Positions 1-64,000 of a DNA stretch of 64,000 nt are shown in pieces (position 1 is the first letter of the stretch; each line of letters starts with the position of its first letter). The notes under the pieces were generated by a model. That model was given only the letters and a program-made list of their open reading frames with translations. It did not search any database and had not been told where the DNA came from. This stretch comes from an uncultured Actinomycetota bacterium (GTDB lineage: Bacteria > Actinomycetota > Actinomycetes > CAVWCF01): assembly GCA_963697565.1 (NCBI GenBank), contig CAVOOM010000008.1, positions 125,970-189,969 on the forward strand, in the 5' to 3' direction. The position numbers and the translations under genes are program-made.

Positions 1-2200
<2,200 letters not shown>

Positions 2201-2208
<8 letters not shown>

Positions 2209-2942
2209 GCTCGTCCATCCAGGAGTGCGTCGGAACGGCGTCCCGCAGGGGCTCGGGGCTCAGCAGCGATGCCGGTGGCGCCAGCGGCGCGTCGGCGGCG
2301 ACGGTGAGCAGGAAGTCGCCGTGCCGGCACCACCAGCCGGGGAAGACCGCGCCCTCGACGGCCTCGACGGTCAGGGCGCGCCACTCGCCGACTTGCTCGT
2401 CGTGCAGCGTGACCTCGACGGTTCGGGTGTCGCGCCGCAAGCCGGTCTGCAGCACCTTGAGGGCGCTCTCCTTCGCCGACCAGATCAGGTTCGCCAGCAG
2501 GTCGTGGTCCGTCTCTCGGGGCGGCCACCACCGCTCGCTCCGCCGGGGTGAACCAGTCGGCGACGAAGGCCGGCGAGCGCTCCTCGACGAGTTCGAGGTC
2601 GCAGCCCACCAGCCGGTCCGACGGGCCGATCAGGCAGACAGCCCACCCGGCGCGGTCGGTGAGCGAGATCGAGCAGGGGGCGGGGTCGCCGGCGACGAAG
2701 GCCAGCGGGGCGCCGGTGGGTGCGGGCCGCACCTCGACGCGGTGCGGGTCGGCCGCCGCGGGGTGCAGGGCGTAGGCAAGCGCCTGCTTGGCGGTCCACC
2801 GGCTGACCAGGAAGTCGTTGCGGCGCTTGGCAAACCGCATACCCGCCGCGCGCTCGGCCTCCAGGGGGCTCAGCCACTCCCGGCCGGGGGGGACGTGCTG
2901 CTCGCCCAAGGCCAGCCAGCGCAGCGACGGGGAGTCGTCCAT
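2201..2942 (-). CDS. Sfp-type 4'-phosphopantetheinyl transferase (one frameshift near 2515)
   Basis: ISLTDR and VGCDLE in the first frame; after the shift, LIWSAKESALK (WxxKE(A/S)xxK motif). Confidence 0.85.
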
Positions 2943-2968
2943 CCGGTGAGTGTGACGGCTCGATCGGC

Positions 2969-3250
2969 TCAGGCGTACGTCTCGGTGGCGATCGCCTCGA
3001 CGACGCGGGCGGTGTCCCAGTCCTCGGAGCCCGGGATGGTCGGCACGAAGCCGACGAGGACCCCGTTGCTCATCACCTGGGCCTCCAGCCCGGCGGCCCC
3101 GTCGCTGTCCCAGATCGCCTCGCGGCCCTCAGGCAGGACGACCCGCACGGCGGCCCGGTACATCCCCTGGCCGCGGACGTGGGCGAACATGCCTCGCCCC
3201 CGCAGCGCCGCCACGACCGCCTCTGCCTGCTCTCGTTGCACGGCGGCCAC
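2969..3250 (-). CDS. Small hypothetical protein
   Basis: 93-aa ORF with typical high-GC codon usage, co-oriented with the PPTase. Confidence 0.6.
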   Translation of the reverse strand: MAAVQREQAEAVVAALRGRGMFAHVRGQGMYRAAVRVVLPEGREAIWDSDGAAGLEAQVMSNGVLVGFVPTIPGSEDWDTARVVEAIATETYA

Positions 3251-3365
3251 TGTGCCACAGCCTCCGTACGGCGGCCTGCCGCGCGACTTCGCTGCGCAAT
3301 GCCTCGCGCGCCTCTAGATTGGCGAGCCGGTGCGAGGTTCGCCCCCGGATGGCAGAAAGGCACGG

Positions 3366-6300
3366 ATGCCGACCACGACGAGCCACGAGGACGTGGCGGC
3401 AGGTCCGCAGCCGCTTGTCGTCCGGTCAGGGCGGGTCACCGACCGCACCGTGCTGCTGGTCGCCTCGCTCGGGGCCTTCCTCGCCTTCCTCGACGCGACG
3501 ATCGTCAACGTCGCGTTCCCCAGCATCCGGGCGTCCTTCCCGGAGACCTCGATCAGCGAGCTGTCCTGGGTCCTGAACTCATACAACATCGTGTTCGCCG
3601 CGTTCCTCGTGCCGGCCGGGCGGATGGCGGACCTGATCGGGCGGCGCCGGGCCTTCGCCTGGGGCGTCCTGGTCTTCACGGTGTTCTCCGTGATCTGCGC
3701 GGTGGCCCCGACCGTTGAGTGGCTGATCGCGGCCCGAGCGTTTCAGGCCCTGGGCGCGGCGCTGCTCGTCCCGGCCTCGCTGGGCCTGGTCGTCCAGGCC
3801 TTCGACCCCGAGCACCGCACCCACGCCGTCGGCCTGTGGGGGGCATCGGCGGCGGTGGCGGCCGGCCTGGGGCCGCCCGTCGGCGGACTGCTCATCGAGA
3901 TCGGCGACTGGCGCTGGGCCTTCCTGATCAACCTGCCGGTCGGGCTGCTGGCGCTGCTGGCCGCCCGCCGCCAGCTCGTCGAGAGCCGGGCTCCAGGGCG
4001 GCGGACGGTCCCGGACCTGCGCGGAGCGTCGCTGTTCGCGCTCGCGCTGGCGCTGCTCACCACGGCGATCGTCCAGGGCAACGACTGGGGCTGGACCAGT
4101 GTCGGGATCCTGGCGTGCGTGATCGGCGCGGCGCTTGCGCTGGCCGCCTTCGTGTGGAGCTCGCGCCACCACCGATCCCCGCTGCTGGACCCGGCGTTGC
4201 TGCGCATCCGGCCGTTCACCGTCGCCAACGTGGCCACCGCGTTCGCCGGCGTGGGCTTCTACGCGTACCTGCTGGTGAACATCCTGTGGTTGCAGTACGT
4301 CTGGGGCTACAACGTCCTGCAGGCGGGCCTCGCGCTCGTGCCCGGCGCCCTGGTCGCTGCCGTCGTGGCCGCCGTGCTGGGACCGCGGGCAGCGGCTGGC
4401 GGCTACCGGCGGTTCATCGTCCCGGGCGCGCTGGTGTGGGTGGCGGCGTACGCCTGGTACTACAACCAGACGGGGCTGGAGCCGGACTTCCTCGGGGTCT
4501 GGCTGCCCGGCCAGGTGCTCAGCGGGATCGGCGCGGGGGCCGTCCTGCCGCTCCTGGGCAGCGCCGCGCTCGCCTCCGTGCCAGGGGGCAGATACGCGAC
4601 CGCCTCAGCGGTGGTCTCCAGCTCTCGGCAGATCGGCGGGGTGCTGGGGATCGCGCTGCTCGTCGTCATCATCGGCACCCCCGCGCCGGCCACCGCGGCC
4701 GACGACCTGAGGCCGGGGTGGCTGTTCGCCGCCGGTTGCTTCGCCGTGTGCGCGGCGGCGGCGGCCGCCATCGGCCGGATCCCCGAGTCCCGGGTTGAGG
4801 CCGCCGACGAGGGTGACGCGGCGCGAGCCGTGATCCTGCTCCCACGGCGGGGCGAGCCGAGCGATGGCGGTGGGACTGAGGCGCTGCCGCTGCTGGGCCG
4901 CCTCCCGGCGCAGGTCCGATCCGCGCTGGAGGACTCGGCCCGGCAGATCACCCTGCCCGCGGGCGGCTGGCTCATGCGCGCGGGGGACGCGGCGGATTCG
5001 CTGTACCTCGTCACCAGCGGGCGGCTGGAGGTCGTCGTCGACGACGCGGTGGTGCGGGAGTTGGGGCCGGGATCGGCCATCGGGGAGCTCGCGCTGCTCA
5101 CCGGGGGGACGCGATCGGCGTCCATCCGGGCCCGGCGCGACAGCACCCTGGCTGAGATCTCGCGGTCGGTCTTCGACTCGGCGGTCCGCGCGGATCCGGA
5201 GGCGCTCTCGGTGCTCACGCGCGTGCTCGCCGAACAGCTCCAGTCGCCCCAGGCCCCGCAGCTCGCCGTGGGCTCCCGGCCGTCGGTGGTGGCGGTGCTG
5301 GGACTGCACGAGGGCGCGCCCGCCGCGGCGGTCGCGGAGGCGCTCGTCGGTGAGCTCCGGCGCGATCTGACGGTGGCGATCCCAGGCCGGCTGGATGCCG
5401 AGGGGGTGCTGCGCGCAGAACGCGACCACGATCGGGTGGTGCTCGTCGCGGATCTGGCCGACGGCGACGGCTGGCGATTCGCGCTGCGTCAGGCCGACCA
5501 CGTGGTCCTGGTGTCCGGCGACATCGACCCGGCAACCGCCGCCGAGGTGGACCTGCACGGCGCCGACCTGGTCCTGGTTGGGCCCCGCCCGGTGCGCGAG
5601 CGGGTGCGTGAGTGGTCCGAACTGCTGCAGCCCTGGCAGATCACGTACGCGCTCGGCGAGCCGCTCAGCGGGGCGCTGCGGCCCGTGGCCGCGCGCATCG
5701 CCGGCACCTCGGTGGGCCTGGTGCTGGCGGGCGGCGGGGCCCGGGCCTTCGCGCACATCGGGGTGCTGCAGGTCCTGGCCGAGGCCGGGGTGCGCGTCGA
5801 CCGCGTGGCCGGGTGCAGCCTCGGTTCGATCGTCGCCGGCCTGCACGCCGCGGGGCACAGCCCCGAGGAGATCCAGGCGGTCTGCTACCAGGGGTTCGTC
5901 CGCCATTCGCCGTTCAGCGACTACACCCTCCCGACGGTCTCCCTGGCCAAGGGGCGACGGGCCGGGCGCGAGATCGAGCGGCAGTTCGGCGAGGTGCTGA
6001 TCGAGGAGCTGCCGCACCAGTTCAGCTGCGTGAGCACCGATCTGCTCGCCCGCCGCCAGCACGTCCACCGAACCGGGCGGCTCTCCGACGCCATCCAGGC
6101 CTCGCTCGCGCTTCCGGTGCTCTTCCCGCCGCGCCGGTTCGGGCGACCAGCTGCTGGTCGACGGGGGCATCCTCGACAACCTCCCGGTGGGGCTGCTCAC
6201 CGAGCGCGACGAGGGGCCGGTGCTGGCGGTCAACATCGCTATGGGCGGGGGAGGGGGCGGACCGCGCCGCGCGGGGCCGCCGCGGACGCCGCCACTGGGC

Positions 6301-6510
6301 GACACGATGCTGCGCACGATGATGATCGGCAGCGGCGGCGCGGTGGAGACGGCGCTCGCCCAGGGCGCCGCCGTCATCACGCCGCCGCCCATGGGCGTGG
6401 GGCTGCTGGAGTTCCACCAGCTGGACCTCATTGTGGAGACCGGCCGGATGGCGGCTCGCCAGCTGCTGGAGGAGACGGGCGGGTCCTTCCCGGGGACCGC
6501 CTGGGGCTGA
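3366..6510 (+). CDS. DHA2-type MFS transporter fused to cNMP-binding and patatin-like phospholipase domains (frameshift near 6140)
   Basis: LDATIVNVAFP, GRMADLIGRR, WRWAFLINLPVG (MFS); GELALL...RSASIRA (cNMP); LAGGGARA and GCSLG, then DGG in the shifted frame ending at TGA 6510. Confidence 0.9.
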
Positions 6511-6517
6511 GTGAGCC

Positions 6518-7560
6518 TCAGCCCTGCGGCCGAACAGGCGCCTGAGGCGGCCGCCCGAGCTGCCGCCATCGACGCCGCCCACCCCGGCGGCGGCCATCTG
6601 CTCGCGCACGACGGCCTCGGTCACCCGGTCGTACCCGTTCTGCTGCGCGTAGTCCTCGAGGTTGCCGACCGCGAAGCGCCGGACGAAGCGGGGGGCCTTG
6701 GCCACCATGGCGACCGCCTCGTCGTCCCACTCCATGCTGGTCTTCAACCCGGCCTTTGCGGCGGCGTCGGTGATGGCGCCCGCGGCCGCGGCGGCGGAGC
6801 GGGCGGCGGCCTTCGCCTCCCGGTCCTGCTTGCGGGCCCAGTACTCCGACTCGGGGGTGCGGGTGGCCTCGTACAGGCCCTTCACATCCGGCGCCGCGGT
6901 CAGGATCGGCACGAGGTTGTTGGCCCAGCGCGCCGGCACGATGACGAACATCTCGTTGGGGCGCAGCTTGTTGGCCATGCGCCCGCCGAAGTCGCCGGTG
7001 GTGAGGATCACGTTGTCGTCGAAGAACGGCGTGACGAAGGCGTCCGTGCAGAACGACGATCCGGCCGCCGCGCTCGGCTGCACCCCGTCCTCGACGGCCC
7101 GCGCGGCGGCGATCTGCGAGGCCCACACCGGTTCGCAGACGACCACGATCCACTCGACCTCGGCGCCCTCGGGGACCGCGTCGAGCGGCGCCGCGCCGAG
7201 GCCCTTGACCGCGCCGAGCGGCAGCTTGAAGCGGCCGCTGTTGACGGCCAGGCCGGCCTCGTCGGTGTACGCGGAGATGTAGAGCGGCAGCAGCCGGCCG
7301 CTGGCGATGACCTCGGTGCCCTCGTCGAAGCCGGTGAGGAACGAGCCGTGCGAGCAGTCGTGCATCGCGCCGTTCATGTGGACGGCGCGATCCTCGTCCC
7401 GGGCAATGCGCAGGATGCCGCAGGCGTCGACCCGCGGGCTGGTCGCGTACGCGGGGTGGATCTCGTCACGGAAGAGCGTGACCGCCACCGGCTTGCCGCG
7501 GATCTTGCCTTGAAGACCGGCGCAGATCCCCGCGATGTCCAAGGGGGCGCTCTCAGCCAT
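6518..7560 (-). CDS. DUF169-family protein with C-terminal PCP_red-like helical domain
   Basis: N-terminal KPVAV with several Cys (DACG, HDCSHG, SFCTD); C-terminal MEWDDEAVAMVAKAPRFVRRFAVGNLEDYAQQNGYDRVTEAVV. True stop probably TGA at 6518-6520, missed through a 1-nt G-run error. Confidence 0.65.
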
Positions 7561-7575
7561 CGGCTCGACTCCCTC

Positions 7576-8220
7576 TCATGCCTCGACGTAGAGGCAGACC
7601 TCGTTGCCCTCGGGATCGGCGAGCACCCAGAACGACTCGTGCTCGGCGAGCAGGCGCCCGCCTAGGGCGACGAGCAGGTCGCGGCGGGCCGCCGCCTCGT
7701 GCCGGGGGAGGTAGAGGTCGAGGTGCAGTCGGTTCTTGCCGGCCTTCGCCGCGGCCACCTGCTGGAACCACATCCGCGGGCCGGCGCCGTCGGGGTCGGC
7801 GAGCTCCTCGTCACCGACCAGCACGTAGCGGAGCGCGGCCGCCCACCAGGGAACCAGGCGAGCCGGCTCGGCGCAGTCGACGCAGATCTCCAGCCGGGGC
7901 TTGCGGTCGACCGCGTCGTCGGTGTGCACGCCGTGGTCGGCGGCGACCGCTGAGATGCGGTGCGCGAGCTCCACATCGAGCTGGGTGACCCCGCCAGCCG
8001 AGTGCGTCGACAGGGCCACGTGCAGCGTGCGCCAACGCACATCGACGTCGGGGTGGTGGTCCATCTCCTCGGCCAGCTCGGCGACCTCGTCCAGGATGGC
8101 GATCGCCTCCGGGAACGTCGCGGCGGTGATGGACCGCCGCAGCGCGCCGTCGGCGAGCCGCCAGCCCGGCAGGTCGAGCAGCTGGCGGGCGATCTCGGGC
8201 TCGGTGAGCAGTCGGCTCAT
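7576..8220 (-). CDS. Pterin-4a-carbinolamine dehydratase fused to a VOC/glyoxalase-like domain
   Basis: MDHHPDV...LSTHSAGGVTQLD, then KNRLHLDL...LADPEGNEVC. Confidence 0.85.
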   Translation of the reverse strand: MSRLLTEPEIARQLLDLPGWRLADGALRRSITAATFPEAIAILDEVAELAEEMDHHPDVDVRWRTLHVALSTHSAGGVTQLDVELAHRISAVAADHGVHTDDAVDRKPRLEICVDCAEPARLVPWWAAALRYVLVGDEELADPDGAGPRMWFQQVAAAKAGKNRLHLDLYLPRHEAAARRDLLVALGGRLLAEHESFWVLADPEGNEVCLYVEA

Positions 8221-8259
8221 GGGGAGCACCCTGCCATGGGCGCGTGCCAGGCTGCTGCC

Positions 8260-9396
8260 ATGAGTGCCCGGTCGTACGACGCGGCGGTGGTGGGCGGGGG
8301 CATTGCCGGGGTCTCCGCGGCGTACGAGCTCGCGCGCGTCGGGGCGAGCGTCATCGTGCTGGAGCGCGAGGCGGCCCTCGCCCACCACACCACCGGGCGG
8401 TCGGCGGCGCAGTACCTCGAGAACTACGGCGAGGAGGCCGTGCGCCGGCTCACGTTGGCCAGCCGTCCGTTCTTCGAGGCACCTCCGGCGGGGTTCGCCG
8501 ACGCCCCCCTGCTGGCGCCGCGGCCGATGCTGGAGGTGGGCGGCCCGGACCGGCGCGACGCCGTGGCCGACCTCGCGCGGCGGGGGGCGGCGATGGTGCC
8601 CAGCATCCGGCTGGTCGACCGGGCCGAGATCGCCGTGCTGTGCCCGGTCCTGCGTCCGACCGCGGCCGCGTGGGGCGCGTACGAGCCGGAGGCGCTCGAT
8701 CTCGACGTGATGGCGCTGCACCAGGGCTACGTGCGCGGGCTGCGCACGGCGGGCGGGGAGATCGCGCGCTCTGCAGAGGTGGGGTCCATCGCGCGGGACG
8801 GCGCAGCGTGGTCGCTGGCTGCCGCCGGCCGTACGGTGCGGGCCGGCCTCCTCGTGAACGCCGCGGGCGCCTGGGCCGACGAGCTGGCGGTCCGCGCGGG
8901 GGTGGCCCGCGTGGGCCTGCGGCCGTTGCGGCGCACGGCGTTCACGGTCGGCCTGCCCGCAGGCGTCGACGGCCGGGCGTGGCCGCTGGTCCACGACATC
9001 GACGAGGGCTGGTACTTCAAGCCGGAGGGCGACGGGCTGCTGGTGTCGCCGGCCGATGAGACCCCCAGCGATCCCTGCGACGCCCGGGCCGACCCGGCCG
9101 ACGTCGCCCTGGCCCTCGATCGGCTCCGCGAGGCGACGACCCTGGACGTGCGCCACGTCCGCTCCGCGTGGGCCGGGTTGCGCACCTTCGCGCCGGACCG
9201 GGTGCTCGTCCTCGGCCCCGATCCCGACCTCCCGTCGTTCATCTGGTGCGCGGGGCAGGGCGGGTTCGGGATCCAGACGGCGCCGGCAGCGGCCCAGCTG
9301 GTGGCGGCCGAGGCGACCGGGTCGCCGCTCCCGGCGGGGTTGGCGGAGGCGGGGGTGTCTGCGGCGGCGCTGGCCGCTTCGCGGCTGAGGGGGTGA
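8260..9396 (+). CDS. FAD-dependent oxidoreductase, D-amino acid oxidase family
   Basis: VVGGGIAG dinucleotide motif, [29 protein letters not shown]. Confidence 0.85.
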
Positions 9397-9449
9397 CCGC
9401 CGGCGGGTACCCTGGTGCGACCGCCCCCCACAGGATCGAGCGCTCCCGC

Positions 9450-11345
9450 ATGCCCGAGCAGGCCCAGACCCCGCACGACCCCGCGACCGCCCGCCGTCGC
9501 GAGGGCCTGCGCAACGTCGCGATCGTCGCCCACGTCGACCACGGCAAGACCACCCTCGTCGACGCGATGCTCTGGCAGAGCGGCGCCTTCCGCGCCAACC
9601 AGGACGTCGATGACCGCGTCATGGACTCGATGGACCTCGAGCGTGAGAAGGGCATCACGATCCTGGCCAAGAACACCGCCGTGCTGCACCGGATGCCCGA
9701 CGGCTCCGATGTGCTCGTCAACATCATCGACACCCCCGGCCACGCCGACTTCGGCGGCGAGGTGGAGCGCGGCCTGGAGATGGTCGACGGCGTGCTGCTG
9801 CTGGTGGACGCGAGCGAGGGCCCGCTGCCGCAGACCCGCTTCGTGCTGCGCAAGGCGCTGCAGAAGCGGCTCCCCGTCATCCTGGTGGTGAACAAGGTGG
9901 ACCGCCCGGACGCCCGCATCGGCGAGGTCGTCGACGAGGCGTACGAGCTGTTCCTCGACCTCGACGCCGACGAAGGCCAGATCGACTTCCCGATCGTCTA
10001 CGCCGCGGCCAAGGCCGGCCGCGCGTCGCTCACCCGGCCCGGAGACGGCACCATGCCGGACTCGGAGAACCTGCAGCCGCTGTTCGAGACGATCGTGCGG
10101 TCCATCCCCGCGCCGACCTACCACGAGGGCGCGCCCCTGCAGGCGCACGTGACGAACCTGGACGCCTCCCCGTACCTCGGCCGCCTCGCCCTGTGCCGGG
10201 TGCACGAGGGCACGCTGCGCAAGGGGCAGAGCGTCGTGTGGTTCCGCCACGACGGCAGCCAGGAGCGGGTCAAGCTCACCGAGATGCTGGTCACCAAGGC
10301 CCTCGAGCGGGTGCCTGCCGAGGAGGCCGGGCCCGGCGACATCGTGGCGATCGCCGGGATCCCCGAGATCACCATCGGCGACACCCTGGCCGACCCCGAG
10401 GACCCGCGTCCGCTGCCGGTCATCACGGTCGACGAGCCGTCGATCTCGATGACCATCGGCATCAACACCTCGCCGTTGGCGGGGGAGAGCGGCAAGAAGC
10501 TCACCGCCCGCCTCGTCAAGAACCGCCTCGACGCCGAGCTCGTCGGCAACGTGTCGATCCGCGTGCTGCCCACCGAGCGCCCCGACACCTGGGAGGTCCA
10601 GGGCCGCGGCGAGCTGCAGCTGGCGATCCTGGTCGAGCTGATGCGCCGCGAGGGCTTCGAGCTGACCGTCGGCAAGCCCCAGGTGGTCACGCGCATCGTC
10701 GACGGCAGCGTGCACGAGCCGATGGAGCGCCTCACCATCGACATCCCCGAGGACTACCTCGGCGTGGTGACCCAGCTGATGGCGCTGCGCAAGGGCCGCA
10801 TGGAGCAGATGGTCAACCACGGCACCGGCTGGATCCGGATGGAGTACCTCGTGCCGGCGCGCGGGCTGATCGGCTTCCGCACCGAGTTCCTCACCGAGAC
10901 GCGGGGCACCGGCCTGCTGCACCACGTCTTCGAGCGGTACGAGAAGTGGCACGGCGAGCTGCGCACGCGGCCCACCGGGTCCCTCGTCGCCGACCGCCGG
11001 GGCCCGACGACCGGCTTCGCGCTGGCGAACCTGCAGGAGCGCGGGACGATGTTCGTCGGCCCCGGCACCGAGGTGTACGAGGGCATGGTCGTGGGCGAGA
11101 ACGCCCGCTCCGACGACATGGACGTCAACGCCACCAAGGAGAAGAAGCTGACGAACATGCGTCAGTCCTCCAGCGACGTGCTCGTGCCGCTGATCCCGTT
11201 CAAGCAGATGGGCATGGAGCAGGCGCTGGAGTTCTGCCGCGAGGACGAGTGCGTCGAGGTGACGCCGGCGACCGTGCGCATCCGCAAGGTCGTCCTGAAC
11301 GCCAACGACCGGGAGAAGACGCGCTCCCGCGCGAAGAAGAACTAG
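9450..11345 (+). CDS. typA: Translational GTPase TypA/BipA
   Basis: [43 protein letters not shown]. Confidence 0.97.
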
Positions 11346-13434
11346 CGAGCAAGCGCCCGGCTGAGCCACTCGGCCTGCAGCCGCAAGAGGTTCTCGGCGA
11401 CGTCGACCTGCGGCGTCATGTGCGTGACGCCGGTCAGCGGCAGCACGTCGTGCGCCTTGCCGGCGGCCAGCAGCGCCGTCGAAAGCCGCAGCGTGTGCGC
11501 CGCCACGACGTTGTCGTCGGCGAGGCCGTGGATGAGCAGCAGCGGCCGGGACAGGCCGCTGGCCAGCGGCAGCAGGGACGATCGCTCGTAGGCCTCGGGG
11601 TGCTCGTCCGGGAGCCCGAGGTAGCGCTCGGTGTAGGCGGTGTCGTACAACGACCAGTCAACGCCGGGCGCCCCGGCGATGGCGGCGTGGAAGAGGTCGG
11701 GCCGCCTCAAGACCGCCAGCGCGGCGAGGTAGCCGCCGAACGACCAGCCTCGGATCGCCACCCGCGACAGGTCGAGCGCCTCGTGCTCGGCGGCGACGGC
11801 GAGCAGGGCCGTCGGCCTGGTCTTCGAGCACCGGCGTCGGCGATGTCGAACCGCACCGCCCGCTCCCACGAGGGCTCCCGCGGGGTGCCGCGGCCGTCGA
11901 CCACGAGGACGGCGTACCCCTGCTCGGCGAACCACTGCGAGACGGTGTGCGCGGGCATCGAGGCAAGCACGCGAGGGCCGTGGGGACCGCCGTACGGGTC
12001 CATGAGCACCGGCAGCGGGGGGTCGCCGGGCCGCCACCACGAGGGCAGCAGCAGCGCGGCGCGGATGCCCCGTGCACCGGCCGTGAGCAGCGCGGGGCGG
12101 GCTCGGATCTCGGGCTCCTCGGCGAGTGAGGCGATCCGTGCCACCTCGGCCCCGCCGCGGAGCACCCGGACCACGGCTCCAGGCGCCTCGGGCGTGGAAG
12201 ACGACAGCACCGTGGTCTGGCCACCCCTGCGGGCGGTGTGCAGGCCGGGCTCGGCGGTCAGCGTGGTGACGCCGGCGGCGGAGACGAGCACCACGTGCCG
12301 CTCGGTCGGCTCGGCCGAGCCGAGGACGAGGAGATCGCCCTCCTCTGCGCCGACCACCCCGCGCACCTGGAAACCGGCTGGCGTCAGCGGCTCGCCGTCG
12401 GCGAGCAGCGTGTACGTGTCGTCGACCACCTCGACGGTGACGAGGCGCCCGGCGCCGTCCCAGCAGGGGACGCCGGGCACGACGTCGACCCAGCAGGGGT
12501 CGGCCTGCTCGCGCACGACGCGGGCCCCGCCATCCTCGACCGCGAGCACCTGGGCTCGCTCCTGCCGGCGGGTCAGCACCTGGACCAGCGCCGGGCCATC
12601 CGACGTCCAGGACACTGCACGGCGACGTACGGGAACTCCTCGCGGTCCCAGGCCACCTCGGCGCGGACGCCGTCCAATCCGATCCGCCACAGCGACACGT
12701 CGGCGTTCGCCGTCCCGGCCACGGGGTACCGGTGCTCGCGCGGCCGTGCCGACGGGTGTGCCGGGTCGCTGATCCACCACGTCGCGACGGGGGTCTCGTC
12801 GACCCGCTCGGCGAGCAGGACGTCGGAGTCCGGCGACCACCAGAACCCGCGGAAGCGGTCGAGCTCCTCGCTGGCGATGAAGTCGGCGAGCCCCCAGGCG
12901 ACGTGCTCGCCGTCGGCCTCGGCGAGAGCCCTCTCGCCCGAGCCGTCCCACGCCGACGACATGCAGGCCGCCGGAAGCCGCGTAGGCGATCCACGCGCCG
13001 TCGGGGGAGGGCCTGGGGTCGACCACCGCCCCCGCGGCAGGCAGCTCGCGGACCTCGCCTGAGGCCAGGTCGGCGGCGAACAGCCGAGAGGAGAGGGCGA
13101 ACGCCACCCGTGTCCCACACCGGTCGGCGGCGAACCCGGTGATCCCGGCGCCGCCCTCGCGCATCCGCTCGCGTCGGGCCCGCTCCTCGGCGGACAGCGA
13201 CTCGCCGCCGCCTGCCAGCAGGACGCGCGGATCGGCGACCACCCGCTCGGCGCCGGAGGCCACGTCCAGGACGTGCAGCGCGCAGGCTGGGTCCTGCGGT
13301 CCGCTCGAGCGCAGGAACGCCACCAGCGAACCGTCTGCTGAGACGTGGAAGGCGCGTGGTGAGCCGTGGGTGAACCGCCCGGTCAGCGCGCTGCGGCGGG
13401 GGAAGGCGGCGACCGCGGGGGCTGGCGAGGACAT
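11342..13434 (-). CDS. S9 family (dipeptidyl peptidase IV-like) serine peptidase; several frameshifts (~12970, ~12620, ~11820)
   Basis: PYGGP, GWSFGG nucleophile motif, [15 protein letters not shown] and TH distributed over three frames. Confidence 0.88.
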
Positions 13435-13463
13435 GGCCGAGATCCTCCCCGACAATGGCCCCC

Positions 13464-14367
13464 ATGAGCGACTCAGGATCCACGGCCGCGCGCCGCATGC
13501 TGCTGGTGCACGCGCACCCCGACGACGAGACGATCGGCACCGGCGTGACGATGGCCCGGTACGCCGACGAGGGGGCCCAGGTGACCCTCGTGACCTGCAC
13601 CCGCGGCGAGGAGGGCGAGGTCCTCGTCCCCGAGCTGGAGACGTTGGCCGCCCACCACGACGACGAGCTGGGCGAGCACCGGCAGGAGGAGCTGGCCGAG
13701 GCGATGCGCCGGCTCGGCGTCACCGACCACCGCTTCCTCGGCGGACCCGGGCGCTGGCGCGACTCCGGCATGGTCGGCACCGAGCCGAACGAGCGCTCCG
13801 ACTCGTTCTGGCGCGCCGACCTGCGCGAGGCGGCCACCGAGCTGGCCGCGGTGATCCGCGAGGTCCGGCCGCAGGTGCTCGTGACGTACGACGACTTCGG
13901 TGGCTACGGCCACCCCGACCACGTCCAGGCCCACCGGGTCGCGATGTACGGCGCGCAGCTGGCAGCGGCCCCCTCGTACCGTCCAGACCTGGGCGAGGCG
14001 TGGGCGATCCCGAAGATCTACTGGACGGCGATTCCGCGGTCGTTCATCCAGCAGGGGATCGACGCGCTGGTCGCCGCGGGCGAGTCCGGGTTCTTCGGGG
14101 TCACCAGCGCCGATGAGTTCCCGTTCGCGGTCGACGACGCCCTGGTGACGACGGTGGTCGACGGGCGTCGCGTACGAGCCGCGCAAGATGGACGCGCTGC
14201 GCGCCCACGAGACCCAGGTGGTGGCCGAGGGCCCGTTCTTCGCGGTCGCCGAGCGGATCGGCCCGGAGGCGATGGGCCTGGAGTTCTTCCGGCTCGTCCA
14301 GGGCGAGCCCGCCGGCCCGTACGACGGGCAGGGCCGGGAGACCGACCTGTTCGCCGGGGTGGCGTAG
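13464..14367 (+). CDS. mshB: GlcNAc-Ins deacetylase of mycothiol biosynthesis (frameshift near 14165)
   Basis: [27 protein letters not shown]; C-terminus [11 protein letters not shown]...ETDLFAGVA* in the shifted frame. Confidence 0.9.
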
Positions 14368-14545
14368 CGAGCCTGGCCACCGCGCGGTCTCGGTCACCGA
14401 GAGTGACCACCGTTGGCTCTGTGCGAGCGAGCGTCGCCGATGGTGACCCGCCCGGGTGACAGCGGGTGACGGGCGCGGCGCGCCGCGGGGAGGATCGCCC
14501 CAGGAGGCCGCCCACCCGGGCGGACGCCGGCGAGAGGACCCCACC

Positions 14546-16479
14546 GTGGCCGCACCGCAGGACGCCAGCAGCCCGACCGACGGCTCGGTGCCGACCCTCC
14601 TCGACTCCCGGCGCGCCGACGTCGGGGTCTCGCGCGAGCGGCTGCGACGCAAGCGGCTGGGCACCATGGCGATCGTGCTGGGGATCCCGGCGGCGTTCCT
14701 GTGGTGGCGGATCCTCATCGGCGACCCGGTCGACTCGCTGCCCATTCCGGACATCGACCCCCTCGTCCTCGTGCCGCTGCTGTTCTTCGCCGCGTTGCTG
14801 GTGCTGTTGCTGGGGACCACGATCGGCGCCGGGCGATCGCCGCACGTTCTCTACCGGCCCGAGCAGATCGACATCACCCTCGACGACGTGATCGGGATTG
14901 ACCCGGTCAAGGAGGACGTGGTCCGCTCGCTCAACCTGTTCCTCGCCCACAAGGCGTTCGCTGACGACATGGGCGGCACCCCGCGCCGCGGCCTGCTCTT
15001 CGAGGGGGCTCCTGGGACGGGCAAGACCCACCTGGCCAAGGCGATGGCCCGCGAGGCGGGGGTCCCGTTCCTCTTCGTCTCGGCCACCAGCTTCCAGTCG
15101 ATGTACTACGGCGCGACCGCGCGCAAGATCCGCTCGTACTTCAAGGAGCTGCGCAAGGCGGCCCGCGCGCGAGGGCGGCGCCATCGGCTTCATCGAGGAG
15201 ATCGACGCGATCGCCACCTCCCGAGGCGGCCTGTCGGCCACCGTGATGCCGGAGTCCGCCCGCTCGACTGAGCTGTGCTGCGGCGGGCTGGAGGGCCTGC
15301 CGGCCGGGTACGCGGTGGCGGCCGCCGGACCGGTGGTGAACCGGTCGATCACCTCCGAGGGTGTGGGCGGCGTCGTCAACGAGCTGCTGGTCCAGATGCA
15401 GTCGTTCGACGAGGTGACCGGCATGCAGAAGTTCCAGGCCAAGTTCGTCGACTGGATCAACCTGTACCTGGCCCCGAACCGGCAGCTCAAGCGGCCGGTG
15501 CCCCCCTCGACCAACGTGCTCGTCATCGCCGCGACCAACCGCGCCGACGCTCTCGACCCGGCCTTGCTGCGACCGGGTCGCTTCGACCGCCGGCTCACCT
15601 TCGAGCTGCCGAGCAAGGCCGCCCGCCGCGAGCTGATCGACCACTTCCTGGCCCGCAAGTCCCACGAGGCCGAGCTGGAGCTCGACGAGCAGCGCGACAC
15701 CCTGGCGGCGGCGACCCAGGGCTACTCCCCGGTGATGATCGAGCACCTGCTCGACGAGGCCCTGATCAACGCGATGCGCCGCGGGGCCCCCGCGATGAAC
15801 CGCCAGGACATCGAGCGGGCCCGGATGGTGGAGCAGGTCGGGATGGGCCAGCCGGTCGCCTACACCGTCCACGAGAAGCGGCTGATCGCCACGCACGAGG
15901 CGGGGCACGCGACCGCGGCGTACCTGGTGGCCCCAGCCCGGCGGATGGAGATCCTCACCATCATCAAGCGCCGCGGGGCTCTCGGCATGCTCGCCCACGG
16001 CGACGTCGACGACGTCTACACCCGCTCGCGCACGGAGATGCTCGGCCTCATCCAGATCGCCCTGGGCGGTCAGTGCGCCGAGGAGATCTTCTTCGGCGAC
16101 GTCTCGACCGGACCCGGGGGGGACCTGCTGTACGCGACCAACGTGGCTGCGGAGATGGTCGGCTCGGTCGGCATGATGGGGACGCTGGTCTCGTACGCGG
16201 CGGTGCAGAACTCGGCCTTCAGCGACACCAACATGGTGGGCCGGGTGCTCGCCGACCCCAACGGGCGCGGCCGTGTCGAGGAGCTGCTGCAGGATCAGAA
16301 GGTCCGGGTCAAGGGGCTGCTCGAGGAGAACGCCCACCTGGTCGAGGCGCTCGCGCGACGCGTTGATGGAGCGGCACGAGCTGATCGGCCGCGAGATCAC
16401 CGATGTGCTGGAGGCCGCCCGCGCGGCGGGCCCGCCGCCTCGAGTGCTCGACCTGCGGGCCACCGTCCAGGCGCCTTAG
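14546..16479 (+). CDS. FtsH-like membrane AAA+ ATPase / M41 zinc metalloprotease paralogue (frameshifts ~15165 and ~16355)
   Basis: Two N-terminal TM segments, GAPGTGKT, IEEID, ATNRADALDPALLRPGRFDR, HEAGH, ALGGQCAEE. Confidence 0.85.
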
Positions 16480-16517
16480 CACTTCAGCGCCGGCCCCTAG
16501 GGGCCGATGACCGGCAC

Positions 16518-17015
16518 GTGGAGTCCGTCGCAGCACCCGACCCGGCCGTCCTCGCAGACGCCCGACCGGCTGTCTGGGTGGGCAGCGGCGTGGTGCTCCG
16601 GCTCGGGTCCGCCCGGTACGTGGTTCCGATGGCGCATGTCGCCGAGGTCGTCCATGTGCCCCGGACGACTCGAGTGCCCGCGTCGCCGGGCTGGCTGGTG
16701 GGGCTCGCCAACTGGCGCGGCCGGGTGCTGCCGGTCCTCGACCTGCGACCCCTCCTCGGCGCCGAGACCGTGCCGCTGGCGACCAGTGCGCGGCTGGTGG
16801 TCCTGACCCTCGACGACGTGGAGGCCGGCCTGCTGGCCGACCAGGTCCCCGGGCCGCTGCCCCAGGCTGAGTGGACGGTGGCCCCGCCGCCGCCCACCGC
16901 CGCCTCCGCGGTGGCGGACCTGTTGGCCGGCGTCTTGCAGGACGACGGGGGCCCGGTCTCGCTTCTGGATGCCGCGGCGGTGCTGTCACTCGGCGCCGAG
17001 GCCGCCGGCCGCTGA
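16518..17015 (+). CDS. cheW: CheW coupling protein
   Basis: VAEVV...TRVPASPGWLVGLANWRGRVLPVLDL...AGLLADQV; the GTG start is my estimate. Confidence 0.88.
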   Translation: MESVAAPDPAVLADARPAVWVGSGVVLRLGSARYVVPMAHVAEVVHVPRTTRVPASPGWLVGLANWRGRVLPVLDLRPLLGAETVPLATSARLVVLTLDDVEAGLLADQVPGPLPQAEWTVAPPPPTAASAVADLLAGVLQDDGGPVSLLDAAAVLSLGAEAAGR

Positions 17016-17076
17016 GGCGGCGGCGTGACGGCATCACCTGTTCGGGCTACAGCCCGGCGGTGCGGCCGCCGATGCC

Positions 17077-18639
17077 ATGTGCATGCAGGTCTCTAAACGG
17101 CTGGTCGCCATCAACTCGGTCGCCATGTGGGGCGGCCTCGCCATGGCGATCGGCGCGGCCTACATCACCGACCGGTTCGTGCTGGCGGCCTCCGTGGAGT
17201 GGGCGGCCTTCTGGGTGTGGGTCGCCGTCAGCGCCCTCGGGGCGGCCCTCGCGACCGCTCTTTCGGTCCGCGCCCTGGGCCGGACCCCCTCACCGCGCCA
17301 GGTTCGCCGGTATACGCAAGGGCTCCTGGTCACCGAGGTCCTGCTCATCACCGCCCTGGCCTGCACGAGCGGCGGCCTGCTCGGCGCCGGCTCGGTCCTG
17401 CTCGCCCTGGTCGTGCTCTTCGCCTCGATGGTCTTCGGGGGCTGGCGGCTCGCGGTCTTCGCCGGGTCGCTGGCCGCCTCGGTCGCCTTCACCGGGTGGT
17501 TCACCGACACCTGGACCGGAAACGCGCTGCCCATCGGCCTCGTGGCCTTGTTGGCGCTGCCGGGCATGGTGCTCATCGACGGCGAGATCAGCGTCTCCGC
17601 GGTCGAGTTGGAGCAGCAGGCCAAGGCCGAGCGCGCCGCACTCGAGGCCCAGGTGCAGCAGCTCTCGGCGGCCTTGGACCGGGCGGCCCACGGGGACCTC
17701 GGCATCACGTCTCCGATTCCCGCCGGCGAGGCGCACGAGGCGATCGCCTCGCTGTCGATGTCCTTCACCAGCACGCTCCACAACCTCAGGCAGCTGGTCG
17801 ACCAGGTCCGGACGGGCGGCGACCAGATCGCCTCCTCGGCCGGCGAGCTGCTGGCGACCGCGGAGGAGCATGCCGCCAGCGCGACGCAGCAGTCGTCGGC
17901 GGTGGCCGAGACGACCTCGACCATCGAGGAGCTCGCCGCGACGGCGGCGCAGATCGCCGACACCTCCGAGGCGGTGGCCCGCTACGCGGCCGACACGCTG
18001 CGATACGCCGAGGACGGCCGGGATGCGGTGTCGGCGTCGGTGGCGGCGATGGACGCGATCGCCTCGCGGGTGGACTCGATCGCGGCGCGGGCGCTGTCGC
18101 TGGGGGAGAAGTCGCAGCAGATCGGGCGGATCCTCGAGGTGATCGACGATCTGGCGGACCAGACGAACCTGCTGGCGTTGAACGCGGCGATCGAGGCGGC
18201 GCGGGCGGGGGAGCACGGGCGGGGGTTCGCGGTGGTGGCCAGCGAGGTGCGCAAGCTGGCGGAGCGCTCGCAGGAGTCGGCGGGGCGGATCCAGACGATC
18301 GTGGCGGAGATCCAGACCGAGACGAACGCGACGATCCTGGCCAGCGAGGACGGCGCCCGCGAGGTGCACGAGGGCTCGCGGCTGGCCCGCGACGTCGTCC
18401 AGGCCCTGGAGCGGATCTCCGGCATGGTCGACGAGACGACCACAGCCGCCCGCGAGATCTCGATCGCCACCCAGCAGCAGCGCTCGGCCTCCGAGCAGGT
18501 GGTCACCGCGATGACCCAGGTCTCCGATGTGTCGCGGCAGTACGCGGTCGGCTCCAACCAGTCGGCCGCCGCGGCCTCGCAGCTGAACGTCCTCGCAGGT
18601 GAGCTGCGGGCGTCGATCGCGCAGTTCCGGACGTCATGA
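17077..18639 (+). CDS. Methyl-accepting chemotaxis protein with polytopic membrane N-terminus
   Basis: About 5-6 hydrophobic segments, a HAMP-like linker, and hairpin tip [37 protein letters not shown]. Confidence 0.95.
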
Positions 18640-20843
18640 ACTGGGCCGACGACCCCGAACTCGTCGCCGGCTTCCGCCAAGAGGTCGAGGAGCGGCTGCG
18701 GTCGCTCTCGGACGGCCTGCTCGCCCTTGAGGGCCACGGTTCTCCGCGGCAGGCGGTGGCTGCCCTGTTCCGCGATGCCCACACCGTCAAGGGAAGCGCC
18801 CGCATGCTCGGGCTCGACGCGGTCGTGGGCGTCGCGCATCGAGCTGAGGACCTGCTGGGGGCTATCCGCGACGGCCGGCTGACGGTGCGCCGCGACCTGG
18901 TGGACGTCCTGCTCGCCGCCACCGAGGGGATCGGGCGGGCCCTGCCCGGGGTGCCTCGCCCGGTGGCCGAGGGCGACCTGGCCGCGCTGGTCGCCGCGCT
19001 GGACGCCGCCCTGGCCGGGGAGGACCCCGTGGCGGTGCCCCGGCTCAGCGCGGCCCCGGCCGACCTGGAGGGCGAGGCCGACGGCGGAGCCGCCGGTCAC
19101 GGCCCGGCGGGCCGCCGCGGCGAGTCCGTCCGCGTGCCGACCCGACGGGTGCACGCCCTGCTCGACGTCGTGGGAGAGGCCGAGCTCGACGCACGCCGGA
19201 TGGAGGGCCGCATCGGCGACCTGTCCGCCTGGGGGGCGGAGCACCGCGAGGTGGTCGACTGGCTGCGCCGCGCGGTGCTCAACGGCGCGGTGTGGGCCGA
19301 CCTGGCGGACGCGGTGCACACCCTGGTGTCGCTTGACGACCGGCTGAACGCCGCCACCCGCGAGCTGCGCAGCGCCAGTGAGGATGCGGGCTCCCGCCTC
19401 GCGCGGGTCCGGGAGGGCGCGATGGGGCTCGCCATGGTCCCGGTCCGCCGGGTCGCGGCCGCCTTCCCGCAGCTCGTCCGGGAGATCGCCGGGGCGACCG
19501 GGAAGGACGTCGCCTTCGTGGTCGACGGCGACGACGTTGAGCTCGACGCCCGGGTGCTCGACGGGGTGGCGGACGCGCTCCGCCACCTGGTCGCCAACGC
19601 CGTGGATCACGGGTGCGAGTCGCCCGAGGCCCGTCGGGCGGCGGGCAAGCCAGCGCAGGCGGTGGTTCGGCTCAGCGCCCGCGCCTCGGGGGCCGTGGTG
19701 GTCATCGAGGTGTCCGACGACGGCGAGGGAATCGACGAATCGGCCGTCCGGGCAGCTGCCGTCACGCGCGGGCTGCTCGCCGAGGACTCCACCCTCTCCG
19801 GCCAGCCACTGCTCCAACTGCTCTTCGCCGCCGGGTTCACCACGAGAGACGAGGTCACCGCCACGTCCGGCCGCGGCGTCGGGCTCGATGTCGTCCGTAC
19901 CGCCGTCGAGGACCTCGGCGGGTCGGTGGCGGTCCACACCGCCCCAGGCGAGGGGACCGCCTTCGTGATGACGCTGCCGGTCACCCTCGGCGTGATGCGC
20001 TGCCTGGTGGCCCGCGTGGGCGACGAGCGGTACGCGCTGCCGACGGCGCATGTCGTTGAGACGTTCGACCTGGCGAGCGTCACCGCGCACTCCGTGGCCG
20101 GGGCCACGGTCGTGGTGCGCCACGGCCTCCAGATCCCGTTGGCCGACCTGGGGCAGGCGGTGGGGGCCCCGGGGGAGCGGTCGCCGCGCGCCGCCGTGGT
20201 GGTGCGCTACGGATCGGCCGACGAGCAGCTGGCCTGGGCGGTGGACGCGCTGGAGTCCGAGCTGGAGCTCGTGGTCAAGGACCTCGGCGGGTTCCTGGGC
20301 CGGCTGCGCCACATCACCGGCGCCACCTTGGATGGCGAGGGCGGGGTGGTGCTGCTCCTTGATGTGCGCGAGCTCGCGCTGTCCGCCCTGGGCCGAGGCG
20401 CCGCCCACCTGCCCGCCGTCCCCGCCGTTGCGGGCGGCGCCGAGGCCACGGCCTCGGCGGCCCCCTCGGGCGCGCGTCCCCGGGTCCTCGTGGTCGAGGA
20501 CTCGATCGGCGTGCGCGAGCTGCAGCGGGTGATCCTGGAGGGAGCCGGCTATGACGTGCAGACGGCGGTCGACGGAGCCGACGGCGCGAGCCGCCTCGCG
20601 GGGGCGCCGGTCGACCTCGTGCTGTCCGATGTCGAGATGCCCGGGATGGACGGCTTCACGCTGACCCGAACCATTCGCCGCACCCGCGGGTGGGAGGACG
20701 TACCCGTGGTGATCATGACCTCGCGAGGCGGCGACGCCGACAAGCGGGCCGGTTTGGACGCGGGCGCCAGCGCGTACCTGCTCAAGAGCGACTTCGATCA
20801 AGCCGAACTCATCAACACGGTGCGCAGGCTCGTCGGCCGATGA
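18636..20843 (+). CDS. cheA: Hybrid CheA histidine kinase (Hpt-dimerisation-HATPase-CheW-REC)
   Basis: [30 protein letters not shown]...SGRGVG, P5 domain, C-terminal receiver VEDS...DVEMP...YLLKSDFDQ; ATGA overlap with the MCP. Confidence 0.95.
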
Positions 20844-20874
20844 CCGAAGCCCCGTGACCCCGCCAGGAGGAGCC

Positions 20875-21843
20875 ATGCCCACAGTCGTCATCGCCGACGA
20901 CAGCCCCACGCTGCGGCGCATCGTGTCGACGGTGCTGGAGCGCGATGGCTTCACCGTCGTGCAGGCCGAGGACGGCATCCAGGCCGTGCAGGCCGTCTTC
21001 GCCCACCAACCAGACGCGGTGGTCCTCGACGTGCAGATGCCCCGGGTGTCGGGGTACGTGGCGGCTCGGGTGCTCAAGGACGACTGGCAGACCGCCGACC
21101 TCCCGGTCCTGCTGCTCACGTCCCTCGATGCCGCGAGCGACCGCTACTGGGGCAGCCAGGCCGGCGCCGACCGCTTCCTCACCAAGGACTTCGAGGCCCC
21201 CGAGCTGGTGGAGGCCGTCCGCGCGGCGATCGCCGCCGCAGACGCCTCCCGCGGGGGCCGCGGCCGGCTCACCCCGGACCCGCTCGAGCTGACCGACGAC
21301 GACGTGTTCGGCCGGGTCTGCGACCTGCTGGACCGCAAGCTCTTCGAGACGGCCATCGCCGCGGAGGTCACCTCGATCGCCGCGGAGGCCAACGGCTTCG
21401 AGGAGTCGGTCGCCGCCGTGCTCGGGGTGCTCACCCGGGTGGTCGACTACGACCTCGCCGCCGTGTGCATGCTCGACGACCTGACGGCCTATCTCTCCGT
21501 CGGGCGGGAGTGCTCGCACCAGCAGTACGGCGAGTTCCTCAACGCGGTGGCAGGCGCGGCGACCCAGGTGGGCGGCGGCGCGGTGGGGGTCGCCGACCTC
21601 ACCCCGCGCATCGCCGACCCGGAAGGCCGCCTCGGGGCCGACGACGAGGGCTCCATGGCCACGTTCCTCTCGATGCCGATGCGGGTGCGCGGCCGCGTGG
21701 TGGGGGTGCTCGCCCTGTCCAGTGCGACGAAGAGCGCCTTCGGGGAGGCCTCGCTGAACACCCTGCGGCTCGTCGAGGGCCCGGCCGCGATCGTCGTCGA
21801 CAACGCGCGGCTGTCGTCGCGCGCCTCGGCTCCGACCGGCTGA
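20875..21843 (+). CDS. Response regulator: PilH-like receiver plus GAF-like domain
   Basis: GGAGG RBS; IADDS...LDVQMP...LLTS...DRYWGSQAGADRFLTK; C-terminal FLSMPMRVRGRVVGVLAL...AIVVDNARL (GAF-like end). Confidence 0.88.
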   Translation: MPTVVIADDSPTLRRIVSTVLERDGFTVVQAEDGIQAVQAVFAHQPDAVVLDVQMPRVSGYVAARVLKDDWQTADLPVLLLTSLDAASDRYWGSQAGADRFLTKDFEAPELVEAVRAAIAAADASRGGRGRLTPDPLELTDDDVFGRVCDLLDRKLFETAIAAEVTSIAAEANGFEESVAAVLGVLTRVVDYDLAAVCMLDDLTAYLSVGRECSHQQYGEFLNAVAGAATQVGGGAVGVADLTPRIADPEGRLGADDEGSMATFLSMPMRVRGRVVGVLALSSATKSAFGEASLNTLRLVEGPAAIVVDNARLSSRASAPTG

Positions 21844-22036
21844 CCCACGCGGGAGGGGCGCCCGGTTCGCCCGAAAACGGCCCGAATCGCCCGGGCCGCC
21901 ACGCGGAACCGCGGGGGGCCCGGCCGCGTCGCTTACCATTGACAGGCCCGCGCGAGCGCGGGAACCCCTTTGCCGCTGGTTTGGCCGACCCCTGCTCGGC
22001 CGTGTCGCCGGTGAGCCCGCACCGAGAGCAGTTGTC

Positions 22037-23860
22037 TTGAGCGACGAGATCACCCAGGCTCCGCCGATGGGCGGCAACCAGCCGACCGCGGGCCACGGCC
22101 ACCCCTTTCCCACCCGCGTGCTGCTGATCGCCGCGGGGCTGCTGGGGGTCGCCTACCTCGGTCTGATCCTGCTCAACGGCGGGGACGTGGCGCGCGGCAC
22201 CTCGGTCCTCGGGGTGCCGATCGGCGGCCTCGACCGCGCGGCCGCGGTCCAGAAGCTGCAGGCGGAGCTCGGCGCCCGCGCGGCGGCGCCGATCCCGGTG
22301 CTCGTGGACGGCGCCCCGCAGTCCGTCGACCCGGCCGCGGCCGGCCTGTCGTTCGACGTGGAGGCCACGGTCGACGCGGTGGACGGCCGCACCTTCAACC
22401 CGGTCACCCTGGTGACCCGCATCTTCGGGTCGAGCGAGGCTGAGCCGGTGGTGGCGGCGGACGAGGCCAAGCTCGCCGCGGCGGTGTCTGCGCTGGCGGC
22501 GACCACCGACCGCCCGCTGACCGAGGGCGGCGTGGTGTTCAAGGGGGCCAAGGCCACCCCGGTCGCACCGGTGACCGGGCTGGCGCTCGACCAGGCCGGG
22601 TCCGCCAAGGCGCTCAAGGCGGGCTACCTCCTGGAGACCGAGCCGATCGCCCTGCCCGCCGCGACCCAGCAGCCGAGCATCACCGACGCCGAGGTGCAGC
22701 GGGCGCTGGCCGAGTTCGCCGTCCCCGCGGTGTCCGCCGAGGTGGTGGTCGCCGTGGGCGGCCAGCAGATCCCGGCGGCCCCCGCCAAGATCACCCCGGC
22801 CCTCACGCTCGCCCCGGTCGACGGCAAGCTGACCCCGGCGATCGACGCGGCCGTGCTCAAGGAGTCGCTCGCCCCCGTCCTCGCCCCGGTCGAGACCGCG
22901 CCCAAGGACGCCTCCTTCGCCCTCCAGGGCGGCACGCCCACAGTCGTCCCCTCGGTGGCGGGGGCGTCGGTCCCGCCGCAGGGCCTCGCCGACGCGGTGC
23001 TGGCCGTGCTGCCGAACCCCGAAGGCAGCCGGGTGGCCGCTGTGACGCTTGAGGAGCAGCAGCCGAAGCTCACCACCGAGAAGGCGAACGCCCTCGGGGT
23101 GAAGGAGGTCGTGTCGACCTTCACCACGAAGTACCCCTTCGCCCCATACCGCCTGCAGAACATCCATCGCGCCGCGGACCTCATCGACGGCACCGTCGTG
23201 CTGCCCGGCGAGACGTTCTCGATGAACAAGGTCGTGGGCGAGCGCACGGAGGCCAACGGGTTCGCCGAGGGCATCATCATCAACAACGGCAAGTTCGAGA
23301 AGGACTTCGGCGGCGGCGTCTCGCAGGTCGCGACGACGACGTACAACGCGGCGTTCTTCGCCGGCCTCAAGGATGTGCAGCACAAGGCCCACTCGTTCTA
23401 CATCAGCCGATACCCGGCCGGCCGCGAGGCGACCGTCGCCTGGCCGAGCGTCGACCTCAAGTTCCAGAACGACACGCCGTACGGCCTGCTGGTCGACACG
23501 TCGTACACGAACTCGACGGTCACCGTCTCGATCTGGGGCACCAAGGTCTACGACATCGAGGCGATCGCGGGCCCGCGCACGGACCCGAAGCCCTTCCAGA
23601 CCGAGTACTCCACGGGTGAGGGCTGCGTCCCGCAGGACGGCGTGGAGGGCTTCAAGATCGTGGTCACCCGGGTCTTCAAGCAGGGTGGCGCCGAGGTCAA
23701 GCGCGAGGACGTCAAGACGTCGTACAACGCCGCCAACAAGATCTACTGCCGAGCCGCCCCGGCGCCCGGCGCCGGCGCCCGCCCCGGCGCCCGCGGCCCC
23801 CGTCGTCCCTCCGGCGACGACGCCGCCGGCGGCCCCGGCTCCCGCGTAGCCGACCGCTAG
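22037..23860 (+). CDS. VanW family protein with N-terminal TM and peptidoglycan-binding repeats
   Basis: NIHRAADLIDG...PGETFSMN...GGGVSQVATTTYNA...HSFYISRYPAGREATV. The Pro/Ala tail is probably frameshifted near 23770, so the true stop may be 23849. Confidence 0.85.
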   Translation: MSDEITQAPPMGGNQPTAGHGHPFPTRVLLIAAGLLGVAYLGLILLNGGDVARGTSVLGVPIGGLDRAAAVQKLQAELGARAAAPIPVLVDGAPQSVDPAAAGLSFDVEATVDAVDGRTFNPVTLVTRIFGSSEAEPVVAADEAKLAAAVSALAATTDRPLTEGGVVFKGAKATPVAPVTGLALDQAGSAKALKAGYLLETEPIALPAATQQPSITDAEVQRALAEFAVPAVSAEVVVAVGGQQIPAAPAKITPALTLAPVDGKLTPAIDAAVLKESLAPVLAPVETAPKDASFALQGGTPTVVPSVAGASVPPQGLADAVLAVLPNPEGSRVAAVTLEEQQPKLTTEKANALGVKEVVSTFTTKYPFAPYRLQNIHRAADLIDGTVVLPGETFSMNKVVGERTEANGFAEGIIINNGKFEKDFGGGVSQVATTTYNAAFFAGLKDVQHKAHSFYISRYPAGREATVAWPSVDLKFQNDTPYGLLVDTSYTNSTVTVSIWGTKVYDIEAIAGPRTDPKPFQTEYSTGEGCVPQDGVEGFKIVVTRVFKQGGAEVKREDVKTSYNAANKIYCRAAPAPGAGARPGARGPRRPSGDDAAGGPGSRVADR

Positions 23861-25278
23861 ACCGCAGGCGACCAGGTCTGGCCGTCCTTGGTGTCGCGTA
23901 CGACGACCCCGAGGGCGGCCAGTTCGTCGCGCAGCCGGTCGGCGGCCGGCCAGTCCCGCGCCGAGCGCGCGCCCTGCCGCTCCTCGAGCAGGGCGGCTGC
24001 CCCCGGGGGAAGGACCGGCTCGTCGCGGGGGCGGCCGACGTCGCGGACGAGGTCGAGCCCGAGCAGCCGGTCGACGTGGGCGAAGGCCTCGAACCGCGCA
24101 CCGGCCGGGACCTCCGGGTCGCGCTCGATCGCCCGAAGGGCCTGCAAGGCGCGGGGGGTGTCGAGGTCGTCGGCGAACGCGTCGACGACCGCCGCCACCC
24201 CCGCGGGCATGGCCGCGGAGGGCGACTCCGCCCACTCCGCGACCGCGCGCCGCCACAGCGCCAGCTGCCGATCCGCGGCCTCAAGGCCGGCCCAGGTCAG
24301 GTCGAGCTGGGTGCGGTAGCGCGCCGAGAGGAAGGCCAACCGCACCGCCAACGGGTCGAGCCCGCGCGCGACCACGTCCTCGAGCAGCACCACGTTGCCG
24401 GTGGACTTGGCCATCTTGCGGCCCTCGAACAGCAGGTGCTCGCCGTGCACCCAGTGGCGGACGACCTCCTGCTCCTCGTCCCCGCTCGGGGCACCCGCGT
24501 TGGACTGGGCCCGCTCGTCCTCGTGGTGCGGGAAGCGCAGGTCGATCCCCCCGGTGTGCACGTCGATCCGCTCGCCGAGCAGGTCGAGGCTCATCGCGGA
24601 GCACTCGATGTGCCAGCCCGGGAAGCCCGGCCCCCACGGCGAGTCCCAGACCATCTGCCTGCGCTCGCCGGCCCGCTTCCACAGCGCCCAGTCGGCGTGG
24701 AAGCGCTTGGCCTCGTCGACGCCGCCCTCGAACCGGTGGCCCGGCCGCAGCGCGTCCAGGCGGTTGCCGCTGAGGGCCCCGTACGAGGGGAAGGAGCGGG
24801 CGTCGAAGAACACCGAGCCGTCCCCGCCGACGTAGGCGTGGCCGCGCTCGACCAGCCGGGCGATCAGGTCGATCATCAGGTCGATGCAGTCGCTGGCCCG
24901 CGGGTACGCGTCGGCCGGGCGGATGTTGAGCCGGGCGAGATCCTGGTGGAAGCGGCCCTCGTAGTGCCGGGCGACCGCGAACGGATCGCGCCCCTCGCGT
25001 TCGGCCTGGGCGAGCAGCTTGTCCTCGCCACCGGCGTCGAGGTCGTCATCGGCGGCCATGTGGCCGACGTCGGTGATGTTCTGGATGAGCCGCACCTGCA
25101 GGCCCTGGATCTCCGCTGTCCGCCGGATCAGGTCGCCGAGCAGGAAGGTGCGCAGGTTGCCGACGTGGGCGTCGCGGTAGACCGTCGGCCCGCAGCAGTA
25201 CACCCGCAGCAGGCCCGGCGTCGCGGGCTCGATCGGGCGCACCGCCTTCGCGCGCGTCTCGTACAGCCGCATCACCAT
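23857..25278 (-). CDS. cysS: Cysteine--tRNA ligase
   Basis: CGPTVY..AHVGN, NITDVGH, GWHIECSAM, DLRFPHH, KMAKSTGN. Confidence 0.9.
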   Translation of the reverse strand: MVMRLYETRAKAVRPIEPATPGLLRVYCCGPTVYRDAHVGNLRTFLLGDLIRRTAEIQGLQVRLIQNITDVGHMAADDDLDAGGEDKLLAQAEREGRDPFAVARHYEGRFHQDLARLNIRPADAYPRASDCIDLMIDLIARLVERGHAYVGGDGSVFFDARSFPSYGALSGNRLDALRPGHRFEGGVDEAKRFHADWALWKRAGERRQMVWDSPWGPGFPGWHIECSAMSLDLLGERIDVHTGGIDLRFPHHEDERAQSNAGAPSGDEEQEVVRHWVHGEHLLFEGRKMAKSTGNVVLLEDVVARGLDPLAVRLAFLSARYRTQLDLTWAGLEAADRQLALWRRAVAEWAESPSAAMPAGVAAVVDAFADDLDTPRALQALRAIERDPEVPAGARFEAFAHVDRLLGLDLVRDVGRPRDEPVLPPGAAALLEERQGARSARDWPAADRLRDELAALGVVVRDTKDGQTWSPAV

Positions 25279-25302
25279 GGGGCCCAGCCTAGGCGCCGCC
25301 GA

Positions 25303-26061
25303 TCAGGCCGCCACCGCGATGAACCGCACCCGCACGTAGTCGGCGGTCCACGCGTCGCCCGGCCCGCGCAGCCCGGCCGCGGCGGCGTGCACGTCAATGG
25401 CCGCGTCGAACTCCGCGCGCCGCGCTTCGGGGACGTCGTCGAGGAGCGCCTGCCCGAACATGCGGGCCCAGTCGGCGGCGGTGTCGCCGGCCGCAAGCGG
25501 GGTCGGCCGCTCGTACCGCTCGATCATCCGGACGGTGAAGCCCGCGGCCTCGAGGCGGCTGGCGTGCTCGGCCGGGCTGGGGAAGTACCAGCGGTTGCCG
25601 GCGGGGCCCAACCCGAGGTCGGCCCGCGCGGCCTGGATCGCCTCGGTCAGCGCGGCGACATTGCCCTGGCCGCCCAGCTCGGCGACGAAGCAGCCGCCGC
25701 GGACCAGCGCGGCGCGGACGTTGCGGCACACCGCGTCGGCCGCGGGCATCCAGTGCAGGGCGGCGTTCGACAGCACCCGGTCGTACGGCCCGCCGGGCAG
25801 CGACACCTGGGCGTCGCCGAGCAGGAAGGAGACCTCAGGGTGGGCGCCGCGGGCGGACGCGACCATCGCCGGGTCGGCGTCCACGCCGGTCACCACGCAG
25901 CCCCGGGCGGCGAGCTCGGCGGCCTGGTGGCCGGTGCCGCACCCGAGGTCCAGCACGCGGTCGCCCGCCGAGGCGTCCAGCAGGTCGAGCAGCGGCGCGC
26001 CGAGGGAGGTGACGAAGGAGAAGCGGGCGTCGTACGCGGCGGCGTCCCACCCGGCGGTCAT
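25303..26061 (-). CDS. Class I SAM-dependent methyltransferase
   Basis: VLDLGCGTG, SNAALHW, ADYVRVRF; ATGA overlap with the upstream GNAT gene. Confidence 0.85.
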   Translation of the reverse strand: MTAGWDAAAYDARFSFVTSLGAPLLDLLDASAGDRVLDLGCGTGHQAAELAARGCVVTGVDADPAMVASARGAHPEVSFLLGDAQVSLPGGPYDRVLSNAALHWMPAADAVCRNVRAALVRGGCFVAELGGQGNVAALTEAIQAARADLGLGPAGNRWYFPSPAEHASRLEAAGFTVRMIERYERPTPLAAGDTAADWARMFGQALLDDVPEARRAEFDAAIDVHAAAAGLRGPGDAWTADYVRVRFIAVAA

Positions 26062-27059
26062 CGGGGGTCCAGCCGGCGGTAGTGGTAGCGGTGGTGCTCG
26101 ACGAAGCCGGCCCGGCCGTACGCAGATCGCGCGGCGGCGTTCTCCTCGGCTACCTGCAGGTACGCCCAGCGGCCCGCGCGCTCCCGTGCCCAGGCCGCGA
26201 GCGCCACGACCACGAGGGTGCCGAGGCCCTGCCGGCGTGCGCCGGGAGCCACCTCGACGGCGGTGACGCCGAGCCAGCTGTCGTCCAGCGAGCCGCGTGC
26301 GATGGCCAGCACATCCCCGGCGACGTCTCGCACCGAGGCGAAAGCGAGTGCGTCGCCTCGCGTGAGCACCGAGCGGGCGCCCTCCGGGAGCGTGCCGCCG
26401 CGGTAGTGGTACGCGTCGACCCACGCGTCATCGGGAGCGGCGTCGATGCGCACGCGATCGACCGCGTCGCCGGTCCGGGCGAGCGCCGCGAGGTCGGCGG
26501 CCAGGACGAGCACCGGGTCGTACCCGGTCCACCCGCGCGCTTCGAGCTCGCCCGCGAGCGCCTCGGTCCCGGTGGGCAGCTGGAAGCGCGGCGCCAGCCC
26601 GCGCTCGGTGTAGAACGCGACGACCTCGGCGAGCGCGTCGTCGAGGGGGAGCGGGGGGCTGCCCACGGGCAGCACGCTGTTGGCGCGCCCGGTGAACCCG
26701 CCGGCGGCCCGCAGCAGCCAGCCGCCGCGCGCACCCCCGACCCACCGCTCCTCGGCGGCGCGCCAGCCGAGCGCCGCGACCTGCTCAAGCTCCGCCGGTG
26801 GCCACTGAGCGGCCGTGCGCCCGCGGCGGCCGACTGTGGGCGGGACGACGCGGAAGGCGACCACCGCCGCCGCCGGGACCTCGGCCAGCGAGCCGTCTCT
26901 CCGCCGCACGGCGAGGACGTCGCCCGCCCGCTCCAAGGTGCCCACGACGTCGGTCAGCCGGGGACGGTCGCCGCCGGCGGGGTCGGGCACCCGGTGGCGC
27001 ACGCTGATCCGGCGGCCGACGGCGTCGGCGGCCGCTGCAGGCGACACGGGTTCGGGCAC
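26058..27059 (-). CDS. GNAT family N-acetyltransferase
   Basis: GWLLRAAGGFTGRANS, ARRQGLG, AYLQV...Y...GF. Confidence 0.85.
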   Translation of the reverse strand: MPEPVSPAAAADAVGRRISVRHRVPDPAGGDRPRLTDVVGTLERAGDVLAVRRRDGSLAEVPAAAVVAFRVVPPTVGRRGRTAAQWPPAELEQVAALGWRAAEERWVGGARGGWLLRAAGGFTGRANSVLPVGSPPLPLDDALAEVVAFYTERGLAPRFQLPTGTEALAGELEARGWTGYDPVLVLAADLAALARTGDAVDRVRIDAAPDDAWVDAYHYRGGTLPEGARSVLTRGDALAFASVRDVAGDVLAIARGSLDDSWLGVTAVEVAPGARRQGLGTLVVVALAAWARERAGRWAYLQVAEENAAARSAYGRAGFVEHHRYHYRRLDPR

Positions 27060-27154
27060 GGCACCCCCGGCGAGACGCGGGCTGGGTCTTTCGCGATACT
27101 AGGCGTCGGTGGTCGGCCGCCCCCGCGTCGGCGAGGGGCTGAGGAGGAGGAACC

Positions 27155-27481
27155 GTGACCTACGTCATCGCGCAGCCCTGTGTGGATCTGCTCGACAAGG
27201 CCTGCGTCGAGGAGTGCCCGGTCGACTGCATCTACGAGGGTGGCCGGATGCTCTACATCCACCCCGACGAGTGCGTCGACTGCGGGGCCTGCGAGCCGGT
27301 CTGCCCGGTCGAGGCGATCTTCTACGAAGACGACGTCCCGGAGCAGTGGAAGGACTTCTACAAGGCCAACGTGGAGTTCTTCGAGGACCTCGGATCGCCC
27401 GGCGGCGCCTCCAAGCTCGGCAAGATCGACAAGGACCACCCGCTCGTCGCCGCCCTGCCGCCGCAGGCCGTCGAGCACTGA
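27155..27481 (+). CDS. fdxA: 7Fe ferredoxin
   Basis: MTYVIAQPCVD..DKACVEECPVDCIY...CVDCGACEPVCP; GGAGG RBS. Confidence 0.97.
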   Translation: MTYVIAQPCVDLLDKACVEECPVDCIYEGGRMLYIHPDECVDCGACEPVCPVEAIFYEDDVPEQWKDFYKANVEFFEDLGSPGGASKLGKIDKDHPLVAALPPQAVEH

Positions 27482-27518
27482 GCCGTCCCGCGTTGACGCG
27501 GTCGGCGGCCACCGCGCC

Positions 27519-28665
27519 GTGACACCGCCCCCCGACGCGCCGCCCGCCTCCTGGTGGGCGGCGCGTGCCAGGTCCGGGCGGCTGCCGGACTTCCCCTGGG
27601 ACACCATCGCCGACGAGGCCGCGCTCGCGCGCGCCCATCCCGGAGGCGTGGTGGACCTGTCGGTCGGCACGCCGGTCGACTCGGTGCCAGATGTGGTCCA
27701 GCGCGCCCTGTCTGAGGCGGCCGACGCGCCCGGCTACCCCACCACCCTCGGCACGGCCGCCCTGCGCGAGTCTGCGGCACGCTGGCTGTCCCGCCGGCTG
27801 GGAGCCGACGCGGACCCTGCCACCGAGGTGCTGCCCACGATCGGCAGCAAGGAGCTGGTGGCCTGGCTGCCCACGCTGCTGGGCCTCGGCCCGGGCGACG
27901 TGGTCGTCGTGCCTGAGCTCGCGTACCCCACGTACGAGGTCGGCGCCCGGTTGGCCGGCGCCGAGCCGGTGCGCTCGGACGCGATGACCGCCCTCGGGCC
28001 GCGCCGGGTCGCGCTGGTGTGGGTGAACTCGCCGTCCAACCCGACCGGGCGCGTGCTGCCCGCCGAGCACCTGGCCAAGGTGGTGGCGTGGGCGCGCGAG
28101 CGGGGCGCGCTCGTCGTGTCCGACGAGTGCTACGCCGAACTGGGGTGGACCGAGCGGCCGGTGTCGGTGCTGCACCCGGACGTGTGCGGGGGGTCGCACG
28201 AGGGGCTGCTCGCTGTGCACTCGCTGTCCAAGCGCTCGAACCTGGCCGGCTACCGCGCGGGGTTCGTGGCCGGTGACGCCTCGGTCGTGGGCGCCTTGCT
28301 CGAGGCGCGCAAGCACGCCGGGCTGCTCGTGCCCGCGCCGGTGCAGGCGGCGATGGCGACCGCGCTCGATGACGACACGCATGTGACGCGGCAGCGGGCG
28401 CGCTACTCAGCGCGCCGCGACCTGCTGCTGGCGGCCCTGCGCGAGGCGGGCTTCCGGGTCGATCACTCCGAGGCGGGCCTCTACCTGTGGGCCACCCGGG
28501 ACGAGCCCTGCCGCCAGACCCTGCGCTGGCTGGCCGAGCGGGGGATCCTGGTCGCGCCCGGCGAGTTCTACGGACCCACCGGCTGCCCGCCACGTGCGCG
28601 TCGCCCTCACGGCCACCGACGAGCGCATCGAGGCGGGCTGCGCCCGGCTCACCGCTGCCCGCTGA
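27519..28665 (+). CDS. dapC: Succinyldiaminopimelate transaminase (frameshift near 28580)
   Basis: LPDFPWD, DLSVGTPVD, NSPSNPTG, SLSKRSNLAGYR; lies directly after fdxA. Confidence 0.92.
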
Positions 28666-29347
28666 TCCCTCCCGCGCTGCCGCGCACGACATCGACGTGC
28701 ACATGGTCGCGGTGCTGCAGGACGGCGTTGCCGGTGTCACCGCTGGGGTGCGCGTACGGCCGCCAGCCCTCGGTGGAGCGGCGCGCGGTCCAGATCCGGT
28801 CGTCGTAGATCACGGTGGCGACCGAGTACGTCGAGGCGTGCGCGACGAGCCAGTGGGCCAGGGCCCAGCCCTTGGCGTTCTGGTCCGGGTCGCCGACCGG
28901 GCGGAAGAACAGGTCCACGGCCCGGCCGTCGTAGTGCGCGGAGCCGGAGATGTGCCCGCTGGTGACCCCGCCCGGCTGGTAGCCGCCGGTCGGCAGCGGG
29001 CCGAATGCCGCGGTGGCCGCGTCGCGGACCGCCCGGGCTCGGTCGGTGAGCCCGTCGTCCCCCGCGGACTGGAGGGGGGCCTCGGCGGGCCGCACCGTGC
29101 AGGACAGCGCCGCCTGCTGGGACCCGCCGACAGCGGGCGCCAGCTCGGGTGGCGGAGCGCCCCAGGCGGCGCGCACCTCCTCCGGGGTGTAGACGACCGC
29201 TGACCCGGCCACTGAGCAGCGCTCGCTCAGCACGATCGGCCCCAGCGCCGTCGGCCACTGAACGGCGGAGGCCGCCCCGATCGTCAGCAGACCCGCCCCG
29301 GCGATAGCCAGCACCCCCAGGGCTGGACGGACGGCGGGTCGGCGCAC
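28649..29347 (-). CDS. Secreted protein with M15/LAS-type zinc peptidase motifs
   Basis: Signal-like N-terminus; SAHYDGRAVD (H-x6-D) and HRDHVHV (HxH). Start approximate. Confidence 0.6.
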   Translation of the reverse strand: MRRPAVRPALGVLAIAGAGLLTIGAASAVQWPTALGPIVLSERCSVAGSAVVYTPEEVRAAWGAPPPELAPAVGGSQQAALSCTVRPAEAPLQSAGDDGLTDRARAVRDAATAAFGPLPTGGYQPGGVTSGHISGSAHYDGRAVDLFFRPVGDPDQNAKGWALAHWLVAHASTYSVATVIYDDRIWTARRSTEGWRPYAHPSGDTGNAVLQHRDHVHVDVVRGSAGGISGQR

Positions 29348-29361
29348 GGTCGGCGGGTGGC

Positions 29362-30291
29362 TCAGTCGTTGGCGTGCAGGTCGGCGTTCAGCCCGCCCCA
29401 GGAGCCGCTGCGGGCGACCACCTCGAGCGCCCCGGTCTGCGAGTTGCGGCGGAACAGCAGGCCGGAGCGGCCGGACAGCTCGCGCGCCTTGACCACGCCG
29501 CCATCGGGGAGGGCGATCTTGGAGCCGGCGGTGAGGTAGCAGCCGGCCTCGACCACGCAGTCGTCGCCGAGGCTGATCCCGATACCCGCGTTGGCGCCGA
29601 GCAGGCAGCGCTCGCCCACCGAGACCACCTCGCTGCCGCCGCCGGACAGGGTGCCCATGATCGAGGCGCCGCCGCCGATGTCGGAGTCGTTGCCGACGAC
29701 GACCCCGGCGCTGATCCGGCCCTCCACCATGGAGGCGCCGAGGGTGCCGGCGTTGAAGTTCACGAAGCCCTCGTGCATGACCGTGGTGCCGGCCGCCAGA
29801 TGGGCTCCGAGCCGCACCCGGTCGGCATCGGCGATCCGCACCCCCGTCGGCACGACGTAGTCGGTCATCCGCGGGAACTTGTCCACGCCGTAGACCGCCA
29901 CCGATCCCCGGCGCCGCAGCCGCGCGCGGGTCGCCTCGAACCCGTCGACGGCGCACGGCCCGTGGCTGGTCCAGACGACGTTGGCGAGCAGGCCGAAGAC
30001 ACCGGCCAGCGAGAGCCCGTGCGGGCGCACGAGCCGGTGGGAGAGCAGGTGCAGGCGCAGGTAGACGTCGGCGGCGTCGGCGGGGGGCACGTCCAGATCG
30101 ATCGATCGGCTGAGGACGTGGGACCTCGTGCCGCGGTCCTCGTCGGCGCCCTCGAGCGCGAGCAGTTCGGCAGGCGCTCCGGCCGGCCGCTCGCCCAGCG
30201 CGGGGGAGGGGTACCAGACGTCGAGCAGCTGGCCGGTGGCGGCGTCCTCGGTCGCCAGGCCGATGCCGTACGCGGTGCGCTGGTCGCTCAT
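29362..30291 (-). CDS. dapD: Tetrahydrodipicolinate N-succinyltransferase (actinobacterial type)
   Basis: [47 protein letters not shown]. Confidence 0.95.
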
Positions 30292-30299
30292 GGCCAGCC

Positions 30300-30324
30300 A
30301 GCCTAGGCCGCCCCGGCCTAGGCT
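30300..30324. promoter_or_regulatory. Perfect inverted repeat carrying back-to-back TAGGCT -10-like hexamers for divergent dapD and dapE
   Basis: AGCCTAGGCCG-ccc-CGGCCTAGGCT; hexamers lie 8 nt and 6 nt from the two start codons, with no room for an RBS. Confidence 0.6.
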
Positions 30325-30330
30325 CAGCGC

Positions 30331-31413
30331 GTGGACCTCACCCCCCGCCTCGACCTCGGGCTCCCCGCCGGCCCGCTCACCTTGGCCCTCGTCGACGTCT
30401 TCTCGGAGTCCGGCCACGAGAAGCCCCTCGCCGACGCGGTCGAGGCCGCGCTGCGCGGCTGCGGGCACCTCGCGGTGGCCCGCGACGGCGACACGGTGGT
30501 GGCCCGCACGGAGCTGGGCCGCGCCGAGCGCGTGGTGATCGCCGGCCACCTCGACACGGTGCCCGCGGCCGGCAACCACCCGGGCCGGATCGAGGGCGGC
30601 AGCGCGGATGGCCTCGTGCACGGGCTGGGGTCGTGCGACATGAAGGGCGGCGTCGCGGTGGCGCTGCGCCTGGCGGCGCACGTCGCCGAGCCGGTCCGCG
30701 ATGTGACGTACGTGTTCTATGACAACGAGGAGGTCGAGGAGGTCCGCAACGGGCTCAAGCGGGTCGCCGAACGGCACCCGGACTGGCTGGCGGCCGACTT
30801 CGCCGTCTTGATGGAGCCGAGCAACGCCGGGGTCGAGGGCGGCTGCCAGGGCACCCTGCGCGTCGAGGTGCGCACGGCCGGACGACGGGCGCACTCGGCC
30901 CGTTCGTGGCTGGGGGACAACGCCATCCACGGCGCCGCGGACGTGCTCGACCGCCTGCGCGCCTATGCCCCGCGGCGGCCGGTGGTCGAGGGCCTGGAGT
31001 ACCGCGAGGGGCTGAACGCGGTGTGGATCGCCGGGGGGGTGGCCGGCAACGTGATCCCGGATGAGTGCGTGGTGACGGTCAACTACCGCTTCGCGCCGGA
31101 CCGCTCGGTGGCCGAGGCCGAGGCCCACCTCGCCGAGGTGTTCGACGGGTACGACCTGCGCACGGTGGACTCCGGCGAGGGCGCCCGGCCAGGACTGGAC
31201 CGGCCCGCCGCCCAGGCGTTCGTGGCCGCGGTGGGCGGCCAGCCGCTGCCGAAGTACGGCTGGACTGACGTCGCCCGCTTCTCGGCGCTGGGGGTGCCCG
31301 CCGTGAACTTCGGGCCGGGGGATCCCGCGCTTGCCCACACCCGCGAGGAGCACGTGCCGATCAACCAGATCGAGTCCTGCGAGCGCCGGATGCTGGCCTG
31401 GCTGCTCGGGTGA
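30331..31413 (+). CDS. dapE: Succinyl-diaminopimelate desuccinylase
   Basis: [36 protein letters not shown]. Confidence 0.95.
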
Positions 31414-31462
31414 CGCCGCTGCTCGGGTGCCGCTGGTCCAGCGGCACCCGAGCAGTCGGAGC

Positions 31463-32017
31463 TCATGCCTGCCGGGCGGCCTGCACGTCGAGCACGATCT
31501 TGACGGTGTCGCTCACGAGCACGCCGCCGGCCTCGAGCGCGACATTCCAGGTGAGTCCGAAGTCTTTGCGCGAGAGCGACGCCAGCCCCTCGAAGCCGAT
31601 CTTCGTGTTGCCCCAGGGGTCGTCGACGACGCCCTCGAGGTCAGCCCGGATCTCGACCGGACGGGTGGTGCCGCGGATGGTCAGCTCCCCGACCATGACG
31701 AAGGCGTCGCCCTCGTGGCGTACGGCGGTCGAGGTGAAGGTGAGGGTGGGGAACTCCTCGACGTTGAGGAAGTCGGCCGAACGCAGGTGCGCGTCGCGGT
31801 CCGCGCTGCCGGTGCTGATGCTCGCCGCGTCGATGACGACGGTCGCCTGGGAGTTGGCCGGGTTCTCGCCGTCGAGGACGAGGGTTCCCTCGAAGATCCC
31901 GAAGCTGCCGCGGACCTTGCTCACCATCGCGTGGCGGGCCTCGAAGCCCAGGCGGGTGTGGGCGGGGTCCAGGACCCAGGTTCCGGTGGTCGGGGTGAGG
32001 GCGGTGGCGGTGGTCAT
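31463..32017 (-). CDS. YceI family lipid/polyisoprenoid-binding protein
   Basis: WVLDPAHT...VRGSF...[10 protein letters not shown]...RKDFGLTWN. Confidence 0.92.
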
Positions 32018-32031
32018 GAGGGGCTCCTAAG

Positions 32032-32071
32032 TGGTTGAAGGTTCAACAAGTAGTAGTTGAACATACAACTA
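32032..32071. promoter_or_regulatory. Two tandem palindromic operators (GTTG-N6-CAAC) upstream of yceI
   Basis: GTTGAA-gg-TTCAAC (32034-32047) and TAGTTG-aacata-CAACTA (32054-32071), 22 bp apart, in an AT-rich patch. Confidence 0.75.
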
Positions 32072-32134
32072 ACTTTCGCGCAACCCCAGTCGGCTCGAAG
32101 GTGCTGAACGCAGGGCGCGCCTACCCTTGCGGGC

Positions 32135-32965
32135 ATGAACGGCTTCGTCCGCCGCGCCGACGGCGACATCCCTGAGCGCCAGCGCGGCCCGGTGACGCTG
32201 CGCCGCGAGCAGGTCCCCGCCTCGACGACCGACCAGCGGCTGCTGGAGAGCCGCGGCCCGAGCGACTGGGTGCACCTCGACCCATGGCGCGTGCTGCGCA
32301 TCCAGGCCGAGTTCGTCGAGGGCTTCGGCATGCTGGCCGAGCTCGGCCCCGCGGTCTCGGTGTTCGGCTCAGCGCGCACCGGCCGCGACCACGCCGAGTA
32401 CGCCCTGGCCGAGCAGCTCGGCGCCGGGCTGGTCGAGGCCGGGTACGCGGTCATCACGGGCGGGGGGCCCGGGGTGATGGAGGCCGCCAACAAGGGCGCC
32501 TGTGAGGCGGGCGGGGTGTCGGTGGGCCTCGGCATCGAGCTGCCCTTCGAGCAGTCGATGAACCAGTGGGTCGACCTGGGCATCAACTTCCGGTACTTCT
32601 TCGTCCGCAAGACGATGTTCGTGAAGTACGCCCAGGGATTCGTGGTCCTTCCCGGCGGCTTCGGGACCTTCGACGAGCTGTTCGAGGCGCTGACCCTCGT
32701 GCAGACCCGCAAGGTGACCGCGTTCCCGTTGGTGCTGATGGGCTCGGCCTACTGGGGCGGCCTGCTGGACTGGATGCGGTCCACCGTCCTGCCGGAAGGG
32801 AAGATCGCCGCCGCCGACCTCGACCTCGTGCTCGTCACCGACGACCCCCACGAGGCGGTGGCGCACATCGTCGCGAGCGACCTCGACCGCGAGGGGCAGC
32901 GGGGACGTGAGGAGGCCTCGATCTCGGCGCTCATCGAGGCCGAGCAGAAGGCCGCCGGCGACTGA
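32135..32965 (+). CDS. LOG family protein (long type)
   Basis: VFGSAR, TGGGPGVMEA, YFFVRKTMF, PGGFGTFDE. Confidence 0.92.
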   Translation: MNGFVRRADGDIPERQRGPVTLRREQVPASTTDQRLLESRGPSDWVHLDPWRVLRIQAEFVEGFGMLAELGPAVSVFGSARTGRDHAEYALAEQLGAGLVEAGYAVITGGGPGVMEAANKGACEAGGVSVGLGIELPFEQSMNQWVDLGINFRYFFVRKTMFVKYAQGFVVLPGGFGTFDELFEALTLVQTRKVTAFPLVLMGSAYWGGLLDWMRSTVLPEGKIAAADLDLVLVTDDPHEAVAHIVASDLDREGQRGREEASISALIEAEQKAAGD

Positions 32966-33012
32966 CGCGGCGACCCGCGGCGGGCGCCCGCCGGGGCGGG
33001 TACGGTGCGCGC

Positions 33013-33555
33013 GTGCCCGCCGTCTGCGTCTACTGCGCCAGCAGCGACGCCATCGACCGCCGGTACCTCGACCTCGCCGATGAGGTCGGCCGCGCCCTGG
33101 CCGCCGCCGGCCTGGACCTGGTCAGCGGGGGCGGCTCGGTCGGGATGATGGGGGCGGTGGCCCACGCGGTCCGCGAGGCGGGCGGCCACACCACCGGCGT
33201 GATCCCGCGGGCGTTGGCCGATCGCGAGGTCGCCGACCTCGCCGCCGACGTCCTGGTCGTCACCGAGGACATGCGCGAGCGCAAGGGCGTCATGGACAAC
33301 CGCGCCGACGCGTTCCTCGCCCTCCCCGGCGGCATCGGCACGCTGGAGGAGCTGCTGGAGGTGTGGACGTCTCGGGCCCTCGGGATGCACGCCAAGCCGG
33401 TGGTCGTCCTAGACCCGTACGGCGACCTCGCGCCGCTGCGGGCGCTCGTCGACCGGCTCGCGGACGCGGCCTTTGTGCTGCCCGAGGCCCGGGACGCGGT
33501 GGCGTGGACGACCTCCGTCGAGGAGGCCGTCCACGCCCTGACCGCTTCCGGCTAG
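33013..33555 (+). CDS. LOG family phosphoribohydrolase (short type)
   Basis: VCVYCAS, GGGSVGMMG, MRERK, PGGIGTLEE. Confidence 0.9.
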   Translation: MPAVCVYCASSDAIDRRYLDLADEVGRALAAAGLDLVSGGGSVGMMGAVAHAVREAGGHTTGVIPRALADREVADLAADVLVVTEDMRERKGVMDNRADAFLALPGGIGTLEELLEVWTSRALGMHAKPVVVLDPYGDLAPLRALVDRLADAAFVLPEARDAVAWTTSVEEAVHALTASG

Positions 33556-34064
33556 CCCGCCGGCGCCGCCTGCGGGCCGGCGCCGATCAGCACGATCTTG
33601 GCGGCGCCCTTCTTCTCCGCGACCCGGTCTCCGGTGGCCCGGACCCGGTCGCCGACGGAGATGTCGGACACCGCCGCCTTCGTACGGCCTTCGCGGACCC
33701 TGGTCTCGTCCGTCGTCGTCCAGGTCGCGGTCCAGCCGTCCTTGCTCTTCACGGTGAGGGTGGCGCCGTCCACGGCGGTCACCTCGCCGGACTGCACGAG
33801 CATCGTCCGGGTGGCCCCCTCGCGGTCGGCGACCACGAACTCCCCGTGCAGCACGCGTCCGGCGCGGCGCATCAGGTCGCGGGGGCCCGACTCGACGCCG
33901 GCGGTCGCGCTGGCCACGGACGACCCGGCCGCGGAGGCGGGCCGATCGGCGGCGACCGCGATCCCGGTGAGCATGCTGGCGCCGACGGCGCCGACGGCCA
34001 CCCAGGCGGCCGCGCGGGCGGTGCGGGTCGTGCGGGACGGGGCGGGGAGCGGGTTGCTGTTCAC
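33552..34064 (-). CDS. Secreted hypothetical protein (small beta-barrel-like)
   Basis: Signal-like N-terminus; LHGEFVV...GEVTAV...LTVKSKDG; GGAGG RBS. Confidence 0.65.
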   Translation of the reverse strand: MNSNPLPAPSRTTRTARAAAWVAVGAVGASMLTGIAVAADRPASAAGSSVASATAGVESGPRDLMRRAGRVLHGEFVVADREGATRTMLVQSGEVTAVDGATLTVKSKDGWTATWTTTDETRVREGRTKAAVSDISVGDRVRATGDRVAEKKGAAKIVLIGAGPQAAPAG

Positions 34065-34171
34065 GGTGGTCCTCCTGGGCTGGGGTACGTCGGCGGGTGG
34101 TGCGTGTTCCTAGAGCACCAGGCGCAGGTCAGGACGGGGGTGGCTGCCGCGTACGGGGTGTGTAAGGGACG

Positions 34172-35035
34172 CTAGGCGAGCCCGCGCCTGGCCACCGCCG
34201 GCGGCCGGTCGCCCCGGATGGCGGCCACCATGTCGAGAACCTCGCGCGTCTCACGCACCTGGTGGGCGCGGAAGACCCGGGCGCCCAGCCAGGCCGACAC
34301 CGCGGTCGCCGCGAGCGTCCCGGTCAGGCGCTCGCCCACCGGGAGATCGAGCGACTCTCCGACGAAGTCTTTGTTCGACAGCGAGACGAGCACGGGCCAG
34401 CCGGTGGCGACCAGCTCCGGCAGCCGCCGGGTGGCCGCAAGCGAGTGGCGGGTGTTCTTGCCGAAGTCGTGGCCGGGGTCGACCAGGACGGCTGTGCGGG
34501 CAACACCGAGGGCCACCGCGCGCTCGGCCTCGGCGGTGGTCCGCTGGACGATGTCGGCCGAGACGTCGGCGTACTCCACGCGATGGGGGCGGGTCCGCGG
34601 GGTGGCGCCCCCCGTGTGCGTGCAGACGATGCCGGCCCCGTACTCGGCGGCCACGGCGGCCAGTCCGGGGTCGTGGCCGCCCCACGCGTCGTTCATCAGG
34701 TGCGCCCCGGCCTCGCAGGCGGCCCGGCCCACCTCGGCTCGCCAGGTGTCGACGCTGATCACGAGGGAGGGGTGCCGGGAGGAGACCGCCGCGACAAAGG
34801 CGGCGACCCGCCGGATCTCCTCGGCGGCGTCCACGGCCTGCCCCGGCCCGGCCTTGACCCCCCCGATATCGACGATCCCGGCCCCCTCGGCCACCGCGCG
34901 GTCGACCGACTCCAGAGCCGCCTGCTCCGAGAAGTTCGCGCCACGGTCGTAGAAGGAGTCCGGGGTGCGGTTGATGATCGCCATCACGACGAGCTCGTCG
35001 TCGGCGAAGGCTCGGGGCCCCAGCGTGAGAGGCAC
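34172..35035 (-). CDS. folP: Dihydropteroate synthase homologue (FolP2 type)
   Basis: MAIINRTPDSFYD, IGGVKAG, SVDTWR, DPGHDFGK, SNKDF. Confidence 0.9.
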   Translation of the reverse strand: MPLTLGPRAFADDELVVMAIINRTPDSFYDRGANFSEQAALESVDRAVAEGAGIVDIGGVKAGPGQAVDAAEEIRRVAAFVAAVSSRHPSLVISVDTWRAEVGRAACEAGAHLMNDAWGGHDPGLAAVAAEYGAGIVCTHTGGATPRTRPHRVEYADVSADIVQRTTAEAERAVALGVARTAVLVDPGHDFGKNTRHSLAATRRLPELVATGWPVLVSLSNKDFVGESLDLPVGERLTGTLAATAVSAWLGARVFRAHQVRETREVLDMVAAIRGDRPPAVARRGLA

Positions 35036-35094
35036 GGTGCTCCTCGGGTCGGCGTGGACGGGTGCTCAGGCGCCCAGCGTGGCACGATCGGCAG

Positions 35095-35376
35095 ATGCCC
35101 GTGCTTGAGCTCGTCATCGGCCTGGCCATCCTCGCGGGGGTGGCGATCGTCGCCTCGGGACGTGCCGGCGCCGCCTCGCCCGCCGCGCCAGATCGCCCGC
35201 CACTGGCGTTGCCGGCGGATCGCCCGCTGGTGGCCGAGGACCTCGCGCAGGTGCGCTTCAGCGTCGGCTTCCGCGGATACCGGATGGATCAGGTGGACGC
35301 CCTGCTCGACCGGATCGAGCACGAGTGGCCGACGCGCGAGACGGCTGACGCTGACTCCTCCCGGCCCGTCGAATGA
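35095..35376 (+). CDS. DivIVA domain-containing membrane protein
   Basis: N-terminal TM; VRFSVGFRGYRMDQVDALLDR. Confidence 0.88.
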   Translation: MPVLELVIGLAILAGVAIVASGRAGAASPAAPDRPPLALPADRPLVAEDLAQVRFSVGFRGYRMDQVDALLDRIEHEWPTRETADADSSRPVE

Positions 35377-35849
35377 CGGCGCCGGCGCCCGGCCGCCGCC
35401 GGATCCAGGTCGATGTGGTCGTCGATGCCCCGCCCGAGGCCGTCTGGGCGGCTGTCACCGACTGGGAGCGGCAGTCCGAGTGGATGCTCGGCACGACCGT
35501 CCGCGCGACCGATCAGGGCGGGGTCGGGGTGGGCGGCGGAATCGAGGCGTTCACCGGGGCCGGCCGGCTGGGCTTCCTGGACACCATGGTGATCACCGAC
35601 TGGGATCCCCCGCGGCTCTGCGTCGTCGAGCACACCGGGCGCGTGGTCCGCGGCCAGGGCATCTTCGAGGTCGTCCCGCTGCCGGGGGGCCGCAGCCGGT
35701 TCGTCTGGATCGAGGACCTCGACCTGCCCCTCGGGGCGGTGGGCCGAGCCGGGTGGCCGCTCGTCCGGCCGGCCTTCGCCGCCGGGGTGCGCTCGTCGCT
35801 GCGGGCCCTGGGGCGGGCGGTTGAGGCCGAGCACGCCGCAGGGCCGTGA
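35373..35849 (+). CDS. SRPBCC family protein
   Basis: APPEAVWAAVTDW...WDPP; overlapping operon junctions. Confidence 0.85.
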   Translation: MTAPAPGRRRIQVDVVVDAPPEAVWAAVTDWERQSEWMLGTTVRATDQGGVGVGGGIEAFTGAGRLGFLDTMVITDWDPPRLCVVEHTGRVVRGQGIFEVVPLPGGRSRFVWIEDLDLPLGAVGRAGWPLVRPAFAAGVRSSLRALGRAVEAEHAAGP

Positions 35850-36463
35850 GCGACTGGGCGTCGCTCGGCTCGCCGACCGGGGCAGTGACCGGGGCGGACG
35901 GGCTGGCGCGCTGCCCGTGGGGGTCCGGCTCGGACGACTACCGGGCTTACCACGACGCGGAGTGGGGGCGCCCGCTCCGGGGCGATGACGCGCTGTTTGA
36001 GCGCCTCACCCTGGAGGCGTTCCAGTCCGGGTTGTCGTGGTTGACCATCCTGCGCAAGCGGCCGGCCTTCCGGGCGGCGTTCGCGGGCTTCTCGATCCCC
36101 GCCGTCGCGGCGTTCGGCGAGGCCGACCGGGCCAGGCTGCTGGCCGATGCCGGGATCGTCCGCAACCGGGCCAAAGTCGACGCGGCGATGGCCAACGCCC
36201 GGGCGGCGCTGCGGCTGCTCGATGCCGAGGGGGAGGGCGCGCTCGACCGGCTGCTGTGGTCGTTCGCGCCGCCGCCTGGCCCGCCTCCGCTCGTGATGGG
36301 GGACCTGCCGGCGCAGACGTCGGAGTCGGCCGCGCTGGCCAAGGCGCTCAAGCGCCACGGCTTCGTCTTCGTCGGACCGACCACGATGTACGCCCTGCAG
36401 CAGGCGGTCGGCATGGTGGACGACCACCTGGCCGGCTGCTGGCGGCGAGGTCAGTCCGGGTAG
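35846..36463 (+). CDS. tag: DNA-3-methyladenine glycosylase I
   Basis: RCPW, YHDAEWG, LEAFQSGLSW, IVRNRAK, FVGPTT, DDHLAGC. Confidence 0.93.
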   Translation: MSDWASLGSPTGAVTGADGLARCPWGSGSDDYRAYHDAEWGRPLRGDDALFERLTLEAFQSGLSWLTILRKRPAFRAAFAGFSIPAVAAFGEADRARLLADAGIVRNRAKVDAAMANARAALRLLDAEGEGALDRLLWSFAPPPGPPPLVMGDLPAQTSESAALAKALKRHGFVFVGPTTMYALQQAVGMVDDHLAGCWRRGQSG

Positions 36464-37560
36464 CGCTGCCGCAGCACGCGGGCCGCGGCCTCCATGGCGC
36501 TGATCTTCGCCAGCGCGGTCGGGCGGGGCAGGAACCACATGCCGCAGTCGGGGGCGAGCCGCACGCGATCGGGCCCGAGCACGCCGACGGCGGCCTCGGC
36601 CCGCGCCACGATCTCGTCGGCCGACTCCACCGGCGCCTCGGTGTCGAGGGACAGCACCCCGAGCGCGACGGTCTTGCCGGCGGCGCCGGCGAGCAGCTCC
36701 GGACCGTGCCCGGGCTGGGCGTACTCCAGCGAGATCTCGTCGGCGGATGTGGCGGCCAGCAGGGCGACGGCCTGGGCGTACACCGGCGTCGCGCGCTTCT
36801 CGGCGATGTTCTTGCTGTAGCCGTAGCACATGTGGACCGCGGTGCGGCAGCTCAGCCCGGCCAGGGCCCGGTCGATGGCCTCGACGGCGAAGCCGGCGAC
36901 CTGCGAGTAGCGGAAGTGCGCCTCGGGCTCATCGAGCTGGATCAGGTCGACGCCCATGGCCTCGAGCGCCCGGACCTCCTGGTTGAGCACCTCGGCCAAC
37001 GCGAAGGCCAGGTCGCGCAGCGAGCCGTAGTGCTCGTCGACGAGGCGCAGGGCCAAGGTGACCGGGCCGATCACGGTGACCTTGGTGAGCCGGTCGGTCG
37101 AGGCGCGCAGGAACGCGACGTCGCCGCCGAGGATCGGCTGCTCCCACGTGAGCGGACCGGTCACCCGGGGCAGCTCGAACTTCGGCGGGGCGGCGGGCTT
37201 GCCCTCGGCGTCGGAGGTCGCCGCCCGCTTCTTCATGGTGAGGTACTCGTTGACGTCGTTGCTGAAGTTGGTGACGGCGCCCTGCTCGTCGGAGTCGATC
37301 CCGCCGAAGCCCGAGTAGAAGTGGCCGGAGAAGGTCTGCCGCCGCTGCTCGCCGTCGGTGACGTACGTGAGGCCGGCCCGCTCCTGGTCGTACACCGCAA
37401 GGCGGACGGCGTCGTCGAGGGCGTCGGCGCGCTGCTGGCCGTCGAGCCGCCACCAGGTGCCCTCGTGCCCGTAGACGCGGTCGTGGTCGGCCAGCCAGGT
37501 CGGCTTGCACCAGGAGCCGACCAACTCGGTCGCGAAACGCGGGGCTACGGCAGTCGTCAT
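36451..37560 (-). CDS. Single-barrel cobalamin-independent methionine synthase-family (MetE catalytic domain) protein
   Basis: VGSW.KP, TDGEQRR, IQLDEP, zinc ligands VHMCYG and PDCG; no N-terminal MetE barrel. Confidence 0.85.
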   Translation of the reverse strand: MTTAVAPRFATELVGSWCKPTWLADHDRVYGHEGTWWRLDGQQRADALDDAVRLAVYDQERAGLTYVTDGEQRRQTFSGHFYSGFGGIDSDEQGAVTNFSNDVNEYLTMKKRAATSDAEGKPAAPPKFELPRVTGPLTWEQPILGGDVAFLRASTDRLTKVTVIGPVTLALRLVDEHYGSLRDLAFALAEVLNQEVRALEAMGVDLIQLDEPEAHFRYSQVAGFAVEAIDRALAGLSCRTAVHMCYGYSKNIAEKRATPVYAQAVALLAATSADEISLEYAQPGHGPELLAGAAGKTVALGVLSLDTEAPVESADEIVARAEAAVGVLGPDRVRLAPDCGMWFLPRPTALAKISAMEAAARVLRQRYPD

Positions 37561-37693
37561 GGCGGCACCTTAGGGAGTCCGGCAGGCGCGGTGGGGGGTG
37601 GGTGGCGCGAGCGGGTGCCGGGATCGGGGATAATGGCGTGCCCGCCCATCCTCTCCGGGGGCGCGGGCGCACCGAACAGGAAGGGGACCGCAG

Positions 37694-37861
37694 ATGGCGG
37701 CGATGAAGCCGCGGACGGGCGACGGCCCGCTCGAGGTGACCAAGGAGGGACGCGGCATCGTGATGCGCGTTCCGCTGGAGGGCGGCGGCCGTCTCGTCGT
37801 CGAGTTGAATGCCGAGGAGGCCGGCGACCTGGGCGACAAGCTCAAGGCCGTGGTCAGTTAG
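37694..37861 (+). CDS. DUF3117 family small protein (55 aa, absent from the ORF track)
   Basis: MAAMKPRTGDGPLEVTKEGRGIVMRVPLEGGGRLVVELNAEEAGDLGDKLKAVVS*; AAGGGG RBS; GATAAT upstream. Confidence 0.95.
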   Translation: MAAMKPRTGDGPLEVTKEGRGIVMRVPLEGGGRLVVELNAEEAGDLGDKLKAVVS

Positions 37862-37883
37862 TCCCCTCTTCACCTCCCCGGTC

Positions 37884-37918
37884 CGGCCCCCGACTCCGCT
37901 GCGCGGAACCGGGGGCCG
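37884..37918 (+). terminator. Possible terminator hairpin after DUF3117
   Basis: GGCCCCCG...CGGGGGCC arms with an inner TCCGC/GCGGA stem; imperfect, weak U-tail. Confidence 0.35.
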
Positions 37919-37950
37919 CGGCCTTCCTGCCGAGCGAGAGGACCAGCGCC

Positions 37951-39530
37951 GTGGCCCCGCGTCCCCGCAGCTCCGCCCCCGAACCGCGGGTGGGTGGATC
38001 CGCCGGCTGCCGCCGCCGGCTCGGCTTGTGGAGACCCCGGGGGGAGCACCGGTCCTGGCGGTGCTGGTCGGCTCTGACGGATCAGGCCGGCCCACGCTCA
38101 CGCGGGCGGCCGCGCAGGCCGTCGTCGCCGCGGAGCTCGATCCCGACCGGGTGCTCGCCCGCTCCCGGGCGAAGTCCGCCGCTGGCGAGGCCGTCGCGAT
38201 CCCGCTTCTGCAGGACGGGCCGCGCGAGTCGCTGGTCCTGGTCGGCTGCGCGGGCGACACCCCTACGGAGTGGCGCCGCGCCGGCGCGGCGCTGGCCCGG
38301 CGGTCGCCGGCCGGAGCGGTCGAGCTGGTCCTCGGCCGGCTCAGCGGCCCGCGGCCCGCGGCTCGCGTGCAGGCGTTGATCGAAGGCTGGCTGCTCGCCG
38401 CGTACGCACCCCCCCGGCGGCCGGTTCGCGCCCCTGAACCCCGCGAGCTCATCGTGGTGGCCCGGGCCGCCGCCGACCTGGCGGCCGCCGTCCGCGCCGC
38501 GCAGACCGCCGCCGGGGCCACCTGGCTGGCCCGCGACCTGGCGGCCACCCCCTCGGATCTGAAGACGCCCGAGTGGCTGGCCGATCGCGCCCTGGAGGTG
38601 GCCGCCGAGCGCGGGCTGTCGACCCGGCTCTGGGACGTCCCGGCGCTGGCAGCCGACGGCTTCGGCGGCATCCTCGGCGTGGGCCAGGGCTCGACGCGCC
38701 CGCCGCGGCTCGTCCAACTCGGCTACCGGCCGCCCGGCTCGGCGCAGTGGCCCCACGTGGTGCTGGTCGGCAAGGGCATCACGTTCGACACCGGTGGCCT
38801 GTCGATCAAGCCAGCCGACGCGATGGTCCCGATGAAGACCGACATGGCGGGGGCCGGCGCGGTGCTCGCGGCCATGGCGGCGCTCCCCGAGGTCGCCGCC
38901 CCGGTGCGGGTGACCGCATTGCTCGCCTGCGCTGAGAACATGCCCAGCGGCACGGCTCAGCGCCCCGGCGACGTGCTGACGTCGTACGGCGGCCGCACGG
39001 TCGAGGTGCTCAACACCGACGCCGAGGGCCGGCTCGTGCTGGCCGACGCCCTGGCCTACGCAGACGCGCGGCTGGCCCCCGATGCCATGGTCGACGTGGC
39101 CACCCTGACCGGCGCGGCGACGTTCGGGCTGGGTCGGCGCCACGCGGCGCTCTACGCGACCAGCGACCGGCTGGCCGGCGGCCTGGAGTCCGCGGCCGAC
39201 GTGACCGGCGAGCGGGTGTGGCGGATGCCGATGCCCGACGCGTACGTCCCCGCGCTGGCGTCGCCGGTGGCCGACCTCGCCCACGTCCCGCACCGGCCCG
39301 CGGCCTGGGGCGGCGGGTCGATCACGGCGGCGCTGTTCCTGCGGGCCTTCACCGGGGACCGCCCCTGGGCCCACCTGGACATCGCGGGCACGGGGCGCGC
39401 CGACGCCGACGAGCACGAGGTGGTCAAGGGCGCGACGGGATTCGGCGCCCGCCTGTTGATCGCGTGGCTGGCGGGCGGGGCCGCCGGGGTCAGGCGCGGA
39501 CCGCGACCAGCAGGCCGCGGCCGACGGTGA
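37951..39530 (+). CDS. M17 leucyl aminopeptidase (start uncertain, possible 5' frameshift)
   Basis: VGKGITFDTGG, MKTDMAG, NTDAEGRL, ATLTGA, WAHLDIAG. Confidence 0.9.
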
Positions 39531-40128
39531 GCAGCGCGGGCACCCAGCGCGCGTCGTCGTGCAGGGCCTTGCCCGCCTCGCGGGCGGCCACGGTGTCCGG
39601 ATCGCGCTGGGCCGGGTCGGCCACCTGCCCGCCGGCCAGCGCGTCGTCGATCACGAGCAGCCCGCCCGGGCGCAGCAGCCGGGACGCCTCGGCGATGTGC
39701 TCGGCCCAGGCGACCGGCTCGGCGTCCAGGAAGACCAGGTCGTAGGAGGCGTCGGCGAGGCGGGGGAGGACCTCCGCTGCGCGGCCCGCGATGAGCCGTG
39801 CGCGCCGAGGGGCGAAGCCGGCCTCGAGGAAGGTCTCCCGGGCGAGCCGGTGGTGCTCGGCCTCGACATCGACGGTGGTGAGGACGCCCTCGGGGTCCAT
39901 GCCGCGCAGCAGCCACACGCCGGACACGCCGGCGCCCGTGCCGACCTCGACGACGGAGCGGGCCTCGACCAGGCGGGCGAGCAGGCGCAGGGCCGCGCCG
40001 GTGCTGGGGGTGACGGCCCGGACGCCCACCTCGGCGCCACGTGCGCGGGCCGCGGTGAGAACATCGTCTTCGGTGGCGAGCATGTCGGCATAGGCCTCGC
40101 TGGCGGCTGCGGATGCGTGCTCGGTCAC
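39490..40128 (-). CDS. O-methyltransferase
   Basis: VVEVGTGAGVSG, LTTVDVE, YDLVFLDA. Confidence 0.88.
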   Translation of the reverse strand: MTEHASAAASEAYADMLATEDDVLTAARARGAEVGVRAVTPSTGAALRLLARLVEARSVVEVGTGAGVSGVWLLRGMDPEGVLTTVDVEAEHHRLARETFLEAGFAPRRARLIAGRAAEVLPRLADASYDLVFLDAEPVAWAEHIAEASRLLRPGGLLVIDDALAGGQVADPAQRDPDTVAAREAGKALHDDARWVPALLTVGRGLLVAVRA

Positions 40129-40242
40129 GTGATCAAGCCTACCGGGGGCGGGCGTCCAGGGTGCTCACAGGCAGATCCCAGGATCGTGCGGAACAATCAC
40201 ACCCATCAACAGTGCGCGGACAGCCCAGTGAGGACAGCTTCG

Positions 40243-41678
40243 ATGACAGACACCCCTTGGTGGTCGCAGCCGGCGACCGGCGGCCCGGACGAGCCCACGC
40301 CCCCGGTGGACCCGCCGGCCGAGACCCCGGGCCCGCTGGCCGAGCCGCCCGCCGCCGAGGCGCCCGTCGCGGCCGCCCCTGCCGGCGCGGCGCCTGCTGC
40401 CGACCCGTGGACGGCCACGGCCACCCTGCCGACCGAGCAGCTGCCCCCGGCCGGCGACCCCGCGTGGCAGACGCCGTACCGTCCGGCCGCCCCCGAGGCG
40501 CCGTTCAGCCCTACCAGCCGTACGAGCCGTACGGGGTGCCGCAGACCGACACCCTCGGCCGGCCCCCGAAGGCCAAGTCCCGGACCGGGCGGATCGTGGC
40601 CGGCGCCCTCGCGCTCACCCTGCTGGCCGGCGTGGCCGGCGGAGCCGCGGGGTGGTACCTCGCCGAGCGCTCCGACCAGCAGCTCACCGACTCGAACGCC
40701 AGCCTGGGCGGGGTCCCCGCCGGCGACCTGGCGCGTGATCCGGAGAGCGTCGCCGGGATCGCGGCCGCCGTGCTGCCGACCGTCGTGTCGATCGCGGTCC
40801 GCAACGGGTCCTCTGGGAGCACGGGATCGGGCTTCGTCATCCGCGCCGATGGCTACCTGCTGACCAACAACCACGTCGTCGAGTCCGCCGCGGATGGCGC
40901 CGGCGAGATCACCGTGACATTCCAGGACGGCTCGCGCGACAAGGCCGAGATCGTCGGCCGCTCGACCTCGTACGACCTCGCCGTGCTCAAGATCGACCGC
41001 GGCGGTCTGGCCACCTCGACGCTCGGCAACTCCGACGGCGTGGTCCAGGGCGACTCGGCCATCGCGATCGGCTCCCCGCTGGGCCTGTCCGGGACGGTGA
41101 CCTCCGGCATCATCAGCGCCCTCAACCGCCCCGTCACCGCCGGGGGGGACACCGGCAGCGACCGCTCGTTCATCGCCGCCCTGCAGACCGACGCGGCCAT
41201 CAACCCGGGCAACTCCGGCGGCCCGCTGGTGGACGCCAACGGCGCGGTCATCGGCGTGAACTCCGCGATCGCCACCCTGGGCGCCGGGCAAGGGGCGCAG
41301 AGCGGCAGCATCGGGCTCGGCTTCGCCATCCCGATCAACCAGGCCCGCCGGGTCGCCGAGCAGCTCATCGCGACCGGCTCGGCGTCGTACCCGATCGTCG
41401 GGGCCACCCTGGACTCCACGTACCAAGGCCAGGGCGCCCGGATCGCCGTCCAGGACAGCCGCGGCAACCCGGGGATCACCCCGGGCGGCCCGGCCGACCA
41501 GGCCGGCCTCGAGCCGGGCGACGTCATCACCGAGGTCGACGGGGTCGCCATCCAGGGCGCCGACGAGCTGATCGTCGCGATCCGGGCCAAGGCCCCCGGG
41601 GACACCATCGGCGTCACCTACCTGCGCGGCGACGAGGAGCGCTCGGCCACGATCACGCTCGGCGAGGCCAGCGACTAG
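40243..41678 (+). CDS. htrA: HtrA/S1C serine protease with PDZ domain (frameshift near 40510)
   Basis: Pro-rich N-terminus, TM, TNNHVV, DLAVLK, QTDAAINPGNSGG, PDZ domain. Confidence 0.92.
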
Positions 41679-41748
41679 CACTTCGCCCGACGAGCCCTTC
41701 GCCCCCGCGTACGCTGGCCGCGTACCCCGGCGGCGAAGGGAGGCGGAC

Positions 41749-42084
41749 GTGTTCGACATCGGGTTCTGGGAGTTCGCCGCCCTGGCCGTGATCGCGCTGT
41801 TCGTCTTCGGCCCCGACCGGCTGCCCAAGGCGGCCGCCGAGGGGGCGAAGTGGCTGCGCGAGATCCGCGCGCTCGCCGTGCAGGCCCGATCTCAGATGAC
41901 CGAGACGCTCGGGCCCGAGGTGGCCGAGGTCGCCTTCGACCCGAAGGGCGCCGTGCGGCGGGCGGTGGTCGACCCGGTGCGCGAGCCGTTCGACGCGGCC
42001 GCCCGCGACGTGCGCGCGACCAGCGACGCACGGCCCGCGGGAGACCCCGCCCCGCGCCCGGTGATCGACCCCGACGCGACCTAG
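41749..42084 (+). CDS. tatB: Sec-independent translocase subunit TatB
   Basis: MFDIGFWE...FGPDRLP...IDPDAT; lies between htrA and mrp. Confidence 0.88.
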   Translation: MFDIGFWEFAALAVIALFVFGPDRLPKAAAEGAKWLREIRALAVQARSQMTETLGPEVAEVAFDPKGAVRRAVVDPVREPFDAAARDVRATSDARPAGDPAPRPVIDPDAT

Positions 42085-43214
42085 CCCGCGGGCGAGATCG
42101 ACAGGCTGAGCCCGGCCAGGCCCCGCTGCCGGCGACCCAGGGCGGTCGCCACCGCGGTCAGCGCCTTGGCGGCCGGAGCGGCCGGATCGGACAGCACCAG
42201 CGGCTGCCCGTCGTCGCCGCCTTCGCGGACGCGCGGGTCCAGCGGCACCTGCGCGAGCAGGGGCACCTCGGCGCCGACGGAGCGGGAGAGCGCGTCGGCC
42301 ACCGTGCGCCCGCCGCCGCTGCCGAAGACGTCGACCACGTCGCCGCAGTGCGGGCACGGGAAGCCGGACATGTTCTCGACGACGCCGGCGATCCGCTGGT
42401 GGGTCTGCAGGGCGATCGTCCCGGCCCGCTCGGCGACCTCTGCGGCCGCGGCCTGGGGGGTGGTCACCACCAGGATCTCGGCCGAGGGCACCAACTGGGC
42501 CACGGAGATCGCGATGTCGCCGGTGCCCGGCGGCAGGTCCATGAGGAGCACGTCGAGGTCGCCCCAGTAGACATCCGACAGGAACTGCTGCAGGGCGCGG
42601 TGCAGCATCGGGCCGCGCCACACCACGGGGGTGTTGCCGGCGGTGAACATCCCGATCGAGATGACCTTCACGCCATGCGCCGCCGGCGGCATGATCATGT
42701 TCTCGACCTGGGTCGGCCGGGCGTGCGCGCCCAGCATCCGCGGGATCGAGTGGCCGTAGATGTCGGCGTCGAGCACCCCGACGCGCAGACCCTGGGCGGC
42801 CATGGCCACCGCCACGTTGACCGTCACCGAGGACTTGCCGACGCCGCCCTTGCCGCTGGCCACCGCGTACACGCGGGTGAGCGAACCGGGTTGGGCGAAG
42901 GGGATCTCGCGCTCGGCCTGGCCGCCCCGGAGCCGGCTGGCGAGGTCGCGGCGCTGCTCGTCGCCCATCACGCCGAGCTCCAGGTCGACGTCGGTCACGC
43001 CCGCAACGGCGCCGACGGCGGCGGTGACGTCGCGGGTGATCGTGTCGCGCAGCGGGCAGCCGGCGACGGTGAGCAGGACGACGACCCGCACCCGCCCGCT
43101 GGCGTCGACCTCGACGGTCTCGACCATGCCGAGGTCGGTGATGGGCTGGTGGATCTCGGGGTCCTGGACGGCCGACAGCGCGGCGTGGACCTGCTCGACG
43201 GTGGGCGTGGGCAT
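42081..43214 (-). CDS. mrp: Mrp/NBP35 Fe-S cluster carrier ATPase
   Basis: DPEI, GCPL, ASGKGGVGKS, WRGPM, DLPPGTGD, ENMS..CPHC. Confidence 0.93.
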   Translation of the reverse strand: MPTPTVEQVHAALSAVQDPEIHQPITDLGMVETVEVDASGRVRVVVLLTVAGCPLRDTITRDVTAAVGAVAGVTDVDLELGVMGDEQRRDLASRLRGGQAEREIPFAQPGSLTRVYAVASGKGGVGKSSVTVNVAVAMAAQGLRVGVLDADIYGHSIPRMLGAHARPTQVENMIMPPAAHGVKVISIGMFTAGNTPVVWRGPMLHRALQQFLSDVYWGDLDVLLMDLPPGTGDIAISVAQLVPSAEILVVTTPQAAAAEVAERAGTIALQTHQRIAGVVENMSGFPCPHCGDVVDVFGSGGGRTVADALSRSVGAEVPLLAQVPLDPRVREGGDDGQPLVLSDPAAPAAKALTAVATALGRRQRGLAGLSLSISPAG

Positions 43215-43258
43215 GCGGTCCAGGCTACGGCCGGCCGCCGCGGACACCAATCGGGCGC

Positions 43259-44986
43259 TCAGCCGCGGGTGGCCCGCAGCACCTCTTCGTACGTCGTCTC
43301 GCCGCGCGCGGCCACGGCCAGGGCGTGCTCGCGCAGCCGCTGGAGGCCAGTTGCGGCGGCCGCCGCGGCGAGCGCCTCCTCGCCGCCGCCGATGGCATGG
43401 CGCACGACGGGCGTGACCTCCAGCACCTCGAACACCCCGCGCCGCCCGCGGTAGCCCGAGCCGGCGCAGGCGGGGCACCCGTCACCGCGCCGGGGGGTGG
43501 CGCCGGCGAGCGACTCCCGGCCGAGCCCCAGCCCCGCGAGGACCGCGTCGGGCGGCTCGTACGGGCCGGAGCACGAGGGGCACGGCTGCCGGACCAGGCG
43601 CTGGGCCACGACGAGCGACAGCGAGGAGGCAACGAGGTAGGGCTCGACGCCCATGTCGACCAGGCGGGTCAGCGCCCCGGGCGCGTCGTTGGTGTGCAGG
43701 GTGGTGAGCACGAGGTGGCCGGTCAGCGCGGCCTGCAGGGCGAGCTCGGCGGTCTCGCTGTCGCGGACCTCGCCCACCATGACGACATCGGGGTCCTGCC
43801 GCAGCACCGCGCGCAGCCCGCGCGCGAAGGTCATCCCGCTGCGGGGGTGGACGGCGACCTGGGTGATCCCCGGCAGCTGAAGCTCGATCGGGTCCTCGAG
43901 GGTCACGACGTTGACCTCGGCGGTGAGCACGCGGGCCAAGGCGGCGTAGAGCGTGCGGGTCTTGCCCGAGCCGGTCGGCCCGGTGATGAGCACCAGGCCC
44001 TGGGGTGCGGCGAGGACGCGTTCGACGATGTCCAGCTGCGCGGCGGCCAGCCCCAGGGTGGCGAGCGGCTGCACCGCGGAATCGGTCGCGAACAGCCGAA
44101 GGACGACCTTCTCGCCGTGCAGCCCGGGCAGGGTGCTGACGCGGGCGTCGACCGCGGTTCCGTCGACGGCGATCCGGGCTCGGCCGTCCTGCGGGATCCG
44201 CCGCTCGGCGATGTCCAACCCGGACAGGATCTTGAGCCGGCTGACCACGGCGGCCGAGGTGCCCTTGGGCAGCAGCATCACGTCGCGCAGCACCCCGTCG
44301 ACCCGGTGCCGGATCCGCAGCCCGTCGCGCTGCGGCTCGACATGGAGGTCGCTGGCCCCCTCGCGCACGGCTTCGGCCAGCATGGCGCTGACCAGGCGGA
44401 CCGTCGGGGCGTCGTCGACGGCGGAGCGCAGCGCCCGCTCGTCCAGCGGCGGCTCGTCGGACTCATCGGCCATCGCGGTGATGTCGAGGGACTCATCGGT
44501 CAGGGTCCACAGCCGACGCAGGTGGTCGCGCACCTGGGTCTCGGTCGCCACCACCACGTCGACGTCGTGCGCCCCGGTGTGCAGCCGCACATCGTCGAGG
44601 GCGACCACGTTGGTGGGGTCGGCGGCGGCGACCCGGACGGCCCGCCCCACCAGGGCGAGCACCACGATCTGAGCGCGCTCGGCCACGGCTCGGGGCAGCA
44701 GCCGGGCCACGTCCGGCTCGACGGTCTCCCGGCTCAGGTCCACCACGGGCAGCCCGAGCAGGTCGCCCAAGGCCACCGCCAGGGAGTGCTCGTCGAGGAC
44801 GCCCTCGTCGATGAGGATCCGCCCGAGCCGGCGGCGCGGGGAGCCGTCCTCGACCTGCTCGGCGAGAGCCTCGTCGAGGCGCTCGGGGGTCAGGTGCCCG
44901 CGGGCGACCAACACCTCGCCCAGGCGCCTGCGCAGCGCCGAGTCACGCCGCCTCAGGGCAGGCCGGTCGGGCGCGACTGCGGTCAC
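43259..44986 (-). CDS. PilB/GspE-family secretion/pilus assembly ATPase with MshEN N-terminal domain
   Basis: RLGEVLVARGHLTPERLDEALAEQ, ASDLHVEP, ERRIPQDG, GPTGSGKT, TLEDPIE, RQDPDVVMVGE, TGHLVLTTLHTN, CPSC/CPAC. Confidence 0.92.
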   Translation of the reverse strand: MTAVAPDRPALRRRDSALRRRLGEVLVARGHLTPERLDEALAEQVEDGSPRRRLGRILIDEGVLDEHSLAVALGDLLGLPVVDLSRETVEPDVARLLPRAVAERAQIVVLALVGRAVRVAAADPTNVVALDDVRLHTGAHDVDVVVATETQVRDHLRRLWTLTDESLDITAMADESDEPPLDERALRSAVDDAPTVRLVSAMLAEAVREGASDLHVEPQRDGLRIRHRVDGVLRDVMLLPKGTSAAVVSRLKILSGLDIAERRIPQDGRARIAVDGTAVDARVSTLPGLHGEKVVLRLFATDSAVQPLATLGLAAAQLDIVERVLAAPQGLVLITGPTGSGKTRTLYAALARVLTAEVNVVTLEDPIELQLPGITQVAVHPRSGMTFARGLRAVLRQDPDVVMVGEVRDSETAELALQAALTGHLVLTTLHTNDAPGALTRLVDMGVEPYLVASSLSLVVAQRLVRQPCPSCSGPYEPPDAVLAGLGLGRESLAGATPRRGDGCPACAGSGYRGRRGVFEVLEVTPVVRHAIGGGEEALAAAAAATGLQRLREHALAVAARGETTYEEVLRATRG

Positions 44987-45043
44987 GGAATGGTTGTCGG
45001 CCGGTCCGGCCGCCGGGTGAAGCGCCCAGCGCGTCGGAGCAGA

Positions 45044-45679
45044 TCAGCCGGCAGGGGGCTCGGCGGCCTTGGCCGCCTTGGCGGCGGCCTTGGCCGCCTC
45101 CTCCTGCGCTCGTGCGGCGGCCTTCTCGGCCCTGGCCCGAGCGGCGTCGCGGCGGCGCTTGCGCTCCTTCTTGCGCTTGCGCTCGGCCTCGGCCTGCTCC
45201 TGGAGCAGCTCATCGAGCAGATCGCGGAACTCGGCGCGGACGAAGTCGCGGGTGGCGACCTCGCCGAGGCCCTGGCGCAGGCCGGCCAGCTCGCGGGTGA
45301 GGTAGTCGGCGTCGGCGATCAGCCGGTCGGTGCGGCTGCGGTCCTCGGCGAAGGTGACCCGGTCGCGGTCGGTCTGCCGGTTCTGCGCGAGCAGGATCAG
45401 CGGGGCGGCGTACGAGGCCTGCAGCGACAGCATCAGGGTCAGGCCGATGAACGGCCACGGGTCGAACTTCCAGTCGTCCGGCGCGAAGACGTTCCACAGC
45501 ACCCACGACGCGACGAACGCCGACATGTAGCCGATGAACCGCCAGGAGCCGATGAACCGGGCGATCCGCTCGGACGCGGCGTTGAACCGCTCGGGGTCGA
45601 CGGTCGGCCGCGCCATCCGGCGCGGCTCGTACGGCTGGTCGAGGCGGGGGCCACTCGCGCGGCGGCGGTCACGCGCCAT
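45044..45679 (-). CDS. DUF1003 membrane protein
   Basis: FDPWPFIGLTLMLSLQASYAAPLILLAQNRQ. Confidence 0.9.
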   Translation of the reverse strand: MARDRRRASGPRLDQPYEPRRMARPTVDPERFNAASERIARFIGSWRFIGYMSAFVASWVLWNVFAPDDWKFDPWPFIGLTLMLSLQASYAAPLILLAQNRQTDRDRVTFAEDRSRTDRLIADADYLTRELAGLRQGLGEVATRDFVRAEFRDLLDELLQEQAEAERKRKKERKRRRDAARARAEKAAARAQEEAAKAAAKAAKAAEPPAG

Positions 45680-46961
45680 CGTCGGCCGCCTGTCGGGCGG
45701 CCTCGGCCGCTTCGTCGGCGAGCTCGGTCTCGCGCCAGTCCTCGGGCAGCATGTGGTCGATCACGTCGTCGACGGTGACGGCGCCCAGGAGGTGCCCGCC
45801 GGGGTCCACGACGGGCAGGGCGACCAGGTTGTACGTGGCGAAGTAGCGCGTGACGGCGCCGAGCGGGGCCTCCGGTCCGACCGCCTCCAGGTCGGTGTCG
45901 ACGACGGCCGACACCAGCGTCGACGGCGGCTCACGGAGCAGCCGCTGGAAGTGGGCCACGCCGAGGAAGCGCCCGGTGGGCGTCTCCAGCGGCGGCCGTA
46001 CGACGTAGACCTGCGAGGCGAGCGCGGGGGAGAGGTCGGAGTTGCGAATCCGCGCGAGGGCATCGGCGACCGTGGCGTCGGGCGACAGCACCACCGGCTC
46101 GGTGGTCATCAGGCCGCCCGCGGAGTAGTCGTCGTAGCCGATCAGGCGGCGGACGTCCTCGGCCTCCTCGGGCTCCATCAGATCGAGGAGCTCCTGGGCC
46201 TGCTCCGGGGGCAGCTCGCGCAGCAGGTCGGCGGCGTCGTCAGGCCCCATGGCCTCGAGCACGTCGGCGGCGCGCTCCTCCTGCAGGGCGGCCAGGATCT
46301 CGACCTGCTCGTCCTCGGGCAGCTCCTCCAGCACATCGGCGAGCTTCTCGTTGTCGAGGGCCGCGGCGACCTCGGCCCGCCGCTTCGCCGGGAGGTCCTG
46401 CAGGGCGCTGGCGATATCGGCGGGTCGCAGCTTCTCGAACGACGCCACCAGGCTGTCGGCCGCCTGGTCCTGCTCGTCGTCGGAGAGCCCGACAAGGCCG
46501 TCCCACGCGACGGTGAGGGTCTCGCCCCGGCGGCGGAAGCCGCTGCCGCCGCGGCGCACGAACACCTTGACGAGCAGCCAGTCGCGCGCCTTGTCCTGCT
46601 CCATCGCGGTGTCGATGATGGTGACCGGGCTGCCGGAGGGGTCGCCTGCGAGGTGGGCCTTGCGGTCGACGATCTCGCCGATCACCAGCCGTTCGTTGCC
46701 CCGCTGCTCGAAGCGGCGCATGTTGACGACGCCGGTGGTCACGATCTGGCCGGGATCGATCGAGGTGACCCGCAGGATCGGGACGAAGATGCGCCGCCGC
46801 ATCGGCACCTCGACCACCAGGCCGAGCACCCGCGGGGGGAGCCCCGGGCCCCGCAGCGCGACGACGACATCGCGCAGCCGCCCGACCTGGTCGCCGTTCG
46901 GGTCGAACACCGAGGCGCCGGCCAGGCGCGCGATGAAGACCCGGGGGGCCGCGCCGGACAT
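45669..46961 (-). CDS. MgtE N-terminal / CBS domain protein (no transmembrane part)
   Basis: PRC-like N-terminus, acidic helical repeats (LADVLEELPED), AGGLMT, VTVDDVIDH. Confidence 0.9.
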   Translation of the reverse strand: MSGAAPRVFIARLAGASVFDPNGDQVGRLRDVVVALRGPGLPPRVLGLVVEVPMRRRIFVPILRVTSIDPGQIVTTGVVNMRRFEQRGNERLVIGEIVDRKAHLAGDPSGSPVTIIDTAMEQDKARDWLLVKVFVRRGGSGFRRRGETLTVAWDGLVGLSDDEQDQAADSLVASFEKLRPADIASALQDLPAKRRAEVAAALDNEKLADVLEELPEDEQVEILAALQEERAADVLEAMGPDDAADLLRELPPEQAQELLDLMEPEEAEDVRRLIGYDDYSAGGLMTTEPVVLSPDATVADALARIRNSDLSPALASQVYVVRPPLETPTGRFLGVAHFQRLLREPPSTLVSAVVDTDLEAVGPEAPLGAVTRYFATYNLVALPVVDPGGHLLGAVTVDDVIDHMLPEDWRETELADEAAEAARQAADDGA

Positions 46962-47095
46962 GTGCGCAGGGTAGCGGGGCGCCGGTCCTGAGCGCGGATG
47001 TGACACCGCTCCCGGTGCCGCCGGCGAAAGCTGATGCGGCCCATGCCATCGCCGCGGCACGATGGCCTCGACCACTCCGCAGTGGAAGGCATCCC

Positions 47096-48489
47096 ATGGC
47101 TCTCAAGCACCCCCATGGCCCCGCGCGCTCGGCTGACGACCTGGCCGTCCAGACCGTCTTCACGCTTGAGGGGGACCGCATCCCCGACACCGGCTGCCGG
47201 ACGCCGAGCTCCCGCCCGATGTGGCGTACCAGATCATCCACGACGAGCTGATGCTCGACGGGAACGCGCGGATGAACCTGGCCACGTTCGTGAGCACCTG
47301 GATGGAGCCGCAGGCCGAGCAGCTGATGGCCGAGTGCCTCGACAAGAACATGATCGACAAGGACGAGTACCCGCAGACCGCGGAGCTTGAGATGCGGTGC
47401 GTCAACATCCTGGGCCATCTGTGGCACGCCCCCGACCAGGGGGACGCCGTCGGCTGCTCGACGACCGGGTCCAGCGAGGCCGCCATGCTCGGGGGCCTCG
47501 CTCTGAAGCGCCGCTGGCAGCAGAGGCGGAAGGCCGAGGGCAAGACCGTTCGACCGGCCCAACCTGGTCATGGGCATCAACGTCCAGGTCTGCTGGGAGA
47601 AGTTCGCCAACTACTGGGATGTCGAGATGCGTCTCGTCCCGATGCAGGGCGAGCGGTACCACCTGTCCGCCGAGGAGGCCGTGAAGCTCTGCGACGAGAA
47701 CACCATCGGCGTGGTCGCGATCCTCGGGTCGACCTTCGACGGCTCGTACGAGCCGGTCGCCGAGATCTGCCAGGCGCTCGACGCGCTTCAGGCCAGCACG
47801 GGGTGGGACATCCCGGTCCACGTCGATGGGGCCTCGGGCGCCTTCGTGGCGCCCTTCATCGACCCCGACCTGCCCTGGGACTTCCGGCTTCCGCGCGTCT
47901 CGTCGATCAACGCGTCCGGGCACAAGTACGGGCTGGTCTACCCCGGCGTCGGATGGATCGTCTGGCGGGACGCCGCGGCCCTTCCGGAGGACCTGATCTT
48001 CTGGGTCAACTACCTCGGCGACAACATGCCGACCTTCGCGCTCAACTTCTCGCGGCCGGGCGCCCAGGTAGATCGCTCAGTACTACAACTTCCTGCGGCT
48101 CGGGTTCGACGGCTATCGCAAGGTGCAGCAGATACTCGCGCTCGGTGGCGACCCGGCTGTCGGCCCAGATCGCCGAGCTCGGGCCGTTTGAGTTGATCAC
48201 GAAGGGCGACGAGCTGCCGGTGTTCGCCTTCAAGCTCAAGCCCGGCATCGACAACTACACGGTCTTCGACGTCTCGAACTCCCTGCGTGAACGTGGCTGG
48301 CTGCTGCCGGCGTACTCCTTCCCGGACGACCGCACCGACCTGGCTGCCCTGCGGGTGGTGGTCAAGATGGGCTTCACCCACGACATGGCCGACCTCCTGG
48401 TCAAGGACATCCAGCGGCAGCTGCCCCACCTGCAGGCCCAGCCGGCGCCGATCCGTGACGCCTCGAACTCGTCGGGCTTCCACCATTGA
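47096..48489 (+). CDS. gadB: Glutamate decarboxylase; about four frameshifts (~47200, ~47550, ~48070, ~48130), possible pseudogene
   Basis: [50 protein letters not shown] (PLP Lys), LNFSRPG. Confidence 0.88.
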
Positions 48490-49082
48490 CCGAGGTCCCC
48501 GCCTCGCGGACCCGTACGTGGTGGATCGCCGTGCTGTTCATGGTCGGCTCGCTGTGCTTTGCCGTGGGGGCCGTCCCGGCGTACGTCTCACTGGCCGGCG
48601 CAGCGGCGGACGGCGTGACCTTCTTCGTGGGCTCGATCTTCTTCACCAGCGCGGCAACCCTGCAGTTCCTCGATGATCGCAACGCGGCCAACGGCATCCA
48701 GCTGGTCGGCACGGTCTTCTTCAACGTCAGCACCTTTCGGGCGATGGCCGAGACCCTGGGCAACGATTCCGTGGAGGGGGTGGTCTGGCGCCTCGATGCC
48801 TTCGGCTCGGTCTGCTTCCTGGTGGCCAGCGGGCTGGCCTACGCGGCGGTGGGCCCCCGTCGGCTGTCCTGGCGGCCCTCCGATCGAGGCTGGTGGGTCG
48901 CTGCGCTGAACTTGATCGGGTCGATCCTGTTCGGGCTGTCGGCCATCGGGGCGTACGTCGTGCCCGCCACCGGCGAGCTGCTCAGCACCGCAGTGGCCAA
49001 CGGCGGGACCTTCCTCGGTGCCCTGGGCTTCCTCGTCGGGGCCGCGCTGCTGTTCCCGCCATCGGTGCCGGCGGACGGCTAA
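48486..49082 (+). CDS. YrhK-like polytopic membrane protein
   Basis: About six hydrophobic segments with repeated FxxGSxxF units; TTGA overlap with gad. Confidence 0.65.
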   Translation: MTEVPASRTRTWWIAVLFMVGSLCFAVGAVPAYVSLAGAAADGVTFFVGSIFFTSAATLQFLDDRNAANGIQLVGTVFFNVSTFRAMAETLGNDSVEGVVWRLDAFGSVCFLVASGLAYAAVGPRRLSWRPSDRGWWVAALNLIGSILFGLSAIGAYVVPATGELLSTAVANGGTFLGALGFLVGAALLFPPSVPADG

Positions 49083-49916
49083 TCCGGCGGTCGGGGGGTG
49101 AAGTCGCGGAGGTCGTCCTGGCCCGGCTGCACGACGAGATAGCTCGACTCGGGCACCTCGTTCCACACCCCCACCAGGTCGCTCAGGGGCTCGGAGACCA
49201 CCAGCCGCGACTCATCGGCGACTTCGCGGAACACCGGGTTCTCCGGGTAGTGCTGACGGAGGGTGGGGGCGTCGGTGCTGTAGAACAGCGAGCGGGAGTC
49301 GCCCTCGCTGGAGTAGCGGAAGGCCCAGATGCGCACGCCGTCGGCGGTGGCCACGGTCAACTGGACCGGGTGCTCGACACCGTGCCTGCGCCCGACCTCC
49401 TCGATCAGGCCCACCGCGCGCTCGACGGCCAGCGGGTGCGTCCTGCTCGAGCCCGAAGGTGAGGGCCAGGTAGAAGAAGAGCTCCGAATCGGTGGAGCCC
49501 TCGATCGAGAGGGTACAGCGACGGGTCGACCGCGAACGCCAGCTCGCGCTTCACCCGGTCGAAGTCGCGGATCGCCCCGTTGTGCATCCACAGCCACGTC
49601 CTGTGCCGGAACGGGTGGCAGTTGGTCTCCTGGATGGCGGTTCCGGTCGACGCGCGGATATGCGCAAAGGCCAACGGGGTGCTGATGTGCCCGGCGAGCT
49701 CGCGCAGGTTGCGGTCGTTCCACGCTGGCTCGGTGCCGTGGAAGACGGCAGGCGTCGTCGGGCGACGCCGTACCAGGCGACGCCGAAGCCGTCACCGTTC
49801 GTGGTCGTGGCCCCCATCCGCGAATGCAGGCTCTGGTCGATCAGCGAGTGGGCCGGCTTGTAGAGCAGCTGCTCCAAGAGCATCGGTGAGCCCGAGTAGG
49901 CGAGCCAGCGGCACAC
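49079..49916 (-). CDS. Class II glutamine amidotransferase / EgtC-YafJ-like Ntn hydrolase (several frameshifts)
   Basis: N-terminal (M)CRWLAYSG, NGDGFG, AHIRASTG, NCHPF, HNG, VVSEPL spread over frames. Confidence 0.82.
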
Positions 49917-49930
49917 GGCGGTGTCCTTCC

Positions 49931-50815
49931 CTAGGGGCCGATGGCGCCACCGGGCCGCCATCCTCGCGAGCCGCTCGGTCGCGGCGGCCGGGTTGTCGTA
50001 CACGGCTACGGTGACGGCGCTCACGCCCAGTGCGGCCGCCCGCTCCATCGCGGGGCGAAAGCCGCGGTCGGCCGGGTCGCCGAGGTAGAGCAGGGTGCGC
50101 GCGACCTCGGCCGGGTCGCGGCCCACGTCGGCGCAGTGCGCGTCGAGGACGCCGAGCTTGTGGGCGACCTCGTCCAGCGACTCCGGACCCTGGCAGATCA
50201 GGTTGCTCGCCGTCGGCGTGCTGCGCAACAAGCCGGAGGGTCTTGCGCTCCCCGCCGCCGCCCACCAGCACCGGCGGGCCGCCGGGCTGGATCGGCCGCG
50301 GCTCGCAGATCGTCTCGGCCAGCCGGTAGTGCACGCCCTCAAACGGCCCGTCGTCCGGCGACCAAAAGCTGCTTGATCAACCTCAAGGACTCGTCGAGGC
50401 GCTCGAACCGCTCGGCGAGCGGGGGGAACGGCACGCCTATGGCGCGGTGCTCGCGCTCGTACCAGGCGGCGCCGATTCCGAGCACGGCCCGTCCGCCGGA
50501 GAGGGCGTCGAGGGTGGCGACCTGCTGGCCGAGGACGCCGGGGTGTCGGTACGTCACCCCGGTGACCAGCAGGCCGAGGCGCACCCGCTCGGTGAGCGCC
50601 GCGAGGTAGCCCAGGGACACGTACCCCTCAGGGATCGCGGAGTCGGCGGGCTGGCGGAAGTCCAGACCGAGGAAGTGGTCCATCAGATAGACGTGGTCGA
50701 GGCCGCCGTCGTCCGCCGCCCGGGCCACGTCTCGCAGGTCCCGGGCCACCGCGCGGGGGTCGCGGCCGCGGGGGCCGAAGTCGACCGGGTGCACGCCGAA
50801 CCGCATGGGGGTCAC
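49931..50815 (-). CDS. LLM class (probably F420-dependent) oxidoreductase (several frameshifts)
   Basis: MDHF, GLLVTGVTYRHPG, TLDALSGGR..LGIGAAW, PPVLVGGGGERKTLRLVAQHAD. Confidence 0.82.
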
Positions 50816-51462
50816 CGCACCACCGAGACGTTGAACATCGGCCCGCCGACTGCGCCCATCACCCGCAGCCAGAACGGCAGGTACGACTCGGTGCCCCGAG
50901 CGGCCTCGATCCCGCCGAGGTCGAGCAGCCGGTCTGGGTGCCAGCCCAGCTCGGCGAGCAGCGCGGCGACCACCTGCTTGGCGGCCGGATCGTCTCCGCA
51001 GAGGAACAGGTCGTGCTCGCCGCCGCCGACGGATCCCGGGTCGACCATGACGGCGGCGGTGACGGTGTTCAGCCCCTTGACCACGCGGGCCTCGGGGAAG
51101 GCCCGCTGGATCTGCTCGCCGAGGGAGTCCGCCCCTTGCACGGACAGCACCGGCGGGAAGCCGCCGGAGAAGTCGAGGGGGACGGACACGTCGAGCAGCG
51201 GCTTGCCCGCGAGGTTCTCCGCGCCGGCGGCGGCCAGCGCCTCAAGCGAGGCCATGCCCGCCGTGCAGTTGACGACGACGTCGCCGTGCCGGGCGGCGTC
51301 AGCGAAGGCGCCGTGGGCCCGGCCCGGGCCGGCGGCCGCCCAGTCCGCGGCCTTGGGGTTGGCCGCGTCGCGGGCCCCCATGCAGACCTCGTGGCCGAGG
51401 CCGCTCCACGCGGTGGCCAGCGCCTGGCCGACCCCGCCCGTCCCAAGGATGCCGATGCGCAT
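50812..51462 (-). CDS. NADPH-dependent F420 reductase-like dinucleotide-binding oxidoreductase
   Basis: MRIGILGTGGVG, SLGEQIQ, VVKGLNT, CGDD..AK, DLGGI. Confidence 0.8.
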   Translation of the reverse strand: MRIGILGTGGVGQALATAWSGLGHEVCMGARDAANPKAADWAAAGPGRAHGAFADAARHGDVVVNCTAGMASLEALAAAGAENLAGKPLLDVSVPLDFSGGFPPVLSVQGADSLGEQIQRAFPEARVVKGLNTVTAAVMVDPGSVGGGEHDLFLCGDDPAAKQVVAALLAELGWHPDRLLDLGGIEAARGTESYLPFWLRVMGAVGGPMFNVSVVR

Positions 51463-51488
51463 GCGGCCACCCTGCCACCATGGGCGCC

Positions 51489-52446
51489 GTGACGTCAGCA
51501 GCTCCGCCGCCCCCGACCGGAGCGCTGCAGCGGCCCCCGACCGCCGACCTGGTGCTGCTCGGAGTCGGGGTCCTCGCGGTCTCGGTGTCCGCCCCCCTGA
51601 TCGCGGCCACCGCGGCCCCGGCGCTGGCCATCGCCTTCTGGCGCAACGCCTTCGGCACCGCGGCGATCGCCCCGTTCGCGCTCGCGACCCGCCGCGACGG
51701 AGCTGGCCGGGCTCACCCGCCGCGAGCTCGGGCTGGCCGCGCTCGCCGGGCTGCTGCTCGCGCTGCACTTCGGCACCTGGATCCCGTCGCTGGACTACAC
51801 CACCGTCGCGGCCTCGACCGCCCTGGTCGCGACCCAGCCGATCTGGGCGGCCCTCATCGCCCAGGCCACCGGGCAGCGGATACCGCGCCAGGCCTGGACC
51901 GGGATCGGCGTCGCCCTCGTGGGGGTGCTCGTCCTCACCGGCATCGATGTGTCGCTCGACCCCTCGGCGCTCGTCGGCGACGCGCTCGCGCTGGTCGGCG
52001 CGGTGTTCGCCGCGGCGTACGTCAGCGTCGGATCGCGGGTGCGCCAAACGGTGAGCACCACCTCGTACACGCTGCTGTGCTACGGGGTCTGCGCGGCCGT
52101 CCTGCTCGTCGCCTGCCTGGTGGGAGGGCAGCAGCTCGGCGGGTACGACGCCGACACCTGGCTCAAGCTGCTGGCCCTGACCGCGACCGCCCAGCTGCTC
52201 GGCCACTCGGTGCTCAACCGGGTGCTCAAGCGCACCTCGCCGACCATCGTGTCGCTCGGGATCCTGTTTGAGATGCCGGGCGCCACCTTGGTCGCCGCGG
52301 TCTGGCTCGGCCAGGTGCCGCCGTGGGGGATCCTCCCGGCGGCCGGGCTCATCCTGGCCGGTCTCGTGATCGTGGTGCGGTCGGCCGGGCGCGTCGCCCC
52401 GGTGGGCGCCCCCGACGGGCCGGACCCGGCGGCGCCCGCGGGCTGA
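51489..52446 (+). CDS. DMT/EamA family transporter (frameshift near 51697)
   Basis: Multiple TM segments, AFWR, GDALAL, QLLGHS, LFEMPGA. Confidence 0.85.
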
Positions 52447-52531
52447 CCCCCGGTTAGCGTGGACCTGTCTCGCCGTTCCCCCGCGCCGACGCACGCCGCG
52501 TGCCGTCCGGCGCCGCTTGAGGAGGCCTCAC

Positions 52532-53494
52532 GTGACCGACCGCCAGCTGCGTCCCCGCCGTTCGAACCTCGCGGTCCCCGGGTCCAGCCAGAAGATGATC
52601 GACAAGGCCCGCGGGCTGCCCGCCGACCAGGTCTTCCTCGACCTCGAGGACGCCTGCGCCCCGCTGGCCAAGCCGGACGCCCGCAAGACCATCGTGGCCT
52701 CGCTCAACGAGGGCGGCTGGGGCGACAAGATCCGGGTGGTCCGGGTCAACGACTGGACGACGCACTGGACCTACCGCGATGTCGTCGAGGTGGTCGAGGG
52801 CGCCGGCCCGAACCTCGACGCGATCATGCTGCCCAAGGTGCAGACCGCCGAGCAGGTCGTCACGCTCGACACCCTGCTCACCCAGATCGAGAAGACCATG
52901 GGCTTCGAGGTGGGCGGCATCGGCATCGAGGCGCAGATCGAGAACGCCCGCGGCCTGATCAACGTCGACGCCATCGCGCAGGCCTCGCCGCGCGTGGAGA
53001 CCATCATCTTCGGCCCGGCCGACTTCATGGCCAGCATCAACATGAAGTCGCTGGTCGTGGGCGAGCAGCCGCCCGGCTACGACGTCGGCGACGCCTACCA
53101 CTACATCCTGATGCGGATCCTGATGGCCGCCCGGGCCAACGACAAGCAGGCCATCGACGGCCCGTACCTGCAGATCCGCGACGTCGACGGCTTCCGCCGG
53201 GTCTCCGGCCGCAGCGCCGCGCTCGGCTACGACGGCAAGTGGTGCCTGCACCCCGGCCAGATCGACGCGTGCAACGAGGTCTACGCCCCCCGCCAGGAGG
53301 ACTACGACCACGCCGAGCTGATCCTCGACGCCTACGAGTGGTTCACCTCGGCCGCCGGCGGCGCCCGCGGCGCGGCCATGCTGGGCAACGAGATGATCGA
53401 CGAGGCCTCCCGCAAGATGGCCCTGGTCATCGCGGCCAAGGGCCGGGCCGCCGGGATGCCGCGCACCCAGACGTTCACCCCGCCGGAGGCGTGA
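52532..53494 (+). CDS. CitE-family CoA ester lyase (malyl-CoA/beta-methylmalyl-CoA lyase-like)
   Basis: RRSNLAVPGS, FLDLED, VRVN, LPKV, QIE, FGPADF, GKWCLHPGQ, MIDEA. Confidence 0.9.
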   Translation: MTDRQLRPRRSNLAVPGSSQKMIDKARGLPADQVFLDLEDACAPLAKPDARKTIVASLNEGGWGDKIRVVRVNDWTTHWTYRDVVEVVEGAGPNLDAIMLPKVQTAEQVVTLDTLLTQIEKTMGFEVGGIGIEAQIENARGLINVDAIAQASPRVETIIFGPADFMASINMKSLVVGEQPPGYDVGDAYHYILMRILMAARANDKQAIDGPYLQIRDVDGFRRVSGRSAALGYDGKWCLHPGQIDACNEVYAPRQEDYDHAELILDAYEWFTSAAGGARGAAMLGNEMIDEASRKMALVIAAKGRAAGMPRTQTFTPPEA

Positions 53495-53501
53495 GCGCCG
53501 C

Positions 53502-54380
53502 ATGACCGCTCCCGCCGAGCCGTCCGCGCAGGCGCGCGAGGCGGCCCGGCGGTGGGGGCTTGAGCTCGTCGAGCGGTGCTCCGGGCCGTACCACGAGGTC
53601 TGGTACGCGTCGCGCGGCGACGAGCACGTCGTGCTCAAGCTCGGCGGCGAGGAGAGCCGCCGGCAGGAGGCCGCGGCCCTTCGGGCGTACGAGCGCGGGG
53701 CCGCCGACCGGCCGAGCCCCGTCTGCCGGGTGCTCGCGGAGGCCCCGGGAGCCCTGCTGCTCGAGCGGATCCTGCTGGGCGACGACCTGCGGCCGTTGGC
53801 GGCGGCGGACGACGACGCGGCCACCGCGCTGGCCGCGGGGCTGCTGGCCCGGCTCCACGCCGCGGCCCGTCGGTCGGCGGCCGAGTCCGGGCGGCCGGAG
53901 GGCAGCCCGGCGCTGGAGGCCATCGCGGAGGCGTTCGACCGGTACCGCGCGGCCGGGTCTGATCGGATCCCGCCCGACCTGCTGGACCGGGCCGAGCGGA
54001 TCACCCGCGGGCTGTCCGCGCCCGGCCCCGATGACCTGCTGCTGCACGGCGACCTGCACCACCAGAACGTGCTGCGCCACGGCGTCGGCGGGCCGGCCGA
54101 TGTCTGGCGGGCGATCGACCCCCGGGGCTGGTGGGGCGACCCGGCCTTTGACACCGCGGCCTTCATGGTCAACCCCCACGAAGGGGGACTGGTGCGCGAC
54201 CACCCCGAGCGGCAGGCCCGCCGGCGTGCCTCGATCCTCGCCGAGATCACCGGCCTTGACCGCGAGCGGATCCTCGCCTGGGCCCTGGCCGGGGCGGTGA
54301 TCGCCGAGCTGTGGTGCCTGGAGGACCACGGCTTCGTGCAGGGCGGCCCGCTGCGGCTGGCCCGCGCGCTGGCCGGCTGA
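53502..54380 (+). CDS. Aminoglycoside phosphotransferase-fold kinase (APH(6)-like)
   Basis: VLKL, LLLER, LLHGDLHHQNVL, AIDP..GDP.FD. Confidence 0.8.
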   Translation: MTAPAEPSAQAREAARRWGLELVERCSGPYHEVWYASRGDEHVVLKLGGEESRRQEAAALRAYERGAADRPSPVCRVLAEAPGALLLERILLGDDLRPLAAADDDAATALAAGLLARLHAAARRSAAESGRPEGSPALEAIAEAFDRYRAAGSDRIPPDLLDRAERITRGLSAPGPDDLLLHGDLHHQNVLRHGVGGPADVWRAIDPRGWWGDPAFDTAAFMVNPHEGGLVRDHPERQARRRASILAEITGLDRERILAWALAGAVIAELWCLEDHGFVQGGPLRLARALAG

Positions 54381-54498
54381 GCGGCCCGCGCGGCACTCCG
54401 CCCCCCGGGTCGCCGGGGGCGCAGTGGCAGGGGAATACTCAGACGTATCCGCCGCGCACCCCTGCCCGCGCGGCGCCGGCTGAAAGGGCCCGCGAGCC

Positions 54499-55713
54499 AT
54501 GGGACGACTGGCGCAGACCGAAGGCCTCACCGAGGACCAGCGCGACATCCTGCAGGCGGTCCACGACTTCGTGGAAGCCGAGATCATCCCCAACGCCCAG
54601 GAGCTCGAGCACTCCGACACCTACCCGGAGGAGATCGTCGAGGGCATGAAGGCGATGGGGATCTTCGGCCTGATGATCCCCGAGGAGTACGGCGGCCTCG
54701 GTGAGTCGCTGCTGACGTACGCCCTGTGCGTCGAGGAGATCGCCCGCGGCTGGATGAGCGTCAGCGGCATCGTCAACACCCACTTCATCGTCGCTTACAT
54801 GCTCAAGCAGCACGGCACCGACGAGCAGAAGGCGTACTTCCTGCCGAAGATGGCCGCCGGCGAGACCCGCGGCGCGTTCTCGATGTCGGAGCCGCACTGC
54901 GGCTCGGACGTCTCGGCGATCAAGTCCAAGGCTGTTCGTGATGGCGCGGACGGCGACAGTTACATTCTCGACGGCCAGAAGATGTGGCTGACCAACGGCG
55001 GCACGTCCTCGCTGGTCGCCACCCTCGTGCGCACCGACGACGAGGCCCCGGCGGGCGCCAACGTCTACAAGCGGATGACCACGTTCCTGATTGAGAAGCC
55101 GCCCGGCTTCGGCGAGGTGCTGCCCGGCCTCACCATCCCCGGCAAGATCGACAAGATGGGCTACAAGGGCGTCGACACCACCGAGATGGTGATGGACGGC
55201 CTGCGGCTGCCCGCCGACCGGATCCTCGGCGGCGAGCCGGGCAAGGGCTTCTACCAGATGATGGACGGCGTCGAGGTGGGCCGCGTCAACGTCGCCGCCC
55301 GCGCCTGCGGCGTCTCGGTCCGGGCCTTCGAGCTGGGGGTGGCCTACGCCCAGCAGCGCGAGACCTTCGGCAAGCCGATCGCCGAGCACCAGGCGGTGAA
55401 CTTCCGGCTGGCCGACATGGCCGTCAAGGTCGAGGCCGCCCACCAGATGATGGTCCGCGCCGCCCGCACCAAGGACTCCGGCGCCCGCAACGACCTCGAG
55501 GCGGGCATGGCCAAGTACCTTGCGAGCGAGTACTGCAAGGAGGTCGTCGAGGACTCCTTCCGGATCCACGGCGGCTACGGCTACGCCAAGGAGTACGAGA
55601 TCGAGCGGCTCTACCGCGAGGCGCCGATGCTGATGATCGGCGAGGGCACCGCGGACATCCAGCGCATGATCATCGGCCGCCGGCTGCTGGAGGACTACAA
55701 ACTGCGCGCCTGA
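54499..55713 (+). CDS. Acyl-CoA dehydrogenase (methylsuccinyl-CoA dehydrogenase-like)
   Basis: PEEYGG, FSMSEPHCGSD, GQKMWLTNG, IHGGYGY, IGEGT. Confidence 0.92.
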   Translation: MGRLAQTEGLTEDQRDILQAVHDFVEAEIIPNAQELEHSDTYPEEIVEGMKAMGIFGLMIPEEYGGLGESLLTYALCVEEIARGWMSVSGIVNTHFIVAYMLKQHGTDEQKAYFLPKMAAGETRGAFSMSEPHCGSDVSAIKSKAVRDGADGDSYILDGQKMWLTNGGTSSLVATLVRTDDEAPAGANVYKRMTTFLIEKPPGFGEVLPGLTIPGKIDKMGYKGVDTTEMVMDGLRLPADRILGGEPGKGFYQMMDGVEVGRVNVAARACGVSVRAFELGVAYAQQRETFGKPIAEHQAVNFRLADMAVKVEAAHQMMVRAARTKDSGARNDLEAGMAKYLASEYCKEVVEDSFRIHGGYGYAKEYEIERLYREAPMLMIGEGTADIQRMIIGRRLLEDYKLRA

Positions 55714-55744
55714 TCGAGCACTATCCGACTCACGAGGAGCACCC

Positions 55745-56230
55745 ATGGGCAGCAAGGCGAGCAACCCCGTTGTCGCCACCTTCGGCGACTACGCGGGAGC
55801 CCAGCGCGCCGTCGACTTCCTCTCCGACCAGAAGTTCCCGGTCGAGGCCGTCGCCATCGTCGGCAACGGCCTGCGCATGGTCGAGAACGTCGTCGGCAGG
55901 CTGTCCTGGGGGCGGGCGATGCTGTCGGGATTCGTCGGGGGCGCCTGGGTCGGCCTGCTGGTCGGCCTGCTCATCGCGCTGTTCGCGGAGCGGCCGTTCA
56001 ACGTCATGCTCTGGGCGGCGCTCTACGGCGGGGTGTTCGGGCTGGTCTTCGGCGTGATCGGCTACGCCTTCTCCGGCGGCCGCCGCGACTTCGTGTCCAC
56101 CCAGTCGCTGGTCGCCACGTCGTACGACGTCACCTGTGAGCCCGCCCAGGCCGATGAGGCCCGGCGGCTGCTCGCGCAGACCCCGGTGCTCGACGGCCCG
56201 GGCGGGCCGCCCCCAGCCGCCGCCGTCTGA
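55745..56230 (+). CDS. General stress protein-like (YflT-type) membrane protein
   Basis: Y..AQRAVDFLSDQKFPVE..AIVG, glycine-rich TM pair, RDF.S. Confidence 0.8.
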   Translation: MGSKASNPVVATFGDYAGAQRAVDFLSDQKFPVEAVAIVGNGLRMVENVVGRLSWGRAMLSGFVGGAWVGLLVGLLIALFAERPFNVMLWAALYGGVFGLVFGVIGYAFSGGRRDFVSTQSLVATSYDVTCEPAQADEARRLLAQTPVLDGPGGPPPAAAV

Positions 56231-56237
56231 CAGCGCG

Positions 56238-57262
56238 ATGGCGGCCGGACTCGCCGGTGCCTTCCACGAGCAGGCGATCGAGTGCGCCCGGCACGGATCT
56301 GCGCTCTACGCCTCCCTGTGTGAGCACCTCGCCCTCGATCTTGAGCGCGGCGGGCCGACCGAGGACCTGCTGGCCGGATTCGCCGCCTCGCCCCCGCCGC
56401 TGCTCCCGCTGCGCCTGCTCGGCGGGATCCACGCGGCGGTCTTGTCCCGCGAGGCGCCCGAGCTCGCCCTGCACTTCCCGTCGGTCGGAGGCGAGGCCGG
56501 ACCCGACGGCGCCTGGCCGGCCCTGAGGCAGTTGATCGCCGAGCGGCCGGAGGTCCTCACCCCCTGGCTGGCCCGCACGCCGCAGACCAACGAGGTCGGC
56601 CGGTGCGCGGTGCTGGCGGGCGGCCTCGCGTACGCCACCGCGCTCTGCGGCGTGGCCGACGTCAACCTGCGCGAGGTGGGCTCCAGCGCGGGGCTCAACC
56701 TGCGGGTCGACGCCTATCGGATCGCCGGGCGCGGCCCGGTCGACAGCCCGGTGGACCTCGGCGACGCTTGGCGCGGGGCCGTGCCGCCGGAGGCCCCCTG
56801 GAGGATCGCCGACCGGCGGGGCTGCGACGCCGACCCCGTTGACCCGGCCAGCACGGAGGGACGGCTCGCGCTCACCGCGTACGTGTGGCCCGACGACCGG
56901 CCGCGCTTCGAGCGGCTGCGGGCGGCCCTCGAGGTGGCCGCGCGGATCCCAGCCGTCGTCGAGCGCGCCGACGCCGTCGACTGGGTGCGCGGCCTGTCCC
57001 CGACGAGCGAGCGGCTCACCGTCGTGTGGCACTCCGTGGTGGCGCTCTACCTGCCCCGGGATCGCCGCGTGGAGTTGGCCGAGTCCGTGGCCGCTCTGGG
57101 CGCGCTTGCCGCGCCGGGGTCGCCGGTGGCCTGGCTGAGGATGGAGCCGGAGGGTCGCGGGGAGACGTTCCCGGTGCGGCTGACCCTTTGGACGGGCGGC
57201 GGCCGGAGGCGGCCGCGACATCGTGCTGGGCGCTGCGCGGCCGCATGGGATTCCGGTTGACT
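56238..57262 (+). CDS. DUF2332 family protein (3' frameshift)
   Basis: QA..C...GS.LY, PQTNEVGR, EVGSSAGLNL, AYVWPD, WHSVV..Y. Confidence 0.82.
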
Positions 57263-57287
57263 GGGCGGCGGCAGGAGAGGAGCCAAC

Positions 57288-58613
57288 GTGACCGAGCCAG
57301 CCGAGTCGGCCAGGCGGCCGAAGCCCGTGGTGGCGGGCTTCCCCGACCACTTCCTCTGGGGCACCGCGACGTGCGCCCACCAGATCGAGGGCGGCAACAG
57401 CCACAGCGACTGGTGGGAGTTCGAGCAGCAGCCCGGACGCATCGCCAACGGCGAGCGCAGCGGGGCCGCGGCCGACCACTGGAACCGGGTCGACGACGAC
57501 ATCGAGCTGATGACCCGGCTGGGGGCCAACTCCTACCGGATGGGGATCGAGTGGGCCCGCCTGGAGCCGGAGGACGGCGGAGCGGGGGCGCCGCTGTGGG
57601 ACGAGGCCGCCTGGGACCACTACCGGCGTGAGATCGACGGGCTGCTCGCCGCGGGCATCGAGCCAATGGTCACCCTGCTGCACTTCACCCTGCCGTTGTG
57701 GCTGTCGCGGCGGGGAGGCGTCTGCGCGCTGGACTTCCCCGCCCGGTTCGGGCGGTTCGCCGCCGAGGCGGCCCGGCGGCTGCCCGACGTCCGGCTGTGG
57801 TGCACGATCAACGAGCCCAACGTGGTGATGTTCTTCGGCTACGTCGACGGCGTCTTCCCGCCCGGGGTCAAGGACCCCAAGCGGGCCGTCCGGGCCCTGC
57901 TCGGCCAGCTGCGGGGGCACGCCGCGGCCGCCCAGGCGCTGCGCGCGGTGGCCCCGTACGCGATGGTCGGCGTGGCCAACCACCTGTCGCGGCTCGAGCC
58001 GCTGCGCCCGCGCAACCCGCTGGACCGGATCGCCGCCCGCCAGGCGGACAAGGCGTTCAACTGGAGCTTCCAAGACTCGATCCACGAGGGCCGCGCGCGG
58101 ATGAAGGCGCTCGGCTTTCCCACGCTGGACGAGCCGATCGAGGGGCTCAAGGGCTCCACGGACTTCTTCGGTTTGCAGTACTACACGCGCAACCTGCTGG
58201 GGTTCTCGATGGGGACGCCGGGCATGGTGCGGCGCGAGGTCGCGTCCGGCGCGGTCTCCGATCTGGGCTGGGAGATCTACCCGCAGGGGTTTGAGCAGGT
58301 GATCCGCGAGGCCTGGGCGCGCTACCGGCTGCCCGTCATCGTGACGGAGAACGGGATCGCCGACGCGAAGGGCGACCTGCGTCCGTCGTACCTGACCTCC
58401 CATGTCGCGGCGATGCGCCGCGCGATGGCCGACGGGGTGCCGGTGCTCGGCTACTACCACTGGTCGCTGCTCGACAACTTCGAGTGGGCGGAGGGCTTCG
58501 ACCCCCGCTTCGGGCTCTACCGGGTCGACTACGCCACCCAGGAGCGGCACGAGACCCCTGCGTGCGCGGTGTTCCGCGAGCTGGCCACCGGAGGGTCGCC
58601 GGCCGGCTCTTGA
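57288..58613 (+). CDS. Glycoside hydrolase family 1 beta-glucosidase
   Basis: FLWGTAT.AHQIEG, TINEP (acid/base), VTENG (nucleophile), WSLLDNFEW, RFGL. Confidence 0.93.
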   Translation: MTEPAESARRPKPVVAGFPDHFLWGTATCAHQIEGGNSHSDWWEFEQQPGRIANGERSGAAADHWNRVDDDIELMTRLGANSYRMGIEWARLEPEDGGAGAPLWDEAAWDHYRREIDGLLAAGIEPMVTLLHFTLPLWLSRRGGVCALDFPARFGRFAAEAARRLPDVRLWCTINEPNVVMFFGYVDGVFPPGVKDPKRAVRALLGQLRGHAAAAQALRAVAPYAMVGVANHLSRLEPLRPRNPLDRIAARQADKAFNWSFQDSIHEGRARMKALGFPTLDEPIEGLKGSTDFFGLQYYTRNLLGFSMGTPGMVRREVASGAVSDLGWEIYPQGFEQVIREAWARYRLPVIVTENGIADAKGDLRPSYLTSHVAAMRRAMADGVPVLGYYHWSLLDNFEWAEGFDPRFGLYRVDYATQERHETPACAVFRELATGGSPAGS

Positions 58614-58644
58614 CCCGCGGGCCCGGCGGGAGCACGGTTTCGGT

Positions 58645-59270
58645 ATGCGCGCCGAGCCGACCTGCCCGCGCTGCGGCTCACCGCTCGCCGCCCCCGGCCT
58701 GCGGTCGAGCGCGTGGGCGTGCCCGCTGCACGGAGCCGTGGCCCCGCTCCAGCCGATCCCGCCGCTGACGCCGCAAGCCGTCGTCACCGCGGCGCGGGCC
58801 AGCGGGGTCCCGGTGTGGGTGCCCTGGCCGCTTCCGCCGGCTTGGCTGGTGACCGGGGTGCGCCAGGTGGGGGACGAGCGGGGCCCGGCCCGGGCAGTCG
58901 CCGTCGCCGTGAGCGGCCCGGCGCCGCTGGGAGGGGTGGCCGACCTGGTCCTGGTGGCGGAGGAACCTGGGATCGGGCTGGGCGCCCGGTTCGCGGGCCT
59001 GGACGGCGCCGATCCGGGCGCGGGTTCGATGCCGGTCCACCGGCGGCGAAGGTTGAGGTCTCCGGGCGCCCCTGCGCGTTGTGGGAGGTGGTGGGCGCGG
59101 CCGATCGCTCGGCCTTCGTGGGTGAGGCCGCGGGCTGCTGGCTGTGGGCGGTGGTCTGGCCGGAGACGGCCGGCCTCGTGGTGCACGACCGGCTGGCGCT
59201 GCTCGACCTCAGGGATCCGGGGCACTCGCTCGACCTGCCCTTCGGCGCCCCCAGCCCTCGCCTCGCCTGA
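58645..59270 (+). CDS. DUF6758-like conserved actinobacterial protein (frameshift near 59035)
   Basis: CPRCG...W.CPLHG, WVPWPLP, AEEPGIGLGAR, VGEAAG.WLW; lies directly before the PHP gene. Confidence 0.75.
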
Positions 59271-59301
59271 CGGCTGCGGCCGGCCCGTACGCTGACGGGC
59301 G

Positions 59302-60189
59302 ATGAAGGCCGACCTGCACTCCCACACCCGGGCCTCGGACGGCACCGACTCGCCAGCTGAGTTGATCGCGGCGGCGGTGTCCGCGGGGCTGGACCTGCTG
59401 GCCCTCACCGATCACGACACCTTCCGGGCGGTCGCCGAGACGGGTGCGCTGGCCGAGGCGGCTGGCATCGCCTTGCTGCCAGGGGCCGAGCTGACCTGTG
59501 TGACGGCCGCCGGGGTGACTCTCCACCTGCTCGCGTACGCGCCGTCGCCGGACGACCGCGTCCTGGCTGAGCAGATGGCGTTGGTACGCGACGACCGCGT
59601 GCCGCGGGCCCGGCGGATCATCCGCCGGCTGCGCGAGGAGGGCGGCTACGCGGTCACCGACGAGCAGGTGCTGGCGATCGCAGGGGGAGCGGCGTCGGTC
59701 GGGCGCCCGCACATCGCCCAGGCCCTGGTCGGGGCCGGGGGTGCAAGCAGCGTCCAAGATGCTTTCGACCGCCTGCTGGCCAACGGCCGGCCGTACTACG
59801 AGCCGCACCACGCGATGCCGGTGCTCGACGCCATCGGCTGGGTGCGCGGGGCGGGAGGGGCCCCCGTCTTCGCCCACTCGCTGGCGCGCCTGCGCGGCCC
59901 GGTCGTGTCCGACGAGGACTTCGAGCAGATGGTCGAGGCCGGGCTGGCCGGGGTCGAGGTCGACCACGTCGACCACGCGGAGGAGGACCGCGCCTGGTTG
60001 CGGTCCTTCGCCGCCACGCACGACCTGCTGACGACGGGCTCAAGCGACTACCACGGCGCGCGCAAGGAGGGGCTGCGGCTCGGCGCCAACACCACCCCTG
60101 ACGACCAGGTCGAGCGGCTGCTCGCCGAGGTCGGCCTCACCCTCGAGTCACTGCCAGCAGCAGCCCGCCGATACGCGGGTGCGCCGTGA
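59302..60189 (+). CDS. PHP domain phosphoesterase
   Basis: DLHSHT.ASDG, LTDHD, GRPHIA, FAH, GSSDYHG. Confidence 0.9.
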   Translation: MKADLHSHTRASDGTDSPAELIAAAVSAGLDLLALTDHDTFRAVAETGALAEAAGIALLPGAELTCVTAAGVTLHLLAYAPSPDDRVLAEQMALVRDDRVPRARRIIRRLREEGGYAVTDEQVLAIAGGAASVGRPHIAQALVGAGGASSVQDAFDRLLANGRPYYEPHHAMPVLDAIGWVRGAGGAPVFAHSLARLRGPVVSDEDFEQMVEAGLAGVEVDHVDHAEEDRAWLRSFAATHDLLTTGSSDYHGARKEGLRLGANTTPDDQVERLLAEVGLTLESLPAAARRYAGAP

Positions 60190-61076
60190 CCGCCGCCGAC
60201 GGCCAGTTGGGGCTGGCGGGCATGCCGCGCCGACTGGTGACCACCTCGCCGTCGAAGCTGGGCGCGTGGGTCGACTGCCCGCGGAAGTACCGCTTCGCGT
60301 ACGTGGACCGGCCCACTCCGCCGAAAGGCGCACCCTGGGCGCACAGCAGCCTGGGGGCCAGCATCCACAACGCCCTCGCCTCCTGGTGGAGCCTGCCGAT
60401 AGAGCGGCGCGACCCCGAGGAGGCCGGGCGGCTCCTGCAGACCGGCTGGCTGGAGGACGGCTACCGCGACGACGCGCAGTCGGCGCAGTGGCTGGCCCGG
60501 GCCCGCGAGATGGTTACGGCGTACGTCGCCGCCCTGGACCCGGCCGACGAGCCACGCGGGGTCGAGCGCTCGGTGGGCTACCGGACCGAGGCGATCTCGG
60601 TCACCGGGCGGGTCGACCGGATTGACGAGCGGCCCAGCGAGGACGGCGGCCGCGAGCTCGTCATCGTCGACTACAAGACCGGGCGCTCGGCGCTGACCGT
60701 CGATGATGCGCGCGGCTCCCTGCAGTTGGCCCTCTACGCCCTCGCGGCGGCGGGCGTGCTGCGGCTGCGGTGCCGCCGGGTCGAGCTGCACCACCTGCCG
60801 ACGGCGCGGGTCCTGGCCTGGGAGCACACGCCGCAGTCGCTGGAGCGCCAGCTTAGGCGGGCCGAGGCCATCGCCCTCGAGGCCCGCGATGCCACCGACG
60901 CGGCGGCGGACGGAAGACCCGTCGACGAGGCCTTCCCGGCCAGGACCGGCCCGCTGTGCCAGTACTGCGACTGGCGGGCGCGCTGCCCGGAGGGCCAGGC
61001 GGCCTCCCGCGCCCTGCAGCCCTGGGACGGGCTGGCGCGCGAGGACGCCGTCCTTGACGAGCCGCTGGAGGGGTAG
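60186..61076 (+). CDS. PD-(D/E)XK RecB/AddB-family nuclease
   Basis: SPS...CP, G..IH, GRVDRID, IVDYKTG, QLALY, CQYC.....C. Confidence 0.88.
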   Translation: MTAADGQLGLAGMPRRLVTTSPSKLGAWVDCPRKYRFAYVDRPTPPKGAPWAHSSLGASIHNALASWWSLPIERRDPEEAGRLLQTGWLEDGYRDDAQSAQWLARAREMVTAYVAALDPADEPRGVERSVGYRTEAISVTGRVDRIDERPSEDGGRELVIVDYKTGRSALTVDDARGSLQLALYALAAAGVLRLRCRRVELHHLPTARVLAWEHTPQSLERQLRRAEAIALEARDATDAAADGRPVDEAFPARTGPLCQYCDWRARCPEGQAASRALQPWDGLAREDAVLDEPLEG

Positions 61077-61092
61077 CCCGTCCGGCCCGCGC

Positions 61093-61983
61093 TCAGCGGT
61101 CGGCCGACCGCCAGAACGCGTCCAGCTCGGCCGCCGTCTCCGCGGGGCGCTCCGCGGCCGGGGAGTGCACGGCGCCCGGGATGCAGACGGCGGGCACCCC
61201 GAGCCGCTCCGCCATCTGCTCCTGGTCGCTGACCGGCCAGCCGTCGTCGTGCTCGCCGAAGACCACCTGGGCGGGCAGACCCTCGGGGCGGCCGATCACC
61301 CCGGCCAGGGCGGCCACCTCATCCGGCGCAGTCCGCAGCTGCCGCGCCTTGGCGGCCAGCCCGGTCGGCGAGTTGGCGAGGAACCGCCGCTCCAGGAACC
61401 CGGCCGTCTCGGGGTGCTCGGGGGGCCACCAGCCGGTGGCCCGGTCGAGCTCGCACTTGGCCCGCCAGACCGCCTCGATCCCGTGCACCGGCAGGGCCTG
61501 CTCGAGTTGGAGCAGGGTCTGCTGCTGCTGCGCGCCGGGCATCGCGCCAGGACCGCTGGAGAGCAGGGTGAGGGAGGCGAAGCGGCCGGGGGCGCTGAGC
61601 ACGGCCGCCCGCGCCACGAGCCCGCCGAACGAGTGGCCGACCAGATGCGGCCGACCGCCGAGCGCGTCGACGACGGCGAGCACGTCCTGGCCGAGCGCGC
61701 CGATCGCGTACGCCTCGGCGGGGTCGTCGCGGCCGGCCCCGTGCTGGGCGCTCTCGTACTGGCCGCGCTGGTCGTACGCCACGACCCGCCAACCCGCGGC
61801 GGCCAGCGGCTCCAGCACGGCGATGAAGTCCTCCTTGCTGCCGGTGAAGCCCGGGATCAGCAGGGCGAGTCCGCGCTCGGCCCCGGCCGCGGGCAGATCA
61901 AGCGCGGCGAACGAGCCGCGCGCCGTCGTGATGGTGGTGCGGCAGGTGCCCGGTGGAGGGTCGAGGAACGGGGGGTTGCTCAT
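61093..61983 (-). CDS. Alpha/beta fold hydrolase
   Basis: PGFTGSKEDF, DQRG, GHSFGG, GEHD, HSP. Confidence 0.88.
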   Translation of the reverse strand: MSNPPFLDPPPGTCRTTITTARGSFAALDLPAAGAERGLALLIPGFTGSKEDFIAVLEPLAAAGWRVVAYDQRGQYESAQHGAGRDDPAEAYAIGALGQDVLAVVDALGGRPHLVGHSFGGLVARAAVLSAPGRFASLTLLSSGPGAMPGAQQQQTLLQLEQALPVHGIEAVWRAKCELDRATGWWPPEHPETAGFLERRFLANSPTGLAAKARQLRTAPDEVAALAGVIGRPEGLPAQVVFGEHDDGWPVSDQEQMAERLGVPAVCIPGAVHSPAAERPAETAAELDAFWRSADR

Positions 61984-62031
61984 TACGGGCACAATAGGCG
62001 TCGCCTCGGACCCCCTTCCGTCGGGAGCGCT

Positions 62032-62796
62032 GTGACCCGCATCATCGCCGTCGCCAACCAGAAGGGCGGCGTCGCCAAGACGACCTCGGTCGCCTCGCTC
62101 GGAGCTGCGCTGGTCGAGCAGGGCCACCGGGTTCTGCTTGTCGACCTCGACCCGCAGGCCTGCCTGACGTTCTCGCTCGGGATCGACCCCGAAGCCCTCG
62201 ACCTGAGCGTCCACGACGTGCTGCTCGGGCGGGTCGGCGCGAGCATGGCCCTGCTGGAGACCGAGGACGGCCCGGATCTGCTGCCAGCGACGATCGACCT
62301 GGCCGGCTCGGAGGCCGCCCTGCTCACCCGGGCTGGCCGCGAGTACGTCCTGCGCGAGGCGCTCGAGGAGGTCGCCCAGAGCTACGAGTTCGTGCTCATC
62401 GACTGCTCCCCATCCCTGGGCGTGCTGACCCTCAACGCGCTCACCGCGGCGGACGAGGTCATCGTGCCGCTGCAGTGCGAGACGCTGTCGCACCGCGGCG
62501 TGGGCCAGCTGCTCGACACCGTCCACGATGTGCAGCGGATCCTCAACAAGCGCCTCGTCGTCCGTGGCGTCCTGCCAACGCTGTACGACGGCCGCACCAA
62601 CCATGCGCGTGCGGTCTTGGCCGACGTCTCCGAGCGCTACGGCCTGACGGTGCTGGAGCCGCCGATCCCGAAGTCCGTGCGCTTCGCCGAGGCGCCGCTC
62701 GCCGGCCGCACCGTTCTGTCGACCGCCCGCAGGGGCAAGGGCGCCGAGGCCTATCGCGAGCACGCTCGCGCGCTGGCGGCGGGGGCCCCCGCATGA
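62032..62796 (+). CDS. ParA/Soj family ATPase (orphan)
   Basis: NQKGGVAKTT, DLDPQ, IDCSPSLG, PLQCE, VRFAEAP. Confidence 0.92.
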   Translation: MTRIIAVANQKGGVAKTTSVASLGAALVEQGHRVLLVDLDPQACLTFSLGIDPEALDLSVHDVLLGRVGASMALLETEDGPDLLPATIDLAGSEAALLTRAGREYVLREALEEVAQSYEFVLIDCSPSLGVLTLNALTAADEVIVPLQCETLSHRGVGQLLDTVHDVQRILNKRLVVRGVLPTLYDGRTNHARAVLADVSERYGLTVLEPPIPKSVRFAEAPLAGRTVLSTARRGKGAEAYREHARALAAGAPA

Positions 62797-63122
62797 GCGC
62801 CCGGCAGGACCCGGGCTTCGACCGGCTTAAGCCGCGCACCCCGCGCGCGGATGCCGCCCCCGTCGGCTCGGAGTCGATCCCCGACCAGGACGGCAAGCGG
62901 GCGCTCTTCTCCAGCCAGGTCGAGCCGGCGACGTCGGCCCCGGGCTCGGTGACGATCACCTGCTCGCAGTGCGAGGCGAGCACCTCGGTCTCGCTGCGGC
63001 AGGCGGCCCTGCTCGCGGCGCCGTCGATGCACCTGCCCTTCCTGCGGCGCGGCCACGGCTCTTACATGCGCTGCCCGGCCTGCGGTGAGCGCACCTGGGT
63101 GGCGCTCAGCCTGCACCTGTAG
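62793..63122 (+). CDS. Small putative zinc-ribbon protein coupled to ParA
   Basis: ATGA overlap with parA; CSQC and CPAC pairs. Confidence 0.7.
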   Translation: MSARQDPGFDRLKPRTPRADAAPVGSESIPDQDGKRALFSSQVEPATSAPGSVTITCSQCEASTSVSLRQAALLAAPSMHLPFLRRGHGSYMRCPACGERTWVALSLHL

Positions 63123-63273
63123 GACCCCTCGACCACGACACCCTCCACCTCAACGACAACGTGAGGGATGTCCCGGCGCGCCTCCTTGATCGCGCGGGTG
63201 CGCGCAGACACGCTGGGCGGGCTCCTTGGGCCGTGCTTCGGACAGCGGCCCTCCTTCCCCAGGAGGCTCCGGC

Positions 63274-64000
63274 GTGACAGCCGTGCCGTTTGACGTCTCG
63301 CTCCAGGCCATGGCCTCGGGCGAGCGGCCCTTCGCTCCGCGCAGCCATGGCCTCGTCGTCGTGGTGGCCGCGCTGGCGGTCGTCTTCGTGCTCGGGTTCG
63401 CCGTTGGCGGCACGGCCCGGACCGCGGCCCTCGTCGACCCCGGCGCCGCTCGGCTGTCGGCCCTCGCGGTCAGCCCGGTCTCGGCCGTCGAGTCGGCGGT
63501 CGACACCTCGACGGCAACCCGCGAGTCCGACCTCGCGCTCGCCGCGGCGACGGCGGCCCCCGCGGCCGCCGTGGTCCCCGCGGCCTCGGCCGGGTCGGCC
63601 GTCGTCGAGGGGGGCACCGCAGGCCCCCTGGAGAGCGGCGCCGAGTCGGCGGCCATGGCCACGCCGCCGCCGGGCTCAGGGGAGGGGCGGCGGATCGTCT
63701 ACAGCCAGTCGACGATGCACGTGTGGCTCGTCGAAGCTGACGGCACGGTCGCCCGCGAGTACCCGATCATCGGGCGCCGCGGACTGCCGAAGCCCGGCGC
63801 CTACGCCGTCTACTCGAAGTCCGAGCAGTCGGTGAGCCCGAAGTACGGCCTCACGTTCAACTGGATGGTCCGCTTCGCGTACGGCAAGGAGCTGCGCATC
63901 GGCTTCCACGACATCCCGGTGAAGGACGGCGTGCCGATCAGCGACGAGACGCAGATGGGCCTGCCGCTCGGGATGGGCGGCTGCGTGCGGCAGACCGCCG
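63274..64000 (+). CDS. L,D-transpeptidase (YkuD) family protein, truncated by the window end
   Basis: AGGAGG RBS before GTG; TM segment; RIVYS...HVWLVE...PGAYAVYSK...WMVRF...IGFHDIP...GGCVRQ. Confidence 0.8.
   Translation, partial: MTAVPFDVSLQAMASGERPFAPRSHGLVVVVAALAVVFVLGFAVGGTARTAALVDPGAARLSALAVSPVSAVESAVDTSTATRESDLALAAATAAPAAAVVPAASAGSAVVEGGTAGPLESGAESAAMATPPPGSGEGRRIVYSQSTMHVWLVEADGTVAREYPIIGRRGLPKPGAYAVYSKSEQSVSPKYGLTFNWMVRFAYGKELRIGFHDIPVKDGVPISDETQMGLPLGMGGCVRQTA

Follow-up and report, generated by a model that had tools for sequence, protein, structure and literature searches.

The window analysed here is a stretch of 64,000 nucleotides from a small, high-GC actinomycete genome. Within it, four co-oriented genes encode a coupling protein (CheW), a chemoreceptor (MCP), a hybrid CheA kinase and a response regulator with a receiver and a GAF domain (REC-GAF) (Table 1). 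An earlier note made from the sequence alone had named these four genes, and all four assignments were borne out by Pfam. The ATGA coupling of mcp1 and cheA that it described was placed at positions 18636-18639, and its statement that the window lacks cheR, cheB and flagellar genes agreed with our search, in which no such family was found in three sets of scanned ORFs of the window (8, 10 and 31). As for the location of the operon, which had been given as between mshB and vanW, the vanW side held (190 nt separate the REC-GAF gene from vanW), but mshB is not the direct neighbour, as an FtsH-like gene lies between it and cheW.

Table 1. Features of the chemosensory operon and other genes of interest in the window.
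Feature	Position	Strand	Remarks
cheW1, coupling protein	16518..17015	+	165 aa from GTG 16518, start uncertain; Pfam CheW E 8e-28
mcp1, six-TM chemoreceptor	17077..18639	+	Pfam MCPsignal E 6e-47
Polytopic sensor region of mcp1, residues 1-176	17077..17604	+	Hydropathy
cheA, hybrid kinase with receiver	18636..20843	+	Pfam Hpt, HATPase_c, CheW, Response_reg
CheA receiver domain, residues 617-729	20484..20822	+	Response_reg E 6.8e-24
REC-GAF response regulator, 322 aa	20875..21843	+	Pfam Response_reg and GAF; AGGAGG before ATG 20875
FtsH-like AAA+/M41 gene	about 14456-16479		Between mshB and cheW
MshEN+T2SSE (PilB-like) ATPase, pilus-type motor gene	43262-45043	minus	Inside the window

The frame of cheW1 is also that of an artefactual 705-aa ORF (14898-17015), which enters from the FtsH-like gene and joins AAA, M41 and CheW in one frame. 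An FtsH-CheW fusion was rejected on several grounds. The FtsH-like gene is read in three frames, and at each of the two shifts it has one nucleotide more than locus L016, which is 95% identical. Its orthologs, about 650-700 aa long, are each encoded in one frame, and the stop codon of the true gene is TAG 16477-16479. The FtsH-like gene was also rejected as a part of the system, as its ortholog was found in 138 of 300 genomes, many of them without a CheA ortholog.

Pfam placed an Hpt domain at residues 8-97 of CheA, HATPase_c at 312-450, CheW at 456-580 and Response_reg at 617-729, and the scan of 18636-20843 returned no P2 or H-kinase_dim match. These results confirm the earlier claims of a missing P2 domain and a C-terminal receiver. 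The order of the kinase is thus Hpt, dimerisation region, HATPase, a single CheW domain and receiver. Its predicted phospho-acceptor, His49, sits in the motif HTVKG, and its receiver carries E621/D622, D665, T695 and K717. The corresponding residues of the REC-GAF receiver are D8/D9, D52, T82 and K104 (322-aa numbering), followed by a long helix and the GAF domain. The catalytic and phospho-acceptor residues are all intact. This CheA is the only one in the genome, which has three CheW-domain places in total and where tblastn matched the kinase core at no other place. The six Pseudomonas matches were not taken as a sign of kinship with WspE; five of them cover only residues 1-577/590 and miss the receiver.

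The frame of the fourth gene (20854-21843) matched Response_reg at residues 11-123 and GAF at 183-317. Its true start is most likely ATG 20875, because AGGAGG lies 6 nt upstream and homologues begin with MPTVV at this point. No enzymatic or DNA-binding domain, and no GGDEF, was detected by Pfam in the 322 aa of the protein. Its AF2 model had a pLDDT of 89.4, and the top Foldseek matches of the model were 6oap, a REC-GAF dual-sensor kinase, and WspR (3bre), the latter over the full length.

Gene order and distribution in the class

The conservation of the four-gene order, which the earlier note had proposed to map, was found to be high. Among 80 fetched loci, 65 encode a CheA at least 45% identical to that of the window. 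The gene for REC-GAF lies no more than 400 nt downstream of cheA in 57 of 60 assessable loci, and the three misses (L027, L057 and L094) show a REC-GAF match further on. An MCP precedes cheA in 43 of 46 assessable loci, and cheW lies upstream in 42 of 43. Because this gene order recurs across related CheA loci, the cluster is far from a chance arrangement. In a sample of 300 genomes of the class, a CheA ortholog was detected in 112 (hereafter carriers). The pathway is widespread in uncultured actinomycetes, and it is also carried by a cultured species, Longivirga aurantiaca.

Receptors, adaptation genes and motility genes in the genome

Hydropathy analysis of MCP1 revealed hydrophobic windows at residues 9-27, 34-67, 83-130 and 147-176, corresponding to about six segments within residues 9-176. 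The N-terminus of the receptor thus lies in the membrane, with about six TM segments, and lacks a sizeable outside domain. No significant Pfam family was found in this sensor region by the Pfam scan; a weak DUF948 match below the cutoff (E 0.00058, 20.4 bits) lies at cytoplasmic residues 227-293. The genome encodes a second receptor, MCP2, whose tip is identical to that of MCP1 over 122 residues. In both MCPs, 141 residues (20 heptads) follow the hairpin tip. MCP1 equals in length the model of CtpM, a 40H receptor, and exceeds the E. coli receptor models by about 31 aa. By length, both receptors may belong to class 40H.

The earlier view of a stripped-down, adaptation-less system did not survive the analysis of the whole genome. 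MCP1 carries six methylation-consensus motifs, and a cheB-cheR(TPR)-cheW cluster was found on contig C3 of the same genome, outside the window, where the CheR-TPR gene (L006:10887-12716) encodes a CheR domain (E 7e-40) together with TPR matches. CheR co-occurs with CheA in 108 of the 112 carriers, and cheB adjoins cheR, far from cheA, in three other genomes (G086, G109 and G058). We infer that the cluster on C3 serves the CheA of the window, since the genome has only one CheA and the genes co-occur. The N-terminal receiver of CheB is degenerate, lacking the DD pair, the Thr and the Lys, and CheB is therefore probably free of the usual phospho-control. It could still be phosphorylated, however, as the invariant Asp66 is retained.

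Searches for FlhA, flagellin and FliG (FliG_C) found none of them in the genome; as it is 88% complete, genes may have been missed. FlhA is present in 17 of the 112 carriers and absent from 95. A single-domain CheY was not evident among the 13 receiver places of the genome, the shortest open frame of which is 241 aa, in agreement with the proposed lack of a stand-alone cheY. The proposed lack of motility genes, on the other hand, applies to flagella but not to type IV pili. A pilus locus on contig C7 contains pilB (MshEN+T2SSE), pilT, pilC, two prepilin-like genes and pilD, and the window itself contains a PilB-like ATPase gene. No che or receiver gene was found in the locus on C7. Both PilB-like ATPases have MshEN domains, which bind c-di-GMP, and four GGDEF proteins above the family cut-off are encoded in the genome.

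Class of the pathway and related systems

From the architecture of the kinase, the gene content and the receptor length, the four genes probably make up the core operon of a non-flagellar pathway that is complete and of the ACF type (Wsp-like) in the scheme of Wuichet and Zhulin, with its components distributed among at least three genomic loci. Five features fit ACF: the hybrid CheA has a single CheW domain and no P2, CheR carries a TPR fusion, there are two CheWs, the receptor is of 40H length and the regulator has several domains. The CheR-TPR fusion and the multidomain regulator are given as marks of ACF, with GAF among the output domains, in PMC3447774, in which CheR-TPR is also stated to be almost absent from Gram-positives. 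Likewise, 40H receptors are assigned to ACF in PMC10746217, of which the main-text passages name ACF in six species and do not discuss its function.

F5, the flagellar class usual in the later actinobacterial classes, is described in PMC10746217 and PMC10782961 by a CheA with two CheW domains, 38H receptors and a flagellar regulon. The window system differs in its single CheW domain, its receptors of 40H length and the flagellar markers not found in the 88%-complete genome. Ordinary chemotaxis is very unlikely, because these markers were not found and only a minority of the carriers have FlhA. The earlier note had held that a flagellar-class CheA, together with cheR, cheB, cheY and flagellar operons elsewhere, would make the operon a fragment of ordinary chemotaxis; of these, cheR and cheB do lie elsewhere, whereas flagellar genes were not found and the CheA does not have the F5 architecture.

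The proposal of a non-flagellar, Wsp-like operon with a hybrid CheA and REC-GAF was supported. Like the Wsp system of Pseudomonas, the pathway comprises one dedicated membrane receptor, two CheWs, CheR-TPR, CheB and a CheA-REC without P2, is non-flagellar, and has a regulator in which the receiver and a helical stalk are followed by a further domain. However, WspR is a REC-GGDEF diguanylate cyclase, whereas the regulator here ends in GAF. The system also differs from Wsp in that its genes are split over separate loci, its receptor spans the membrane with six helices and lacks a periplasmic domain, the receiver of its CheB is degenerate, and its host is a Gram-positive actinomycete. In a related actinomycete MAG (L093, CheA 37% identical), the whole set is gathered in one operon, which encodes CheW, an MCP whose sensor domain is of class 40H, CheA:REC, CheB, REC-GAF-GGDEF instead of REC-GAF, and CheR-TPR. 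Its REC-GAF module is 35% identical and occurs in the same operon context, but the window protein stops after GAF and belongs to a separate clade of stand-alone proteins.

Another actinomycete, Acidothermus cellulolyticus 11B, is listed in Table S3 of PMC10746217 with an ACF set of one CheA, two CheWs, CheB and CheR, and the accession numbers given there place CheA and one CheW apart from CheB, CheR and the other CheW. This likeness is one of layout and gives an indirect hint of the ACF class; the regulator is not in that table, and Acidothermus also has an F5 set and flagella. The Pil-Chp and cyanobacterial Tax/Pix systems of the Tfp class share with the window system a hybrid CheA that carries a receiver but no P2, and the window genome does have type IV pili and no detected flagellar markers. 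Tfp kinases, however, typically have several Hpt domains (PMC10782961), and the window kinase has one. Furthermore, single-domain PilG/PilH or PATAN regulators are lacking and the che operon is unlinked to pil genes. Apart from the ACF listings in PMC10746217, no prior description or functional study of these lineages was found in the literature on chemosensory or ACF systems of Actinobacteria, type IV pili, REC-GAF, Longivirga or Sporichthyaceae CheA.

The REC-GAF regulator and candidate outputs

In the mechanism that we propose, MCP1 would sense through its six membrane helices and MCP2 via an outside domain, and both receptors would control the autophosphorylation of CheA at His49. The phosphoryl group would be passed from CheA to Asp52 of REC-GAF as the output, and also to Asp665 of the kinase's own receiver, which may act as a sink or modulator. 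CheR-TPR and CheB would reset the receptors by methylation, with CheB probably outside the usual phospho-control. REC-GAF is the only dedicated regulator of the pathway. Being without an effector domain, its phosphorylated form would most likely act through the helical stalk and GAF on a separate partner, or bind a small ligand. The target of the pathway is predicted not to be flagella; candidate outputs are type IV pili and partners that act through c-di-GMP or as kinases.

More than 1000 homologues of REC-GAF were found, and the best 120 listed are about 320 aa long, 70-98% identical and matched only by the REC and GAF families of Pfam. The identity of 70-76% across many lineages suggests strong selection. 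In the phylogenetic tree, all 24 stand-alone REC-GAF rows, including that of the window, formed one clade (SH-aLRT 99) apart from 31 relatives. Those of the 31 that were scanned have GGDEF, cyclase, PP2C or kinase domains, and eight of about 490 aa and three of 357-410 aa are without an established effector. The idea that REC-GAF arose recently by truncation from a GGDEF protein was rejected, as the stand-alone proteins form their own well-supported clade. A search for longer forms revealed no close fused REC-GAF except for one 765-aa protein (49% identity) with an unrelated domain. In a second, distant subclade of REC-GAF from metagenomes, CheA lies directly upstream in 37 of 45 assessable loci and in the same che cluster in three more.

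We tentatively suggest that stand-alone REC-GAF may constitute a dedicated, unnamed family of chemosensory output proteins that is always paired with CheA-REC and that, in non-flagellated actinomycetes, would signal without an enzymatic domain of its own to a partner, for instance the motor of the type IV pili or, in trans, a kinase or cyclase. If so, a large group of supposedly non-motile, mostly uncultured actinomycetes of soil and freshwater would gain a receptor-driven, adapting behaviour.

A rather unlikely alternative is that the pathway governs twitching or the dynamics of type IV pili in a Tfp-like manner, with a polarity factor, or the PilB or PilT motor, as the target of phosphorylated REC-GAF. 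The pilus genes on C7 are consistent with this reading, as is the lack of flagella in most carriers. A PilT ortholog (E<=1e-110) was found in 88 of the 112 carriers versus 56 of the 188 non-carriers, and some PilT match at E<=1e-60 in 110 of the 112. Among longer proteins, moreover, the receiver of REC-GAF is 41-43% identical to that of REC-MshEN-T2SSE (PilB-like) fusions. However, the pil locus is on another contig and has no che or receiver gene. PilT is also far more widely spread: in one family of small genomes it occurs in eight of eight members, whereas a CheA ortholog (E<=1e-100) occurs in one of the eight. Since the sampled genomes are related, the PilT association may reflect shared descent. 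Finally, the CheA has one Hpt, the regulator is not of the single-domain PilG/PilH type, and the 'PilG/PilH' names carried by REC-GAF homologues are automatic labels from one source.

It is likewise rather unlikely that REC-GAF controls a signalling enzyme in trans (a diguanylate cyclase, histidine kinase or phosphatase), giving a second messenger or a phosphorelay as in Wsp/WspR, with the state of the envelope or biofilm as the end point. The nearest fused relatives of REC-GAF are enzymes: GGDEF was present in all 13 scanned proteins of 475-517 aa (the tree includes eight more of that size), and other relatives have a cyclase (2), PP2C (3), histidine kinase (3) or HD domain (1). REC-GAF-GGDEF takes the same operon position in L093, and three of the six loci annotated in the second, distant subclade have a gene for a small soluble HisKA+HATPase kinase after that for REC-GAF. 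The four GGDEF proteins and the MshEN domains of both PilB-like ATPases also fit this reading, as do vanW and the FtsH-like gene, which are frequent neighbours of the operon. However, no such enzyme gene lies beside the operon within the window, vanW follows in only 28 of 49 assessable loci, and the FtsH-like paralog also occurs in many genomes without a CheA ortholog, for example in seven of eight members of one family.

Two observations, cheB and cheR lying elsewhere and the 17 carriers with FlhA, would suit a decaying relic or a piece of an ordinary flagellar chemotaxis system. This reading is nearly refuted, however: FlhA is missing from the other 95 carriers, no FlhA, flagellin or FliG_C turned up in the 88%-complete genome, the single CheW domain of CheA is unlike F5 kinases, the catalytic and phospho-acceptor residues are intact, and REC-GAF is conserved across many lineages.

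Chemosensory pathways whose output is not motility have been described, but the target has been established for few of them and, to our knowledge, none has been examined in actinomycetes. The pathway of the window is strongly conserved, occurs in 112 of 300 genomes of the class, mostly without flagella, and its output protein is a simple one of two domains. Identifying the partner of REC-GAF would reveal how a regulator without an effector passes on a chemosensory signal, and whether the hosts steer pili or remodel the envelope in response to membrane signals. The function is directly testable, because Longivirga aurantiaca is a cultured carrier and Acidothermus appears to have the same layout.

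Gene content of the operon and of the remaining pathway

The window lies at C8:125970-189969 of a 2.84-Mb genome (nine contigs, 88% complete) and has a GC content of about 0.69-0.78 across its length. Pfam confirmed the four co-oriented che genes described in an earlier note made from the sequence, as well as its description of a CheA with a C-terminal receiver but no P2 domain; neither P2 nor H-kinase_dim was matched in CheA. The mcp1 stop codon overlaps the cheA start in an ATGA at 18636-18639, as had also been noted. The N-terminus of MCP1 (residues 9-176) contains about six hydrophobic segments without a sizeable loop. The kinase residues of CheA are intact (His49 in HTVKG and the N, G1 and G2 boxes), as are the receiver residues of CheA (E621/D622, D665, T695 and K717) and of REC-GAF (D8/D9, D52, T82 and K104). 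ATG 20875 is the most likely start codon of the REC-GAF gene, giving a protein of 322 aa. AGGAGG lies 6 nt 5′ of this codon, and homologues begin at the same point with MPTVV.

Features of the window and of related loci (positions are those of the window unless a locus or contig is named)
Feature	Location	Strand	Content
FtsH-like AAA+/M41 protease paralog	14456-16479	+	two N-terminal TM helices, intact HEAGH motif
cheW1	frame from GTG 16518	+	CheW domain (Pfam)
mcp1	17077-18639	+	MCP (Pfam)
cheA	18636-20843	+	Hpt, HATPase_c, single CheW domain, C-terminal receiver (Pfam)
REC-GAF	ends 21843	+	receiver plus GAF (Pfam)
MCP1/MCP2 identical block	18010-18375; G000:C8 about 67.3-67.7 kb (L097)
CheB	L006 12448-13497 (G000:C3)	-	intact esterase triad, degenerate N-terminal receiver
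Type IV pilus locus	contig C7		pilB (MshEN+T2SSE), pilT, pilC, two prepilin-like genes, pilD
GTPase-like gene	L096 8092-8760 (G000:C7)	+	ATP_bind_1, weak Ras match
Separate PilB-like ATPase	43262-45043	-	MshEN + T2SSE, E 4e-126
Mrp/ApbC-type ParA gene	42084-43481
DUF1003 plus MgtE-N/CBS genes	45047-47102
MFS_1/cNMP-binding/patatin frame	3318-6542	+	single open frame
Wsp-like operon of another MAG	L093 5614-14549		cheW, MCP, cheA:REC, cheB, REC-GAF-GGDEF, cheR-TPR; then SLT transglycosylase gene

The cheW1 frame is open back to 14898, forming a 705-aa ORF with AAA, AAA-lid, peptidase M41 and CheW matches. An FtsH-CheW fusion was rejected, because the upstream FtsH-like gene is spread over three frames and each ortholog occupies one frame of about 650-700 aa. 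Comparison with L016, a MAG locus sharing 95% DNA identity, shows that both frame shifts are 1-nt insertions within CGCGCG contexts, one near 15166 and one near 16353; L016 itself carries single-base indels in mshB and cheW. The second shift runs the frame into cheW and so produces the false ORF; TAG 16477-16479 ends the FtsH-like gene 38 nt 5′ of cheW. The shifts are probably assembly errors, less likely real pseudogenisation. The FtsH-like paralog was found in 138 of 300 sampled genomes, including families without a CheA ortholog, and is therefore a conserved neighbour, not a component of the system. Elsewhere in the window, a single open frame has MFS_1, cNMP-binding and patatin matches in series, and is either a fusion or adjoining genes merged by another frame error.

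The absence of cheR and cheB reported in the earlier note, which viewed the window only, does not extend to the genome. CheR and CheB each occur at one place, both on contig C3, in the order cheB, cheR with C-terminal TPR repeats, and cheW2. CheW domains occur at three places (cheW1, the P5 domain of CheA, and cheW2 beside cheR), and there is one CheA. The methylesterase triad motifs of CheB (GASTGG, QHM and GMGRDG) do not vary across five orthologs. In its N-terminal receiver the acidic pair, Thr and Lys are missing and Asp66 alone is kept, and the domain scores 22.9 bits (cut-off 30.2); four CheB orthologs from other families share this pattern.

The genome encodes two MCPs. MCP2, encoded amid sulfur amino-acid genes on C8, 76 kb upstream of mcp1, combines an outside domain with one TM helix. 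The signalling domains of MCP1 and MCP2 are 72% identical, with 122 identical residues in one block around the kinase-binding tip, where 363 of 366 bases are the same. This block looks like gene conversion, which would keep both receptors matched to one kinase. Methylation consensus matches number six in MCP1 and seven in MCP2. The genome contains 13 receiver domains, the shortest open frame bearing one being 241 aa; thus no single-domain CheY is evident, as the note had claimed for the window. Its claim of no motility genes stands for flagella, since searches of the genome (88% complete) detected no FlhA, flagellin or FliG_C, but not for type IV pili, for which a locus exists on contig C7. 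Four GGDEF proteins scored above the family cut-off.

Class assignment and comparison with known systems

CheA architecture, gene content and receptor length agree with the ACF (Wsp-like, non-flagellar) class. The CheA carries a receiver and a single CheW domain and lacks P2 (Pfam), which is compatible with ACF; according to PMC10782961, F5 kinases have two CheW domains and most Tfp kinases several Hpt domains. By their length, both MCPs probably belong to heptad class 40H. CtpM is a 40H receptor. In PMC10746217, 40H receptors are assigned to ACF. The window genome also shares both marks of ACF given in PMC3447774, CheR-TPR and a multidomain regulator, with GAF among the output domains listed; the same paper describes CheR-TPR as almost absent from Gram-positives.

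A Wsp-like operon was found in a lower-GC actinomycete MAG (L093). Its MCP has a class-40H sensor domain and HAMP, and its CheA and REC-GAF part are 37% and 35% identical, respectively, to those of the window. Unlike the window genome, it has the whole set in one operon, REC-GAF-GGDEF as regulator, and a CheB with a normal receiver (E 2e-21). Table S3 of PMC10746217 includes ACF sets for three Actinoplanes species and for Acidothermus cellulolyticus. Accession numbers in Acidothermus pair CheA and one CheW, and group CheB and CheR beside the second CheW, as in the window genome; this likeness is one of accession-number layout. The ACF class and REC-GAF-type regulators are already known, and what looks like an equivalent set has been tabulated for Acidothermus.

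Conservation of the split layout and of the CheA/REC-GAF pair

A locus scan with one genome per species returned 80 loci, 65 of which had a CheA at least 45% identical. These 65 came from actinomycete MAGs with labels such as Sporichthyaceae, Frankiaceae or Frankiales, Nanopelagicales and Mycobacteriales; Longivirga aurantiaca (L031) was the sole cultured strain. Neighbours of cheA were scored by script over assessable loci only. REC-GAF lay at most 400 nt 3′ of cheA in 57 of 60 loci, and the three misses (L027, L057 and L094) had a REC-GAF match further 3′. On the 5′ side were an immediately adjacent MCP (43/46; up to five tandem MCPs in some), cheW (42/43) and the FtsH-like gene (35/39), and vanW lay 3′ in 28/49.

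In 300 genomes drawn evenly from the class (G000, the window's own genome, excluded from counts), a CheA ortholog (E ≤ 1e-100) was found in 112. CheA and CheR are co-inherited, with CheR in 108/112 carriers and 42/188 non-carriers, although the counts from this sample, here and below, are not independent because the genomes are mutually related. The sample includes genomes flagged unpublished (carriers G032 and G261; others G008, G024, G030, G036 and G043), and none of the conclusions depends solely on them. The GTDB order of G000 comprises three genomes only, all with the system. In the genomes G086, G109 and G058, cheB adjoins cheR hundreds of kilobases to megabases from cheA; the split layout is therefore old.

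More than 1000 REC-GAF homologues were found; the best 120 are about 320 aa, contain Pfam REC plus GAF only, and are 70-98% identical. In the AF2 model (pLDDT 89.4), the receiver is followed by a long helix (148-178) and then the GAF domain. The best Foldseek matches were 6oap (a REC-GAF dual-sensor histidine kinase) and 3bre (WspR), the latter spanning the full length with a large rmsd. A profile search of 1.84 billion representatives recovered stand-alone proteins (314-334 aa) as well as fused forms. Fused forms of 475-517 aa were REC-GAF-GGDEF in 13/13 scanned; others ended in a cyclase (2), PP2C (3), histidine kinase (3) or HD domain (1). In P0191 (797 aa) a REC-GAF-like module is fused with a CheR domain. 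A quick maximum-likelihood tree (55 rows) placed all 24 stand-alone proteins in one clade (SH-aLRT 99) opposite the 31 others (99). Scanned rows among the latter had GGDEF, cyclase, PP2C or kinase domains; no effector was established in eight of about 490 aa and three of 357-410 aa. The tree was rooted at the midpoint only and implies no direction of change.

A distant stand-alone subclade, with members 36-56% identical to one another, was represented by 80 metagenome loci, 45 with enough upstream DNA to assess. CheA lay immediately 5′ of REC-GAF in 37 of the 45; three more (L169, L171 and L174) had cheW-cheA-cheB-RECGAF-cheR as a single cluster, one had cheA on the opposite strand, and four distant loci lacked cheA. 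The CheA-REC/stand-alone REC-GAF pairing is therefore general, not a quirk of G000. In this second lineage pcrA/sucCD lie 3′ of the pair, with pcrA in all six annotated loci (L105, L118, L129, L135, L148 and L153), none of which has cheW or an MCP beside the pair. The upstream side, scanned in all but L105, has guaA in four (L118, L129, L135 and L153; preceded by an IMPDH-like gene in three) and a cytochrome c gene in L148. In three of the six, the gene directly 3′ of REC-GAF encodes a small soluble HisKA+HATPase kinase, which is a candidate REC-GAF partner.

Proposed pathway and its possible targets

Both receptors would regulate the single CheA, whose His49 may hand phosphate to Asp52 of REC-GAF and also to Asp665 of its own receiver. 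Adaptation would be supplied by CheR-TPR and CheB. Phosphorylated REC-GAF, via its stalk and GAF domain, may act on a separate partner or bind a ligand. No description or functional study of the system in these lineages turned up in literature searches. Three aspects seem to be new: how far it has spread among actinomycetes without flagella, its conserved split layout in which the CheB receiver is degenerate, and the stand-alone REC-GAF clade tightly paired with CheA-REC.

Type IV pili are an unlikely target, though still a possible one; a PilT ortholog (E ≤ 1e-110) was found in 88/112 carriers and 56/188 non-carriers. About equally doubtful is an enzyme partner in trans, a cyclase or kinase. 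An ordinary flagellar role is very improbable, FlhA occurring in 17/112 carriers and 33/188 non-carriers.

Directly 5′ of pilB on C7 is a small P-loop GTPase-like gene that recalls MglA/CvnD-type switches. The separate PilB-like ATPase gene in the window, flanked by the ParA gene and the DUF1003 plus MgtE-N/CBS genes, has no pilin or platform genes beside it. MshEN domains bind c-di-GMP. The receivers of Receiver-MshEN-T2SSE (PilB-like) fusions of about 750 aa (P0136-P0156) share 41-43% identity with the REC-GAF receiver.
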